DNA of 64,000 nucleotides from a virus, in the IMG/VR virus record IMGVR_UViG_3300022902_000007; one strand, given 5' to 3'. The translations under genes and the position numbers were made by a program. Below, piece by piece: positions 1 through 64,000 of this stretch. Numbering within the stretch: position 1 is the stretch's first letter; each line of letters opens with the position of its first letter. The notes below the pieces were generated by a model. The model saw only the letters and a list, made by a program, of their open reading frames with translations. It made no database searches and was not told where the DNA came from.

Positions 1-175
1 TGGAATAGATGACTGCAGGTCCATCTGTACGGTGGAAATTACCGTTTTGGTACCACTCTTGGTAGTCATCAGAATAGACGACTGCAGGACCATCTTCTCG
101 GTGAAGTTTACCGTTGAAGTACCACTTGACGGTACCATTCTCGTAGGTTCTGACTTCTTGGGTTTTGTAGTTCAT
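1..175 (-). CDS. HRxDGPA 22-aa repeat protein (MORN-variant-like), runs off window edge
   Basis: Manual translation MNYKTQEVRTYENGTVKWYFNGKLHREDGPAVVYSDDYQEWYQNGNFHRTDGPAVIYS; 99-176 is identical to 1671-1748. Confidence 0.85.
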   Translation of the reverse strand, partial: MNYKTQEVRTYENGTVKWYFNGKLHREDGPAVVYSDDYQEWYQNGNFHRTDGPAVIYS

Positions 176-710
176 TCACACCATCCTTAGAAGAACACTG
201 ATGACAATGAGTTTCAGAGAAAGACAAAAGAATAGGAGCATTATTCTTCCCAATTGTCGGAAGACTTGTCTTCACGGCGCTTCTTTCGGCGCCGACGTTC
301 CGCCTTTTTCTCTTTTTTGGATTGGCGTCGCTTTGGGCTTTCTTCCCAATCGCGCTCTTTATAGACTTTTTCGTAGTTGCTATTTGATTGTGACATCTTG
401 TCTTGTCTTTGTGGAAAAAATTGCTCTCCTGCCTATTTGAACCAAGAGCCTCTCTCGATATCCCATTCTCTATTCTTACTTTGATGTTGCCATGTCTTGC
501 AACTTCTTTTATCTACTATTTGTAGGAATGGACAGGATTGGATTTACTCGTTCAGCAGGAGAGACTAAAAAGTTGGTCTTTGGCTCGGTCCACGGCTGAA
601 GGAGGAACAGCCTTGTTTTTGGAGTCATCATCTTCTGCCAACACCACTTCTGGACGTTGAGCCAAGGACCAAAAAGTCATTCGCGAGGCAAGCCGGCCTA
701 TGGCCGGCTT

Positions 711-917
711 TTATTCCTTGTTGTCTCTTGCGTCAAGATCAACAGTTCTGATTACCTTGATGATACGCCAGCGGCTGTTGTAGTGCTGGTCGTTCTTCTT
801 GTTGTACTCAGCTGTAGCGAGCTGGAAGCCCAAATGACTCTGGGCTGAATGTAAAGAGCTTCGGGCGGCTGCATGCTTCCACTTGTATTTAGCGAAGTAC
901 TGAATCTCGTATATCAC
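711..917 (-). CDS. hypothetical protein
   Basis: ORF co-oriented with neighbours, GGAG upstream of a GTG start. Confidence 0.5.
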   Translation of the reverse strand: MIYEIQYFAKYKWKHAAARSSLHSAQSHLGFQLATAEYNKKNDQHYNSRWRIIKVIRTVDLDARDNKE

Positions 918-1015
918 TGTTCTCCATACTTCTTCATGAGAAGCTGTTCGAGCCAGTAGAGTCGGGCCTTTTTGGGGCCGTAGAAGTAAACTTCTGTCAT
1001 GTAGAGGAAAAGCAT

Positions 1016-1747
1016 TTAGAGCTCCTGAAGCTGGTACCGAACACCTTCGATCTCAACAATCTTGCCGTTACAACCTTGGGTTTCGTCCGATTGGGTACGA
1101 AGACGGTGCTCTGCTTCGGTGAGGAGTTTGCCGTTGAGGTAATAGTACTTTGTACCACTGGAATAGATGATTGCAGGGCCATCTGTGCGGTGATACTTAC
1201 CGTTTTGGAACCACTCTTGGTAGCCATCGGAATTGATGACTGCAGGTCCATCTTCGCGGTGTCGTTTACCGTTTCGGTACCAGTACTTTGTACCACTGGA
1301 ATAGATGACAGCAGGTCCATCTGGGCGGTGGAGTTTATCGTTTAGGTAATACTGCTTTGTACCATCGGAATTGATGACTGCAGGTCCATCTGTGCGGTGG
1401 GGTTTACCGTTTAGGTACCAAGCCTGGTAGCCATTGGGATTGATGACTGCAGGTCCATCTGTACGGTGACGCTTGCCGTCTTGGTACCAGCGCTTTGAAC
1501 CACTGGAGTAGATGATAGCTGGTCCATCTGTGCGGTGTCGTTTATTGTTTCGGTACCAGCACTTTGTACCATCGGGATAGACAACAGCAGGTCCGTCTGT
1601 GTGGTGACGCTCATCGTTTCGGTACCACTCTTGGTAACCATCTTCACGGGTTACTGCAGGTCCATCTGTGCGGTGAAGTTTACCGTTGAAGTACCACTTG
1701 ACGGTACCATTCTCGTAGGTTCTGACTTCTTGGGTTTTGTAGTTCAT
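1016..1747 (-). CDS. HRxDGPA 22-aa repeat protein, 8 repeats
   Basis: Eight copies of W/YYxNGKxHRTDGPAVI at 66-bp periodicity. Confidence 0.9.
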   Translation of the reverse strand: MNYKTQEVRTYENGTVKWYFNGKLHRTDGPAVTREDGYQEWYRNDERHHTDGPAVVYPDGTKCWYRNNKRHRTDGPAIIYSSGSKRWYQDGKRHRTDGPAVINPNGYQAWYLNGKPHRTDGPAVINSDGTKQYYLNDKLHRPDGPAVIYSSGTKYWYRNGKRHREDGPAVINSDGYQEWFQNGKYHRTDGPAIIYSSGTKYYYLNGKLLTEAEHRLRTQSDETQGCNGKIVEIEGVRYQLQEL

Positions 1748-1750
1748 TGT

Positions 1751-2038
1751 TTACCTTTGCAAGGTCGCTGACAAGTGCTCAAGCACATAGCTATCCATGT
1801 TACATTCTTCAACAGACAGAATAGTATATTGAAGATTTGGGCTTTCATATCCGTTGATCACTTGACTGACCATGTCTTCGTCAAGGCAGCCCATGAGCAG
1901 GAACTTACGTTCTTGTCCAGCCCCTTGAATTTTGTTGTAGACGTAAGTCTTTACGATATAGTTCATTTGGTTAGTCCATTCCCCAGATGTGGCGCCGGTC
2001 CAAGACTCTTTCATAAAGAGTCCTTCTGTACGTGCCAT
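1751..2038 (-). CDS. hypothetical protein (true start possibly at MNYIVK)
   Basis: ORF in tightly packed minus-strand run. Confidence 0.5.
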   Translation of the reverse strand: MARTEGLFMKESWTGATSGEWTNQMNYIVKTYVYNKIQGAGQERKFLLMGCLDEDMVSQVINGYESPNLQYTILSVEECNMDSYVLEHLSATLQR

Positions 2039-2225
2039 TTTCTGGGAATTGCAGTGTTCCTTCTCTCAGTCCAAACTCAGTGAATCTCTTCCACTGTTGT
2101 CTGGATTCTCTTTCGTCTTCTCCAGACCATAGAGTCTCCCAGCCTCCTTGATTCCATCTTCTTACTTCGTACATTGTTTTGGCCTTACAGATAATACACA
2201 TAGACTGTGCGATGTGGAAAGGCAT
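1971..2225 (-). CDS. hypothetical protein (true start probably MYEVRR near 2174)
   Basis: ORF in tightly packed minus-strand run. Confidence 0.45.
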   Translation of the reverse strand: MPFHIAQSMCIICKAKTMYEVRRWNQGGWETLWSGEDERESRQQWKRFTEFGLREGTLQFPENGTYRRTLYERVLDRRHIWGMD

Positions 2226-2631
2226 CTTCGATAATCGCTTTCACAATTGTCCAAGAACCGCCAGCATTGTAACAGCCCATCTTGGGCATGCCTACCTTGA
2301 GCGATGAGTTTCTCTCGTTGAGTCGAAGAGAGATTGCCTTGAGACCGTCAGACAGAGCGTCATAGTTTGTATATCGACGGTCTCGTCCATATCTATGTTG
2401 TGCATATAGATTGACTACCCATTTGCTGTCAGCAACATTTGCAACAGTGAATGTGCCGAGTTTGCCTTCGTCACCTTTTTTGGACTTCTTGTCTGCTTCA
2501 AAAACTTTTGGCCATCTTTTTCTGAGAGCCAGTGCGATACCAGCTCCCATTGTGTGGAAGCAGTTCGCTTGGTGAATCAAGATATTGCAATCTGATTCAA
2601 GTAGGTCACCTCGAATCATTTCAATTGGCAT
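2185..2631 (-). CDS. macro domain (Appr-1''-p processing, Poa1p-like) protein
   Basis: GDLL..ILIHQANCFHTMGAGIA, VVNLYAQ and MPKMGCYNAGGSW are typical macro-domain motifs. Confidence 0.9.
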   Translation of the reverse strand: MPIEMIRGDLLESDCNILIHQANCFHTMGAGIALALRKRWPKVFEADKKSKKGDEGKLGTFTVANVADSKWVVNLYAQHRYGRDRRYTNYDALSDGLKAISLRLNERNSSLKVGMPKMGCYNAGGSWTIVKAIIEDAFPHRTVYVYYL

Positions 2632-3202
2632 TTCTTATCCATCCAGAAGTCTTAGTGACTGGGTTGATGTGGTAGATGTGTTCTTTCTTCAGATTGTTGA
2701 ACATGGCTCCAGGAATCTTTGACTTGCCAGTTCTGGCACAGCTCAGATAGTTGTAAGTACCACCTTTCTTCTTGCCATTCCAACAGATGATGGACACCGA
2801 GGAGTCTTCCAACATCCATTCGTTTCTCCATTCCATCATTTTGTAATAGTAGGAGAGGTTCTTGGCCGCCGACGGGAGAGGTCTTTCCCAAGTCTTGACA
2901 AGAGTCCTGGAACAGCGAATTACGTTTTCATGGTCTTGTATAGCTTGAGGAAGCCATCTGTAAGTCTGGTTGGGAATAGGCTGGTAAGCAAGTACTGGGA
3001 TACTGAGTCTGATGGCCTCGTCCATAGCCCACAAATCGAAGCCAAGGGCAAGACCGCCAATGATTTCTACATCAGGATACTTGTCTTTTGCTCTGTTCAG
3101 AGCTTCTCGTACCTGCTTGCGAATCCAGTTTTGTGGACCAAAACGCTGGTATCCGCCCATACCTTCACCTTGTGGCCTATGACCAGAAAGGGAGATCTTC
3201 AT
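2621..3202 (-). CDS. SLOG superfamily protein (YspA/DUF1273-like)
   Basis: SLSGHRP, GGLALGFD, RNEWMLE and W-x-G-x-x-x-GGT motifs. Confidence 0.8.
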   Translation of the reverse strand: MKISLSGHRPQGEGMGGYQRFGPQNWIRKQVREALNRAKDKYPDVEIIGGLALGFDLWAMDEAIRLSIPVLAYQPIPNQTYRWLPQAIQDHENVIRCSRTLVKTWERPLPSAAKNLSYYYKMMEWRNEWMLEDSSVSIICWNGKKKGGTYNYLSCARTGKSKIPGAMFNNLKKEHIYHINPVTKTSGWIRNAN

Positions 3203-3332
3203 ACTGTTCTCTACATGTTCACTGTTTTGAAGTTCTTTGGAATAAGTTTCATTTTGTTACCATTCCTGCCTTAAGAGCTCCGAAAGACTGTGTCAGAGCC
3301 AGTAGCCAAGATAGTTGTATTTCTTCATTTGT

Positions 3333-3728
3333 TCACTCACAGACTATACTCGCCCACTCGATTGCTTCTGGAGTCCAGTCGTTCTTGGGTAGACAGTATG
3401 CTGAATTGTTCTTGAAGTAGCAGAGATAGTCGAGGTCACAGTCTACACAACGAGTGATTGCTCTTGAGTTTAGAGATTCACATCTGTTATCAGGGGGCTT
3501 GTCGTGTTTCGCCGCGATTGCCTGCTTGATTCTGATTTGTTGTCGCTTCACTTCCCAGGACTGTGCTTCTTTACGGGCCTCTTCTCGAAGTTGCATGAGC
3601 TCAGCATTCTTCTGAGCAGCAAGATCCAGAGCAGTGGGCTCTGGGATGGACAAGATTCCGATGAAGATACCTACAGTAGCTGTTGGCAGTAGGATGGCTA
3701 CGAGAAGAAGCTTGTATCGTTCTTTCAT
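3333..3728 (-). CDS. membrane-anchored hypothetical protein
   Basis: N-terminal hydrophobic helix, Cys-rich C-terminus. Confidence 0.6.
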   Translation of the reverse strand: MKERYKLLLVAILLPTATVGIFIGILSIPEPTALDLAAQKNAELMQLREEARKEAQSWEVKRQQIRIKQAIAAKHDKPPDNRCESLNSRAITRCVDCDLDYLCYFKNNSAYCLPKNDWTPEAIEWASIVCE

Positions 3729-3940
3729 TCTACTTCTTCCATGTTGTTTCTGTTGCTCCAGTTATAGACTCGTAGTGTATGACACTTTGGACATGCTTCC
3801 AGGTCTACTTCGGTTTTGTCATCATGGTAGTTGTCTTCATGCTTGAAGAACAGTCCAGAGACTTTGTAGAAGTGGTCGTACTGATAGCTTTTCTTTTCTT
3901 CATCGTCGATGAAGCCACAAGTTTTGCATTGGGTTTTCAT
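3725..3940 (-). CDS. small zinc-ribbon protein
   Basis: CKTC ... CPKC pairs. Confidence 0.6.
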   Translation of the reverse strand: MKTQCKTCGFIDDEEKKSYQYDHFYKVSGLFFKHEDNYHDDKTEVDLEACPKCHTLRVYNWSNRNNMEEVE

Positions 3941-3943
3941 TTG

Positions 3944-4411
3944 TTATCTCTTGTTCAGAATCTCAATTGCTTGTTGTACTTCTCTGTCAGTGATACCAGT
4001 ACGATAGTCAGTCTGTACAAAGGAACTCAGGTCAGAGAGGTCGAGGTCGTCAATTGCGACCCAGTGAGTGAATGGCCAGCTATTGTCTTTGAGCCATCGG
4101 CGAATTTCTTGACAGCGCTCCTGTTCGAGAGTGGGCGTTTCTTGAATAACTATAGATCTCCACTCTATTCCTGGTGTGTATCCAATGATTTCACCGATGC
4201 AGTCGTAGGATTCAAGCAAGTCTTGGAGCTGGGCAATGGTGCACCCATGTCTCCAATCACTGCTGATTACGAGCTTTGCACCAGTTGCACGGATAATGTC
4301 ATTTACCTTGTTGACCATTGCGGGCCAAAACCAAATTCTTGGAATTTCAAGGCCTGTAGGCTGAGAACCGGAGTTGATTACTCCGTCGAAATCAAGGAAG
4401 ATGCCTTTCAT
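3944..4411 (-). CDS. HAD-family phosphatase (Swiss-Army-knife RNA-repair type HAD)
   Basis: FLDFDGVI, LVISSDWR, RCQEI, VAIDD and TGIT motifs. Confidence 0.85.
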   Translation of the reverse strand: MKGIFLDFDGVINSGSQPTGLEIPRIWFWPAMVNKVNDIIRATGAKLVISSDWRHGCTIAQLQDLLESYDCIGEIIGYTPGIEWRSIVIQETPTLEQERCQEIRRWLKDNSWPFTHWVAIDDLDLSDLSSFVQTDYRTGITDREVQQAIEILNKR

Positions 4412-4414
4412 TAT

Positions 4415-4753
4415 TTACTCACAAGCTTCTTTCGCGGCCTTCAAAACACTTTGTTGGCCAAGAAGATACATGTTGATGAAGTTTCCAAGGATTGAGCTGA
4501 AAATCTCACTGCTTCGGGAAGACATGACAAGCCCGATAGCTTGGTTTACAAACTGTTCGGAATCTCTCCACCCCTTGCGTCCCAAGGCAACCCAAACCAA
4601 TTGAGCTCTTTCATCCATGGAGAAAGTCTTCGGGAAATTGAAGTCACTGCAAGAGAGCAGCACTTCTTTTCTGTCGTCGATTTGGTGTAGGCAATCGTCG
4701 CTCTGTACTTCATTATTCGCCTCTTGAAAGCAGTTCAAAAGAGTGGCCGGCAT
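4415..4753 (-). CDS. hypothetical protein
   Basis: ORF abutting neighbours. Confidence 0.5.
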   Translation of the reverse strand: MPATLLNCFQEANNEVQSDDCLHQIDDRKEVLLSCSDFNFPKTFSMDERAQLVWVALGRKGWRDSEQFVNQAIGLVMSSRSSEIFSSILGNFINMYLLGQQSVLKAAKEACE

Positions 4754-4791
4754 TTAGCCGGCCTTTTCTCTTTCTTTGTCTGTCTGATTCC

Positions 4792-5352
4792 TCAGAAGGG
4801 TCTTAGGAGCCTGACGCCATAGCCTTCTCTTTTGTGAAATGACATCTCACGGAATTCGTATGGAGTCATGTCGCTTGGCAGCTCAATGTATGCTCCAATG
4901 CTAATGTTGTATTCTCCTTCGTAGGCAGTTAGCAGCTTGGCAATTTCTTTGAGAAGCAGCTGTTCTGGTGTCTGGATACGAAGGAGATACTCTTCTTCGG
5001 TGAAGCGCTCATTGTCGAGATACCACTCTTTTGTGCCATCGGAGTAGACGACTGCAGGGCCATCTGTGCGGTGGGGTTTACCGTTTAGGTACCAAGCTTG
5101 GCCACCATCAGAATCGATGACTGCTGGTCCATCTGTGCGGTGACGCTTGCCGTCTTGGTACCAGGCTTGGTAGCCACTGGAATAGATGACTGCAGGTCCG
5201 TCTGTACGGTGAAGTTTACCGTTTAGGTACCATACTTGGTAGCCGTCGGGATGGATGACTGCAGGTCCGTCTGTACGGTGTCGTTTACCGTTGAAGTACC
5301 ACTCAATGGTTCCATTTTCGTAGGTTCTGACTTCTTGGGTTTTGTGGTTCAT
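4792..5352 (-). CDS. HRxDGPA 22-aa repeat protein, 4 repeats plus unique C-terminus
   Basis: Near-identical N-terminus MNHKTQEVRTYENG, four HRTDGPA units. Confidence 0.9.
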   Translation of the reverse strand: MNHKTQEVRTYENGTIEWYFNGKRHRTDGPAVIHPDGYQVWYLNGKLHRTDGPAVIYSSGYQAWYQDGKRHRTDGPAVIDSDGGQAWYLNGKPHRTDGPAVVYSDGTKEWYLDNERFTEEEYLLRIQTPEQLLLKEIAKLLTAYEGEYNISIGAYIELPSDMTPYEFREMSFHKREGYGVRLLRPF

Positions 5353-5355
5353 TGT

Positions 5356-5610
5356 TTACCCCAAGAATTCGTCTTCGCTACTCAGAGATTCGCTGTGGAT
5401 GATGAACTCACCGTCGATGCGAATTACTTCTGGATTGCGTGAAGGGATAGCCTCAATGATTCCCGTAGAGAGTACACAAATGCTGCAGTCACCCTGATAG
5501 GCGACCTTCATCAAGACTGGAGTATCTCTGTCAGTTGGGTATCGGAAGACTTCTCCGATATCGAGGTCACTGAAATGGATGACTTTCTTTCTGCCATGAG
5601 AGATTTTCAT
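5356..5610 (-). CDS. hypothetical protein
   Basis: AGAGGA upstream of ATG; abuts next gene. Confidence 0.6.
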   Translation of the reverse strand: MKISHGRKKVIHFSDLDIGEVFRYPTDRDTPVLMKVAYQGDCSICVLSTGIIEAIPSRNPEVIRIDGEFIIHSESLSSEDEFLG

Positions 5611-5868
5611 TGTTCCTCTCTATTTGTTGTACCAGGTGATGTGTGTCCAGTCCGTGGCTTCCTTTGCACGCCGCCTAATGTCGGCGTGCATTTTGTTTCC
5701 AGGAGCCGGCGCCTAAAACTTGTTCCTAAAGGCCTCAGAAACTTTTTCCTCTGCTTTTCAACAGCTATCTATTTCTCTTACCCCAAATTCTCCCATATCT
5801 CACTTACCAATATAAGCGATGTATTGATGAAGAAGGGTACTTTTTTACCCTCCCCTGAGGGTATCTTT

Positions 5869-6207
5869 TTACTCTGGGGTGAGTCGATAGCGATAGCCAT
5901 TGATTTCGAGGATTTGTCCCTTGAGAGGATGGGTTTGGAGTTCTGGGACGGATTGGGTACGACGCTTGTGCTCTGCTTCGGTGAGGAGTTCATCGTTGAG
6001 GAAATAGTACTTTGTACCATCGGAATCAATGACAGCAGGGCCATCTGTGTGGTGGAACTTACCGTTTTGGTACCAAGCTTGGTAGCCATCGGAATTGGTG
6101 ACTGCAGGTCCATCTACCCTGTGCAATTGTCCATTCTCGTAGTGCCTAACTGTCCCATACTCATCCGTAACAATCTTCGTAGTCATGACTTTCTCCTTGT
6201 ATGTCAC
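5869..6207 (-). CDS. HRxDGPA repeat protein, 2 repeats (true start probably MTTKIV near 6186)
   Basis: HRVDGPA and HHTDGPA units; AAGGAG upstream of the internal ATG. Confidence 0.85.
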   Translation of the reverse strand: MTYKEKVMTTKIVTDEYGTVRHYENGQLHRVDGPAVTNSDGYQAWYQNGKFHHTDGPAVIDSDGTKYYFLNDELLTEAEHKRRTQSVPELQTHPLKGQILEINGYRYRLTPE

Positions 6208-6410
6208 TTTGTAGGCCAGCTTTCGCTGGCCTTATGCAGCCTCTGTGGCTATTTCTGATTGTCTTTGCTTATCTTTCCATATGGGAGAAAAGCTTGGGGT
6301 TTTGCTTGTTGAGGGTGACTTATTGCTTGAAATCTTTTATATTGTTTGCCATAATGAGGAATATATACTCTCCCCATGGAGACTCGTGTTAATCTCAGAA
6401 TGAGGCAAAT

Positions 6411-6614
6411 ATGGCAAAGAACTCCAGAGGCCGGCCCTCCAAGATACTGTTTACTATCCGATTCCAGGATGTCTCTGATTATCTCAATGTTCCTGTAAGG
6501 ACTCTCTATCGGATGAAGGAAAGAGGACATCTCTCTGTAGAGGGGAGCCTTGAAGAGTTCTTGGATTGTCTGTTGAGGCTACGCTTTGAAAAGAAGCTGA
6601 AGGAGCTATTGTGA
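6411..6614 (+). CDS. small helix-turn-helix DNA-binding protein (excisionase/MerR-like)
   Basis: FQDVSDYLNVPVRTLYRMKERG HTH pattern; GAGG upstream of ATG. Confidence 0.7.
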   Translation: MAKNSRGRPSKILFTIRFQDVSDYLNVPVRTLYRMKERGHLSVEGSLEEFLDCLLRLRFEKKLKELL

Positions 6615-6652
6615 AGGGGCTCATAGAGTGAATTGTTGTGGAAGAAGTTTGT

Positions 6653-6829
6653 TTATTCGCCGCGAACTTCCAACACTGCGTACACGCTCAAACAGATGAT
6701 GAACACTACTGCATGATTGACTACACACAGTCTGAATTCTGGTGTAACAGTGTAGAGGATGGTGCTTACCATTGTTGACCATCCTGAATATGTCATCAGG
6801 ATCAGCATTGCGTTCTTGAATTCTTCCAT
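6653..6829 (-). CDS. small membrane protein (58 aa, not in ORF track)
   Basis: Manual translation MEEFKNAMLILM...VLEVRGE; GGAG upstream. Confidence 0.55.
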   Translation of the reverse strand: MEEFKNAMLILMTYSGWSTMVSTILYTVTPEFRLCVVNHAVVFIICLSVYAVLEVRGE

Positions 6830-6975
6830 TGTTTCTCCAGTATTCTTTAAGCGGCGGGCCCTTGAAAGCCCGCCTACTTATTGCTTGGGATGGTCATTCC
6901 TTCTTTTTCCCGAACGATAGAAACTACCATATCGGCCAAAAAGACTCAAATGCCATAGCGGTGGACACTTGTGAT

Positions 6976-7215
6976 TCACTCTTCGAGCTGTTCACACTTC
7001 TCTTCCAGGTCGGAAGGATAGATGTGCTCCAAGTAGGCTCCTGCAAAGAGGCTTGGACCACCAATGCAGATCCAGCAGATGAGGAAAAGGAAGAAATAGT
7101 CACCAGTGCCGTATTTCGAGTTGTTGTTGTCCCAGACATTCTTCATAAAGGCTTTGAAGGCCATGAAGAACAATGCGATGATTGCGAGAAGACCGAGGAT
7201 TTCGAGTGGGTTCAT
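6976..7215 (-). CDS. small two-TM membrane protein
   Basis: Two hydrophobic segments. Confidence 0.6.
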   Translation of the reverse strand: MNPLEILGLLAIIALFFMAFKAFMKNVWDNNNSKYGTGDYFFLFLICWICIGGPSLFAGAYLEHIYPSDLEEKCEQLEE

Positions 7216-7302
7216 TGTTTTCCCTTATAGCAGTTCATGAAGATAGCCCCACTCTTGTGGGGCATTCTCTCGGGCGCGAAACCAAACATTCTTCTTACAA
7301 GC

Positions 7303-7539
7303 CTACAAAGGCAGCTCTCTTACTTCCCTGAAGTAGACTCCATGTTGATGAAGTAGGTCTGCCAATACCATTGGATGATGTGTACCATGTCCCCAATACC
7401 TGACAGCAGACAGGTTGTCTCCGAGTGCCGTGACTGTAGGACCTTTGGTTCCAGTCATCTCTTCGAATGAAGTGAGCTTGTCAACACAGCTTTGTGCATC
7501 TTGGGGATGCACGTTTACTCTGATACGATAGCGTCTCAT
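7303..7539 (-). CDS. hypothetical protein (start moved to MRRYRI)
   Basis: ATGA overlap with the upstream gene; the longer ORF would run through a tRNA. Confidence 0.55.
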   Translation of the reverse strand: MRRYRIRVNVHPQDAQSCVDKLTSFEEMTGTKGPTVTALGDNLSAVRYWGHGTHHPMVLADLLHQHGVYFREVRELPL

Positions 7540-7733
7540 TCCTGACATGTGCAGACTCCGTCTTGGTAGGAGAGCATTTCTTGGCCGCAGGTTACACCGC
7601 AGTTCTTCAGGCTGGATGCATTGGTGGTCGTTACGATGGCAGCCAGCAGACCGAGAAGAGCAGTGAGACAGGCAAGGGTGATGATTGAGATCCCGATGTT
7701 GTCCTTGCCAATTGCGTTGATGAAGCTGGTCAT
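7536..7733 (-). CDS. small membrane-anchored Cys-containing protein
   Basis: TM helix followed by CGVTC..CTC. Confidence 0.55.
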   Translation of the reverse strand: MTSFINAIGKDNIGISIITLACLTALLGLLAAIVTTTNASSLKNCGVTCGQEMLSYQDGVCTCQE

Positions 7734-7764
7734 TTGGTTGGTTCTCTTTTGCGTTGGTTTTAGA

Positions 7765-7839
7765 TGGCAGGCCTACCTGGACTTGAACCAGGGATAAAAG
7801 TTTAGAAGACTTTTGTGATATCCGCTTCACTATAGGCCC
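7765..7839 (-). tRNA. tRNA-Arg(UCU)
   Basis: Cloverleaf: acceptor GGGCCTA/TAGGCCT, D arm GTGA/TCAC, anticodon arm AAAGT-CTTCTAA-ACTTT, T arm CCTGG-TTCAAGT-CCAGG, encoded CCA. Confidence 0.92.
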
Positions 7840-7957
7840 GAAGTCATAAGGAAGCCCCGCTTTCGCGGGGCTTATGGCCTTTTATTCCTTGTGAGGCCAG
7901 GCGGCGATGGCAAGAAAGACAATGACCAGAATCCAGAAGTCCATGAGAGCTCCTCAG

Positions 7958-8329
7958 CTACCAGGTGAAGCCTTTGACTCCATTGTCGAGCTGTACCACT
8001 CTCCACTTCTTCTTGTCAGCGTAGAGGAGGCTCTGGAGCTCTCTGAAGAACCTGTAGGCGAGCTTGTGGTGCTTGCGATACCAGATGTTCTTGAAGAGGA
8101 TGATGCTGCCTTCTGGAAGCAGGTTGAGTTGGTTGAGGAGGTCTTTTACTTGCGCGGCCCTCTTCAGTTGCTCTGCCCTGCTTTCCGCCGCCGCGACTAC
8201 GAACTCCCTCTTGCCATTGTACTGGCCCCACTGGAAGACTCGCCCCCAGAACTCCAGGGCATTGTCTTCATTGCCTCGGGAACCGGGGATGTAGACTCCT
8301 GCTGAATGGAGTCGCTGGTTGACAGACAT
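7958..8329 (-). CDS. hypothetical protein
   Basis: GAGGTGA upstream of ATG; co-oriented. Confidence 0.6.
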   Translation of the reverse strand: MSVNQRLHSAGVYIPGSRGNEDNALEFWGRVFQWGQYNGKREFVVAAAESRAEQLKRAAQVKDLLNQLNLLPEGSIILFKNIWYRKHHKLAYRFFRELQSLLYADKKKWRVVQLDNGVKGFTW

Positions 8330-8337
8330 TGCTCACC

Positions 8338-8511
8338 TCACTTGAGCCTCTTGATTTCTTCGTAGCTGATGATGGATTCTCCAGGACCGAGCTGTGCCTC
8401 GAAGACTTGGAGAGCTTCGTCGAGAGTTTCGACCTCTCCAACGATGTGATAGAGATGTCCAGGCACTATCCAGTTGCGCAGGCGGACCTTGGCGTGGATG
8501 TAGTAGGTCAT
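8338..8511 (-). CDS. hypothetical protein (start MTYYIH)
   Basis: ATGA overlap with the upstream ORF. Confidence 0.5.
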   Translation of the reverse strand: MTYYIHAKVRLRNWIVPGHLYHIVGEVETLDEALQVFEAQLGPGESIISYEEIKRLK

Positions 8512-8783
8512 GTCTCGTCCTTTTCTGCCATCAAGAGACCAATCGCGTTGTTGAGGTGGCATGGGTCCATTTGACTATGGATGTAGTAGAAGTTGTTGCG
8601 ACTGGCGACGACTTCAGAGGTTTCCGTGCAGTATTGCACGAAGTCTTTTGGAGCTCCGTAACCGAGGTCTCTGAGGCACCCGTTGACCATGAAGTGTATC
8701 ATGCGGAGTAGCATTTCATCCTCAGTGAGACGATGAAGAATGAGTCCGCCGTCCACGGAGATAGGCTCGTAGGTAGTCTTCAT
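8508..8783 (-). CDS. hypothetical protein
   Basis: ORF directly downstream of the tRNA. Confidence 0.55.
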   Translation of the reverse strand: MKTTYEPISVDGGLILHRLTEDEMLLRMIHFMVNGCLRDLGYGAPKDFVQYCTETSEVVASRNNFYYIHSQMDPCHLNNAIGLLMAEKDET

Positions 8784-8807
8784 GTGGGTCCCTGGCTTGT
8801 TGAGATG

Positions 8808-8895
8808 TGGTGAGGGCGGTAGGATTCGAACCTACGGTGGACTTTCGTCGTCAGCTTAAAAGGCTGGTCCTCTCGGCCAACTGAGGGACGCCCCA
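8808..8895 (-). tRNA. tRNA with UUU (Lys) anticodon and long variable arm
   Basis: T arm GTAGG-TTCGAAT-CCTAC, anticodon arm CAGC-CTTTTAA-GCTG, variable hairpin GAC-GAAA-GTC, acceptor GGGGCG/CGCCCT, A73-CCA. Confidence 0.85.
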
Positions 8896-8942
8896 TATTT
8901 CTTCATAATACAAGGCCCCCTGCGGGGGCCCTGCTTCAAGCT

Positions 8943-9233
8943 CTACTTGTACGTGTAGAACGCCTGGCTGGTCTCCAGGACCACCATGTTGCGGTTGATT
9001 GCTCGGCTGAGCACGTCCTGACGCTGGTCGTCCACGTTCCTTCCACCGCCCTTGACGGCAGAACCCATCTGCTTGAGGCCACAGAGCCTGATGTAGTAGT
9101 TGGCGCTGATGGGGCAGTCGCGGTTCTTGATGGCGAGCCAACCCAAGCCCCCGACCTTCTTGGTGAAGCGGGAGTCGAAGTTGGTGTTGTAGCTGGTGAT
9201 GCTGAGCACGGAAACCTCCTGTGCAGTGTTCAT
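8943..9233 (-). CDS. hypothetical protein (start MNTAQE)
   Basis: GC3-biased ORF flanked by hairpins. Confidence 0.5.
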   Translation of the reverse strand: MNTAQEVSVLSITSYNTNFDSRFTKKVGGLGWLAIKNRDCPISANYYIRLCGLKQMGSAVKGGGRNVDDQRQDVLSRAINRNMVVLETSQAFYTYK

Positions 9234-9265
9234 AAGGGAGGGCCCCTTGAAGGGGCCCCATCTGA

Positions 9266-9562
9266 CTATCTCACGTGCATTGGAGGCTCGTAGGCCCACA
9301 GAGACCTTCCAGTGTGCTCGTACCAACAGAACTCCAGGTTGCGGAGGTACTCGTCGTCATCGATATCAGCATTGATGACGCAGGCTTCTCCGGAGATGTA
9401 GGCAGCAGAGCCGTTTGGAGCCGCCGTGGAAGATGCGGAGTACCAGAACCTCGGCATGTAGTCGGCAGGACGCATACCAGAAGCGTACAACTGATAGCCA
9501 ACCATGCCAAGGCCCGTGATGAGGAAGAACACGATGAGGATGTTTTCCAGGAAGCGATTCAT
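9266..9562 (-). CDS. membrane-anchored hypothetical protein (start MNRFLE)
   Basis: GAGG upstream, N-terminal TM helix; the longer ORF crosses a terminator. Confidence 0.6.
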   Translation of the reverse strand: MNRFLENILIVFFLITGLGMVGYQLYASGMRPADYMPRFWYSASSTAAPNGSAAYISGEACVINADIDDDEYLRNLEFCWYEHTGRSLWAYEPPMHVR

Positions 9563-9590
9563 TGCAGACCTCTTGTGGAAGTGATTCATT

Positions 9591-9615
9591 GAAAAGGGAG
9601 CCCAAAAGGGCTCCC
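9591..9615 (-). terminator. intrinsic terminator
   Basis: GGGAGCCC-TTTT-GGGCTCCC followed by TTTTC on the minus strand. Confidence 0.6.
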
Positions 9616-9987
9616 TACCAGAAGCATTCTCCCTGGAATCAGGGTTACTGGCTCCTGGATTTCTCTTCAACAATGACCACAGATTGTTAGGCAGTAGAAC
9701 CCTCTTTGTGCAAGTATTCGTGATGTCATTCACGATAGCTGGTTGGGTGCAATCACGTTCCTGACTCTCAACCTATTGGTGTAGGCTTTCTCACACATTG
9801 ACCTTTGACTTGGCTGTATGAGTTGTCGTTCCAGAGCACCAACTCTGGTAATGGTCATAGAGTAGCCCGGTCTCTGACCGGGCCGCCCTTCCAAATTCTT
9901 TCTTTACTCGCCCACAAAAACAATCCCCTCAACCAATCAAACAAGAGACAGGAGGCAGTCTCTTCAGAAAGGATGAGAGGAATGAGT

Positions 9988-10230
9988 CTATGCAGGTTCT
10001 TCTGCCATCTTCTGTGCACGTTCCCATGCCATCTTGAAGGCATCGTAAGAGCCATGACTGATGACCCCGATACCCACCAAGAACAGCACTGGTACCAGAA
10101 CCATCCATGCGAAGACCTGCAGCAACTCCAGGAGTGGAGTCCACTTGAAGGTGATGAAGAGGATGGCAGCTCCGACCAGGAACTTGCCCCACCAGGGGCA
10201 CTGATTGTACAGCTCTTTGAGCTTTTTCAT
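9988..10230 (-). CDS. small membrane protein (start MKKLKE)
   Basis: AAGGAG upstream of ATG; two hydrophobic helices. Confidence 0.65.
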   Translation of the reverse strand: MKKLKELYNQCPWWGKFLVGAAILFITFKWTPLLELLQVFAWMVLVPVLFLVGIGVISHGSYDAFKMAWERAQKMAEEPA

Positions 10231-10359
10231 GGTTTCTCCTTGGAGATTGTTCATAGAGGAGGGCAGGCTCTGCCTGCCAGCAGTGGCACGGCCTTTGTTC
10301 GAGTTTCTCCGATATCGCGGAGTCATAGGTGGGGCTGTGTGTAGGGGTGTGAGCGGAGG

Positions 10360-10396
10360 CCATTAAAAAAGAAGGAGGCCCCCGAAGGGGCCTCCT
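10360..10396 (-). terminator. cUUCGg terminator-like hairpin with conserved TTCTTTTTTAATGG tail (element copy 1)
   Basis: GGAGGCCCC-TTCG-GGGGCCTCC-TTCTTTTTTAATGG. Confidence 0.8.
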
Positions 10397-10410
10397 CGCT
10401 CAGTCTCTGT

Positions 10411-13400
10411 CTACCTCGTGTGCTTGTTGATGGCAGTACACAAGCGACCGGCACCGTTCATCATTGCCTTGCTCGGCTTGGCCCGAGCACGACGCACTGC
10501 GATGGCACTCACCAGACTCTTGCAGTCCGGGCACTCCAGGAACTGGACACCAGTCTCCTCGTAGTGCTTCATGGGCTCTGGGAGGCTGACACTCGTCCCC
10601 TCGATTCTGCCATAGGGCCCGTACATCAGGCTGCTGAGCACCTCGTGGATGTCCTTGAACACAGGCTTACCGTGCTCGTCGGTCTCCTTGAGGAGCATGT
10701 CTGCCATGCTCTCGACAGCCTTGACTCGTTCAGGAGTCATGTAGTCACACCCAGCGTTGACCTGGATGATTCCCAGCTTGTCGAGGACGGGGGATCCTTC
10801 CCAGGCCACTGCTCGGAAGGCACGCTTGATGTGACGCTCGGACAGCTCCTTGTGGGAGCCATACTCACGACTCAGGCTCATCTCTGTTGACCAGATGGTC
10901 AGCAGCTCTTCCCAGGTGAGGTTCTTGAGGCAGTTCCTCAGCTCGACTCGGCAGGCCTCGATGTCACCGTTCCTCTGGTCAGGTTCGAGAGCAGAGCGCA
11001 TGATGCGTCCCACATTCTCACCATACGTCCTGAGGCCAGACTTCTCGTACAGGCCAGGCTCACCATTGACACCACGCTGGTAGGTAGACTCGGGCAGGGC
11101 CATCCTGGGCTCTTCCTTCAGGCCCGCGTACAACAGCACTTCCAGATTCACCGAGAGCTGCTCCGGCATGTTGTCCTTCTTCCAGTCCTGGAACATACCC
11201 CAAGCTTCCCAGGAGCAGTAGTGCACGAGGTTCTGGTTCTCGCCAGTGTACTCCGTACCTACCCAGCCATTGGGATTGATGCGCTTGGAGCGCTCCTGCC
11301 AGGTGTTGGTGTGCTTCCAGGACATGCCCACTGGCCTGCCCTTGTCGTCAGTACCCACGACGTAGCCCAGCTCAGCAGCGGTCCTCTTGACCCACCAGCT
11401 GAACTTGCCAGGGATGAACCCGCCATACTCATCGACATACCAGCTCTCTGGGCCCATGACCATGGAGCGCTTGGTCGAGCCATCCTCTGCAGTAGAATCG
11501 TACTTCCAGCAGCAGCAGGTCTTGCCATTACGTTCGTACTCTTCCACCACTCTCCAGTTGGCCCCGATCATTGCCTTGTCCATGTTGGTGAACAGTGGGT
11601 TGCGCTTGAGCTGATCGATGAACTCCTGGTTGAGGCACATTGCTGCCATCATTGGCATGGTCTCATCCAGAGCCAGGAACATTGCGCAGGCATTCGTCGC
11701 CATGCCCACTGGTCCCTGTCCGTCCACGGCGATCAGCTTGACTCCATCCCAGCTCTTGGTCGGGATCTTGTCCAGGTGACCGTCCGTGTTCTTCTTGGGC
11801 TCGATGAGGTACACATCTTCAGGCTTGCCCAGCAGCGGGATGCGAGACTCGTAGAACCTGATCATTTCTGGATCCCAGGAGCACGCCACTCCATCACCGT
11901 CGTCGTCACCCATGAGCAGATGCTCCATGTCCATTGGGTTCATGAAGATGGTGTTGGACGGGACGATGTAGTCGGTCCTGCCTTTGATCAGCATGTGGCT
12001 GAAGGCCTCCACGATCTCTGCTTCCATCAAGCAGGCTGGCTGCAGGCCGGGAGCACGGGTGATGGCAAGTCTGTCTCCCACCCTGTACCTCCGCTTGCCA
12101 TTGATCTTCATGGCTGCCATGACGACCTCACCGGGCTCCAGGCTGTTGTCCATCACGACCACGGGAGCCTCGCACATGATGCCTGCACCCTGCTGGATGT
12201 GGTAGAGCTGACGCCCCAGTTCATCCATCAGTTGTTCTGACACCTGAGGTACGGTCTTGGGATCGACACCCAGCTTGTCGCAGATGGCACAGACCATGCC
12301 GAGGTTCTCGTCGCGCTTCATGACGATTTCCATGAGCTCATCCATGGTGAGCTTCTCGAAAGCCTCCTCCACCCTGGTCTTGATGAACGCCTGGTTCTCC
12401 GGGGAGTTCTCAGCGAACTGCAGGGCTTGGAAGTTCAGCTTCTGCTGGCGTGGCTTGGTCCAGGTCTGCATGATGCCCAGATGCAGCTTGATATTGGCCG
12501 TGAGACCGTTGGCATGCAGCTTCTTGGCGTCAGCCTTCCTGGTTCCCTTGATCTGCAGTGGGTCGATCCAGATGGCAGGCTTTCCGCTCTTGTCGACGCA
12601 GCGCTCATCACACACCAGGATGCCCTTCACGAAGACCTCACGGCCCAGGTTGAAGGCTCGGATCTGCACGACGTTCCGCTTGTGACGCGGGATGCCCAGC
12701 GCTTCCCAGATGTCGTGTTCCGGATGGATGCAGCCACAGCCGTCACTGCCAGCAGCCTCTCCCATCCAGTTCTCACGAGTCTTGATGATGCAGTCGTAGT
12801 CATCGATGTGCACCATGGGTCCACACAAACCGCTGACGTAGGCACGGAAGTCTACGGCCACCGGGAAGATGTCGGACAGCACCCTGACGACCTCCTTCTT
12901 GATGGCCCACTTGCCCTTGACCAGGATGTAGCCAGCCTTGTGAACGGGAGACCAGAAGTCAGCCGGGATGTCAGGCTGAGAGCCATCCTCTTCCAGCGGC
13001 AGGTTGTTCTGGAACCGGATCACGGGCAGGTCGTACTTCTTGCCCCAGTAGTGGGTGATGAGACCCACGGGGCCGTTGCTCACCACGTAGCCAGCCTTGA
13101 GACGCTCGGTGTTCCCTTTGGCGGGCTTGTAGATATTCACGATCGGCATGCTCCTCCAGCCCTCTGCCTTGGCCCTGGTACGAGCCACACTCTTCAGGCT
13201 AGTGGTGAGGTCGTCGTATTCCTGCAGCTCATCCTCGGGGCTCTTCCCCAGCATCAGTTCCACGAACAGGTCAGCGTACTCACTGATCTTGGTCTCGACG
13301 GTGACGAGCTTGCTCGCCAGGTACTGGGCAGCCCAGCAGGTGGTGTTGTCCATTTGTGCCTCCTTGGCGTTGTTGGACGGGTTGTCGTTGAGGTAGCTCT

Positions 13401-13674
13401 TGATGTAGATTTCGTTAGGCCTTGGACCCAGAGGGGCCATGCCCATGACTGTCTCGAAGTCGCCATCGCCCCGCAGATGGTAGTAGTAGGACCACTCGTC
13501 ACAGGCTCGACAGTGGACATGACCATCTTCGCAAGCGGTATGCACCAGGAACCCATCTCCGTGGGTCGGGCAGTTTTCACTGTGGTCGATGTCGTTGAGT
13601 TCGCAGCACTTACAGTGGCTTCCCCCATAGGGGTTGCCCATGATGCAGGTGTTGGCAGTGTCGGTGATAGCCAT
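10411..13674 (-). CDS. single-chain two-barrel RNA polymerase, YonO/QDE-1(RdRP)-like
   Basis: Ordered motifs SDGCGCI, VVQIRA..VKGIL, AITRAPGL and MGDDDGD (DxDGD at 11893-11907), matching cellular RdRP and SPbeta YonO patterns. Confidence 0.85.
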   Translation of the reverse strand: MAITDTANTCIMGNPYGGSHCKCCELNDIDHSENCPTHGDGFLVHTACEDGHVHCRACDEWSYYYHLRGDGDFETVMGMAPLGPRPNEIYIKSYLNDNPSNNAKEAQMDNTTCWAAQYLASKLVTVETKISEYADLFVELMLGKSPEDELQEYDDLTTSLKSVARTRAKAEGWRSMPIVNIYKPAKGNTERLKAGYVVSNGPVGLITHYWGKKYDLPVIRFQNNLPLEEDGSQPDIPADFWSPVHKAGYILVKGKWAIKKEVVRVLSDIFPVAVDFRAYVSGLCGPMVHIDDYDCIIKTRENWMGEAAGSDGCGCIHPEHDIWEALGIPRHKRNVVQIRAFNLGREVFVKGILVCDERCVDKSGKPAIWIDPLQIKGTRKADAKKLHANGLTANIKLHLGIMQTWTKPRQQKLNFQALQFAENSPENQAFIKTRVEEAFEKLTMDELMEIVMKRDENLGMVCAICDKLGVDPKTVPQVSEQLMDELGRQLYHIQQGAGIMCEAPVVVMDNSLEPGEVVMAAMKINGKRRYRVGDRLAITRAPGLQPACLMEAEIVEAFSHMLIKGRTDYIVPSNTIFMNPMDMEHLLMGDDDGDGVACSWDPEMIRFYESRIPLLGKPEDVYLIEPKKNTDGHLDKIPTKSWDGVKLIAVDGQGPVGMATNACAMFLALDETMPMMAAMCLNQEFIDQLKRNPLFTNMDKAMIGANWRVVEEYERNGKTCCCWKYDSTAEDGSTKRSMVMGPESWYVDEYGGFIPGKFSWWVKRTAAELGYVVGTDDKGRPVGMSWKHTNTWQERSKRINPNGWVGTEYTGENQNLVHYCSWEAWGMFQDWKKDNMPEQLSVNLEVLLYAGLKEEPRMALPESTYQRGVNGEPGLYEKSGLRTYGENVGRIMRSALEPDQRNGDIEACRVELRNCLKNLTWEELLTIWSTEMSLSREYGSHKELSERHIKRAFRAVAWEGSPVLDKLGIIQVNAGCDYMTPERVKAVESMADMLLKETDEHGKPVFKDIHEVLSSLMYGPYGRIEGTSVSLPEPMKHYEETGVQFLECPDCKSLVSAIAVRRARAKPSKAMMNGAGRLCTAINKHTR

Positions 13675-13735
13675 GATTGCCTCCTAAGCATATGGCTTGT
13701 TGATGGTCGTCTCCATACAGAGTGTAGGGATTGGA

Positions 13736-13775
13736 CCATTAAAAAAGAAGGAGCCCGCCCCCGAAGGGGCGGGCT
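13736..13775 (-). terminator. cUUCGg hairpin element copy 2, upstream of RNAP gene
   Basis: AGCCCGCCCC-TTCG-GGGGCGGGCT-CCTTCTTTTTTAATGG. Confidence 0.8.
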
Positions 13776-13789
13776 ATCATGAACACGAG

Positions 13790-15109
13790 CTACTCAGGCA
13801 GCATGTTCACCAGCAGTGCAGCCAGTTGACGCATCTCTGCTGACACGGCCTTGTTGCAGGGTCCTTGGAGTTGATGGATCTTGCCTCTCGTGGCATGGAG
13901 GCTCGCCTTCTCACCATCTGCTCTCCTCAGATGCCAGAGGGTCTCCATCCTCCCATCGTACATGAGATTGTTGATGCAGTTGTTCCAGTAGCCACCGATG
14001 CAATGATGCATCTCTTGGCCTTCCTCCCAGCTCCGAAGTTCTGAGCCGATGAGCTCACATCCTTCAGGCCACTGCATCTGCTTCATGGCTTCGATCTTGG
14101 CTTCATACTTGGTCCGAGCTTCTGCCAGTTTCTTGTTTCTGTTGTCTGCGATCTCTTTGTACCGCTGTTGTCGGATCTCTACGACTCTGTTGTTCTCTTC
14201 AACCAGTCTGTCATGGATTGCCATGAGCTGAGTCCTGGTGAGTCGTTGCTGTGTCCACTCTGGCCTCTCACAGAGGCCCCGCCTGCGATGCATCCGGACA
14301 GTGTCTCTGTACTCCTGCAGCAGCCCCTTCCGCCCATAGTACTGGAGATGGGGGTGGCTCCCGACCAAGGCTGGATCACGCGAGACCATCTGGATATAGA
14401 GAGTCAGGCTGTCTTGACTCATGGGCTCTCTGACCCGAAGGCCAATCGCAGCATTCCTTCCATGTGCGCTCATCTTCAACAAGTTGTTCCTGATCTGGGC
14501 AGGAGTGCCAGGCTTGAGGCGGCGAAGGATGGCCTTGTCCTTCAGCCCCTTCACCATCAGCTTGGCGCAATGCTTGCGGCTCCTCCATCCGCTATTCAAG
14601 ACGAGTCTGAGGGTATTGCCAGTGTTTGTAATCCACTGATATGCTGGGTGCCTACCGTTGGCCAGCAGCCAGTCGAGTCCAGCCCGACCCTGGAAGTTGA
14701 GAACGACAATCGCAGACTTGGAGATAATTGTGAACCCTTTCTCCTTCAGCTCCTCCAGGAGCTTCTTGGTCTTGCTGTTCTCCAACGCCTGCTGGTAGAG
14801 CCAGGCGTAGTGCCTGTAGAGGGCTGCGTTGGGGTCTCGCATCACGGCGCCCCAGGACTTGAACCCGAGGGTCTTGGTGACGATATGGATGGGGTTCGTG
14901 ACCTCAGACTCGTCTTGGCGCAGTTCCTGTGCACCGAGGTAGTCGAACATGTCCAAAGGATTCCAGTGCATCTTGTTCTGCATGAAGTGCCAGCGTCCCT
15001 GGTAGTCTCCGTCGAAGATGATCCAGGTCTTCCTGGTCTTGCAGTTGCTGTGGAAGCAGAAGCCTCCACCGTTGGTGCAGATGTCAGAGAGGGTGCGAGT
15101 GAATGACAT
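13790..15109 (-). CDS. PcfJ-like domain protein (start MSFTRT)
   Basis: C-terminal EEGQEMHHCIGGY...QLQGPCNK motif; AGGAGG upstream of 15109. Confidence 0.75.
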   Translation of the reverse strand: MSFTRTLSDICTNGGGFCFHSNCKTRKTWIIFDGDYQGRWHFMQNKMHWNPLDMFDYLGAQELRQDESEVTNPIHIVTKTLGFKSWGAVMRDPNAALYRHYAWLYQQALENSKTKKLLEELKEKGFTIISKSAIVVLNFQGRAGLDWLLANGRHPAYQWITNTGNTLRLVLNSGWRSRKHCAKLMVKGLKDKAILRRLKPGTPAQIRNNLLKMSAHGRNAAIGLRVREPMSQDSLTLYIQMVSRDPALVGSHPHLQYYGRKGLLQEYRDTVRMHRRRGLCERPEWTQQRLTRTQLMAIHDRLVEENNRVVEIRQQRYKEIADNRNKKLAEARTKYEAKIEAMKQMQWPEGCELIGSELRSWEEGQEMHHCIGGYWNNCINNLMYDGRMETLWHLRRADGEKASLHATRGKIHQLQGPCNKAVSAEMRQLAALLVNMLPE

Positions 15110-15147
15110 GATAGTACCTCCTACATGTCTTGTGTATGGCAGTATTG

Positions 15148-15184
15148 CCACTAAAAAAGAAGGCGGGGCCCCGAAGGGCCCCTC
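15148..15184 (-). terminator. cUUCGg hairpin element copy 3
   Basis: GGGGCCC-TTCG-GGGCCCC-GCCTTCTTTTTTAGTGG. Confidence 0.8.
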
Positions 15185-15188
15185 AGTC

Positions 15189-15365
15189 TCAGTCGCTTCT
15201 CTTGGCATGGTATGTCTCATGCCTTCTCATGTCTGTCAGGTATGGCTTCAGCAGTGCCTTCATGGAGCGCTGCTTCCACCTTGTCCCACAGACTTCACAC
15301 TCGTAGTACAGCCACTTCCTGCCAGTCTTCACCAGCTTGAAGTGACCACTACACCCGCAGGTCAT
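15189..15365 (-). CDS. small zinc-ribbon protein (58 aa, not in ORF track)
   Basis: Manual translation MTCGCSGHFK...YECEVCGTRW...; ATGA overlap with the upstream gene. Confidence 0.6.
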   Translation of the reverse strand: MTCGCSGHFKLVKTGRKWLYYECEVCGTRWKQRSMKALLKPYLTDMRRHETYHAKRSD

Positions 15366-15706
15366 GACTGCCAGACTTCTAGGATCTCATCGATCTCTTC
15401 CTGACTGAGGCCTTGCTCTTCGCAGTAGATCTGAACCAAATCGGTAGCCAGTCTGAAGTCGAGGAAGAAGTAGTCATCTGACATGTGCGCATATTGCTCA
15501 ACCTCGTAGGTTTCGCAATAGGTTCCGTCAGGCCACACGAACAGTCCGTCGTTTGTAGGCTCCGGCGTGTAGGCTTCTTTGACGAAGATCTCCTTGGCCC
15601 TCTCGTACCACTTGTGACACAGGTGACTGAACCACGTGCCGAGGCTGACACCGAGGAGGGCACCGAAGATGCCGAGGATGATCGCGATGATGATGGGAAG
15701 GTCCAT
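15362..15706 (-). CDS. membrane-anchored hypothetical protein
   Basis: AAGGAG upstream; N-terminal TM helix. Confidence 0.7.
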   Translation of the reverse strand: MDLPIIIAIILGIFGALLGVSLGTWFSHLCHKWYERAKEIFVKEAYTPEPTNDGLFVWPDGTYCETYEVEQYAHMSDDYFFLDFRLATDLVQIYCEEQGLSQEEIDEILEVWQS

Positions 15707-15735
15707 CTTGTTTCTCCTTGTATGGACGGAAGTGT

Positions 15736-15773
15736 CCGCTAAAAAAGAAGAAGCGGGCCCCGAAGGGCCCGCT
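15736..15773 (-). terminator. cUUCGg hairpin element copy 4
   Basis: AGCGGGCCC-TTCG-GGGCCCGCT-TCTTCTTTTTTAGCGG. Confidence 0.8.
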
Positions 15774-15788
15774 CAACTCTCTGTCGCT

Positions 15789-16445
15789 CTACGCAGCCAG
15801 ACGTGCCTTCCGCCTGATCTGGACCACGGTCTTACCATGATGCCAGTTGTCGCTGCCGAAGATCGAGGCCCTCAGTCCGAAGTCCTCCACCATCTGCATC
15901 ACGACTTGCTTGTCACTCTGCTGCAGGAGCTGGCTGACGAAGCACCTGACAGGATCTGCCTTGATCTGGTTCTTCAGAGTCCGGGCGAGATCCATGGCCT
16001 TCTCGTACTTGCCATACTTGTCCTGCTGCGCAGCACAGTTGACGTTCTCATCCAGCTCGTGGTGCTGGCCAGTGAACAGGACGGACTTCTTGACCCAGTT
16101 GCCAGTTCCCATGGCCTGGTCGAGTTCTTCCTGACTGACGTTGTCGTACCAGAAGCTGTCATCCATGGCGTGGTCTGGAACTTCTTCCATGCTGTACACG
16201 TACAGTGGCTGGTCGTAGTCTTCCATGCCCTCCAGGTCCATGTCCATAACGAGGCCCAGCATGTCTTCCGAGATGCTCTCACTCGTGGTGCTGACGTTGG
16301 GCTCGAAGTGGAAGCGTACTTGCCGTGGCTGGACGCAGTTGGTGAGGAAGCCCACCAGGAAGGGCATGCTGATCATGCTGATGATGGCGAAGTAGATGGC
16401 GAAGACGCCACCGTTGAAGGTATTGGCGAGGGTGATGTAGTCCAT
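15789..16445 (-). CDS. membrane-anchored acidic hypothetical protein
   Basis: AGGAGG upstream; N-terminal TM helix. Confidence 0.7.
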   Translation of the reverse strand: MDYITLANTFNGGVFAIYFAIISMISMPFLVGFLTNCVQPRQVRFHFEPNVSTTSESISEDMLGLVMDMDLEGMEDYDQPLYVYSMEEVPDHAMDDSFWYDNVSQEELDQAMGTGNWVKKSVLFTGQHHELDENVNCAAQQDKYGKYEKAMDLARTLKNQIKADPVRCFVSQLLQQSDKQVVMQMVEDFGLRASIFGSDNWHHGKTVVQIRRKARLAA

Positions 16446-16479
16446 GATTCCTCCTGTGGATTTGGACTGTTGGTGTCGT

Positions 16480-17168
16480 AGCTGTCTCTCTGCTGTGGGT
16501 GCTGCACCTATCCCAGCTTGGTCTCTCCTGCGGTTTGATCCACTGGATAACCGGGTGCTTCTGTAGTATGAAAGAGCGGTATGTTTAGGCTCGTCCTCAC
16601 GAGTGCTCTATATAGCCGCTATGCCATAGAGCCGAACGCTCCCCATGGAGCAACCCTTCGATTCCGGGCCAGAACCCTGGTAGCCCCAGGTGGCAGCTCC
16701 TGTCCTGTGGAGCCAAGGTCTAAGTGTTGGTTACTACCCGTTCACACACGGGGTCACATGGAGTGATGGTGTCTACTGTTCTCCTACTCGCTCTCACTCA
16801 GAGCCAGCCTGTATTGCTACTCTTGGACACAGACGTCCTCACTTGGGTCTTGCCAAGACAACGTACCTACTACACGGCCCTTTTCTGATAGCAAGCCATC
16901 AGGCCCTTACTGCAGGCGGGCCTACAGACCATGGTTGGGTACAGCACTACCTCTCTACCTATCCCTGGTAGACTCAGGGGATAGAGTGTATTGGCCTTAC
17001 CATCAGCCAATACATGGGGGTTGGACCCACGATAGTCCCTGCACATACGAGTATATGCAGAGGTATGCTCACCACTATGGGCTTGCATACGCATACAGGT
17101 CAGTTTCGTGTCATGACCAGGACTGCGAGGGCTTTCGCTGTGTCATACCATGTGGTATGTGTTGCCAC
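16480..17168 (-). ncRNA. candidate large structured non-coding RNA (~700 nt)
   Basis: No credible ORF; many stem-loops; GNRA loops (GAAA, GCAA) read on the minus strand; boundaries approximate. Confidence 0.55.
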
Positions 17169-17205
17169 TAAATAAAAAGGAGAACCCCTCCGAAGAGGGG
17201 TTCTC
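17165..17205 (-). terminator. cUUCGg hairpin element copy 5
   Basis: GAGAACCCCTC-TTCG-GAGGGGTTCTC-CTTTTTATTTAGTGG. Confidence 0.8.
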
Positions 17206-17212
17206 GGTAGTC

Positions 17213-17335
17213 TCAATGACTGTGATTGATGTGGACAGAGGAATGAGGCTTGGCAACCTTCTTGCCACTACGCTTGGCCTTCTTGCGAAGACGCTTGGCG
17301 ATGGTCCACTGTCTGGTCTTCTGCTTGCGCTTCAT
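17213..17335 (-). CDS. 40-aa highly basic peptide, first gene of the left arm (not in ORF track)
   Basis: AAAGGAG upstream; MKRKQKTRQWTIAKRLRKKAKRSGKKVAKPHSSVHINHSH. Confidence 0.65.
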   Translation of the reverse strand: MKRKQKTRQWTIAKRLRKKAKRSGKKVAKPHSSVHINHSH

Positions 17336-17550
17336 GACTTCTCCTTTTGTGGGGGTGGGCACCGAACGGCAGGGTATCCACCATTTCTACCCAATCAATA
17401 CCAGGTCTACATCCTCTATTTTTCATTCTCGTCCAGTCTTCTCTTCCTTGTTTTCCATATACATATATACCTTTTCCATCTCCTCTCTCTTTTCTATCTT
17501 GTTTCTCTCCCCAAAAATATATTTTTCCTAAATCCGTCCCTATATGGGTT

Positions 17551-17564
17551 TTTTGCTATAATAC
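17551..17564 (+). promoter_or_regulatory. extended -10 type promoter (TGnTATAAT) heading the morphogenesis arm
   Basis: TTTTGCTATAATAC; near-copy TTTTGCTACAATAC at 43172-43185. Confidence 0.55.
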
Positions 17565-17582
17565 CCTTGCCCTTTTCCAAAA

Positions 17583-17864
17583 ATGTTTTTGCAATGGAGT
17601 TTTCTCTTGAATTCGGAAGAACTTTACTCGTTTTCTCTTGATTTCAACGAATTTGTAAAATCTTCTAGACAATTGGACGCATTCCATTGGTATAGATACA
17701 AATATTTCGTTGACAACTCGAACTTTGACGACCCAAAGAAAGAATGTAGATACGTCATCAAGACGAAGCAACTCGGTGAAGATCAGAAGTCGCAGTTGAA
17801 GCAAGAGTTGAAAACATGCAAGGATCTACTGGAATCACTGTTGGAGAGGATAGAAGATGAGTAG
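17583..17864 (+). CDS. hypothetical protein
   Basis: ORF overlapping the next start; start codon uncertain. Confidence 0.5.
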   Translation: MFLQWSFLLNSEELYSFSLDFNEFVKSSRQLDAFHWYRYKYFVDNSNFDDPKKECRYVIKTKQLGEDQKSQLKQELKTCKDLLESLLERIEDE

Positions 17865-18651
17865 TCGAGAGATGATCCAGCGCGAGAAACTACAAACCCT
17901 CCAGAAGATGGAGAGCCAAGAAGAAGCAATCCAAGAGATTACCAAACTGGAGCCTGAGTATCAGGGCTACCTGGATAGACTGAGTTCGAAACAGCGCCGG
18001 CGAGCACAGTCTTCCATCACTGCCATGCGTACCGGCCTACACTCCATTGCACCCTTGGTATGTGGTGGACCTGGAAGGTGCTTGTTCTTTGACAGATGCC
18101 CGATCCCAGAGGTAGATCCCATCACTGGTGAAGTAGACAACGGTCCTATTGAACACTATCCCATTCATCGCGGCTGCATCATGGAAAAGATGTACATGTC
18201 ACAGAAGGTGGTTGAATATGTTCAACACTTGGACGTGAACCCAAACAACCCCATCGAGATGGCTATTGCAAATGACCTGGCCATCATTGACCTGTATAAG
18301 TACAGGGCTGTAGCCATCCTCTCTTCTGGAGACAAGGACGGACATGGTCAGGACTTCATGCGAATGGACATAGTCGGATTCAACGAAGAGACTGGTGATG
18401 CGGCCTACACCACGAACACCCATCCAGCTCTGGAAGTAATAGAGCAGCTGGAGAAGAGGAGAGAACGCTTGATTGACAAGCTGATGGAGACTAGAAAGGC
18501 CAAGACGGATCTGGCGATAAAACTGGGACAGGGTACGGAGAGCAACGTCCTGTTGGAAGAGATCAAGAAGTTGAGGGATGCGATCGAGGGCGGCGCGAAC
18601 GTAGTGGATGCAGAATACGAGGACATCGAACTATTGGATGGAGCTATCTAA
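17857..18651 (+). CDS. probable terminase small subunit
   Basis: Helical, Cys cluster, HPALEVIEQLEK segment; position at the start of the packaging/head arm (inference). Confidence 0.5.
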   Translation: MSSREMIQREKLQTLQKMESQEEAIQEITKLEPEYQGYLDRLSSKQRRRAQSSITAMRTGLHSIAPLVCGGPGRCLFFDRCPIPEVDPITGEVDNGPIEHYPIHRGCIMEKMYMSQKVVEYVQHLDVNPNNPIEMAIANDLAIIDLYKYRAVAILSSGDKDGHGQDFMRMDIVGFNEETGDAAYTTNTHPALEVIEQLEKRRERLIDKLMETRKAKTDLAIKLGQGTESNVLLEEIKKLRDAIEGGANVVDAEYEDIELLDGAI

Positions 18652-19082
18652 TGATCACGCCTGAAGAAGTATATGAGTTGATGGGATATGAAGACCCTGA
18701 TGCATGGATATACAAGAAGGTCGAAGAAAACTGGGAAGAGATGAAGAAGACATATGTCGATGATGGTAGGGAATATCTGTCCTGTCTTTCGGCCAGGTGC
18801 CTTCTCGAAGAGCTCGCGAGTGGCAGCGGTAGAACCACCCAGATGATAGTGCATGGGCTGTGCGAGGCCTTCAAGGAAGAATACGTCGTAATCATTGGAG
18901 ACCCAGATCATGTCCATCATATCCAGAGCCGAGTCAGAAAGATTGCTTGGAAGATAGCCGAATCCACGGGTCGTTATCTTTTCGTCTGTGTTGCTTCTGA
19001 TGAATCCAGCCTTCCAGGGACGCCCAGCCTTCTTCTCAAAGACCACGCGCTGGAATACCAGGAGCTGTACGGTACAGAATAG
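18651..19082 (+). CDS. hypothetical protein with degenerate P-loop-like SGSGRTT
   Basis: TAATG coupling to the upstream gene. Confidence 0.5.
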   Translation: MITPEEVYELMGYEDPDAWIYKKVEENWEEMKKTYVDDGREYLSCLSARCLLEELASGSGRTTQMIVHGLCEAFKEEYVVIIGDPDHVHHIQSRVRKIAWKIAESTGRYLFVCVASDESSLPGTPSLLLKDHALEYQELYGTE

Positions 19083-19106
19083 ACCAGTCTTCCCTCCCGG
19101 TGAATC

Positions 19107-22100
19107 TTGGACCCAATCAAACATCTTCGTTCCGTAACGGCCCCTCTTCAGGGAGGGATCCTGGACATAGAGACTCTTTCTCTCGAAAGAGCTTCCCCTG
19201 TTCACGAAGTGGCTTATGCCATCCCCTCCAGAGGGAAGGCCTATCAATGGCTGATGGATCCCACTTATGCTGCGGTGACTCCAGCGAAGGCACAGGACGT
19301 ACTACAGCTGGCGGTCTCGAATCGGGACGCGCTCTCCAGACTTCCTCTAAAAGAGGCGCTGGGCAGAGAGGTTTTCTGGACGGATGTCATTCGTGTACAC
19401 GCCCTCATGCGTTCAGGCTCTCTCAGGGGGCCTCAGACGGCTCAGGATCTATCCAAGGCCTTGGGCAAGGGGTCTTACTCCACAATTCAGCAAGCGCTCT
19501 CCTCGTCGCTTCCAGGAGGCTCCACGGTAAGAGGAGTATTAGGAGGGTCTGACAAGTGGTTGCTCAGACAGCTGGAGGCTGGGACTTATCCATGGCTGGG
19601 TGGAGGCAAGGCTGAAACCCAGAGGATCCCGGGGTATCATTCTGTCAGTAGTCAGAGAAGCTCCATGGAGAAACTCTTTGGTCCGGGGTCTCCCCTCTTG
19701 AGAGAGATGAAGCAGAGAGTGACATGGATTCAGAATACGCCGTTCGAGTCCAGCAGAATTGGGGCCTGGCTCAGGATAGCCGAGGGAGAAGGAAAGCAGA
19801 CTGCTCTGAAAGACACGGTGAGATGGAGGACCACTGCAGGACTGGAGGACTTGTACGTAACTGGGCCGGAGGTAAACAGGGCGAGGGCATTGGCTCAGCT
19901 TACTGGAGACTGGTCTGGAGTATGGAAAGCCTATGCAAAGCACTCTGGGCCTGGTGATGTCAGAGACATCATGGACGTCATGAAGGCGAACCAGAGTTAC
20001 GCAAGGCAGTTGGGATTGCTGAAGACTCGGAACAATCAATACTTTGGCTTGAGTGTGGACTTCGCTACCAGGATCTTCAAGCTGACTGAAAGAGGAGCAA
20101 ACCTGAAAGGAGCACTGGCTCACAAAGAGGCTCACGTAGCCTTGCTGGATGCTGCCAGGGATGAAGGGTACTTGGTTCAGAGGGCCACCACCATGGCTGC
20201 TACCATGAACGAGGTTGCGAAGGGGACCGAAGAGGGTAAAGCCCTGATGAACATGGCTCGACAGAAGCGTGGTCCCATGTTCCAGGCAGTGAAGTTCTTC
20301 AGTGCGATGGAGTACTTCCAGAAAGACTTGCAAGAAGCCAACTTGGTCCAGAGGTTAGGTAGGGCGTTTGAGGATTTTGCAACTCAAGGCGTGTCAATGC
20401 AGCACGCAGGACACAAGTTGGTTCGGTCTGAGATGGTTTCCAACACTGGACAGAGAACTATAGGACATCTGGGTGTGCCAGGAAAGAGAGAGGCAATATT
20501 CGAGGTTGGAGAGCTGCTACAGTTCCTCAAGGGAACTGGACAATACGAAGGTCTGGACATTGATCGTGTGTCTGGCAAGATGATAGAGCAGATGGTGAAC
20601 AAAGGAGGGCTAAGTTATCAGGATGGGATAGGGAAGGTAATAAATGAAAATTTGTTGAGAGGAGCGGCCAGAGATTATACAGACCAGATCGTAGACAGGA
20701 AGATGAGTTTCGCGATCAACAGGATCGCCAATGCTCCTGGAGGAGTGACCGGCTGGTTCGAGAGTCTGGGAGAGGAAGTACCACTTGCAGCGAGGAGGTC
20801 GGCTGTCGGGAAGCTTTTCGAGAATGCTTCTTTGAAAAGGGCTGGATGGATGGCGGCTGGGGTCGCTGCAAGCATGGTAGCCGTCGGAACCATGGCGAAG
20901 GGATTCAGGGGGCCGCAAAAGTCTACTCCGAGTCTCAGGACCATGGACTACGAGAGCTGGTTGGCATACCAGAGAGAGTTCTCTGGTCAGGAAGACTTCA
21001 CAGCTCCAGGTAAGGGTAAGGCAGAGGGCGGGATAGCGGCTTCTCTAAGAAGGGCGTTCACTGACTTTGGATCCCCTTACAGGGGGCCATGGAGCTCTCA
21101 GAGAGTGCTTGTCGAGCAGGAGTTGTTGAGAGAGAGGGAGAGATACAGGAGGGAGGCGTTCGGAGTGATTCATCATCATCCGGATGTAGGCTTGTTTTCC
21201 AGGATCAAGACATTAATGCCTTCCAAGAGAGTCTCTTCTCTGATTACGTCAGGGATAGAGAGAGCTGATCTGAACAAGTACTCTGGAATAAAAGGTGATG
21301 GCCTGTTCGAAGTCAATCTCAAGGACGGTGGATGGAAGCTGACTGTAGACGATGCTGACACGATCACGATCCAAAGAGGCAAGCTGTTCGGGGACAGATA
21401 CTCCTTTAGACTCTCTGGTATAGACGCGCCGGAGACGCGACACGGGAAGCAGGCAGGACAGCCATATTCCCAGGAGGCTACAGAGAAGCTCAAAGCGTTA
21501 CTTCGAGAGAGAGAGAGCCTGAAGCTGGTCTTCGACCCTCAGAACGTAACGTATGGACGTGCTGTCGGTGTGTTGGTAGCTGATGGACAGAACATCAACA
21601 TGGAGCTGGTGAGAAGAGGCAAGGTCGCTGCCCTGGCTTACGGCCCAGCTTCTGAACGCATGTTGGATGCAGGGCCCATGGCTTCCTTGGAGAAGAGGGC
21701 CAGAGAGGCTGATGCCGGTATGTGGAACGAGCCATTCTGGCAGGCTTACGAGGACACACTGAGAGGGCAGAGACTGACCTTCAACCAGATCGCCTCCATG
21801 AGCAGAGTGGCCAAGAGTTCGACAATGACGTCAGCAGTGAGTCTGATGAAGCAGGCCCAGGCTCAGGGGTTCTACTCGAACTATCAGATGACTGCAGCTT
21901 CAGAGATAAGTGAGAGAATCAAGACAGCAGGGATAGAGGATGACTACAGATTTCCTCTGCAGCATTCTTCCAGGAATGCGCCCCACAACAACTACATGTT
22001 GGAGATGCAGAGTGATCTTGGAAGCTGGATCAAGACCAAAGGCGGGAAGGCTCAGAACAAGTTTTCCCACAAGCAGGGGATAGATAGACTGAACAAGCAT

Positions 22101-22271
22101 CTGTCTCTGGACTCGATGGGTAGTTCTACTTCGGTTTGGAATAGACGTAGGCTGCATGCCTTTGATATATATGGTTCTAGATCAGCCCAAAGGAAGAAAG
22201 GTCAAGCTGCCTTGCAGCGAGGCATGAACGAGACAATGTTTGACAGCCCAATCGGGCATCATAGGTGGTAG
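19107..22271 (+). CDS. fusion of DEDDh (DnaQ-like) exonuclease and thermonuclease (SNase) domains
   Basis: ILDIET, QNTPFE and HVALLD (ExoI/II/III-like); DDADTI, RLSGIDAPE, YGRAVG and NINMELVRRG (SNase). Confidence 0.75.
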   Translation: MDPIKHLRSVTAPLQGGILDIETLSLERASPVHEVAYAIPSRGKAYQWLMDPTYAAVTPAKAQDVLQLAVSNRDALSRLPLKEALGREVFWTDVIRVHALMRSGSLRGPQTAQDLSKALGKGSYSTIQQALSSSLPGGSTVRGVLGGSDKWLLRQLEAGTYPWLGGGKAETQRIPGYHSVSSQRSSMEKLFGPGSPLLREMKQRVTWIQNTPFESSRIGAWLRIAEGEGKQTALKDTVRWRTTAGLEDLYVTGPEVNRARALAQLTGDWSGVWKAYAKHSGPGDVRDIMDVMKANQSYARQLGLLKTRNNQYFGLSVDFATRIFKLTERGANLKGALAHKEAHVALLDAARDEGYLVQRATTMAATMNEVAKGTEEGKALMNMARQKRGPMFQAVKFFSAMEYFQKDLQEANLVQRLGRAFEDFATQGVSMQHAGHKLVRSEMVSNTGQRTIGHLGVPGKREAIFEVGELLQFLKGTGQYEGLDIDRVSGKMIEQMVNKGGLSYQDGIGKVINENLLRGAARDYTDQIVDRKMSFAINRIANAPGGVTGWFESLGEEVPLAARRSAVGKLFENASLKRAGWMAAGVAASMVAVGTMAKGFRGPQKSTPSLRTMDYESWLAYQREFSGQEDFTAPGKGKAEGGIAASLRRAFTDFGSPYRGPWSSQRVLVEQELLRERERYRREAFGVIHHHPDVGLFSRIKTLMPSKRVSSLITSGIERADLNKYSGIKGDGLFEVNLKDGGWKLTVDDADTITIQRGKLFGDRYSFRLSGIDAPETRHGKQAGQPYSQEATEKLKALLRERESLKLVFDPQNVTYGRAVGVLVADGQNINMELVRRGKVAALAYGPASERMLDAGPMASLEKRAREADAGMWNEPFWQAYEDTLRGQRLTFNQIASMSRVAKSSTMTSAVSLMKQAQAQGFYSNYQMTAASEISERIKTAGIEDDYRFPLQHSSRNAPHNNYMLEMQSDLGSWIKTKGGKAQNKFSHKQGIDRLNKHLSLDSMGSSTSVWNRRRLHAFDIYGSRSAQRKKGQAALQRGMNETMFDSPIGHHRW

Positions 22272-23224
22272 AGATGGCAGGACCGAGTGCACTAAGAGCA
22301 ATGCTTTCAGCCGCTGGGAACAGTACTGGGAGTTATCTGTCTCCTGGGATGATGTTTACTGCTGGTTTCTCGGTGCCTGGAGAAGGCGTGTACCACAAGC
22401 CTGGTGAGTCCATCTGGCAGTTCGGCAACATGGGTATCAGGAAGGGCCCTGGTGTCATGCCAGACATCATGACGGATGCTCAGCTGTCTGCAACGAAGGT
22501 CCACGGTGGGAAGACCATGCAGCAGGCGCTGGCTCCTGGAAGGGCCACTCAGTGGCTCCAAAGACGGGGAAAGGCTGGAGCGATGCTTGGAAAAGCCGCT
22601 CCTTTTACTGTCCCTGGACTGGCAGTAGGCATGTCTGGGTACTTTATGTACAAAGGCTACAAGGGTGAGATGGGGGCAAGATCCGGTGTGGCTGGAGCCT
22701 GGGACGCTGGCATCATGGATTTGTCTGTGAGTTCTGCGATTATGCGTTTTGGGGCCAAGACTACTGCAGCTGGAGCTGGCGTGATGATGACTCGTGCCCC
22801 TGGGCTGCTCAGGATAGCAGGCGTTGGTATGCTGGGTGCATTCCCTGGAGCTTCTGTGGGTCAGGCACTGGCAGGGACTCCTGGCGCGCTCATTGGCGGT
22901 TACGCTGGTGGTGCATTGGCCTCTGCTGCGATAGCTCATCCGATCATTGCTGCTGGTGCGGCTGCCACGGTAGGTGGAGCATACATAGTCGGGAAGGGAG
23001 CCTACTCCCTGATGAAGACTGGGTATAGGAAGAAGCAGTATCAGAAGAGGATAGACACGGCTGGAGACATGAATGCGTTCATGACCCAGGGTGCAATAAC
23101 CATGCGGCAGAGAAGCATAGATGCAATGCGCAGGTCGGGTATCCCGGCCAGGCAGGCGATGGGGATGGAGAGTACGTTTGCTCATTCGTCCAGAAACTAT
23201 TTCAGTACTTATAGACAATTTTAG
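22265..23224 (+). CDS. glycine-zipper membrane-type virion protein
   Basis: Gly/Ala-rich hydrophobic helices with GxxxG repeats. Confidence 0.55.
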   Translation: MVEMAGPSALRAMLSAAGNSTGSYLSPGMMFTAGFSVPGEGVYHKPGESIWQFGNMGIRKGPGVMPDIMTDAQLSATKVHGGKTMQQALAPGRATQWLQRRGKAGAMLGKAAPFTVPGLAVGMSGYFMYKGYKGEMGARSGVAGAWDAGIMDLSVSSAIMRFGAKTTAAGAGVMMTRAPGLLRIAGVGMLGAFPGASVGQALAGTPGALIGGYAGGALASAAIAHPIIAAGAAATVGGAYIVGKGAYSLMKTGYRKKQYQKRIDTAGDMNAFMTQGAITMRQRSIDAMRRSGIPARQAMGMESTFAHSSRNYFSTYRQF

Positions 23225-23294
23225 GAGAAGAGATGATCAAGAATGATACAGAATTCATTTATGCACTGATAGAACTCCAGACCTACTTTTTTCA

Positions 23295-25568
23295 TTGGCC
23301 TATGTAAACATGAATCCTCACATCGAACGACATCTTACTGATCTCTATGTCACGAACGAGTATGGGATCACTCATCCGAACCCTTTGGCGAAGCCACACC
23401 CAGAGCTGATTGAACACTTCGAACAGGAGTATGGGATCAGGACTGACGTGCACATGACTTGCATTGCCTGTCAGATAAGACAGATGTACAAGTACAAAGA
23501 CTTCGCGAAGAAGGACGAGAAGCCAAAATTCGATGTAACATGTAATTTCATTCCTAAAGGATTGCCTCCTGGGACAGGCAAGAAGATAAGGCAGATCGCA
23601 GCCAAGAATGCGATAGACATCAAGCATGCAAGAAGGGTCGTATTGTCTACGATTGATCCTGTAGCTTGGAGTGAGCTCATGCTGGGCTTTGATGACGATG
23701 ACCCAGAATGGTTCCTGAGAAGCTATCAGAAAGAGCTGATCAGGTGTACTGGCAAGAGAGTCAGCATGGTGTGGGGGCGCCGCTCAGGAAAAAGTTTCGG
23801 GATGGCTATCAAGCTCATCTTTCTGGCTTACAACAAGTTGGTAAAGGCTGGTAGGAACAGTCAGGGAGAGCAGCTATATCGCGGGCCGAAGATTTATGTA
23901 ATCACGCCTTTCCAGTCGCAGCTCACCAACATTTTCAATGATATTGAGTCTTTGATCAAGAAGAACCCGGAACTTGTATCGATGGTCAAGTCAGGACATG
24001 CTGGGAGCCTTTATACCAAGTCCCCCACATACAATTTGGTACTGAGGAATGGAGCAACCATTACAGGCTTTGTCTCCGGTATTGGCGTCAAGAGTGATGG
24101 CTCCGGCGGTGGTACGCTCCGTGGTGGTGGCGCAGACTATGTATATCTGGACGAGATGGACATGATCCCTGAAGAGATCCTCTCCAAGGTAATCATTCCA
24201 ATTCTCCACACCTCCAAAGACGGAAGCATGTATGCTACGTCTACGCCTATTGGCAAGCGAGGGAGATTCTTCCAGTGGACTAATCAGAATCCCAAGTACA
24301 AGTCTGACCACTATCCGTCATCAGTACTTCCACACTGGGAATCGATCAAGGAAGAGGCAAGGGAAGAAGCAGGCACTGAAGAGAACTTCATGGCTGAGTA
24401 CATGGCCATGTTCATCGAGGGTGGCTACGGTGTGTTCAGGCCTTCTCTCATTCATGCTGCAAGAGCAGACTATGAATACGCAGAGACGCAGGCAGAGTCT
24501 TATCCATTCTGGTCCAAGAAGATGGGTATACCAGATTTCAAGAACATGTCGATAATGATTGGGATTGACTGGAACAAGAATGCGGGAACAGAGTTCTATG
24601 TGATTGGGTATTCCCATTCAACGGGCCGGATAGTGGCTTTGGAGTCACACAACATTTCTACTTCTGAATTCTCTGGCAAGAAGTGGATGGAGGAGGTACT
24701 CCGTTTGAATTTCAAATGGAAGCCGTCGTTCATATATGCCGATGAAGGCTGGGGACATCACATCATCGAGGATCTGCAATACCATGCGTCCCAGTTGCGT
24801 GGCAGAAAGAAGCTCAGTGAGTTCGAGAAGCAGTCGATTCAATTACTCGATAGGCTCGTGTCTTTCAACTTCTCCAAGAAGGTAGTCTTGAGAAGCCCGA
24901 TTGACGGTAAGAAGTTCGAGAAGTCTGGGAAGCACTTCCTCGTAGAAAATGCTGTCAGAATTCTGGAGGCTGGAGCTTTCTCCTACCCGGAGAATGATAA
25001 GGTGCTTACTGATCAGTTCACGAACTACGTCATTCTCAGACGACATCCGTCCAACAACAAGCCGGTGTATGGTTGCAACAATGACACTATTGGTGATCAC
25101 AGGCTGGACGCCGTGATGCTGGCTCTCGCTGCTGTATCTTTGGAGTGCTCTGATTTCAGTCCAAGTAATCATGTGAGCTCGTCACTCTCCTTCAAGGCCA
25201 GAGGTGATGCTCCTGGGGACTATGTACACCCTATTCAGGAAGCTCACGATTTAATTGAGTCTGCAAAAAGAGCTGGTGTGCCAGCCATTCTGAATGTCTT
25301 GGCTCTTAGAAGAGGGAACAATCCGCAAGACGAAGAGCACATAAGAAAGAAATGGGCAGAAGAAGAGAAGGAAGAGCCAGTCGGACGCTTCAAACGCTCA
25401 CGAGAACGTGGTAAACTCAGGGGCAGCCAACAAAAGGGTGATAATCTTTTGTATGAAACAATGAGCAGTTCTTCTGGAAGGCCATCTTTCGCGAAGTTTA
25501 GCGGAAGGAAGAGAAGAGTCGGTTCTGGGAGATCCTCTGGCAGAGGTAACATTCGGAGAGTGAGATGA
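23295..25568 (+). CDS. terL: terminase large subunit
   Basis: LRSYQ, GRRSGKS (Walker A), YVYLDE (Walker B), STP and IGIDW nuclease motif. Confidence 0.9.
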   Translation: MAYVNMNPHIERHLTDLYVTNEYGITHPNPLAKPHPELIEHFEQEYGIRTDVHMTCIACQIRQMYKYKDFAKKDEKPKFDVTCNFIPKGLPPGTGKKIRQIAAKNAIDIKHARRVVLSTIDPVAWSELMLGFDDDDPEWFLRSYQKELIRCTGKRVSMVWGRRSGKSFGMAIKLIFLAYNKLVKAGRNSQGEQLYRGPKIYVITPFQSQLTNIFNDIESLIKKNPELVSMVKSGHAGSLYTKSPTYNLVLRNGATITGFVSGIGVKSDGSGGGTLRGGGADYVYLDEMDMIPEEILSKVIIPILHTSKDGSMYATSTPIGKRGRFFQWTNQNPKYKSDHYPSSVLPHWESIKEEAREEAGTEENFMAEYMAMFIEGGYGVFRPSLIHAARADYEYAETQAESYPFWSKKMGIPDFKNMSIMIGIDWNKNAGTEFYVIGYSHSTGRIVALESHNISTSEFSGKKWMEEVLRLNFKWKPSFIYADEGWGHHIIEDLQYHASQLRGRKKLSEFEKQSIQLLDRLVSFNFSKKVVLRSPIDGKKFEKSGKHFLVENAVRILEAGAFSYPENDKVLTDQFTNYVILRRHPSNNKPVYGCNNDTIGDHRLDAVMLALAAVSLECSDFSPSNHVSSSLSFKARGDAPGDYVHPIQEAHDLIESAKRAGVPAILNVLALRRGNNPQDEEHIRKKWAEEEKEEPVGRFKRSRERGKLRGSQQKGDNLLYETMSSSSGRPSFAKFSGRKRRVGSGRSSGRGNIRRVR

Positions 25569-26008
25569 TAAGTTTGATGAAAAACGCACTGAGTGCTGGG
25601 GCTGGCATGTGGGGCGGCAAGTCTGCCAAGTTCATGGGAGCTGCTTCTGCCATGGGGAGCTCTGTTGGCTCATTCTTTACCAAGAACAAGATTGGTGCCG
25701 GAATAGGCCTGATGGGGATTGGTGGTGTTGCCTCGATGATGACTGGCGGAACCTTCATGTCAGGCGCCCTGATGGGCGGTGCTGGCGCCTTCGCAGGTCG
25801 CGGATTGCACAATAGACGAGCTGGCCTTGGGAAATTCGCTTCTGGCGCTCCGAAGGTAGGCAGTCGTATGCAAAACGCCCTGTCTCATTCAGGTTTTACT
25901 CGCAGCAGAGCGATGATGGGTGGCGCCGCTCTCGGCGGCGCTATTTTTGGCAATAGGAAGAATTCCCACAAACGTGGATTCAACTCTGGAAGAGGAGCCC
26001 GATTCTAA
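25565..26008 (+). CDS. Gly-rich basic glycine-zipper protein
   Basis: Composition; ATGA overlap with terL. Confidence 0.55.
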   Translation: MISLMKNALSAGAGMWGGKSAKFMGAASAMGSSVGSFFTKNKIGAGIGLMGIGGVASMMTGGTFMSGALMGGAGAFAGRGLHNRRAGLGKFASGAPKVGSRMQNALSHSGFTRSRAMMGGAALGGAIFGNRKNSHKRGFNSGRGARF

Positions 26009-26443
26009 ATGCCCCTAAAATTTTACGATGACTCTTACTCAGAGCTGAACACTGATCCACTACGCTTCTCCCTGGATGGGCATAGCGGCGGTTCACACGA
26101 AAGGCTCTTCTATCTGAGAAACCACGATCCTGCTGTTTACTATACTAACGTGACAATTCAGCCAGTAACCACTTCCGCATATGATGACAATGGAGAATTC
26201 GGAGAGACTGGCTGGGGCGTCAAGGTGATGTATGGAAAGCGTCGGCCTACCGAAGCTGAGTGGGATAGAGTCAGAAGCGGTGATGCCGTAGTGATCCCGG
26301 ACATTGGCTCGACAGAAGCGGCTGACACATTCACCAACCATCCTATCTGGGTTAGATACTATTGTCCTGGCAACATCTCTGCACAGATCAGGGAAGCTAC
26401 TCGACTGAAAGTCTCCTACTACATCCGCAATGTTGGTGCTTAG
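26009..26443 (+). CDS. hypothetical virion protein (beta-rich)
   Basis: AGAGGAG upstream; operon position. Confidence 0.6.
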   Translation: MPLKFYDDSYSELNTDPLRFSLDGHSGGSHERLFYLRNHDPAVYYTNVTIQPVTTSAYDDNGEFGETGWGVKVMYGKRRPTEAEWDRVRSGDAVVIPDIGSTEAADTFTNHPIWVRYYCPGNISAQIREATRLKVSYYIRNVGA

Positions 26444-26940
26444 TGAGTTTTCCAGAGAGACAATACAAACCCGAGTTCCGTGAGGTCGAGGCAGAGCTTC
26501 GTGGAGGTAAGGCTCGTAAGCCAAGACAGCAGGACATAGCTTCTGTGAAAGACTTGGCGATTGCCATAACTGACGAGAAGAAGCGGACCATAGAGCAGAT
26601 AGATCAGGTAGAGCCCCAGAAGCCACTGACCCAAGAAGAAGCTGAAGCGATTCAGCAAGACGTGGCGACTTTATTGGACAAAGCAACCAGAGTCAAAAGA
26701 AAGGTCGGGTATCTGGCAAAGACAGTAGATGAAGCAGTAGAGGCTTATAATCCTGCAATGACGATCTTCAGGTACGATCTCTCGAAGAGACCCCGGCTGA
26801 AGAAGGCAATGAAGGCAATCTTTGGTAGCTCTCGTCCTACAATTAGTTACTCTGATTACCTACAGGCCCTCAGAATAAAGAGAGAGATGGAAGAGAAAGA
26901 GGGGAAGGCAGTCTTTGAGGAGGATAACTTCGATGACTAG
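26443..26940 (+). CDS. hypothetical protein (start GTG 26443)
   Basis: TAGTG coupling to the upstream gene. Confidence 0.55.
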   Translation: MSFPERQYKPEFREVEAELRGGKARKPRQQDIASVKDLAIAITDEKKRTIEQIDQVEPQKPLTQEEAEAIQQDVATLLDKATRVKRKVGYLAKTVDEAVEAYNPAMTIFRYDLSKRPRLKKAMKAIFGSSRPTISYSDYLQALRIKREMEEKEGKAVFEEDNFDD

Positions 26941-27232
26941 TTTCCTCAAAGCAGCTATCAGAGGTGAGGAGCCAGATACGGACAACGATCCTGCTGAGCT
27001 CGAAGAGATCTATTTGAGACTATTCCCCAAGATTGGCAGAGACTTCGTTCACCGTGATGACCTCATGCATATCTTGCGAACGGTCCTGTCATTCTTGGAC
27101 GTGGATCCCTATGAGCTTGATTTAGATACTGACTCCATGGCCAGATTGAGAGCAATTGAATATAGGTCTGTATTGGAAAGTGGTGTTTCTGAACAGATAT
27201 TTGAAGACCTTATCAATCTCGGAGATGTATAG
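26933..27232 (+). CDS. hypothetical protein
   Basis: GAGGAGG upstream of ATG 26933. Confidence 0.6.
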   Translation: MTSFLKAAIRGEEPDTDNDPAELEEIYLRLFPKIGRDFVHRDDLMHILRTVLSFLDVDPYELDLDTDSMARLRAIEYRSVLESGVSEQIFEDLINLGDV

Positions 27233-28857
27233 TGGGTAAAAAAGCCGAAGAGCAATACAGGTATCAGTGGGCTTGTCACATCGTGGATGTATATGAGCAG
27301 ACTGCTATTCGGAAAGGCACACGAGCAGGTGCCATGGTAATGGCCAGGGCTCCGCTCGAAGCTTCACTCCAGGTCTTGGAGAGCTCAGAAAGGATCTTGC
27401 AATCTTTCACGAAGACGGCTGTGTCCACAGACAATGGAGAGACATCCAGGAATGCTACATGGTCAGCTCGTTCAGAGTCAGGCTCTGTAGATCTCAGCGG
27501 TTGTCAGAGTGTCTTGGATCCTTCTGAGGATTTCACTGGGCTCGAATTGACGAATCCCTCAGTAGGAATTGAGGCCCATGTCGATCCACTTGCACAAGCT
27601 GCTGAAGCGTGGAATGATGCTGCTGACAAGCTTGGTCTCGGCGATCTGGATATCGATGTCTCGAAAATGAAGGAGTACATGGAGGAGTGCCTTCAGTGTG
27701 ACTTCCAGATCGACTTCGATTGGCAGATACAGCCAGTCAATTTGCTCGGGCCCATAAATGATCTTCTGAATGATATTGAAGGCATCGCTGACCAGTTCTC
27801 GTCACGGATTGATCCGTTCAACATGCTGAACAACCTGTGTGACACCTTTGAAGGCTTTCGTTTTACCTGCGTACCAGATCTTTTCCAATTGATCATGTCT
27901 CTACAGATGCTACTCAAAAAGTACATCATGTTTGGGCTGGACATCAGGATTGACTGGACAGCTATTGCTGGTCCCCTTCTAAAAGTAATTATCGACGCCA
28001 TTGTTACCTTCCTCCAGCAGATTGTATCAATTCTACTGGCTCCGATTGACTGTGTACTTACCAATCTGAAGTCTGTCGACGAATTACTGAATGAATCAAT
28101 CAAGACTGCCAATATGAGTATCGCCGCCGGCCAAGCTCTTGGTGACACTTTTGGAAAGGGAGGAATCCCTGGCCTGGCTGGAGAAACCGAGTTGGATGTC
28201 TCTGGTTACGTGAATTTAAAGAAAGAAACAGGAGAAGATGACGACAGAGGCTTCGGAAACCTGTTTACGACTGGAAGTAACAGCATCTTCAACTTCGATG
28301 CCAGCTCTGGTTCTGGCGCTGAAGGCGCTAATATCCCCATTGGTTTCAGGCTTGGAGCCAATGACACTTTCGATTCAAGAATGAAAGACCCGACCATTAA
28401 GTATGCAAGTCCTCTACAGCAGGCAATCATGATGGTTCAGGAAGCCCGAGAATACATGGCCAGTCTGTTTGACAATATTCTCTACTCTTTCAAGAGCTTG
28501 AACGCTTTTGTGGCTGGCGGTATTGGCCTTCAGATGAACAATGCTGGTATGATAATGGCTATCCTCGATATGATCTCGCTGATCAAGATGCTTGCAGGAC
28601 TCCTTGGAAAAGGTGGTGCTGATGACTGGTGCCAGATGATAAAAGACAATCCAGACCTCGTTAGAAGTTACTTCGAGGGCTCATACCCAAACATGGAGAT
28701 TCTCTCTGGCGGCAAGCTCAGCAATGAGCTCAAACTCAAGGCTGGGCCATGGGAAGGAACCTTGCAGCTTGACAGCAGATGCGCAGGTCAGCGTACTACT
28801 GAGCAGCAACAAATGCTGACAGGTTGGATCAGCGACCTTGAGAGGAGCATGAGATAA
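27232..28857 (+). CDS. hypothetical virion-associated helical protein
   Basis: Long ORF coupled to both neighbours; amphipathic/hydrophobic helices. Confidence 0.6.
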   Translation: MGKKAEEQYRYQWACHIVDVYEQTAIRKGTRAGAMVMARAPLEASLQVLESSERILQSFTKTAVSTDNGETSRNATWSARSESGSVDLSGCQSVLDPSEDFTGLELTNPSVGIEAHVDPLAQAAEAWNDAADKLGLGDLDIDVSKMKEYMEECLQCDFQIDFDWQIQPVNLLGPINDLLNDIEGIADQFSSRIDPFNMLNNLCDTFEGFRFTCVPDLFQLIMSLQMLLKKYIMFGLDIRIDWTAIAGPLLKVIIDAIVTFLQQIVSILLAPIDCVLTNLKSVDELLNESIKTANMSIAAGQALGDTFGKGGIPGLAGETELDVSGYVNLKKETGEDDDRGFGNLFTTGSNSIFNFDASSGSGAEGANIPIGFRLGANDTFDSRMKDPTIKYASPLQQAIMMVQEAREYMASLFDNILYSFKSLNAFVAGGIGLQMNNAGMIMAILDMISLIKMLAGLLGKGGADDWCQMIKDNPDLVRSYFEGSYPNMEILSGGKLSNELKLKAGPWEGTLQLDSRCAGQRTTEQQQMLTGWISDLERSMR

Positions 28858-30788
28858 TGCGTGCTGAACTAATCGAGATCTTGGCAGACAGGCTGGCGGG
28901 CAAGAGAAGCAGGCCGGCCATGCTAAAGGCCCCTCCACCCAAGAAGGTCAAGGACAAAAAGATCTCTTATACAGAGAGACACAGGGGGAGCTGGCATGAT
29001 GGCGAATATGATCTTGCAGAAATTCAGATCATTCAGCATACTGATTCATATGTAGCTCGTAGTATTGACCGGAAGCTTCACAGGTTCCTGGTTGCTGGGC
29101 ATGAGTTTGTCGGCCGAAATTCAAAGTATGTAGAATACATTCGCCAGCGCATCCTTGAAATGGAGCTGGCTACAGGCCGTCCTTTCGCTTTGCAAATGGC
29201 GGACACCGCTCGGGACCTTATTCGCTTCAAGAACTGTATGTGGATCAAGGCTCGGAATTCAGAGTTCTCCTCTGGCAAGATTCGTCGCAGTCCCACTGAC
29301 AGAAAACTCGATCCTGTTGCAGGATATTTCATCCTGCCATTCGAAACACTTGAGTTCAAGACCAAGAACAATGGCGATCTCAAGAAAATCCAGCAGGTAA
29401 TGCCTTCTGGCAAGCGAAGAGAATTCTTCGTGGATGATGTCATCCATTTCTACATGAATCGCAATCCGGGTTTTGCAATAGGCACTCCTGATCTGATCCC
29501 CGTTATTGATGATATCGAGTTACTTCGGCGAATTGAAGAGAATGTAGAGGAGCTGCTTGAGTCCAACCTCTATCCGTTGTTCCATTATCAGATTGGCTCT
29601 GATGAGATTCCAGAGAGGAAGGGCCCTGACGGCAGGTCTGAATCTGACATAATGAGAGGCATTGTCGAGTACATGCCTGCTGGCGGTATCTTCTTCTCGG
29701 ATCATCGACACAACATCTCTGCTATTGGTTCAGAGGGTCGTGCTCTCCGTGTAGAAAGCTATTTGGATTACTTCAAGTCACGCTTGTTTGCTGGGCTTGG
29801 AATGTCTGGCATAGACTTTGGTGAAGGCAATACGAGTAATCGATCCACAGCAGATACGATGTCCAAGGGCGCTTTGCAAGACATAGAGGCTCTGCAGATT
29901 TACATGAAGATGTTCGTCGAGAAGGAGGTCATCCAAGAGCTGCTTCTCGAAGGCGGGTTCGGAATGGATGCATTCCTTCCCGAGAACAAAGTAGAAATTC
30001 AGTTTGGAATCATCAACAAGGAAGAACGTTCTCGTCTTGAGAATCAGGCAATACAGAAGTTCCTGAACAATGCGATTACTCATGAAGAGTTTCGCAAGGA
30101 GCTGGGGCTGCCCCCAATGACTGAAGAGGATCTGGAGAATACACACTTCAAGATGTACGAGGAGCCCATGGCCCTCATAAAAGCCAGTGCTCTTGGGCTT
30201 GCCGCTGGCGATGCCCTGGCCAAGGCCCCGACCTCGGCGGTAACGCAGGAAGGCCTGAACAAAGAAAACAAGAGGCAGAAGGAAGAAGCAAAAGCGAAAA
30301 ATGCTCAGGGGCGTCCGCCTTCCAACTCTTCTACAAAAGCCCGTAACGCCAACTCCAATACTACCAGCCCTCGGAATCAGCATGGATCGAGAGGCTCTCA
30401 GAAGTTCAACAAGGATTTCTCTGAGAAAGATCTCTATACCGTATATCTTTCGAGTGGTGGTGAAGATACTTCGCTTCTGAACAACGTGATTCGTGAATTC
30501 AAGGTGGCACGAGCTGAATTCCATGGCATCGTGGCGAATAGAGTCGCCATTGCTGCCGTTGACAACGTTACCGTCAGGGACAGTCTCGATTGGCGCTGGC
30601 AGGGTCTGTGCGATAGGTTCTTCGCCAAGGCTTTCAATGCTGGAGTGATAGTTGGTGCTGAGTCTCTTGACTCCCTGTCACCCAAGGATCTCATTTGTAC
30701 AGATGAGGCTTGTATACAAAAGTTGCTTACGAGTATAACCAATACTGACGAGGTCTTCCGCACGGAAGATATACCTCCATTTTCATAG
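28857..30788 (+). CDS. portal protein
   Basis: Size and position between TerL and protease; DVIHF...GTPDL, NRSTAD and ITHEEFRKELGLPP portal-like motifs. Confidence 0.85.
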   Translation: MRAELIEILADRLAGKRSRPAMLKAPPPKKVKDKKISYTERHRGSWHDGEYDLAEIQIIQHTDSYVARSIDRKLHRFLVAGHEFVGRNSKYVEYIRQRILEMELATGRPFALQMADTARDLIRFKNCMWIKARNSEFSSGKIRRSPTDRKLDPVAGYFILPFETLEFKTKNNGDLKKIQQVMPSGKRREFFVDDVIHFYMNRNPGFAIGTPDLIPVIDDIELLRRIEENVEELLESNLYPLFHYQIGSDEIPERKGPDGRSESDIMRGIVEYMPAGGIFFSDHRHNISAIGSEGRALRVESYLDYFKSRLFAGLGMSGIDFGEGNTSNRSTADTMSKGALQDIEALQIYMKMFVEKEVIQELLLEGGFGMDAFLPENKVEIQFGIINKEERSRLENQAIQKFLNNAITHEEFRKELGLPPMTEEDLENTHFKMYEEPMALIKASALGLAAGDALAKAPTSAVTQEGLNKENKRQKEEAKAKNAQGRPPSNSSTKARNANSNTTSPRNQHGSRGSQKFNKDFSEKDLYTVYLSSGGEDTSLLNNVIREFKVARAEFHGIVANRVAIAAVDNVTVRDSLDWRWQGLCDRFFAKAFNAGVIVGAESLDSLSPKDLICTDEACIQKLLTSITNTDEVFRTEDIPPFS

Positions 30789-30796
30789 AGGCATGC

Positions 30797-32674
30797 ATGT
30801 CTAACAGTTACAAGTTTAATGATTGCATAAAGATTTTGGCTGACCGCAGGGTTGCTGATCTTGATCAAAAGCACAAGAATGCGATTATAGACAAAACCCA
30901 GAAGGGTGATAAGGCCCCTCGCGGATTGGTCATTGAATTAGACCTCACTCATTCTGCCCGTCGTATAAACAACAGGCTGTATTCGTATACTGGACAGAGA
31001 GATGGAATCTCTTCTCTCGTCGAGCCTACACCAAGACCCATTCTCAAGAACCATGATGACAGTGATGTAGATAACTGTATTGGTCGCTTCATCGGTGGCT
31101 CGTATGTAGATCTCGTCCCACACATTGGCAGCTTCTTCAGAGACCTTCGGTCTCTTCAGGCATTCCAACAGGACTATCTGAGCGATGATCCAGAGAAGAT
31201 GTATGACGCCATGGAGCGAAATGGATTACTAACCAATCCGAAGTTCCCTGGTCTTGGAACGATGCGAGCGAAATTACGCATTACTGACAAAGAGGCAATC
31301 GAAAAGTTTTTGGATGAGCGATATCTAAACTTTTCTGCTTCACATGCCTCGGACAGATATACATGCAGTGTCTGCCATCAGGACTGGATCTCTGATGGGC
31401 CCTGCGAACACAGACCCGGAAGAATGTATGACGGAAAGTTCTGCGTCAACATCACTGGTGTCTGGAAGGTCAAAGAGGGTTCTGTTGTAGTCAACGGGGC
31501 TGACGACCTTGCCTATCCCCGCTCGATGAGTATCTCCGATGCTGTCGGGCTACCTGAATTTGTGTCTGATCCTGACTATTGGCAGATCGACAAAACTTCT
31601 ATTTTCATGACTGATTCAACAATCCAAGACATGGAGCTTGACATGACCGTAAAACCCGAGGTGTTAGATCCTCGTGACTACACTCGCAAGCTCGTTGAAG
31701 GCACTGAAGAAGAAGCTATCAAAGAACACACTGATGCTCTCATGGGAGAGACTGTATTCGAAACTACTTATTTGATTCGAATTCATGACAGCCTCCATCA
31801 TGCCTATGACTGGGAGCTGAGGTTTCGTCGTGAGGATGAAGACATGTGTCTTCCCTCGGATGTGTTCAAGCTTCACGCATGTCTTCACGATCTCGCTAAC
31901 GAAAAAGACTTTAGAGGCAGTATCATCAACGGTATACTGGATGGCTTTGATGCCGAAGGTGCTGAAAGCGATGAATACAAGGTGAAGAAAGCCGCCTCTG
32001 ATTCAAAAGAAGGTGCTGACGATGGAGAGACTAAAGAAATTCTGGATGCAGGTTCTGATCCTGCTGGCAAAGGTGCTTCCGCAAAAGTGGAAGACAAAGA
32101 TCCTGATACTGGTAATAAGGCTGAAGACTCAGACGTAGATCCCAAACTGGTTGATGCTCTGTATGAGCTTCTCAAGGACAGACTTGAGGCTCAGCAGAAG
32201 CCTGCTGAGCTTAAAACCTTCGAGCCAGCTGTGGACGAAGAGCTCCAGAAAGACTATGCAGAAGCTCTCAGACAGGTTCAGGAACTAAAAGATCGCCTAA
32301 ATTCAGTACTTGAATACGTCTCTGATGACAAATCCAAAGTTTTTTCAGAAGATTGTGAGAACAAACTTGAAGAAATGTGGGACTGGTTTGGTACCATTGG
32401 TTCTGAAGACAACTCAATTCTTGATAACGTAAACAAAGTAGACAATCCTTCCGAAGCCGGAGCAAGCGTCAAGTCTGAAGACTCAGGAGAAAAAGATCCT
32501 GAGAAGAAAGACGCCAGCACTCTGAGTAGATTCGACAGGAAAGTCTTTGATCAATTTCACAATCTAAAAGATTCTCAAGGTGAAGCAGCAGCAGAGGCCT
32601 ACCTCAACAGTGTGCTCAAATATGTACCACGCGGCTTCCACCCTTCAAATTACAAACTCTCCGAAGGAGAATAA
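30797..32674 (+). CDS. prohead protease with acidic scaffold C-terminus
   Basis: ILKNHD, CSVC..CEHRPG and EGSVVVNGAD motifs; acidic coiled tail; position before the capsid genes. Confidence 0.75.
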   Translation: MSNSYKFNDCIKILADRRVADLDQKHKNAIIDKTQKGDKAPRGLVIELDLTHSARRINNRLYSYTGQRDGISSLVEPTPRPILKNHDDSDVDNCIGRFIGGSYVDLVPHIGSFFRDLRSLQAFQQDYLSDDPEKMYDAMERNGLLTNPKFPGLGTMRAKLRITDKEAIEKFLDERYLNFSASHASDRYTCSVCHQDWISDGPCEHRPGRMYDGKFCVNITGVWKVKEGSVVVNGADDLAYPRSMSISDAVGLPEFVSDPDYWQIDKTSIFMTDSTIQDMELDMTVKPEVLDPRDYTRKLVEGTEEEAIKEHTDALMGETVFETTYLIRIHDSLHHAYDWELRFRREDEDMCLPSDVFKLHACLHDLANEKDFRGSIINGILDGFDAEGAESDEYKVKKAASDSKEGADDGETKEILDAGSDPAGKGASAKVEDKDPDTGNKAEDSDVDPKLVDALYELLKDRLEAQQKPAELKTFEPAVDEELQKDYAEALRQVQELKDRLNSVLEYVSDDKSKVFSEDCENKLEEMWDWFGTIGSEDNSILDNVNKVDNPSEAGASVKSEDSGEKDPEKKDASTLSRFDRKVFDQFHNLKDSQGEAAAEAYLNSVLKYVPRGFHPSNYKLSEGE

Positions 32675-32677
32675 CAA

Positions 32678-34015
32678 ATGGCTGTTAGTCGATATTCTTC
32701 GGTGCTGAAGCGCCGTACTAACATTCTCGACAACATCACTCCTACCCCAGTGGTTCAGGATAACACTCGTGTTCCTGCTGGCGAATGGATGCCTGCTGCG
32801 TGGCTACCCATTGAATGGAGTTCGACTGTTAGCGAAGATTCTTTCGTAATGTCCAGTGGTAAGGTCGTCTCTCTTGATGCAGAAGAGAGAGTATGCCCCT
32901 CTGGTTACCGTCTCCGTACCACCATTGCCAGTACATTTCTCACTTATGCTACAGCTGATGTAAACGCTGGCGTAATTGACATCCGTACCGGCTCCACACT
33001 GCTTACCGCCGCAACCGGTGCTGTTGCTCCTGAAACAGTTGCCACTGCCCTTCTGGCTCGTGGTCTCGTTGAAGAGTCCAGCCTGGTCCTCGGGCACGAC
33101 TACAGTGCTGCTACTCAAGGTGACGTCACTGCCGTGATCGAGGCTTTCATTAGCCATCCTGTCGGTATCCTTGTTGGCGACACTTATGTTTGGGCCGGTG
33201 ACTGGCCCGACCTGACGATGTCCAACTATCAGAAGCAGCATCTCATTCAGTTTGTCACTGGCCTTCAGATGAAGGTTCCTCACCTCGCCGAAAGCACTGC
33301 TGCTACTTCTGCAGCTCTGAACGGTCTTGGTGCGTGGACTGCCGTTGGTGACGGTACCCAGTTCCCTGATGCTGATGCCGCTGGTGCCGAACTCTATGTG
33401 ACCACCACTCAGCTTTCTGGTCTCCAGCGTTACAGCGGCGTGATTGCTGCTACTGACACTGTTACTGGCTATGCTCTCCAGAACGCTCCTGGCTGCAAGA
33501 ACACTGATCGCACTCCACTGAGTGATTCTCTGGGTACTGCCCTGGTCAACGAGAAAACCTCAATTGCCTCGATCAGCTCTGCTGGTGATTATTACTGGGA
33601 TGCCGAAGTTGGCATGCTGCTGCTCTTCACTGCTGCTGACGTTCAGTTCGCTGGTGCCACTACGGTAACTTACTACTACTATGATGGTGGCAGCGCTGCT
33701 GCTCACCGTATGATTCACCTTTGCGACGAAGCCCGTCCTGGTCAGCATGTTACCTATGATGACGACAGTAACTTCGTAGCAGTGGACATCACTCCTGGTT
33801 CTACCAATATGGGTGGTATTCTCGGACGTATTTACAAGATTATCGCAGAGCCTCGTGGCCTCCTTGATCGAGTAGAGACTGCTTGGAGCGCCTCTAACAT
33901 GACTTCTGCTGAGCAGATGCCTGGTACCGCTACCAAGGGTTATACAGATCTCATCACCCGCTCTGGCGAGACGGTTGCTGATCAGATCGCTATCCTCAAC
34001 ATCAAGATCAACTAA
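32678..34015 (+). CDS. capsid decoration/minor structural protein
   Basis: AAGGAG RBS; Thr/Ala-rich; immediately upstream of the major capsid gene. Confidence 0.6.
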   Translation: MAVSRYSSVLKRRTNILDNITPTPVVQDNTRVPAGEWMPAAWLPIEWSSTVSEDSFVMSSGKVVSLDAEERVCPSGYRLRTTIASTFLTYATADVNAGVIDIRTGSTLLTAATGAVAPETVATALLARGLVEESSLVLGHDYSAATQGDVTAVIEAFISHPVGILVGDTYVWAGDWPDLTMSNYQKQHLIQFVTGLQMKVPHLAESTAATSAALNGLGAWTAVGDGTQFPDADAAGAELYVTTTQLSGLQRYSGVIAATDTVTGYALQNAPGCKNTDRTPLSDSLGTALVNEKTSIASISSAGDYYWDAEVGMLLLFTAADVQFAGATTVTYYYYDGGSAAAHRMIHLCDEARPGQHVTYDDDSNFVAVDITPGSTNMGGILGRIYKIIAEPRGLLDRVETAWSASNMTSAEQMPGTATKGYTDLITRSGETVADQIAILNIKIN

Positions 34016-34029
34016 GTTAGGAGTTCTCA

Positions 34030-35325
34030 ATGTCTTTCAAGCTAGTTAAGAGTGGACGAACTCTCGATCTCCCCGGCGGCAAAGAGCAGGCAGCTCAATA
34101 TTTGGCCGACATGATCAGCAATCGTGGCTATCTGCCCGATTCTTCTGAACGGGTAGAGTGGGAAGATTTCGCTGAAACTATCACCTCTCGCGACGTTATC
34201 ACGACCAGTGAGATTACCCCCCTTCTGAATACCTCTCTGGAAATCATCATCCGTGAGCCTATTGAACCAATGCTGGTAATCACCAGCCTGTTCAATCGTG
34301 TCCAGTCCAAGGGCCTGAATACCAATATTCTGGCAGGCGCTCTCGGTGCTATCTATGCACAGGACGTCCAGGAGCATGGTACTTACCCGGAGGTTAGCTT
34401 CCAGATCGGCGGTGCTGTAAGCACTGCTTGGATCGGTAAGTCTGGTATCGCTGCCAAGTTCTCTGACGAAGCAATTCGTTACAGCACCTGGGATATCATG
34501 GCCATGAACCTGCGCCTCATGGGCGCTGCAATGGCTCGCCACAAGGAACAGAAGGCCGTAAACTTCCTCAGAAGTTTGGGCACCACTGTCTTTGACAACG
34601 CTACTCCAGCTGATTCTCTCTACGGTGTTTGCACCGGTCGCGGTATCGACATGCTTGCCAACGGTAGCATGGATATGGATGACCTGGTCAAGGCCTATGC
34701 TCACATGACTGAAGAGGGCTTCCCTCCAAGTACTCTGCTGGTTCACCCCATGACTTATCTCATGTGGCTCCGTGATCCTGTCATGCGCGTTATGATGCTG
34801 AACTTCGGCGGCGGGCAGTACTTCAATCCTTGGACTGGTAATACCGGCCCACAGAGCAATTGGAACAACGGTGCCATGGGCGCTATGGGCCCAAGTCGTG
34901 GTCACAAGCTGGTTCCTGGTGGCTCACCTTCTGGTGAGTCTGCAACAGCTCTTACCGGACGTAGCAATCAGGCCAACAGCACTCCTAACGTGCCTGGGTA
35001 CTTCCCCTTCAGCCTCAACATCATGGCCTCTCCATTCGTACCTTACGATCCTGATACCGACCTGACTGATGTATATCTGCTCAGTGCCGGCAACGTTGGC
35101 TTCCATCTCGTAGATGAAGACCTCACCAACGTCCAGTGGCGTGATGAAGATATCGAAGCTATCAAGGTCAAGCTGCGTGAACGTTATGGCTTCGCTGTCG
35201 CTCACGAAGGCCAGGGCGTAGGCGTCTTCAAGAACGTCAAGGTCGACCGCAACTACTTCGATGGTTCGGTTCCTGCCCTCGGTATCGCCGCCAACGCTAT
35301 CCCATCTGGTACTGCCGTAGTGTAA
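34030..35325 (+). CDS. major capsid protein
   Basis: HK97-like size; LLVHP and KLRERYGF motifs; followed by a strong terminator. Confidence 0.85.
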   Translation: MSFKLVKSGRTLDLPGGKEQAAQYLADMISNRGYLPDSSERVEWEDFAETITSRDVITTSEITPLLNTSLEIIIREPIEPMLVITSLFNRVQSKGLNTNILAGALGAIYAQDVQEHGTYPEVSFQIGGAVSTAWIGKSGIAAKFSDEAIRYSTWDIMAMNLRLMGAAMARHKEQKAVNFLRSLGTTVFDNATPADSLYGVCTGRGIDMLANGSMDMDDLVKAYAHMTEEGFPPSTLLVHPMTYLMWLRDPVMRVMMLNFGGGQYFNPWTGNTGPQSNWNNGAMGAMGPSRGHKLVPGGSPSGESATALTGRSNQANSTPNVPGYFPFSLNIMASPFVPYDPDTDLTDVYLLSAGNVGFHLVDEDLTNVQWRDEDIEAIKVKLRERYGFAVAHEGQGVGVFKNVKVDRNYFDGSVPALGIAANAIPSGTAVV

Positions 35326-35347
35326 TCGTTCTTTGTGATACAATCCA

Positions 35348-35376
35348 GGGCGAGGCATTTGAGCCTCGCCCTTTTT
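35348..35376 (+). terminator. intrinsic terminator after capsid gene
   Basis: GGGCGAGGC-ATTTGA-GCCTCGCCC-TTTTT. Confidence 0.8.
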
Positions 35377-35390
35377 CGTGAGGACAAAGA

Positions 35391-35567
35391 ATGGGTTGGT
35401 TTAAAGAAAGAATCGCAGACGCAGATCAGAACAATGCTTCTCAGCTGGATGCCGTTCGTGGCAGAATGCTAAACATACTCGATGTCGAAGTAGAAGATGA
35501 AGGAGAGTTCATTACTCTCGTTGGCTCTGTTGAGACTGAACCTGTCATTGAGGACAGCGAAGAATAG
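35391..35567 (+). CDS. small acidic protein (58 aa, not in ORF track)
   Basis: GAGGA upstream; MGWFKERIAD...EDSEE. Confidence 0.55.
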   Translation: MGWFKERIADADQNNASQLDAVRGRMLNILDVEVEDEGEFITLVGSVETEPVIEDSEE

Positions 35568-35576
35568 CGGAGGTTT

Positions 35577-36689
35577 TTGATGGCAACTCCTACTGTGCAG
35601 TCCGTTTATCCAAATGATGGGGCCACTGGTACGCCTATTCGAGCCGACATAGAAATTACTTTTGATGTCGGTGTAGATCTGTCACTGGCTAAGTCAAACA
35701 TAGTCCTTTATGGAGCAGACACAGATAGAACTTCTGGTCCTGATAGCGCTTTGTGGATCGATGGAGACACTGGCAGAGATCCATATTTTCTCACGTCCCC
35801 AGGTCTCACTGGCTGGGTGCCTTGTAGTTATGAAACCATCTATGTAGAGACTGACGGTACCGTAGTAGATCCACAGCCAGAGTTCACGTCTCTGGCTCAA
35901 GAAGTTGCTTCTGGTTACTATCAAAAACTAGTGGTGACTCCTGATGCCCCGCTTGCTGCTGAGGTTGAGTATACTGCCTACATCATTGGAGACGCCGAGA
36001 CTGGTACTGATACCGCAACAGGAAGCAGGACTGTTTTTGATGTTGATGATGCGGGAGCTACCAGCGTTACTGCTGGAATTGAAGTATATGGAGGATACTC
36101 TGGAGATGCAGCAGACACCATTCGTGTCAAGATCACTACATCTGGAGATATTGGCACTGCGAAATACAAGTGGTGGTATGCAGATACAGAATTAGAAGCA
36201 GATGCAAGGACGGGGAAGAGGACTTCCAGGAGGTTCCGCAAGCTGGAGGACGGTGTTCAGATTCGCTTTACTGGCTCTGGACTCATCGCTACTGATTATT
36301 ACGACATCAAGGTCTATTCAGTAGATTATCTCGCGAGCTCATATAGCTTCTCTTTTACGACTGGTACGGGCTCTATTGAAGACGTCCCCAGTACTGCTTC
36401 AACTTCTGTCATCGGAACAGTCACGACTGTAGCGACCACTTATCTGGAAGTCGAAAGCATGACTCCAGAGGATGGTTCCTGGCACCAGACCTTTGGAGAC
36501 AGGACTATAACCATTGTCTTTTCTGAGGACCTGGATGCGACAACTGTTACTGACGATACTGTTACGGTGTATGGGTATCCAGTCTCTGGAGACTTTGACG
36601 ATGGGCCACTCACTACGAGCTTTGGCCCGTATGAAGAGTTGTTCAAGAAGCTCAGTATTTCTGACGACACTCTCACGATTGAGTTGTAG
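35577..36689 (+). CDS. Ig-like domain virion protein
   Basis: PTVQSVYPNDGA..IEITFD and SMTPEDG..ITIVFSEDLD (bacterial Ig-like repeats). Confidence 0.7.
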   Translation: MMATPTVQSVYPNDGATGTPIRADIEITFDVGVDLSLAKSNIVLYGADTDRTSGPDSALWIDGDTGRDPYFLTSPGLTGWVPCSYETIYVETDGTVVDPQPEFTSLAQEVASGYYQKLVVTPDAPLAAEVEYTAYIIGDAETGTDTATGSRTVFDVDDAGATSVTAGIEVYGGYSGDAADTIRVKITTSGDIGTAKYKWWYADTELEADARTGKRTSRRFRKLEDGVQIRFTGSGLIATDYYDIKVYSVDYLASSYSFSFTTGTGSIEDVPSTASTSVIGTVTTVATTYLEVESMTPEDGSWHQTFGDRTITIVFSEDLDATTVTDDTVTVYGYPVSGDFDDGPLTTSFGPYEELFKKLSISDDTLTIEL

Positions 36690-36697
36690 GAGTTGAC

Positions 36698-37711
36698 ATG
36701 GCTTTCATGAGAGACGCAGCCCCAGTCGGACAGACAGTAAGCCTACGAGCGATAATCAAGGACCCCACAGGAGAACCTGTGAGCCCGGACGGAGTCACTC
36801 TCACTCTTTATCTCTATGATGAAGACAATGAGACGACTGACCTCGATACAGCTATCGAGGACTCTGATTACACTGGCGCTACGCAGACTATTGCTTTCGC
36901 GTCCCTTACCGAGATCTCCACTGGGTTTTATGAATACCAGTGGGCTATTCCTGCTGGAACTGATGTGGGAACTTGGTATGATTTGTGGGTATGTGAAATT
37001 CAAGGAGTCGAAACTGCTGATTACTTTGAGATAGAAGTCATCGAGACAGGTGATATCGACGTTCAAGACATCTCAACCAATACACTGGTTATCATAGTTC
37101 TTTCTGAGACGATTGCTGCGGACTCTGGGAACACGCTCGAAGAGGAGACTCAGCTCTCGTTTTCCACGAGATACAGTCCCTACTATGCCTCTACAGATTT
37201 AGTAAGGTTAGAATGTGGTTCTTGGATAGATGGAATTCCAGGTGACACTCTGGCCTTGATGATTCACTGGTCGTCCTTGAGTGCGAATGCTTATTGTCCA
37301 GATTCTCCCGGCGGGAACTCACCCCGATTCGAGACAGCAAGAACCAAGTTCGTGATATTCGATGCAGCTCTCCGAGCTCTCATTCTGCCTGCCAATGTCG
37401 GCGGGAAAAAGAAAACTCTTGGTGACTTGATGATTGAAAACAGTTCTCAGTTTGGTGACATCATCGAAGAGCTGAAATGGGAGAGATCTCAGTGGGCTCG
37501 TGTCATGAACGCTGGTGGTGAGATTGTTCCTGGCCAAAGTCTCGAACCCACTTTCGGTGTCAAGGGCATCAAAGATCCTGACCGACGTAAAACTGGTAGG
37601 AGCTGGGCCAAGACTCACGAATACTCTTATCCTCAGCCTCTGGCCAATGGGAAGGTTCGGTTGTCGAGCAGGAACCGTCGTTACAAGCGGGCTTACGTGT
37701 ACGGGGGGTAA
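36698..37711 (+). CDS. head-tail adaptor/neck protein
   Basis: Position; YSPYYAS and KKTLGDL segments. Confidence 0.55.
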   Translation: MAFMRDAAPVGQTVSLRAIIKDPTGEPVSPDGVTLTLYLYDEDNETTDLDTAIEDSDYTGATQTIAFASLTEISTGFYEYQWAIPAGTDVGTWYDLWVCEIQGVETADYFEIEVIETGDIDVQDISTNTLVIIVLSETIAADSGNTLEEETQLSFSTRYSPYYASTDLVRLECGSWIDGIPGDTLALMIHWSSLSANAYCPDSPGGNSPRFETARTKFVIFDAALRALILPANVGGKKKTLGDLMIENSSQFGDIIEELKWERSQWARVMNAGGEIVPGQSLEPTFGVKGIKDPDRRKTGRSWAKTHEYSYPQPLANGKVRLSSRNRRYKRAYVYGG

Positions 37712-37713
37712 AG

Positions 37714-38295
37714 ATGGTTTCTCGGACTCTGTTTCCCAGCGGAACTACTTATGCGCAGACTCGGGTTACTACTCATGGTAGGGAGATAGATCTTCGCCGG
37801 GAGTTTGACGAGATTGTATATGGCGGGCCAAGCTCAATTCCCCACGGAATGAAGCTATTGTTCAGAAAGATGAGGAGAGATACCTCCGACAATACTCTGG
37901 ACTGCGACTGTGTGGATGCCCTTACGAAAGAGCCTGATACTGAAAACAGCTGTCCATTCTGTTTGGGGGAAGGGAAGTATTGGGACGAGGACTGGCTTAT
38001 TGGTTTCGCGAGATACATCGGGGCAGATGGCGGAATGTCCAATCGCCAAAAGACCCTGTTCCCTGGCCCTATCAGAGTTGACTACAGAATCTTTTATCTC
38101 AGATACGACACGGACATTACTTATGCGGACAAGATTGTAGAGCTGCAGCTTGATACAGAAGGAGACCCGGTTGTACCATACAAAAGAGAAACAATCTATA
38201 AACCCCAGACAATCGTAAAATATCGTTCTGATTGGGGCCGGATTGAGTATATCGCAGTGTATTGCCGTGAAGAAGATGCCTTGAGGCCGGAGTAG
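37714..38295 (+). CDS. head closure/neck protein
   Basis: Position; CDC...CPFCLGEG motif. Confidence 0.55.
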   Translation: MVSRTLFPSGTTYAQTRVTTHGREIDLRREFDEIVYGGPSSIPHGMKLLFRKMRRDTSDNTLDCDCVDALTKEPDTENSCPFCLGEGKYWDEDWLIGFARYIGADGGMSNRQKTLFPGPIRVDYRIFYLRYDTDITYADKIVELQLDTEGDPVVPYKRETIYKPQTIVKYRSDWGRIEYIAVYCREEDALRPE

Positions 38296-38298
38296 TCA

Positions 38299-39078
38299 GT
38301 GAGTTCAGAAGAGTCCCATCTCCAAGAAGCTGTTCCAGAAGAACTGCTGGAGGCCAGCAATTTCCTTTCTTTGGTCATTGTCGAGGGGATGCAGGAGATT
38401 ACCTCAGCTGAAATTCCAGTTACAATAAACTCTCCATTCACTCTTGACCTCAGTCGATTCATTCCAAACATAGTTCCACTTACACTGCCTACATTCTTTG
38501 AAAACGTCGCTGATATTATCTCTGATGCCCAAGATCGAGCGGGGCTGTCTTCCAGTAAGTTCATAGAACTGACAGAAGAGTATCCTCCCGATTCGTTTGG
38601 TCATGACGAAGATGAACGTATCTGTTTCAGAGTGCTGAGTCGACATCCAGCCAAAATGGACAGGAAGGCCACCGGTCGCCCTCAGAGGGGTTTCACTCAC
38701 TACTATGAGTGTGTCCAGGGTAGGGACCCAAACAAGGTTCTTGTTATAGAATCTCGGCCTGTCGACCACAAGATCGAATTCACCTGCTGGGCCAAGTCCA
38801 ATAAGCTTGCGAATGCTCGGGCTTTGTGGCTGGAGACTCTTCTGACAAATCATTCCTGGGCAAACAAGATCAAAGGAGCCGAAAGGTTCCATTGGGAAGG
38901 CCGAGGGGCAGATGGGTACATGACAAGCGGCGGACAAAAACTTTTTTACAGGCCACTGAACTTCTTTCTGAGATTTAGAGAGTTTGCAGTAAGAGCTGCT
39001 CCTATCATCAGGAACTTCGAGATCAAATATGGCCTACAAAACTATCTCGTAAACACTTCTACCTATGAAGAAGATTAA
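38299..39078 (+). CDS. tail completion/terminator protein
   Basis: Immediately upstream of the sheath gene; IEFTCWAKSN..ANARA. Confidence 0.55.
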   Translation: MSSEESHLQEAVPEELLEASNFLSLVIVEGMQEITSAEIPVTINSPFTLDLSRFIPNIVPLTLPTFFENVADIISDAQDRAGLSSSKFIELTEEYPPDSFGHDEDERICFRVLSRHPAKMDRKATGRPQRGFTHYYECVQGRDPNKVLVIESRPVDHKIEFTCWAKSNKLANARALWLETLLTNHSWANKIKGAERFHWEGRGADGYMTSGGQKLFYRPLNFFLRFREFAVRAAPIIRNFEIKYGLQNYLVNTSTYEED

Positions 39079-39095
39079 TTCTTCGGAGGTCCAAT

Positions 39096-41405
39096 ATGGG
39101 TTATGAAAACATCCCTTCGGTGACAGCAGAGCTTCCTGATGGAAACCTGCGCACTTCCATGACCTCGAGTCAACCCCGAATTCTCATTCTTGGTGCAGCC
39201 GCCAGTGGTATTACCTATGAACTTTATCAGGTAACCAACGTCGGTGCAGCCGAAACTGAATTTGGCAAGACTTCCGAGATCATCAAGAAGATGCATGAAG
39301 TCATCAATCAGAATGCAGACAACGTTGCGCTAATGCGTATCGGTGGACAGCAGGGCGTTTGCCGCCTGACCACTGCTTCTGGTGGAACCGTCACTTTTTA
39401 CACTCTTTACCGTGATGAAGATATCCTTGATCGCTATTCTCTCGTAATTACCAACGACGCAACCACTAACCGTTATCTTGTCTGGGACAACGAAGACAAT
39501 GAATGGGTTTTCGACACTAACGAAATCAAGGTTATTGATGATGGTATCATCCGTATCGTAGAGAGCGGTACAGTCGATATCATGACTGTTGGTGACATCG
39601 ATGCTCCTGACACTGCTGCTGACTCTCCAACACTTGGTGGCACGGATGTAATCATCGCTGGTGATGACTCAGAGGGGAACCTGGCCACCGTAGCTACTGT
39701 TGACGGTACTGACGGTACTTCGATGAGCATGATTCAGCGTTATGCTGCTCTGAACACTGCCTATCAGGTGATGGATTTCAGAGATGCAGATTATGTCATT
39801 CCTTGTGCGATTCACCTGGATGATGTGAACATCGTCGATAGTGGATCGGCCACGGAACAGTCTCTCTTCTGCTCTCCAGCTGTAACTGATACTTCTGCTA
39901 ATGACCAGCTCTGGTACGTGTGGCAGTACATCTACCGTGGTAAGCTCTACACCTACTTCGTTGAAAGTGCAGATTTCTTCACTCAATATGCCACTGCTGC
40001 TGCTTCAGTAGGCACGGCTACTTCGACTACCCTTACTTATACAGCTGTTAAGAAAAGTGCTGAAGGTGATGCTATCACTGTCCAGCATATTCAAGCTGCC
40101 AGTACTTCTGTCACCACTACGGTCTCTGAGACTGGTGTCGCGATTGTACTTAATATCGATATTGTTGGTGGTGCTACTCAAGCTGATGCTATTCAGGCAG
40201 TCAATGCTGATCTCAATGCTTCTAAGTGGGTCACTGCTGCTACTTCTGCTGGTGCTGTCGTCCTGATTGCCGAGGTTGTTACTTGTGCTGCTGGTGCAGG
40301 CGAGTCTTTCACTACACATGCTGAGCTCACTGGTGATGCAGAGCCAGCTGGTGTACTCACCAAATTCGTCGCAGGTGCTGACGCTGAAATTCGCGAAGTC
40401 AACTTCGTGCATCAGCTTGGTTCTTTCTGCTACACGGCCTCTACCAACTGGAAGTCCATGATCGGCTTCGTGACAACCAAGCCCCCCAGCGCTTTTGATC
40501 GCTATACCGTAGCAACTTGGGTTGGCGAGACTCCCACTTATACTGACAATGGAACCATTGAGTATATCGATAGCTCTGCTGACAATGGCACTGGTCTTCT
40601 TGGGATCAAGTTCATGGCTGGCAAGGCTGGCGCTGCAAGTGATGGCTATCGTGATGGTCTGGTAACTGACGGCGATGCAAATGACAGTTACGCTTACGGT
40701 GGATTCATCCTGACTGACGGTGCTTCGCTTCCTAACGAGCTGCCTTATGGTATCAATGATAGTGACGAAGCTACTGATGTTAATGGTGAGCCAGTTGATC
40801 TCGGCAAGCATCTCTTCGTAACCTACGATTACTGGGTGCATAACAACAGCTACAATGGTGGGACCCGCTATCGCGGTTCTATCGAAGGTATGGTTGCTGG
40901 TAAGTATGCCGTAACTGATGTCCGCAGAGAGCCCATTGGCCCTTCTAACGGACTGATTACTGGTGGATCTCGTCCTTGTCATATCAAGTATCCTCAGATG
41001 AATGACCTGGCTGGCCTCAGAATGATTGGCCTGCGCAGAGAAGACAATGTTGGCTACATCCTCGTGAGTGCCCACACTGCTGCAAACCCAGATTCTGATT
41101 ACACCAAGCTTTCTACCATCCGTAGCGTCAACCGCACTCTGAACAATGTTCGGACGATCTGCAAGCGCTACCTCGGTGAAGCATTCACTGCATCCGTACT
41201 TGCTTCCCTCAATCAGCAGATTGAAGCATACCTTCTTTCTGACAAGCAAGAGGGCTACAACAACGGTGCCGTACACTCGCTTTCCTACGACAACACTGAT
41301 AGAATTCTTGGCAGATTGACAGTTTACGTCAAGATGGTACCCCCAGGCTCTATCGAGTCGATCAATGTTTCCCTATCACTCGCCGCAAGCGAAAGTGATC
41401 TCTAA
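39096..41405 (+). CDS. tail sheath protein
   Basis: Size; C-terminal YTKLSTIR..RYLGE..LTVYVKMVPP..IESI sheath pattern. Confidence 0.85.
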   Translation: MGYENIPSVTAELPDGNLRTSMTSSQPRILILGAAASGITYELYQVTNVGAAETEFGKTSEIIKKMHEVINQNADNVALMRIGGQQGVCRLTTASGGTVTFYTLYRDEDILDRYSLVITNDATTNRYLVWDNEDNEWVFDTNEIKVIDDGIIRIVESGTVDIMTVGDIDAPDTAADSPTLGGTDVIIAGDDSEGNLATVATVDGTDGTSMSMIQRYAALNTAYQVMDFRDADYVIPCAIHLDDVNIVDSGSATEQSLFCSPAVTDTSANDQLWYVWQYIYRGKLYTYFVESADFFTQYATAAASVGTATSTTLTYTAVKKSAEGDAITVQHIQAASTSVTTTVSETGVAIVLNIDIVGGATQADAIQAVNADLNASKWVTAATSAGAVVLIAEVVTCAAGAGESFTTHAELTGDAEPAGVLTKFVAGADAEIREVNFVHQLGSFCYTASTNWKSMIGFVTTKPPSAFDRYTVATWVGETPTYTDNGTIEYIDSSADNGTGLLGIKFMAGKAGAASDGYRDGLVTDGDANDSYAYGGFILTDGASLPNELPYGINDSDEATDVNGEPVDLGKHLFVTYDYWVHNNSYNGGTRYRGSIEGMVAGKYAVTDVRREPIGPSNGLITGGSRPCHIKYPQMNDLAGLRMIGLRREDNVGYILVSAHTAANPDSDYTKLSTIRSVNRTLNNVRTICKRYLGEAFTASVLASLNQQIEAYLLSDKQEGYNNGAVHSLSYDNTDRILGRLTVYVKMVPPGSIESINVSLSLAASESDL

Positions 41406-41415
41406 GGAGTAACGA

Positions 41416-42066
41416 ATGCCTACTTCCTCAGTGCAAATGTCCAGAACCTATACCAGCTTTTCTGGGGTTGACATCAAGGCAGTCGTAGATGGTGAGCCTA
41501 TCGGGCAACTACAGGCGATTTCCTATGCAATCCAGCGTGAAAAAGCTCCCATCTATGTGATGGGTCGAGTCGAGCCTCTGAGCTTCTCTCGTGGTAAGCG
41601 AGGTATCGCTGGGACTCTCATCTCTCTGATGCTTGATGAGCACATGCTTCTGAGCACCCCATGGAACTATCGTGGTTTTGTCGCTGACAATGATGAGGTC
41701 TATCCCTCTGTTGCAGATGCGAATGACGTCTCTATTAGTTCAAGCTCTGGTGGTCTCGCCGACCTCGAAGAGGTTGACGGCGCATCCAGCTTTGATGCTT
41801 CGAATGTCTCTGGTAGTTTTACTCTCACCAATGCCTGGTATGTTGATCAGCTCCCTCCATTCGACGTTGCAATTGTTGCAGTGAATGAGTATGGCAAGGC
41901 TGCTCAGATGCGTATCTATGGTATTGAGATTCTCAATGAGGGCTCAGGGTTCTCTATTGATGACATAGTGATTGAAAATCAAATGACTTACGTTGCAAGA
42001 TCTATATATCACTGGTCACCGATGGGAAGTTACAACATGTCTACCGGTGCCTTCACAAGCACTTAG
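41416..42066 (+). CDS. tail tube protein
   Basis: Follows the sheath gene; SFSGVDI..QAISY..RGKRGIAG..TYVAR. Confidence 0.85.
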   Translation: MPTSSVQMSRTYTSFSGVDIKAVVDGEPIGQLQAISYAIQREKAPIYVMGRVEPLSFSRGKRGIAGTLISLMLDEHMLLSTPWNYRGFVADNDEVYPSVADANDVSISSSSGGLADLEEVDGASSFDASNVSGSFTLTNAWYVDQLPPFDVAIVAVNEYGKAAQMRIYGIEILNEGSGFSIDDIVIENQMTYVARSIYHWSPMGSYNMSTGAFTST

Positions 42067-42081
42067 AACCTGCCTTTTCGC

Positions 42082-42109
42082 AAGGAGCCATTTTTGTGGC
42101 TCCTTTTTT
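42082..42109 (+). terminator. intrinsic terminator after tube gene
   Basis: AAGGAGCCA-TTTTTG-TGGCTCCTT-TTTT. Confidence 0.8.
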
Positions 42110-42192
42110 GTGTGTCCATCTTGGTATTACCTATGCATTTGTGATATATTATAGGAAGTCAACTTACTTGATTCTCTATAGAAGGATACACA

Positions 42193-43146
42193 ATGAAGAA
42201 GATACCTGTTAATGACACCTACTTCTGCAAGCACTGCCAAGAAGAGAGGCCAGCTTCTGATTTCTATTCTCGGAACAAGTCTACATGCAAGAAGTGCATT
42301 GTCGCGAAAAAGAAAGCCCGTAGAACTTCTTGTCCAGTCGATGGCTGTGATGGGACTGTAGATCACCGCTCAAAGACGGGGTTATGTAAGCATCATACAA
42401 ATCTTGCCTGGCACAATGGTGTTGATTATTCAGATCTCGAAGCTATAGCGAGGCTTCAGGTAAAGGAATACAAGTGCAGGGCTTGTGGAGTCAGGGTAAA
42501 TTGTCAGTATGAATATTGTATGAGGTGCACTCAGATCAAACATCATTATCCTGAGTACTCTGATGAAGAGATTGCCATGCATGAAACAAGAGCTGTGAGA
42601 GTTAAGAAGCGCAAAGAGAAGAAGGCTGTATATGAATCTTACTTGGAAGAGAATGAGCTCCGGCTATGTCCGAGGTGCAAGAGTGAGAAGTCGAAAGAGG
42701 AGTGGTATAGTGATCAGAGTTATTGGTGTAAGGCCTGTTATCGTGAGGGGCAGAGGAACTATTATCATAGCTACTTGAAGCATGATCCTTGTCACAACAT
42801 CCGGCATTCTTGCAAGAGAATGGTGTCCAAGGCTCTAAAAAGAGTTGGACACTCTAAAGCTGGGAAATCTTTCTTTGAGCATGTCCCCTATACAGTCCAG
42901 GAGCTTAAGACCCACCTTGAAACCCAGTTCACGCCAAAAATGTCTTGGGATAATTATGGTAGTTATTGGGTCATTGATCACATTGTCCCCCAGGCTGTCT
43001 TTAGTTATACTTCCATGGATTCTGCAATGTTCGAAGCCTGCTGGTCTCTCAAGAATTTACAGCCATTGGAACGAACTGAGAATAATAAAAAATCTTCTAT
43101 CTTTAGAGGCAAACGCTGGAATTATGATCCCAGCCGATGGGAATAA
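42193..43146 (+). CDS. HNH homing endonuclease with N-terminal zinc fingers
   Basis: Multiple CxxC pairs; IDHIVP..NLQPL..NNKKS. Confidence 0.85.
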   Translation: MKKIPVNDTYFCKHCQEERPASDFYSRNKSTCKKCIVAKKKARRTSCPVDGCDGTVDHRSKTGLCKHHTNLAWHNGVDYSDLEAIARLQVKEYKCRACGVRVNCQYEYCMRCTQIKHHYPEYSDEEIAMHETRAVRVKKRKEKKAVYESYLEENELRLCPRCKSEKSKEEWYSDQSYWCKACYREGQRNYYHSYLKHDPCHNIRHSCKRMVSKALKRVGHSKAGKSFFEHVPYTVQELKTHLETQFTPKMSWDNYGSYWVIDHIVPQAVFSYTSMDSAMFEACWSLKNLQPLERTENNKKSSIFRGKRWNYDPSRWE

Positions 43147-43213
43147 TCTTCAGCTCACTTTCCCTTCTTGCTTTTGCTACAATACGACTTGTACCATCTC
43201 TGTGAGGTAATTA

Positions 43214-44146
43214 GTGGCTTTCTCCAAGCGGTATAGATATTCATACTCTGGCGCTGACGTAAAGTGCTGGGCTTATTTTCCTCACTGGGCTGCGGGCTAC
43301 CCAATACAGGAGAATTGGCAAGTCGATCCTCAGAGTATTGGTCAACAGCCAGCTCCAGCTCCGATAGAACTGGAAGCACTGCATACCATATCTGTCTCTA
43401 TTCATGAGCCTCGTGGCCCCGCCAGAAGTCTTGGCTTCAGAAACGTGAAGGGCTTTGCTCGTTCTGTTCGGACGATAGCCGGCTCCATCATCATGACAAT
43501 CATAGAGGACCATCCTCTATTGACAATGATGCGTAAAGATCGTGAGTATGCTGAATACCACATGAAGGCCTCAGGCAGAGATAGACGAATGTGGTCTGCT
43601 GACCTCGATATGTTTGGTGTGGGCAGTATGTTCAGTGCGAATGATCTCAGTGTTCGGCTTCCCACCATGCTTGCTCCATTCAATCTGTTTTCCAGGTATG
43701 TCTCTGAGTCTGGAGTATCAGTCGCAGATGACTTGGTAACCGTGGACACGCTGGTTGGGAAAGGGTCTGGCTTCCAGCAGAATGCAGGGATCGCTCATGG
43801 AGGCTGGCTGCTGTCTGGAGTAGAGCTCGTAGGCGAAGGTGTCACGACCTCTGTGAATGACATGGTCACTGAAGTGATGTATCAATTTGTTGCTCGGGAC
43901 TACAAATCGTTCACTACTTCAGAAGCCGTAGTCAGCGGAAACATCACTAACTTCTTGTATGACCTGGACACTCCAGTGACAGTAGAAGAGAGTCTTCATG
44001 CGACCCTCATGGAAGCATTGGCGCTGCAAGAAGAACAGTCTTGGGCTCAACAGAGTGTATATGCTACTCCACCCGTAGAAGAGGGGCTGCCGTCTCGTGA
44101 ACAGAAATACATACCGACTACCTCTCGTGGTGTGGGGATGATGTAA
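43214..44146 (+). CDS. tube-fold baseplate/tube initiator protein
   Basis: YSGADVK..LHTISVS..RTIAGS..FVAR aligns by eye with the tube protein. Confidence 0.7.
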   Translation: MAFSKRYRYSYSGADVKCWAYFPHWAAGYPIQENWQVDPQSIGQQPAPAPIELEALHTISVSIHEPRGPARSLGFRNVKGFARSVRTIAGSIIMTIIEDHPLLTMMRKDREYAEYHMKASGRDRRMWSADLDMFGVGSMFSANDLSVRLPTMLAPFNLFSRYVSESGVSVADDLVTVDTLVGKGSGFQQNAGIAHGGWLLSGVELVGEGVTTSVNDMVTEVMYQFVARDYKSFTTSEAVVSGNITNFLYDLDTPVTVEESLHATLMEALALQEEQSWAQQSVYATPPVEEGLPSREQKYIPTTSRGVGMM

Positions 44147-44772
44147 TGAGTATTAAAGAATATGGATATGCCTATTTCTGCGGTGCCAATGCCGTGGTCT
44201 CCGTAAATGACTTCCCGGTTCTGGAAGCAGCGGGCATCTCTTACAACGTCATTGATTCTACTACCCCAGTATATGGGTACTCTTCCAAGCTGTTTGATGG
44301 TGTCGCTGCAGGTCAGGTTATCGTTCAGGGTTCGCTTGTCACGAATTTCGTGCATCATGACTATCTGTTCGAGTGTATAAGCTGGGGGCTATCTGGAAAT
44401 CCCACTGTTGGCCAGGCCCAGTATCTTGAAGAACAGGGATTTACTCCTTACGACCCAATTGAGTATCAGAAGCTTACGGAGGATGGCATTCCGCTTTCTC
44501 AAGATGCGATTCGGAATGCCGAAGAACAGTTTTGGACTCTGCCTACTTTGAAGAAGGATACTGGATACGAACAACTCAGAAGCATGTCCCCTCTGGCTTT
44601 CTCGCCAATAAACATTAGCATTTCGTTCGGCAAACGTTATACAATCGATTTGCTTTCGGCTTTCTTCATTGGCAGAGGAAGTACCATCCAGATAGATGAA
44701 AACACAATAATGGAAGAATATCCATTTTTCGCTCGCCAGATGAAGACCAGATATCACAATGAAACGAGGTAG
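44146..44772 (+). CDS. second tube-fold initiator protein
   Basis: YFCGAN..GISY..PVYGY..VQGS..FFAR aligns by eye with the tube protein. Confidence 0.65.
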   Translation: MSIKEYGYAYFCGANAVVSVNDFPVLEAAGISYNVIDSTTPVYGYSSKLFDGVAAGQVIVQGSLVTNFVHHDYLFECISWGLSGNPTVGQAQYLEEQGFTPYDPIEYQKLTEDGIPLSQDAIRNAEEQFWTLPTLKKDTGYEQLRSMSPLAFSPINISISFGKRYTIDLLSAFFIGRGSTIQIDENTIMEEYPFFARQMKTRYHNETR

Positions 44773-44778
44773 TTATAC

Positions 44779-45540
44779 ATGGCAGTTCGAGTAAGTAAGG
44801 TTGATGACAAAACGACAAGAATTGGTCGGGCTCTTGGAGCCAGAGAGACTCAGCTCCTTGAATCAAAGTCTCCCACAGGCGCCGACATTTGGGACAATCT
44901 CGATGATCTCAACGAAGAAGTTGAGGAATCACATGGAGCATTCTTGAAAAATAGCAAGCAGGAGAAAACAGTGAGCAGCCCAGTAGCCCGTCCTACAGGA
45001 CGCAGAGTACCCAGAGCAGTGCAAGCCCAGAGAGAGCTTGCAGAAGAGATCCCCACACCAGCAGAGCCTGAAGAAGATTTTGATACCATGCTCAATAGTG
45101 TTGGCCAAAAGGAAGAGGCTCCTGGTGGAGTCTTCATGAATGAGGATGAGAGGAAGTCCAAGATCCTGGAATACTTGAACAAGCTTCCCAATGCTCCTTC
45201 CGCTGCTCAGATTGCTGAATGGAAAAGAAAGCGTGGTCAGAACGGAGTAAGTGTCATTGTCTTTGATGATGAGAACGTCTTTGTTTATACTTACCTTGAT
45301 AATGCCCAGTGGCGAAAACTACAAGAGAAGATCCAGAAGCTGGCTGAACAGGGTGATAGAGACGCTGAAGATTTGCTCAAGGAGAAGGTCGTGAAGTTCT
45401 GTACCCTGTGGCCAGTGCTTCCAACAGAGTTCTTCTATACTTCTCGGGCCGGCATCCTGGAGAGTCTCTATAACGCCATTTGGACAGAGTCTTATTTCTT
45501 GCGTCCAGAACAAGTTCAGATGCTGACTGTACAGTTGTAG
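44779..45540 (+). CDS. tail assembly chaperone
   Basis: Position; IAEWK..G..VFVY..CTLWP..AG pattern. Confidence 0.6.
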   Translation: MAVRVSKVDDKTTRIGRALGARETQLLESKSPTGADIWDNLDDLNEEVEESHGAFLKNSKQEKTVSSPVARPTGRRVPRAVQAQRELAEEIPTPAEPEEDFDTMLNSVGQKEEAPGGVFMNEDERKSKILEYLNKLPNAPSAAQIAEWKRKRGQNGVSVIVFDDENVFVYTYLDNAQWRKLQEKIQKLAEQGDRDAEDLLKEKVVKFCTLWPVLPTEFFYTSRAGILESLYNAIWTESYFLRPEQVQMLTVQL

Positions 45541-46239
45541 ATGCTCGATATAAATGCAATCCTCGAAACTGCAGGGGGCATCTATCAGACCACTACTCCG
45601 GATGGTCACCAGACGTTCTCCTACAGACTCCTTTCCATGAAGGAGTATAGAGTTTTTGCAGCTTTGAGAGACGGCGGCATATTGCCGCCGCATGAGCTTT
45701 TCACACAAGTATTCGACAGATGTCACTTGGGCAGTTTTGTCCCCGATGCTACCAGGGCGGGAATGATCCCCTCTGTTGGCCAATGGATATTGTGGCTCTC
45801 TGGAGACTGTGAATCACAGACACTCAAACAAGACATTGACCACCTTAGAGAATTGCATCCAGCCGATTCTGTCAATGCATATCAGATGTCTATCATAACC
45901 TCTGTCTTCCCCTATAAGCTAAAAGAGATAGAGGCCTGGCCTCGTACAGAGTTCCATCGTCAGTTCGTAATTGCCGAGAATATCTTGGCGAAGCAAAACC
46001 CTGACTTCGAGCGATTCAATACTTCTCAGATTCTCTCACCCGAACAGGTCGAGAAGCTCAAGCAGAAGCAGAACCCTGCCAACATAGACTTTGCCGCCGA
46101 GAACATGTCGATTCGGAAGGGTATGGGCGCTGGTAACGTAGAGGATATGGAAACTGAAATGGGACAAAAGAGGGCACGGGTGAAAGCTTTGACTCGTGCT
46201 CAGGCAGCAAAAATGGATAGAATACGCCGAGGAGGTTAG
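45541..46239 (+). CDS. second tail assembly chaperone
   Basis: Position before the large tail gene; FSYRLLSMKEY..AG pattern. Confidence 0.55.
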   Translation: MLDINAILETAGGIYQTTTPDGHQTFSYRLLSMKEYRVFAALRDGGILPPHELFTQVFDRCHLGSFVPDATRAGMIPSVGQWILWLSGDCESQTLKQDIDHLRELHPADSVNAYQMSIITSVFPYKLKEIEAWPRTEFHRQFVIAENILAKQNPDFERFNTSQILSPEQVEKLKQKQNPANIDFAAENMSIRKGMGAGNVEDMETEMGQKRARVKALTRAQAAKMDRIRRGG

Positions 46240-46242
46240 TTT

Positions 46243-49200
46243 ATGTCTCCAAAGCGTTGGGATTCCCAAGAGAACGTTCCGTGGAATCCTCCGAGTCATA
46301 GAGCTGGAAAGTTAGCTGTAGCCGCCGCCCTCACAGGCGGCGCTGGTTATGCTGCCATGAACTACCGGTTCTCCAGCGGTACGGCAATGGACTATGCCCA
46401 TGCCGTCATCAGACACACTGGTAACGTCTCACCCTACTCTATCCTAAATACGTTCAGAGGCGCTCAGTGGCTCTCTCCCTGGCTTTCGACAGAAGCCCAG
46501 GGGCTGTCATCGGCGAAGGACCTAAAGCTGTCTGGGAGCCTCCCAGGGGCTCCAGGAGCACGCTATCATCACTGGGCAGAGGAGATGATTGGGGACGATG
46601 CCTCCAAGGAGTGGATTCGCAAGGTAGCTGGTAGTAAGAGATTCCAGCAAGCGGGCTTGGATGTCCAGCCTTTCGAGATGCTGTATTCGAGGGGTGGAAA
46701 AGATACCACTGGTGCTGGCTCACTCTGGGCAAGAGTTCGGGGCGGTGATGCCTGGCAGAAGCTATCTGGCAGTGTTTCGCTATTCGAGGCTACTCCTGTA
46801 GATCCCAAGATAGCAGCGACCAGAGGTATTCAGCAGGAGGCGATGAATCCCGCCCTTACTGGCATCTGGGATGCCATGGGGATGAGTGAGATCTGGGGCA
46901 AGAAGAGCTACGGCAAGTTCAGTCGTGCTTTCAGGACAGTCACTGAAGAAGGCAAGCCTGGAGGGATGTCCAAGTACGTTCCTATCCCTGCATTGCTTGG
47001 CAAAGACATTGATGGGTGGCAAGGAGTCCATAGGAGATTCTCCACATATGTAGGCGGGCCTCTGGCACAGGGCATGGGCCGTATGAATCGTCTGCTCGAA
47101 CAGACGATGGACCAGTTACCGATACTCCGTAACGTGAACTATGCATTCGAGCAACAGTTCAAGACGGGTATGGGAGTTCAGCCAGGCCCTGCTTCGAAAA
47201 TGTTTGCTCGCTTCGGAACACGAGCTGCTGCCGTTGGAGCCATCGGCGTTGGTGTCGCTCAAAGCGATTGGATTCGTAGACACTATGGTGTTGGTGGGCA
47301 TCTTGCCGCGACGGGTCTTACGACTACGGCAATCACGTATGCTGCTCACAAGATGTTCAACAGAACTCCTCTGACCTTTGGAGTAGCTGCTGCTTCTGCT
47401 GTAGGCCAGTTGATTCTTCCAGGTTTCAGAGAAGGCTTGGTTCCCGGCGCGATAACGACTGCATCCAATCTTAGTATTGGCAAGTCGATGGTCGGATCTC
47501 TTACATTCATGAATACTTATAGGAGAACCCTTGAGGGGTTCTTGCCAGGTGCTTCTGATTGGAAGACTTCTGTACTGGCTGGTCTGGGTGTAGCTGGTTT
47601 CTCTTATATGGGCGGGTCCGCTGCGCTCATCAAGAAGCATGGTTATAGAGGAATACTCCCTGCCTCTCTTGAGAAATTCATCGGAGTGGAGGGTGCTGAC
47701 TTTGGCTTGCATGCAGACCCACCGCCAACTATCAGGAGTCTGTATAGAGATGAAGTTCATTCCATAGCTCAAAAGCGTCTCGGAACTGAGTACGGCTCCA
47801 TCATGAGTGAGCGTGGATGGGTAAGTTTCAAGAACCGAAAGATTGATCTGGCTCTACAAAGACAGGGCCAGTCGTCTGGCACTTGGCGTGGCCTCATGGA
47901 TGAGCTGGATCTCGCTTGGGAGACAGCATCTACCAAGTATGGTCAGTTCTTGAGCGGTGAGCTGGAGGGCTATCCTAACCTCAATAATTCTCTGCGTTCT
48001 CGCATTGCGAAGATCAATGGAGAATTCCAGGGAAGAACGGCTTCCGCGACCTCCAAGCGCTTTCTTGCGAAGAGTGGTACCAAAATCTGGCACTCATTCT
48101 TGGGAATGAACCCAGCTGTGGCCTCTCTCAGAGAAGACCTCGGTGTGCTCGGTGCGAAGAGTCATCTTGGCAGGCTTGGCTTGTTGTTTGGTGCTGGTGC
48201 TCTTGGCTGGAGCATGGTTACTGGTGGTCTGCTTGGGTCAATGGAGGACCCCTCTGAGCTTGCTGATATATATTCTGGTCGTCAACACGTTACTGTGAAA
48301 GAAGGTAGGGCCTGGGAAGCTGGCGGTGCGCCATTCGAAGGAAAGAAGCCTCTATATAGTCGTCCTCACAACTTCGCTTTGTTAATGAGCAGAGCAAGGC
48401 AGAAGGCCGTATGGGGAGATGACGAAGACGAGATTAGTCCAGTAAAGAAGTTTTTGCTAAAGAACTTCTCATATGAGCTTGAGAAGAGAACCTATTGGGA
48501 CAGGCCTCATGTTGTCTCCAGCGCTGCTTTCGAGGGCATCCCCGTAATTGGCGGGCTCCTGGCTTCTACAATTGGGCAGATCGTGAAGCCACCGAAGCTT
48601 ATGCATATCTCTGAGTGGGCTCGTCAGGGGCCCAATGGGGAGATCGAGTTTGCGCACAAGCCTGAGTATGGGAACATCTCTTACGAGATGGGAGGGTTGA
48701 CGCCTGGTGCTCCGCACTCCCCATACTCCTCTCCGTTCCAAGCTGGTTATGCTGCATACCAGTACAATGAATTGGCAGGTCTGTTTGGCTGGGCGCTGAA
48801 TACGGCTACCAAGGCTGTGACCGGCTCAGACATGTTTGCCACCCAGCGACCCGTATTGGCATCTGCTGGGGCTATCTCTTCAGCACAGAAGGCATTCTGG
48901 GACCTGGAGCTTGCTGGCGCTCTCGGATTATCAGAAGGTATAAGACGCTTTCTTCCAAGGGACCGGAGCGAAGTAGAAGAATATAATCCACTCATTAACA
49001 ACACTCCCTCATGGCTACCTGACAGATTTGCTTACGGTGATCCGTATCGCTCTGTGGACAGGGGACACGTTCGTCTGCCTGGCCCAGGCTATTCAGCTTT
49101 GCACCCTGAGCTGAAAGGCATGGATCCTGAGAACTATCCACGTATCTATCGCTACATGATTCTTGCTGATGTGGCCAATCAATCCAGAGAGTTCAAGCAG

Positions 49201-50370
49201 ACACGTCAGTCGATGTATCAAAAAAGGGCTTCTGGACAAACAACTGATTCTGAAAATCGGATGATGGACCTGGTTGATTCTCGTCTTGAGAAGATTCAGG
49301 CTTATGATACATTCCAATCCGTACATGACAATGCGATTCAAGTACCTGGGTTATCAAGGGTTAGCCAGGGGATGTGGGCTACTGCCCAGAGAGCTTTCAG
49401 AAAGACTGTCGCTCCAGTGGAGTATCTCACTCCGTTCCGTCCTGTTCAGAAACTTCTGTACGACAGAGACAAGATGGAGGCCTATGAGTGGGAAAGACTA
49501 TACGGCGGCCCCAATGCTTTCTGGGATGCACCTCAGCGTGACTTCCTCAGACCTGCAATGTATTCTGCGTTGCACAATTTAGGCTGGGATGGTAAGCCAC
49601 TATGGAGACAAGAAGTAGATAGAGACAAAGAGTATTTTGACAAGTTGGAATTCGTCAAATGGATGAGAGCTGCAGAGTCGGCCCCGACAGGCCAAGAGCG
49701 GCGGCGAGCGCTTCTCAATGCTCAGAAGACGAAGCATGGTGTGAATCCGCAAGGCAGTCCCCTTTCTATATATGCTTCTCTTCCAGAGTCGGAAAAGAGA
49801 TTCTTTGACGCTTTTACTTTCGCGCCTGAAAAAGACCGTGAGCGTATCAAGGAAATGGTTCCTGCTGATCAGGTTCATCTCTATGAAGCCATCTGGAACA
49901 GAGTTGATTCTGGAGATCGGTCTTTGCATCCGGCATCTCCGACCTCTATTGACGAGGCATATCTCAATGCTCGGTTCCATGATTTACAAGGCTACTTCCA
50001 GCAGAATCCATTGCCGCCAGAAGACTGGTCGGGTTGGAAGAGCAATGTCGAGCTTGATGATATCCAGCTTAGATATGTAGAGAGAATCGGTCGAGATATC
50101 CACGATTACGAGATGTGGGACAGACAGAGTCGGCAGCTCACGAGAAAGCCATACCTGGAAGGCTCCGAAGACTTTTTGTTCGAGGGCCACCCTCTAACTC
50201 GTGACTCCATTGCTTCTCAAATCCATGACATGGGTAGACGTCAATCTGGCCCAGCTCCACAGCTGTCTGTTCATTCAGTTCCCGGCAGCTTGTTTGATAC
50301 ACAGGCCAGGTTCTACCATGACGACAATAGAGAAGACGTGATAGGGAGGTTGTTGAATGCCCTCGAATAA
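46243..50370 (+). CDS. tape-measure-position / ejected virion protein
   Basis: 1375 aa after the chaperones; several Gly/Ala hydrophobic helices. Confidence 0.55.
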   Translation: MSPKRWDSQENVPWNPPSHRAGKLAVAAALTGGAGYAAMNYRFSSGTAMDYAHAVIRHTGNVSPYSILNTFRGAQWLSPWLSTEAQGLSSAKDLKLSGSLPGAPGARYHHWAEEMIGDDASKEWIRKVAGSKRFQQAGLDVQPFEMLYSRGGKDTTGAGSLWARVRGGDAWQKLSGSVSLFEATPVDPKIAATRGIQQEAMNPALTGIWDAMGMSEIWGKKSYGKFSRAFRTVTEEGKPGGMSKYVPIPALLGKDIDGWQGVHRRFSTYVGGPLAQGMGRMNRLLEQTMDQLPILRNVNYAFEQQFKTGMGVQPGPASKMFARFGTRAAAVGAIGVGVAQSDWIRRHYGVGGHLAATGLTTTAITYAAHKMFNRTPLTFGVAAASAVGQLILPGFREGLVPGAITTASNLSIGKSMVGSLTFMNTYRRTLEGFLPGASDWKTSVLAGLGVAGFSYMGGSAALIKKHGYRGILPASLEKFIGVEGADFGLHADPPPTIRSLYRDEVHSIAQKRLGTEYGSIMSERGWVSFKNRKIDLALQRQGQSSGTWRGLMDELDLAWETASTKYGQFLSGELEGYPNLNNSLRSRIAKINGEFQGRTASATSKRFLAKSGTKIWHSFLGMNPAVASLREDLGVLGAKSHLGRLGLLFGAGALGWSMVTGGLLGSMEDPSELADIYSGRQHVTVKEGRAWEAGGAPFEGKKPLYSRPHNFALLMSRARQKAVWGDDEDEISPVKKFLLKNFSYELEKRTYWDRPHVVSSAAFEGIPVIGGLLASTIGQIVKPPKLMHISEWARQGPNGEIEFAHKPEYGNISYEMGGLTPGAPHSPYSSPFQAGYAAYQYNELAGLFGWALNTATKAVTGSDMFATQRPVLASAGAISSAQKAFWDLELAGALGLSEGIRRFLPRDRSEVEEYNPLINNTPSWLPDRFAYGDPYRSVDRGHVRLPGPGYSALHPELKGMDPENYPRIYRYMILADVANQSREFKQTRQSMYQKRASGQTTDSENRMMDLVDSRLEKIQAYDTFQSVHDNAIQVPGLSRVSQGMWATAQRAFRKTVAPVEYLTPFRPVQKLLYDRDKMEAYEWERLYGGPNAFWDAPQRDFLRPAMYSALHNLGWDGKPLWRQEVDRDKEYFDKLEFVKWMRAAESAPTGQERRRALLNAQKTKHGVNPQGSPLSIYASLPESEKRFFDAFTFAPEKDRERIKEMVPADQVHLYEAIWNRVDSGDRSLHPASPTSIDEAYLNARFHDLQGYFQQNPLPPEDWSGWKSNVELDDIQLRYVERIGRDIHDYEMWDRQSRQLTRKPYLEGSEDFLFEGHPLTRDSIASQIHDMGRRQSGPAPQLSVHSVPGSLFDTQARFYHDDNREDVIGRLLNALE

Positions 50371-53300
50371 CTTTGCATACCCGAGAGACACTCAGTCAGA
50401 TGTCTACACAGCCGCTTCATTTTTGAAGAGGGGTGCCAGCATTGTGCCTGCTGCAGTAGGTATCGGTATTGGTGTGAGAGCAGTACTGAGCAATACTCCA
50501 GAAGCCCTCCAGGGGCTTCCTACCAATCACTTAGGAGATGCTGGAGCTCATGTCGGCGGTGCTGTCAGAAAGATGCATCAGTACAAGACGGACAGAGGAA
50601 ACAAAATAGCCGACGAGATTATCGGAAATCTTAGAGAAGGTCTGAGAGACAAGGGGAATCTGAGGCAAGCTCTGCAGTCTTCCCACGAAGAACTAAATGC
50701 GAAGATATCAGCCATCGTTGCAGCCCTGGATGAGCCCAGTATTGCTGGGGACGGCGGAGAGCTTTTACAAAGGAGGAAGGAAGAGCTTCTGTCACTCATG
50801 AGGGAAGAGGGTGATGCAATAGATCAGAAGGCAGCCCAAATGATTGAGGACACTGTCAAGGATATCTATTCAACTGCAACGGCAGATGGTAAGAGAAGAT
50901 TTGGTGAGCATCTGACAAAGTACGAACGACTCCGTAGTCAGCTCGCTCCTCCAGATTTTGTTCACAAGTCTGGTCAATCGTTCTCGACAATAAGTGATAC
51001 AGCCAGTCTCAGCAGCAGAGCCCGTGGTCAGCTCGATTCACTGTCTGGTATGCTCAGAGGCCAAGGTCGTATTGACGTAGTCAAGCACAGTTCTGGTTCG
51101 ACTTACGCTCGTGTATACGCCTCGGATGCTGCGAATGCTCGACATATCATGGACTATCCTCTTCAGTATAGGACCATGGGTGGGGTTCCAATTATTCATA
51201 CAGGTGAGGGGCTTACGACTCCTCGTGCTGCAGATCTGCTTTACACTTCTGCAAGAAATGTGCAAGAAGCCTTTGGCGGCACAGCCAGGGGGGCAACTGT
51301 CACCCGTCAAATGGTACAGGAGAACTTACTGGGTACTGGAAAAGCCTATGATTACAGAGGCTTGCTCAGAGGAGAACTGAGAAGTCGCTTAGGAGCGGCA
51401 AGGGGGAATTTGTCAGCTGTTGAGAACATGAATGAGTTCTCTCGTCAGTATCTGGCCAACATCGACAAGGCTGCTTTCGGCCGAGGAGCTTTTGCCCAAC
51501 ACCTACAAGCCCAGACCGTAAGGACTCATTCCAGAATGACAATCACTGGCTATGAGCAGGTCTCCAAGTCTACAAGGCAGTCTCAAAGGGCAATGCTGAT
51601 GGCAGCCTCTCCTGAAGCTGAGTTGGCTCCTCATGGCTTTGGAGGAGCACGACCTTTCTTCGATCCTGCCGTTGGTCATGAGTTCACTGTGGACCCTACT
51701 GGTAGAATGTCTGCGCAGGTTGGTATCAGGCAATACAAAGGCACTGGAGCAGCGATTACTCGTATCCGGAATCCCTTCCAGACTCGTGCGATGTATCCAG
51801 CCACCATGCGTATCGATCAGGCTCTGAAGAGAACTGAGTCATTCGTCCCCGGAAACAATGTTCCTTCCACTCTTGGTAGCTCTGGTACTTATAGGCATTT
51901 CGGGCAAAACATCGAATGGGCTGATGACATGGTTCGCGGAGGGCTCAACAAGGTTGCTGTGCTGACTCCGGCGAACATGGCGATAGGTCTCGGAGAAGGA
52001 GAGTTCTACACTGGCGGACGATTCGTCGTCGAGTCTCCGATCACGAAGACTGTCTTTGATCCAGGTTCCATGAAGACCCCATCATCGAAGCTCCTCAATA
52101 GACTTGTCAGCGAGGGACAGATCAGCCTTACAAGCGGAGCAGATATCAATCAGTTCTTTGGCGAGACAAAGGGGTTTCTTGGGCTTGGCGGTTCTGGAGA
52201 AACCTATCTCACAAGGAAGCAGGGCCTAATTGGATTGAATCTGACTGCTACGCCGACACAGATTGGAGACAGAAAGGTGTGGGAGATTGTTGGTAGTGGA
52301 CGCTATCTCGAAGACCCAAAGATGTTTGGGATGCATGCGAAGGCTACCTCTCGGCGTATTGGCGCAGCAGGCTTCGGCCGTGTAAGCGGAATGGTTGGTG
52401 CTGATATACTTGGAGAGACAGGTGCACTCGGACTGGGCCGAAGTGATCTCATTGTCGGCCCTGGCAAGATGTTCAAGAAGGGGGCAGGAGGGCTCATTGA
52501 TCAGATGGCCGGAGCCATGGGACTAATGAAGAAGTTCGCTGGTCCCCAAGCTGCTTATCAGGCAGCCACCCAGGGCATGTATGATCCAGCTACTCAGATG
52601 TTCAACAAGTCTACTCTCAATGCGCTGGCTTCTGGCAACACGGGTGTGGTCCTGATGAAGACTGCTGAAAACGTTGCGAGACAGATGGCTCCTATGCAGG
52701 GGCAGATATCACCGAATGTGATGGGCCGAGTATTTGGGAGTCTTCATAGCTACGGTGGTAAGCATGGTGTCAGTCAAGACGCCCTGATGGGTATGCTTGG
52801 GCAACACTTCTCTGCTGATTACATGGCCAAGCTTGGTCCTGCTGTTCAGCAAGGTATCGGCATAACTCCTACGACTCTGTTCTCTGGGCCGACTCTCGGT
52901 TCTTGGGGCTCCACCAGAGCCTCCATGGAGCCTCGCTTTCTCGGCTTGATGCACAAGACGCTAACTGACAGCTTAGGTATGGACAGAAGCTCTGCCAATG
53001 ACATCCTCGCTGGATTCATGGCAAGGAAACCAGGTGCTGCAGATGCATTGAATGCTGCGAAATCTCTCACCAGAATGCAGGCTACCATCTCTGGTGCAAG
53101 ATCGATGCTGGATGAAGACTTGCTTCAGTCCATGAGGAGGGTCGGAGCTAAAGACTTTGCAATGGCTGGCGGCTCAGATGCGGCCATGGAGAAATTCTTG
53201 AGAAGTGTTGGCAGTGATTTTGTACTGGATTTCAGTGGCAATGAGTTTGTTGAGCGAGCCGCTCGCAAAGCTTTCCACAATAATACTTCGTTATTCATTC

Positions 53301-55546
53301 CTGGATCCGAAGCACTCAATCAGATGAACAAGGCCCTCATTAAAGGCCCCTCTGGCAATGTAGAAATCAAACCAGAATTCATCAGGAGAATGGAACGGCT
53401 CAGTGGTGTAGTCAGAGACCTCATGGGTCTCCAGGCAGGAGCCTCTGCGGATCAGATCTCCAGTCATGTCAGCAATCTCACTGGCTGGGCTCATGGAATG
53501 GATCGACTATACGGACAGACTGTTCACAACCTCGGACGTGGGAAGCTTGCTGGCTCGGCTTATGTCAGAGCACAGTCTCTCGTGTTTGGTGAGAATGGCT
53601 CTGCTGACTTCAACATGGAACAGCTGAAGAGAATGCAACAGCAATACACTGGCGCCAAGGGCCATGCTGTCTTCGTTGACTCTCAAGCGTTTCTGTCCAA
53701 GATGAGAGACTCCATATCAGCAGCTGAGAAGGAACTGCTTGGTGCTGGTGAGTTCACTGGGGGAAGAGCCAGAGGCGGAGCTGTCCGTAAGGCTGGCCTT
53801 GAGTATCGTAACTTCTTCCTCGGCTCAGAGAGAGGGATGAGAATGGGCTCAATGAGTCTCATTCAGCGGCACCCGACGTTGACGAATCCTCACATTGCTC
53901 CAACTCAAGTCTATCGTGTCGCTTCCGAGACTGGAACGACTGATGACATATTCAGGAAGTTCGTGCAGACCAGTGCCGGCAAGAAGGCCCTCGCTGAAGT
54001 ACAAGGCAAGGCTGGACAGGGGATCTCTCTTGGAAGTTTCAGTGACATGGCGAAAGTCTGGCAGACGAGGAATAGAGGAGCACGAATCAAGATCAACAAG
54101 TTCTTCCAGTCCATGGCTTCACACGTTACTGATTTCATGACCGAAGAAGGCGGTGGTAAGGTATTCTTCCCGGAGTTTGACGTCAACATTCACTATGCCG
54201 GCGGGAAACTCGAAGGTGTCAACTTCTCTCCTTGGGCTGCAGCTGGCGGTGACCACGATGCAGACATGGCAGGAATGATCTCTGTATTTTCCAAGAAAGG
54301 CCGGGAGCTCACAGGCTCTCCAGCAGCAAGAGAAAAACTTGCTCGTTCTGTCCACAGACAGACCGCCGAGGGCCTGGTCATGAGGAGTCAGATTAGTGAG
54401 GGTATTGCTCGATATGCTGGGGGACTAAGCTCTACTGCAGCCCTTTCGCCATGGGAGCAAGGGCTTGAGTCTGTCTTGAAAGAACAGGCTGGTAAGGATA
54501 TCGGTAAACTTTCTACGACTCTGGGCGCTGTTCGGCAAGGGATCTGGGCTGAAGCCAAGCCAGGCCAAGAACTCATGGCAAGACAAGCAGTCGCGTTTCT
54601 TGGTGGCGCCGAGGAAGCTACACAGATTGCCTCCAAGCACTTGAGTCGTGCTCTTGATGTTGGTAGCGTCTTGAAGGCCACACTCGATCACGCAATGCAA
54701 ACTGGAGAGATTGACAAGTTTGAAAGTCTTGTCAGGAACGTGCTACTCAAAGGCAGTCCTATTCTCGGAGAAGGAATTAGTATTGAAGGTGTCACTGCTG
54801 GGAAGGCTGGCGATATCTCTGCTCGCATGGCAGCAACAGCTGAAAGGAATCTGTCTGGCCAAGCCATTGGGTTCGGCGAAGAGTCCATTGATTTGATTCG
54901 TCGTGCTGCTGTTAGAGCTCAGCAAGAGGGATACAAGGCATCTGTCACGGCGAGGGGTATCGAGTCAGTGGTCGGTAGGCATTCTCCGCAGGCTCAAGTT
55001 GCTGCTGACGCTTTGAGAAATGACTGGAGGCTCATGGCAGCAATGGGTCCGCAGGCGGGGATAGAAGCTGTTGGAGAATTCGCGAGGCAGGTAGGGAATA
55101 GGATCAGTACCTTCAGTAGAGCCATGGACAAGCGTTTCCTCGGGCCTGCTATAGTTGGTATTGGTGCTGCAGTGGGTCTTGGGGCAATGGTCGGGAGTCC
55201 AGGTTACTCTGCTGAGCCATTGATTGCCCCGGGAGAGGTGGTCACTCCGAGAGTCAAAGATGCCGTTGCAGCTGGTAGCCTATTTGATCAAAGTGTCAAG
55301 GCTCCGATGGCAGAGAACTTTGCTTCAAGTGATCGGCTCAACATTACGGATCGTCCAATTAATCCAGGTACTGCATACTTTGAAAGACGAAACGCTTATC
55401 AAATCAGAGGTGGATTGAGGAATCGTTCTGCAATTGGTGAAGTCAGTAATTTCATTAGTGGTATCGGTGGCTCTGCTTCGATTAGAATCAATGATACTCG
55501 CAGGCCATTGACTCCGAATTACATTGACCGAATCACTTCAGAGTAA
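50357..55546 (+). CDS. putative virion RNA polymerase, single chain with beta-like and beta'-like barrel motifs
   Basis: DPKMFGMHAKA and SDLIVGP (beta DK..RHGNKG and vDiilNP-like); GRGKLAGSAY, IQRHPTL and SPWAAAGGDHDADMA (beta' GKR..SGR, NRxPTL and NADFDGD-like), in the expected order. Confidence 0.7.
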   Translation: MPSNNFAYPRDTQSDVYTAASFLKRGASIVPAAVGIGIGVRAVLSNTPEALQGLPTNHLGDAGAHVGGAVRKMHQYKTDRGNKIADEIIGNLREGLRDKGNLRQALQSSHEELNAKISAIVAALDEPSIAGDGGELLQRRKEELLSLMREEGDAIDQKAAQMIEDTVKDIYSTATADGKRRFGEHLTKYERLRSQLAPPDFVHKSGQSFSTISDTASLSSRARGQLDSLSGMLRGQGRIDVVKHSSGSTYARVYASDAANARHIMDYPLQYRTMGGVPIIHTGEGLTTPRAADLLYTSARNVQEAFGGTARGATVTRQMVQENLLGTGKAYDYRGLLRGELRSRLGAARGNLSAVENMNEFSRQYLANIDKAAFGRGAFAQHLQAQTVRTHSRMTITGYEQVSKSTRQSQRAMLMAASPEAELAPHGFGGARPFFDPAVGHEFTVDPTGRMSAQVGIRQYKGTGAAITRIRNPFQTRAMYPATMRIDQALKRTESFVPGNNVPSTLGSSGTYRHFGQNIEWADDMVRGGLNKVAVLTPANMAIGLGEGEFYTGGRFVVESPITKTVFDPGSMKTPSSKLLNRLVSEGQISLTSGADINQFFGETKGFLGLGGSGETYLTRKQGLIGLNLTATPTQIGDRKVWEIVGSGRYLEDPKMFGMHAKATSRRIGAAGFGRVSGMVGADILGETGALGLGRSDLIVGPGKMFKKGAGGLIDQMAGAMGLMKKFAGPQAAYQAATQGMYDPATQMFNKSTLNALASGNTGVVLMKTAENVARQMAPMQGQISPNVMGRVFGSLHSYGGKHGVSQDALMGMLGQHFSADYMAKLGPAVQQGIGITPTTLFSGPTLGSWGSTRASMEPRFLGLMHKTLTDSLGMDRSSANDILAGFMARKPGAADALNAAKSLTRMQATISGARSMLDEDLLQSMRRVGAKDFAMAGGSDAAMEKFLRSVGSDFVLDFSGNEFVERAARKAFHNNTSLFIPGSEALNQMNKALIKGPSGNVEIKPEFIRRMERLSGVVRDLMGLQAGASADQISSHVSNLTGWAHGMDRLYGQTVHNLGRGKLAGSAYVRAQSLVFGENGSADFNMEQLKRMQQQYTGAKGHAVFVDSQAFLSKMRDSISAAEKELLGAGEFTGGRARGGAVRKAGLEYRNFFLGSERGMRMGSMSLIQRHPTLTNPHIAPTQVYRVASETGTTDDIFRKFVQTSAGKKALAEVQGKAGQGISLGSFSDMAKVWQTRNRGARIKINKFFQSMASHVTDFMTEEGGGKVFFPEFDVNIHYAGGKLEGVNFSPWAAAGGDHDADMAGMISVFSKKGRELTGSPAAREKLARSVHRQTAEGLVMRSQISEGIARYAGGLSSTAALSPWEQGLESVLKEQAGKDIGKLSTTLGAVRQGIWAEAKPGQELMARQAVAFLGGAEEATQIASKHLSRALDVGSVLKATLDHAMQTGEIDKFESLVRNVLLKGSPILGEGISIEGVTAGKAGDISARMAATAERNLSGQAIGFGEESIDLIRRAAVRAQQEGYKASVTARGIESVVGRHSPQAQVAADALRNDWRLMAAMGPQAGIEAVGEFARQVGNRISTFSRAMDKRFLGPAIVGIGAAVGLGAMVGSPGYSAEPLIAPGEVVTPRVKDAVAAGSLFDQSVKAPMAENFASSDRLNITDRPINPGTAYFERRNAYQIRGGLRNRSAIGEVSNFISGIGGSASIRINDTRRPLTPNYIDRITSE

Positions 55547-55549
55547 TAT

Positions 55550-58500
55550 ATGACGCTTCCAATCGCCGGGGCAGTAGTTCTTCCTCGGGACATTTTTCGT
55601 GTTAACGATATAAATCTTTCCATTCCTCCCAGTCAGATCTCTGTCAGGAAGGAAGACCTCATTTGGTCATGGAAGACCCTGCGCACCAAGGCATCTACCA
55701 AGGTACCGAGTGGGCATGGAATGGTTCAGGCGTCTCTGTCAATCTATTTCACTCCAGACCTCTTGCTGGACTTGATAAGGCTGATAGTTCAGTTTAGGCA
55801 TTCTCCGTTCTGCTGGGTCGAGAATGAGTACCTGAGACAATCAATATGTCCTCACTGGCCCCTGTATCAGTCAATGGCTTTCACAATGTCGTCGATCCAT
55901 GTAGCCCCCTTTCGGGGGCATCCTGGGACTTTCATTTGTGAGATAGACCTCCGCTGGTTCAATTACTTCCCATATGCTTTCAACTATCTGTTCAGAAGAG
56001 AATGGCTCACTGAGCCTCTGAAGAATCAGAGCAACAATGTTCAGTTGTCCATTCCGACATATGGCAGAGTCGAAGGAATCGACCTTCCTGTCACTCAGAC
56101 AATCATCACGAGTCCTCAAGATCTCGCGAACGCAATAGAAGAGTATGATGTAATCTCTGGTGCAAAGAGAGATATTGTAGCAGGCTCCACAGTCCAAGAC
56201 ATGGAAGCACGGCATGGCGGCGTTGTCTTTGACAACATGCCTCTCCCGAATAGAATGGCCAAGTCAGAGGCTGTGCAAGACCCCGCTGCGTCCAACATCT
56301 ATGTCAGGTATATCAATTCTCTCATGCAAAAGAGATTGTGGGAAGGATTCGGTATTGATGCCGCCGGCGACATCATTGATGCTGTGGATGAAAGGTATTG
56401 GAGCAGATTCACTGCTGGTGAAGAACAGCCTTCGAGGACCTTCCGAATCGTCCGCCGCTTGAATGATATCTCACAGCTTCCTGCTGGAGTTGCTGATGAA
56501 TGGATAACCAAGATTCTTGCAACCACGAAGTACACTACATTCACTTGGCACCAGTATCTCTCTGTAGAGTTGCCTCCAAAACTACAGAAAGCAATGAAGG
56601 AGTTCCACACCAAGATAATTGAAGGAGAAGTGAAGAAGTTCCAATGGATGAGAGAAGAGACCCAGAAGACTCTGGATGAATGGGCCAGTAGGAAATACGG
56701 AGCATCGTATTCCTCTGGTGAGATTATTCCTGGAGCAAAGCCTGGAAACGAAGATTCTCTGAACCACTTGCCTTGGTATCCGCCCTGTAAGGCAGCTCCG
56801 GTAACATCAGTATTTACAATCACTCCTCCGTATAGGCTTCACCCAAAGCTCAACAAGTATCTTCCTCACTATGGACTTGATGTGGGTATCGCCGAAGGCA
56901 CTCCGCTGTACGCTACCAATGACGGTATTCTGTATAAGGAGGAATCCGAGGGCGGTGGACTTGGAGTCTACATCGTTCACAATCCACTTGATATGCGGAC
57001 CAGATATTTGCACATGTCTGGTTATGCTGATGAAGTGGAATCTGGAGAGACCGTGTCACGCGGGCAGTTGATTGGCTATTCGGGCAATACTGGCCGTTCC
57101 AGCGGCCCACATCTTCACTTCGAGATGAAGAAGATTTCGACTGGGCAGTTGCAAGACCCATTCATTCTGCTAACGAACCAGAGCTTCTGGAATAGCAATA
57201 CTGATTATCCTGAGGATGTCGAGGCTTCTGACTTCGGTACGGACATAGATACTGATCTGGATATAGATTCTGACGTAGACACCGATGCCCTCGGAAATGA
57301 TGTTCGAGATCCTGATGGCGACAGTCCCAATGTACCGAGTAACTCAGCAGACATAGAGAAAGGTCTTGGAGACGGCGGGGCTATCGGTCTGACAGATGAA
57401 GAGAAGCAGCTCGTAGCTGATACTTACGCTGAACTCATTGATGAGGGCTGGGTCTATTACGAGAAAGATCAGTCGGTAACCAATGTCTGGCAGCGAGCTG
57501 TATCAATAATGGTTGATACGGACTGGCTGCTTGAAAACAAGGAAGCTACTGGAGAGTTACTGTTCAAGGAAGGGGCTATTATTTCTTCCATGGCTGGTTC
57601 TCTGCAGCATGTCATTGCGAGCATCCCAATTCTCGGCCATGAGTTCCCGACTCATCAGCATCTGGGATCAATTGAGCCTAACTACATGATTGAGTTTGCT
57701 CTCCTGGATGACGGAGAGAAGAATACTGGGATCGGTACGATTGGTAAGATGTTAGAGACCATGAGAGCTTCTCTCCAGGAGAACGCTCGCACATTCAGAA
57801 TCATACCTGACTGCTGGACTCTTGCTACAGACCATTTCATCACTCGTCTCTTCGGTAGTTATTCGGAGACAGACATTCTGTTGGATGACGAAAATGGGCA
57901 AACAGAAATCAAGAAACGCTCAGCTATCTCTGCGTCTCAGACAGAGACGAAGCAGGGTAACCCCGGCTTGTCTGCGATGGTTTTTGAATTCTCGGAGACC
58001 AATCCTTACGAGACTGAGTTCATAGTAGCTGAGCCCAGCCTTGTAGACGATATAGAAGACAGAAGAAAAGAAGTACTCCATGCCTTGTATGACATGTCAC
58101 TATCGGATCCGGGCAAGACTGCAGCTATCCTCGCAATGGGGGAGATGCTCAGTGTAGACGAAATCGATTCATTCAGGCAGAATGATGAGTGGAAAGCAGC
58201 TAATGGAAGAGTGGGTGGAAAAGATCAGTCAGTAGTCACTTTCGACAATTTCTCTGTGGCCGCTGACCCGATGCTGCTGACAGCCGGAGCTGTAGGTCTG
58301 CCTCCATCGTCAACTGACCAGGTAGATCCTGTGCAAGCACTTATCGCCCAAGCTGCTGGGATCGGCACAATCGGTTATCAGGAACACCTGGACCTGATAG
58401 ACATAGATACTGCTTTGAGGAATTCTCCTGAGCTTGATCCTCTGTATGCAGAGGGAGCTGGTTTCGTTTCCGAGACACGGAACGGTGACTTCTATTTCAA

Positions 58501-61500
58501 AGCAGGAGAATATCCATCTACTACAGCTTATGATGCCACTGAGTTCTATAGACTCTATCCAGAGCTGGAAGGTGTGGATCTCGACGAATTGGCTGGGCTT
58601 TACAGTATCCTTCGGTCGCTCCTCAGAGCTACTCGCAGAATGCTGGTTGATGAGGGTGTCCCGAATGCTCATGGCGCTGATGAAGTCTGGAAGAGACTCT
58701 ATGAGATGCCAGACAAAGCTGCGGTCAAGCCTCAGATGTATTCCCAGTTCGTTTACTACCTCGCTCAATTGCTTGGAGGAGATACTGGAATTGAACGTCT
58801 TCATCTTGCAGGTATTGGAGACCGATATATCGATCTCGATGCGATCTCACAAGAAGACAAAGAAGAGCTCAGAGAAAGAGAGCTATTGAACTCAATGAAG
58901 AGTGGTATCTGGCAGCTCTGCTTTGACGCTCCAACTCAGTTGTTCTTGCACACTCTGGCTGCTTATTCATTCTTCAATGATGCTGGTATTCAGGTGCTGT
59001 CTGGTACTGATATTGGAGACATCCAGTGGGGGCAGCTGAACAAGAATCTCAAGCTCTCCTATCAGAGTGAGAAGGCCCAGGATGCTGTTGACGAGTATGT
59101 ATGGCTGCTTCCAATAGACGCCTCAGTTCCTGAACAACTTGCCAATTCGTTCCCCTTGTTGGGAGATGTGGTTTCTCGTGGCGGCGATCTAAGTCAGTCC
59201 TTCGGACTGCATGCGTCTTTCGACAAGTTCCTTCTCTCAAGCTGGCTGATCCATGCAAGGACTTCGGCATTCTGGCCAGAGATAATGAAAGCCAACAGAG
59301 GGAACATCCAGGCATACCAGACGTTGGTTGGAGCTGCAGAACGAGCCTTCCCAGATGACCCAAAAGTTCAAGCTGCTATCGAGCAGGCTGGCAAAGAGGC
59401 CAGCAGTGTGAAATGGACTGCTGATGCCCCTGGGGAAAGCAAAACACAAGAGATCTCAGAAGCCTACAAGGCTGCCGCCGAAGCTGTCATCGAAGCACTC
59501 CCTCAGTCTCACATCAGGTTCCCCTGCAGCACTTCCATAGAGTCCAACAAAATATCTTGGTTGAAGAAGCTGTACCAGACTCTTGCCGACAGAATCTTGG
59601 AAAGTCCTCGACTTCTCGCATTGTTCGGGCTTGAAGATCTCCTGAACTTTGATGCTGGTAGTCAACATCGTGGATCTGAATGCTACCCCGATCTTGACCT
59701 GCCCAAGCATCCTTACTATCCAGAAAACTTCAATGCCACCTCTCCTGATTTCTACATGTGGAACATGTACGAAGATGGCCCTGGTGCTCTAACACAGGAG
59801 ATGTTGCAGGTTGTAAGTGAGCAAGCTACTCAAGCAATTCAGGGCCCTTACGAGCATTTGAAAAGCATGATGGGGAACGGCATCAAGCCGTTTGCAGAGA
59901 GAGATGAATGGCTGACTGTATATGGTGATGACGGCTCTTCTGAACTTACGCCAAGACTTTCAGCATTACGGGCTTCATGGGAGGGATCTGATGAGAACCT
60001 CGTCAAGATGGGGTCTGAATACATCAGTATGCGAGAGATGCAGGCAGCTTTCCCAGACCCTGAAGCTCTGGAAGAATGGAGATCGAGGGGCGACGACGGG
60101 CTGAGGGAGCTTGGGAACAAGGTCAAGTCTTTGAAGGGCACTGCCCAGAGTGTAGAGGCTGTTGATACAGCTATCGGAATGCCTGGAATCAACGACCCAA
60201 AAAGTGATGAATACACGCAGGCCTATTCATTGGAGAACCTGTACAAGACCCTGGTTGATTTGCAACAGGATATCAGGCCTCTCTCTCCTCTCCTCTCTGC
60301 TTTTGATGGTAATCCGCAGTACACTCAGATTCCAAGAGCTGACCTCGACACTTACAAGGACCTCGTAAAGAAGGTCCAAGAGACAAAGACATTCTTTGGT
60401 TCACGAGCTGGTTATCTCGGCGACCGCATCACCAAGGACACAGCCAAGCTGATCACGGATTCTACTACAGACACTCGTGTAGCAGCGTTAGATGCTTACA
60501 CCCATGCTTTCGACCCAGCTTCTCTTTTGAGGCTTGCTCAGGATTCAGCTGCTGACATTCTCTCAGAGAAGATGACTCTACGTAGAGCATATCCTACTTT
60601 CAAGCTGATGTTTGTTGAAGAGGACGAGTTCGAAAGTCGCTGGCTGAACTTTGATGACTTCCACTCTTACAACTCTGTTAAGGAATTTACCATTGTAAGA
60701 AGTCGTGACATGGCTGCCTCTACGGCTCATATCACTCTTCAGAATGTATCTGGAACTCTGGATGGCACCAAGCGAAACGTAATCACTGATTTGGACTATT
60801 TCCAAGAAGCAGAGATAGAGCAGATTGAAGGTGACGCCAAGTATACGATGATGGATGCTCGATCAGAGTCTGCACCAAGAATTGATTCATCTCAAGACCA
60901 GCCGTTTGGAGCCCTGGTCCTTAGGCCAGGGCTGAATGTCCAACTCCGAGTAGGATTCAGCAATGATCCTGGGATGCTCGAAGTGATGCTCTCTGGCCGA
61001 GTCACAGATGTAACCTGGTCTACTAATGGAGACATGGCCGAGATAGTGGTTCAGTCTTTCGGGACCGAGCTCGTACAGGCCCTCAAGGGCAGAGATGAGT
61101 TCTATGACCAAAACGGCGAGCCTAACGCCGAACAGGAGATTTACGAGACTACCCATAAACTGCTGGGGTCAATGATGCTGAGTCCTGAACTCAGACATTT
61201 CGGTAGATGGGAATGGGGCCAGCTTTATCAGTACGGCGAATCCAAAGATTCGCGTCTTGATTTCTATGACTATGCGAGGGATTCTTTCCTGAACAAGTTC
61301 AAGGTGATGACTGGCGTTTCCAGATGGATTGCTCGTCACCCTGTGCTTACATGTGTGTCTGCTATTGGCTTGGCAGCGTTGGCGACCTTTACTCCGATCA
61401 GGGGTGGGGCCGGCTTCCTATCAAAAGGGTTAGCTGGATTCGGAAGGGTCGGCAGGTGGATCGGCCTTGGAAGAGCTGCTGCAACTGTTTCTGATGACGC

Positions 61501-63985
61501 TGCAAGAATTGCTTACAGGACTGCTACAGCGAGAACTGCTCAGAGGGTGACAAGAGCTACGGCAAGAGCCTTGAATAGATCCGGCGGGGCTTCTATCGGA
61601 CAAAAGCTGACGGCTCTCGAAGCTCGGTCGGTGGCTACAGCTGCGGCCTCGGCTGCAGAGAAAGTTGCAGTCGGCTCTGCTGGGAGAGTATCTGCTCGTC
61701 AGATATTCCAGGCTTCATCTGCTGGACGGAAGTTAGCGTTCATAGAGACTGCCGCTGCGTCTGGCACCAGTGTTGATGCCGCAGTTTCTGCGTCTCTGAC
61801 CTCAACAGAACGGCTGGCCTATATCTCTAAGCTCGTTGGTTTCAAGGGTGGACCTGCCCCAGTTAAGTTTGGTGTCTGGACTGCTGGCGGATTTAAACCA
61901 GCGGCTATCGGTGCTGGTAAGTTCGCTTTCGGCCGCCTTGGAGCCTTCACTGGAGCTGGTCTCAGACTTACTTCTCTCGGACTTGGTGTCGCCGGAGCGC
62001 TGGACCTTTCCCGTTATCTCCTATTCACCCCTCTGTATCACAAGACAATTGGCAACTTGAAGAAGTGGTATGCGAGAAACAAAGTCTCTCTGATGCTGTC
62101 GCCGCAGGACGATAACCTCTATCCTCCCTCTCCTAAAGACTATATGCGTATCAAGCCTCCTGGCTTCAAAGAAGCTGTCGGCCGAGTAGCGTGGGGGGCT
62201 GGGAACTCCCTCTTCTCTGTCGCTACACTTACTGGCAATACAGATGATACCGTAGAGAATTGGTGGAAGGCATGGCACAAGTCAGACTGGATGTTGGATA
62301 AGCGAGTTGAGCCTCAGCAGTGTGTCTACCGGCCTCAGAACTCTACTATTTGGGATATCTTCCATGAGATGTCCTTGAGACATCCCGGCTGGATTTATGG
62401 TGCTGTTCCCTATGGAAATAGCTTCCGTTACACCATGTTCTTCGGTGTCCCATCTCAGAGATATTGGAGCAAGCCAGCTGGCAACGACTTCATCTTCAGA
62501 ATGAACATGCTTAGAGATATGCTGGATAAGGGAGAGATTACGAATGAGCAATACAAGAGACTGTATGGTACGCCTGCTTTAGACAAGTTGGCTCGGGAGG
62601 TTGATGATTCCCACAGGTTCGTTACAGATATTGTGGGTGCTGATTATCCTAACGCTGAAGCTTTCGATGACAGCTCTGTAAAGACTGCTCTCACAATCAA
62701 GATGACCAACCAGGCAATGGATGAGTATCTGAAGGGCTTGGAGGCAAGGTTCGTTCCTTTCCGCCGCTATCACATGCTTACTTCCGAGCAGGATATCGTA
62801 GCTAATAACATCATGTCTTCTGAACACAATGTGGCGAATGCTGTCTCTGCCATGTACATGAATGTCGAAGACAAGGATGTTCCTGCTGGCTCTGTCACTG
62901 TAAAAGCCAACACGATGCTTCCTGAGCACAATGTCCGTACTCAAGCAATCAGCTATCCCAACTGCCGTGGTTACACCATGGGCTTGCGCTATGCCATGGG
63001 TCAGCTGATGTACGAGATGAAGCAGATGTATCGTGGTGAGCTACTCGTACTGGGGAATCCAAGGATCCGGCCATGGGATCAGTGCATCTTGATGGACCGC
63101 TACACAGATATGTTTGGTCCGATTGAGGTTGAGCAGGTTGTGGATATGTTCTCTCATGAGACTGGCTACTTGACTGAAATCAAGCCGAATGCTGTTGTGT
63201 TCGCAAACGAGATTGCCACCTGGCCAATCATAGAAGCCCTCAAGCTATTCGTCATGGCTGTGAAGGACAATGAGTCGGGCAGAACCCCGATGGACCCCGA
63301 CCAGATCATCGAGAAGGCCTGGGGTGACTCTGTCTCTGATGAGTTCAAAGAGCATATGTCTCGAAGATATGGTGAGCTTTTTGCTGAAGGTTTCAGGCTT
63401 GAAGACATCTATCCAAATCAGAATCCCGATGCGCTGGGCATCAGAGAAGGAACTGGAGGACTTGCTGCCGCTGCTGACTCTGTCGGGACGCTTGCTCTGA
63501 CTGGGGCTGTTGCGCTGGTTGCTGGTGCTACCACTCTTGCTGGGGTGAAAGTAGCAGGTACTCTTGGCCGTAGCAGCTCTATGCTTACCAAGGTCTTTGG
63601 TGGAATGGCTCTTGGAGCCGTGAGTGGAGGTGTCGTAGCTCAGACCGCCGAAACTGGAATTGCAGCAAAGGGTTTCCTCATAGACAGGCTCGCTGACCCA
63701 CTTGGAATGACCTGGTTGATTGCTGGACCTATCCTCTTCAACAAATGTCTTGAAGAGGATGTGATTGCCGTGATTCCGCTTTTGAAGAATGGACAGCCTG
63801 TTGTCTCTGGCCTCACCTATAAGGATCCTCTTGCTTTCTGGACAAGCATTCGCGGACGTGTTTCCAATATAGTGGATGATACTTACGAAGGTACTCGTGA
63901 TCAACTCACGGATTGGAAGATGTATGGCTTTGAATGGTGGCGTCGTTACAAAGATGAAGACAAAGATGCTCTGTTAGGATGTTAG
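55550..63985 (+). CDS. giant tail-tip/baseplate-hub protein with M23 peptidoglycan peptidase domain
   Basis: HYGLD..YLHM..GNTGRSSGPHLHFE (M23, about 56860-57130); GELLVLGNPRIRPWD hub-like motif near the C-terminus. Confidence 0.75.
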   Translation: MTLPIAGAVVLPRDIFRVNDINLSIPPSQISVRKEDLIWSWKTLRTKASTKVPSGHGMVQASLSIYFTPDLLLDLIRLIVQFRHSPFCWVENEYLRQSICPHWPLYQSMAFTMSSIHVAPFRGHPGTFICEIDLRWFNYFPYAFNYLFRREWLTEPLKNQSNNVQLSIPTYGRVEGIDLPVTQTIITSPQDLANAIEEYDVISGAKRDIVAGSTVQDMEARHGGVVFDNMPLPNRMAKSEAVQDPAASNIYVRYINSLMQKRLWEGFGIDAAGDIIDAVDERYWSRFTAGEEQPSRTFRIVRRLNDISQLPAGVADEWITKILATTKYTTFTWHQYLSVELPPKLQKAMKEFHTKIIEGEVKKFQWMREETQKTLDEWASRKYGASYSSGEIIPGAKPGNEDSLNHLPWYPPCKAAPVTSVFTITPPYRLHPKLNKYLPHYGLDVGIAEGTPLYATNDGILYKEESEGGGLGVYIVHNPLDMRTRYLHMSGYADEVESGETVSRGQLIGYSGNTGRSSGPHLHFEMKKISTGQLQDPFILLTNQSFWNSNTDYPEDVEASDFGTDIDTDLDIDSDVDTDALGNDVRDPDGDSPNVPSNSADIEKGLGDGGAIGLTDEEKQLVADTYAELIDEGWVYYEKDQSVTNVWQRAVSIMVDTDWLLENKEATGELLFKEGAIISSMAGSLQHVIASIPILGHEFPTHQHLGSIEPNYMIEFALLDDGEKNTGIGTIGKMLETMRASLQENARTFRIIPDCWTLATDHFITRLFGSYSETDILLDDENGQTEIKKRSAISASQTETKQGNPGLSAMVFEFSETNPYETEFIVAEPSLVDDIEDRRKEVLHALYDMSLSDPGKTAAILAMGEMLSVDEIDSFRQNDEWKAANGRVGGKDQSVVTFDNFSVAADPMLLTAGAVGLPPSSTDQVDPVQALIAQAAGIGTIGYQEHLDLIDIDTALRNSPELDPLYAEGAGFVSETRNGDFYFKAGEYPSTTAYDATEFYRLYPELEGVDLDELAGLYSILRSLLRATRRMLVDEGVPNAHGADEVWKRLYEMPDKAAVKPQMYSQFVYYLAQLLGGDTGIERLHLAGIGDRYIDLDAISQEDKEELRERELLNSMKSGIWQLCFDAPTQLFLHTLAAYSFFNDAGIQVLSGTDIGDIQWGQLNKNLKLSYQSEKAQDAVDEYVWLLPIDASVPEQLANSFPLLGDVVSRGGDLSQSFGLHASFDKFLLSSWLIHARTSAFWPEIMKANRGNIQAYQTLVGAAERAFPDDPKVQAAIEQAGKEASSVKWTADAPGESKTQEISEAYKAAAEAVIEALPQSHIRFPCSTSIESNKISWLKKLYQTLADRILESPRLLALFGLEDLLNFDAGSQHRGSECYPDLDLPKHPYYPENFNATSPDFYMWNMYEDGPGALTQEMLQVVSEQATQAIQGPYEHLKSMMGNGIKPFAERDEWLTVYGDDGSSELTPRLSALRASWEGSDENLVKMGSEYISMREMQAAFPDPEALEEWRSRGDDGLRELGNKVKSLKGTAQSVEAVDTAIGMPGINDPKSDEYTQAYSLENLYKTLVDLQQDIRPLSPLLSAFDGNPQYTQIPRADLDTYKDLVKKVQETKTFFGSRAGYLGDRITKDTAKLITDSTTDTRVAALDAYTHAFDPASLLRLAQDSAADILSEKMTLRRAYPTFKLMFVEEDEFESRWLNFDDFHSYNSVKEFTIVRSRDMAASTAHITLQNVSGTLDGTKRNVITDLDYFQEAEIEQIEGDAKYTMMDARSESAPRIDSSQDQPFGALVLRPGLNVQLRVGFSNDPGMLEVMLSGRVTDVTWSTNGDMAEIVVQSFGTELVQALKGRDEFYDQNGEPNAEQEIYETTHKLLGSMMLSPELRHFGRWEWGQLYQYGESKDSRLDFYDYARDSFLNKFKVMTGVSRWIARHPVLTCVSAIGLAALATFTPIRGGAGFLSKGLAGFGRVGRWIGLGRAAATVSDDAARIAYRTATARTAQRVTRATARALNRSGGASIGQKLTALEARSVATAAASAAEKVAVGSAGRVSARQIFQASSAGRKLAFIETAAASGTSVDAAVSASLTSTERLAYISKLVGFKGGPAPVKFGVWTAGGFKPAAIGAGKFAFGRLGAFTGAGLRLTSLGLGVAGALDLSRYLLFTPLYHKTIGNLKKWYARNKVSLMLSPQDDNLYPPSPKDYMRIKPPGFKEAVGRVAWGAGNSLFSVATLTGNTDDTVENWWKAWHKSDWMLDKRVEPQQCVYRPQNSTIWDIFHEMSLRHPGWIYGAVPYGNSFRYTMFFGVPSQRYWSKPAGNDFIFRMNMLRDMLDKGEITNEQYKRLYGTPALDKLAREVDDSHRFVTDIVGADYPNAEAFDDSSVKTALTIKMTNQAMDEYLKGLEARFVPFRRYHMLTSEQDIVANNIMSSEHNVANAVSAMYMNVEDKDVPAGSVTVKANTMLPEHNVRTQAISYPNCRGYTMGLRYAMGQLMYEMKQMYRGELLVLGNPRIRPWDQCILMDRYTDMFGPIEVEQVVDMFSHETGYLTEIKPNAVVFANEIATWPIIEALKLFVMAVKDNESGRTPMDPDQIIEKAWGDSVSDEFKEHMSRRYGELFAEGFRLEDIYPNQNPDALGIREGTGGLAAAADSVGTLALTGAVALVAGATTLAGVKVAGTLGRSSSMLTKVFGGMALGAVSGGVVAQTAETGIAAKGFLIDRLADPLGMTWLIAGPILFNKCLEEDVIAVIPLLKNGQPVVSGLTYKDPLAFWTSIRGRVSNIVDDTYEGTRDQLTDWKMYGFEWWRRYKDEDKDALLGC

Positions 63986-64000
63986 AATGTTCAAGCGTGG

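Follow-up and report, generated by a model that had tools for sequence, protein, structure and literature searches.

The open reading frame at 50357-55546 (+) lies among the tail genes of an uncultured phage with a contractile tail and encodes a 1,729-aa product (P0001) that we interpret, at a probability of roughly three in four, as a single-chain DNA-dependent two-barrel RNA polymerase (RNAP) that is packaged in the particle, ejected at infection, and starts a two-polymerase cascade. The proposed cascade parallels that of the virion RNAP gp96 and the non-virion RNAP gp64 of Thermus phage P23-45 (PMC10770324). The window (the whole stretch of 64,000 nt analysed, from IMG/VR record IMGVR_UViG_3300022902_000007) belongs to a myovirus whose relatives include Bacillus phage 0305phi8-36 and Acinetobacter phage ME3. 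The structural genes run from terminase, portal and capsid through sheath, tube paralogs and two genes of the chaperone slots to a gp145-like gene, the RNAP gene, and a hub-like gene. The parts of the reading differ in strength: on the predicted structure it is almost certain that P0001 has a polymerase fold, in which a beta'-like half comes after a beta-like one; family sequences indicate that it is very probably an active enzyme; and delivery by the virion is likely.

An earlier note, made from the letters of the DNA and a list of its reading frames, had described the product as a fused beta/beta'-like RNAP, and the reading frame, the motif coordinates (D653 at 52313; IQRHP from 53861, with R1171 at 53867; D1299-D1303 at 54251-54265) and the Gly/Ala/Arg-rich composition that it reported are borne out by the sequence: P0001 contains no cysteine, with 12.1% Gly, 11.7% Ala and 7.2% Arg. 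No match to P0001 was found in Pfam (E <= 0.1), PHROG or the PDB sequences, or by tblastn in 50,697 phage records, and no tape-measure (TMP) profile of Pfam or PHROG matched; its look-alikes in the ESM Atlas, including TMP-like ones, all score under 0.9. Since 12.8% of shuffled versions of P0001 contain a DxDxD, this motif alone is weak proof, and the case depends on homologs.

A full HMMER search yielded homologs that form 71 representatives at 50% clustering, and residue conservation was counted in the 57 homologs of at least 1,000 aa (~20-44% identity to P0001). Seven residues are invariant in all 57 (D1299, D1301, D1303, P1173, E1376, E1420 and K1427), while the neighbours of the catalytic residues vary freely; invariance amid variable neighbours is the pattern of selection on catalysis. 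The earlier note had staked its proposal on the conservation of K655, K662, R1171 and D1299/D1301/D1303 and on their convergence in a two-barrel active site; these residues are kept in 55, 56, 56 and 57/57/57 of the 57 homologs, and a two-barrel polymerase is predicted. The two lysines (52319-52342, +) had been likened to those of beta; the pair is indeed conserved, but its spacing is 7 in 56/56 homologs having both, against 8 in beta/Rpb2, and D653, named along with them, is not conserved in homologs and was dropped as a functional residue. The Mg-binding loop D1299-x-D1301-x-D1303 (54251-54265, +) takes 16 spellings among the 57 homologs, most often DFDGD (20) or DFDAD (9), so the DHDAD of P0001, earlier singled out as a special variant, is unremarkable.

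Eight residues have been listed as invariant in two-barrel polymerases (PMC2919709), and seven of them are present in the P0001 family. The eighth is the position of Rpb2 D837, whose counterpart, placed by its position between two predicted strands, is probably E547 in the pair E547-G548 (51995-52000, +; compare the 'DG' of QDE-1): the Gly is kept in 56/57 homologs, and the residue before it is acidic in 29/56 and Glu in P0001. Superfamily features found in P0001 include DxDxD in a double-psi beta-barrel (DPBB), RxP (R1171-x-P1173, 53867-53875, +, the counterpart of Rpb1 R446/P448), and the two lysines of the second barrel (Rpb2 K979 and K987). About 500 aa separate K662 from R1171, the distance from RxP to DxDxD is 107-1,388 aa in every member of the family, and 281-320 aa follow the trigger-loop lysine K1427 in 55/56 homologs. 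Some homologs carry inserts of 300-1,400 residues inside the catalytic barrel, which account for the length of the longest members. Among the long homologs are P0044, P0046, P0047 and P0066 (2,481-3,057 aa). Across the family, inserts between RxP and DxDxD are Cys-free and reach ~1,390 aa, and no Pfam domain was found in the large barrel inserts of the three long homologs scanned.

Residues 281-1480 of P0001 (numbered 1-1200 in the model) were modelled with AlphaFold2 from a 56-sequence alignment, giving a pLDDT of 90.4 and a pTM of 0.89; the single sequence gave a pLDDT of 40. The core is predicted to fold compactly as an alpha/beta enzyme rather than a repeat helix, and in it the two barrels meet in one active site and are followed by a bridge helix and a trigger loop. 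The beta/Rpb2-like half (aa 281-855; 51197-52921, +), which includes the basic-residue barrel DPBB-B with K655 and K662, matches beta/Rpb2 chains over model residues 1-575 (Z 8-10.8), and the beta'/Rpb1-like half (aa 914-1480; 53096-54796, +), comprising the catalytic barrel, bridge helix and trigger loop, matches Rpb1/beta' over model residues 634-1200 (Z 7.5-8.5). The catalytic barrel, DPBB-A (aa ~1065-1310; 53549-54286, +), has a helical insert between RxP and DxDxD and matches isolated DPBB domains over model residues 785-1030 (Z 5.8-6.6, rmsd 2.5-3.0). The segments that we call bridge-helix-like (K1375, E1376, G1383) and trigger-loop-like (E1420, K1427), at 54479-54637 (+), take these putative names from their order and helices.

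When the model was compared with the PDB by Foldseek, no match reached E <= 0.001, and all 50 matches listed were RNA polymerase subunits (best E 1.1e-3). A second structure search, independent of Foldseek, covered 48,161 PDB representative chains, of which the best 17 are all two-barrel polymerases, in accord with the fused beta/beta'-like enzyme first proposed. QDE-1 aligns in one rigid superposition over model residues 2-1200 (Z 10.4, rmsd 4.9, 447 residues) and RDR2 over the whole chain (Z 10.2, ~450 residues), and the beta-like half aligns with DNA-dependent beta/Rpb2 over ~370 residues. Scores are lower for the gp64 homolog 8f5m (Z 7.8) and for P23-45 gp96 (8h2m; Z 5.9, rmsd 5.1, 374 residues); gp66 of phage phi14:2 is not among the best 50 structure matches listed and gave no sequence match either. 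These structure scores are moderate, yet they are consistent with one another and with the order of the motifs. Structural relatives in BFVD include A0A8S5SD80 (a 'minor tail protein' of Siphoviridae), A0A6J5NLU4, and giant proteins of the Microcystis phages Ma-LMM01 and MaMV-DC, which on the strength of the model are possible hidden polymerases.

Upstream of the RNAP gene, at 39096-46239 (+), PHROG matches identify the tail sheath, the tube and tube paralogs, an HNH-like gene and two chaperone-slot genes in the same order as 0305phi8-36 gp139-144; the HNH-like endonuclease gene (42193-43146, +) sits between the tube gene and a tube paralog and is absent in L002. The gp145-like gene (46243-50370, +) directly follows the chaperone genes, overlaps the start of the RNAP gene by 14 nt, and encodes a Cys-free protein of 1,375 aa that is an alternative tape-measure candidate. 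Downstream lies a gene in the gp147 slot for a baseplate-hub-like protein of 2,811 aa with an M23 peptidase (55550-63985, +), assigned from Pfam and PHROG matches and gene order. The neighbours of the RNAP gene are kept in 6/6 homolog loci; the gp145-like gene is conserved in all these phages, whereas the protein of the RNAP slot varies. In the closest relative the gp145-like gene (L013 4618-10014) is ~420 aa longer, with a weak LAGLIDADG match and 9 Cys, and the insertion is probably an intein.

The slot proteins of cultured relatives are of several kinds. In 0305phi8-36 the slot is held by gp146, which is Cys-free, is recorded in a GenBank note as present in the virion by mass spectrometry, and has been called the tape measure, chiefly on tail length (PMC2147016); it lacks DxDxD, and no similarity between it and the P0001 family could be detected, so that the packaging of P0001 is argued from position. 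ME3 gp36 (ME3_36), annotated as hypothetical, is likewise Cys-free, shares with gp146 and P0001 the order of the operon, and carries DG, K-x6-K, RxP and DxDxD; it is a Foldseek match of the P0001 model (E 8.2e-5, recognised from its 1,603-aa length), and comparison with the P0001 family HMM and profile was not significant (E 6.5; probability 0.9%), the sole aligned stretch being the two-lysine motif. The slot proteins WH1 gp095 and KLEB27-3 gp034 (L008 18359-25906 and L009 18100-25404), annotated as structural proteins, have RYP, DxDGD and a trigger-like motif in common at 27% identity and, going by these motifs, are probable unrecognised virion polymerases. The slot seems to hold an overlooked polymerase in the cultured phages ME3, WH1 and KLEB27-3. 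The slot protein of MTATph1 contains an exonuclease-like domain (phrog_192, E 5e-11) and lacks DxDxD, and ~180 aa of it are common to 0305phi8-36 gp146 (loci L005 23285-27214 and L003 23966-31579).

Several features of P0001 are consistent with ejection. The 72 proteins of the family contain no cysteine in 109,111 residues, and the chance of zero Cys in P0001 alone, given the other structural genes, is ~6e-6; in N4-like phages, the ejection proteins are characterised by cysteine suppression (PMC11445570). The gp145-like neighbour is Cys-free as well, the exception being one homolog that carries a LAGLIDADG insertion. Hydrophobic helices near both termini, as the earlier note had reported, are found at residues 26-44 (a Gly/Ala helix, 50432-50488, +, with a similar helix in 25/53 homologs) and 1594-1612 (55136-55192, +, in 43/53 homologs, ~104-123 aa before the end). 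The homolog alignment also reveals a conserved C-terminal tail (aa ~1665-1729; 55349-55546, +), whose final 29 residues are the most conserved stretch of the family, and which is possibly a hub- or tube-docking end. Of the two further suggestions in that note, injection finds indirect support in the tail operon, the Cys-free family and the mass-spectrometry record for the 0305phi8-36 slot, and a membrane tether is suggested by the C-terminal helix and the weaker N-terminal one. A common end motif shared by P0001 and other Cys-free proteins was not found above noise. Near the terminase gene, three further proteins are Cys-free, basic and Gly/Ala-rich (19254-22271, 22274-23224 and 25565-26008, +), the largest (19254-22271) carrying a staphylococcal-nuclease domain (E 8e-17); we regard these as candidate ejected proteins, one of them a nuclease.

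The window carries another two-barrel polymerase, at 10411-13674 (-), a YonO/RdRP-like protein of 1,087 aa with 32 Cys that is assigned from a PF05183 match above the cut-off (E 5.4e-12), its motifs and a homolog in the complete relative G001, and that is a candidate non-virion RNAP. Its gene lies in a GC-rich block outside the virion genes, and the G001 homolog occupies the same place. No tblastn match to it was found among cultured phages, and no similarity was found between it and P0001; for the two polymerases of P23-45 an origin by duplication has been proposed. The same block contains, at 10360-17205 (-), five elements composed of a hairpin, a pyrimidine tract and A(R)YGG (near 17174, 15744, 15156, 13744 and 10368), which are candidate terminator/start sites. 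About ten hairpin/T-tract elements occur in G001 upstream of the second polymerase (L017 9780-14300, -), where one strand has 7 copies of CTTTTAYGG (0.2 expected), and the layout, often with a second small stem-loop trailing the element, is conserved between the two phages. By their sequence, the elements look like a terminator that gives way immediately to a new start bearing a 5' stem-loop; we infer that they serve the virion enzyme as promoters, and they are possibly plain terminators or RNA-processing sites.

Around a fold and an active-site selection that were computed, the inferred steps of packaging, ejection, tethering and promoter use would run as follows. P0001 would be synthesised late, as the tail proteins are, and packed into the tail or head; it would cross the envelope unfolded or partly unfolded, along with the Cys-free gp145-like neighbour, and its hydrophobic end helices would keep it at the entry site. 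There it would refold and transcribe the GC-rich minus-strand block (17.3 to 10.4 kb), starting at the hairpin/T-tract elements, and transcription of this early block would yield the second, non-virion polymerase for later genes. For the full two-polymerase cascade with hairpin/T-tract promoters we put the odds at about even.

The closest precedent is P23-45 gp96, a tape-measure-fused virion RNAP of 5,002 aa from a siphovirus with gp64 as its non-virion RNAP (PMC10770324; PDB 8h2m, 8h2n). Like P0001, it combines both barrels of an RNAP in one chain, its gene sits in the tail operon's tape-measure region, and the genome has a second RNAP. In gp96, however, ~3,800 aa of tape and peptidase follow the polymerase, whereas the polymerase makes up ~1,200 of the 1,729 aa of P0001 and only ~300 aa come after the trigger-loop lysine, which leaves no long tape segment of the gp96 kind; the phages differ too, P23-45 being a siphovirus and the P0001 phage having a contractile tail. 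No sequence homology between P0001 and gp96 was detected by phmmer, profile or tblastn. The virion RNAP gp66 of phi14:2, a crAss-like phage, is likewise a large single-chain two-barrel enzyme, with a fold related to QDE-1 (bioRxiv 10.1101/2020.03.07.982082), but it is an ejection protein of podovirus type, whereas P0001 sits in a contractile-tail operon. YonO-like and QDE-1/RdRP enzymes (PF05183; PMC2919709) also have both barrels in one chain; P0001 differs in having no PF05183 match, ~500 aa between K662 and R1171, and sequence features of virion type. The virion RNAPs of N4-like phages (Schitoviridae) resemble P0001 in being Cys-free and ejected and in their hydrophobic helices (PMC11445570), but their T7-like right-hand fold is unrelated to the two-barrel fold. 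A 'moraphage' paper was set aside, as it concerns a lineage other than that of the P0001 phage.

The most serious alternative, though an unlikely one, is that the polymerase chain doubles as the tail ruler, lying extended in the tube, setting tail length, and folding into an enzyme only after ejection; it is compatible with the preferred interpretation and differs only in the structural role. The assignment of the 0305phi8-36 slot as tape measure, made mainly from tail length (PMC2147016), agrees with such a ruler, as do the hydrophobic helices at both ends, the strong conservation of the C-terminus adjoining the hub gene, and the size of a folded 1,200-residue core, which is too big for a tube lumen of ~4 nm; against it, the gene that directly follows the chaperones and is conserved throughout, unlike the variable slot protein, is the gp145-like one, the predicted P0001 is a compact enzyme and no repeat helix, and some homologs have their long inserts inside the catalytic barrel. 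More doubtful still is a broader extension to 0305phi8-36/ME3-type myoviruses in general, whereby a virion polymerase would be stored extended in the tube as ruler and would fold only once ejected. The cargo of the slot would then be interchangeable, a polymerase in the P0001 family, ME3, WH1 and KLEB27-3 and an exonuclease-like domain in MTATph1, and the hairpin/T-tract elements would represent a promoter type not seen before.

Virion delivery could also serve a different chemistry, and we consider it improbable that P0001 is an ejected two-barrel enzyme that mainly draws DNA into the cell, makes primers or copies RNA rather than synthesising mRNA. Its best whole-chain matches, QDE-1 and RDR2, can use RNA templates, the acidic second-metal residue is variable in the family, and the exonuclease-like domain of the MTATph1 slot implies that the cargo of the slot can be swapped; the ~370-residue match of the beta-like half to DNA-dependent beta/Rpb2 argues instead for a DNA template, and two characterised virion two-barrel enzymes, phi14:2 gp66 and P23-45 gp96, transcribe phage DNA. 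Slightly less probable again is a late, cytoplasmic, non-virion polymerase, for late genes for example, whose place in the tail operon would reflect timing only: the complete lack of Cys in P0001 against 32 in the other polymerase and the conserved hydrophobic end helices speak against this, and the separate polymerase at 10411-13674 would already fill the non-virion role. The lack of a sequence-profile match to any polymerase, together with the frequency of DxDxD by chance, might suggest that P0001 is a tape or pilot protein of structural function whose polymerase fold is dead or whose motifs arose by chance, but catalytic residues that stay invariant among freely varying neighbours make this very improbable. 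This alternative is largely refuted by homolog conservation, the model and the structure matches, and chance motifs were rejected.

The idea of a virion RNAP in the tape-measure region has already been published for P23-45 gp96 (PMC10770324), and one-chain virion-delivered two-barrel polymerases have so far come from crAss-like podoviruses and one group of Thermus siphoviruses. To these P0001 adds, in contractile-tailed phages, a family that comprises at least 71 clusters (50% identity) and that profile libraries have missed; the survey in the gp96 paper used a filter of 20-100 for the spacing from RxP to DxDxD (PMC10770324), and the 107-1,388 aa of the P0001 family fall outside it. A literature search that left subscription journals mostly outside its scope found no paper on a polymerase in this myovirus slot, and the accessible part of the supplements to the gp96 paper (PMC10770324) does not list ME3 or 0305phi8-36. 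Because ME3, WH1 and KLEB27-3 are cultured, two questions can be taken to the bench: by what route a 190-kDa enzyme gets through a contractile tail, and which of the proteins serves this lineage as tape measure.

A 2021 survey of jumbo phages reported RNAPs only in phiKZ-like phages and in two YonO-like cases (PMC7824862), whereas ME3 appears to encode two. Besides gp36, the ME3 region 222114-226849 (-; L029 3115-7850) contains ME3_309, a Foldseek match of the P0001 model (E 8.9e-8, matched by length) that stops just past an RNP motif, and ME3_307, which opens with DxDGD. The interval that separates the two genes contains a match to a group I intron (RF00028, E 1.5e-11) as well as a T5orf172-type gene. 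ME3_309/ME3_307 is probably an unannotated second RNA polymerase that is split by the intron between RxP and DxDxD. Elsewhere in the window, ~700 nt at 16480-17170 have no credible open reading frame and possibly represent a non-coding RNA, and a purine-skewed stretch at 17340-17850, where strand direction and AT skew flip, is a possible genome end or origin. Three proteins encoded at 1016-1747, 4792-5352 and ~5869-6186 (-) are made of a 23-aa repeat (69-nt period).
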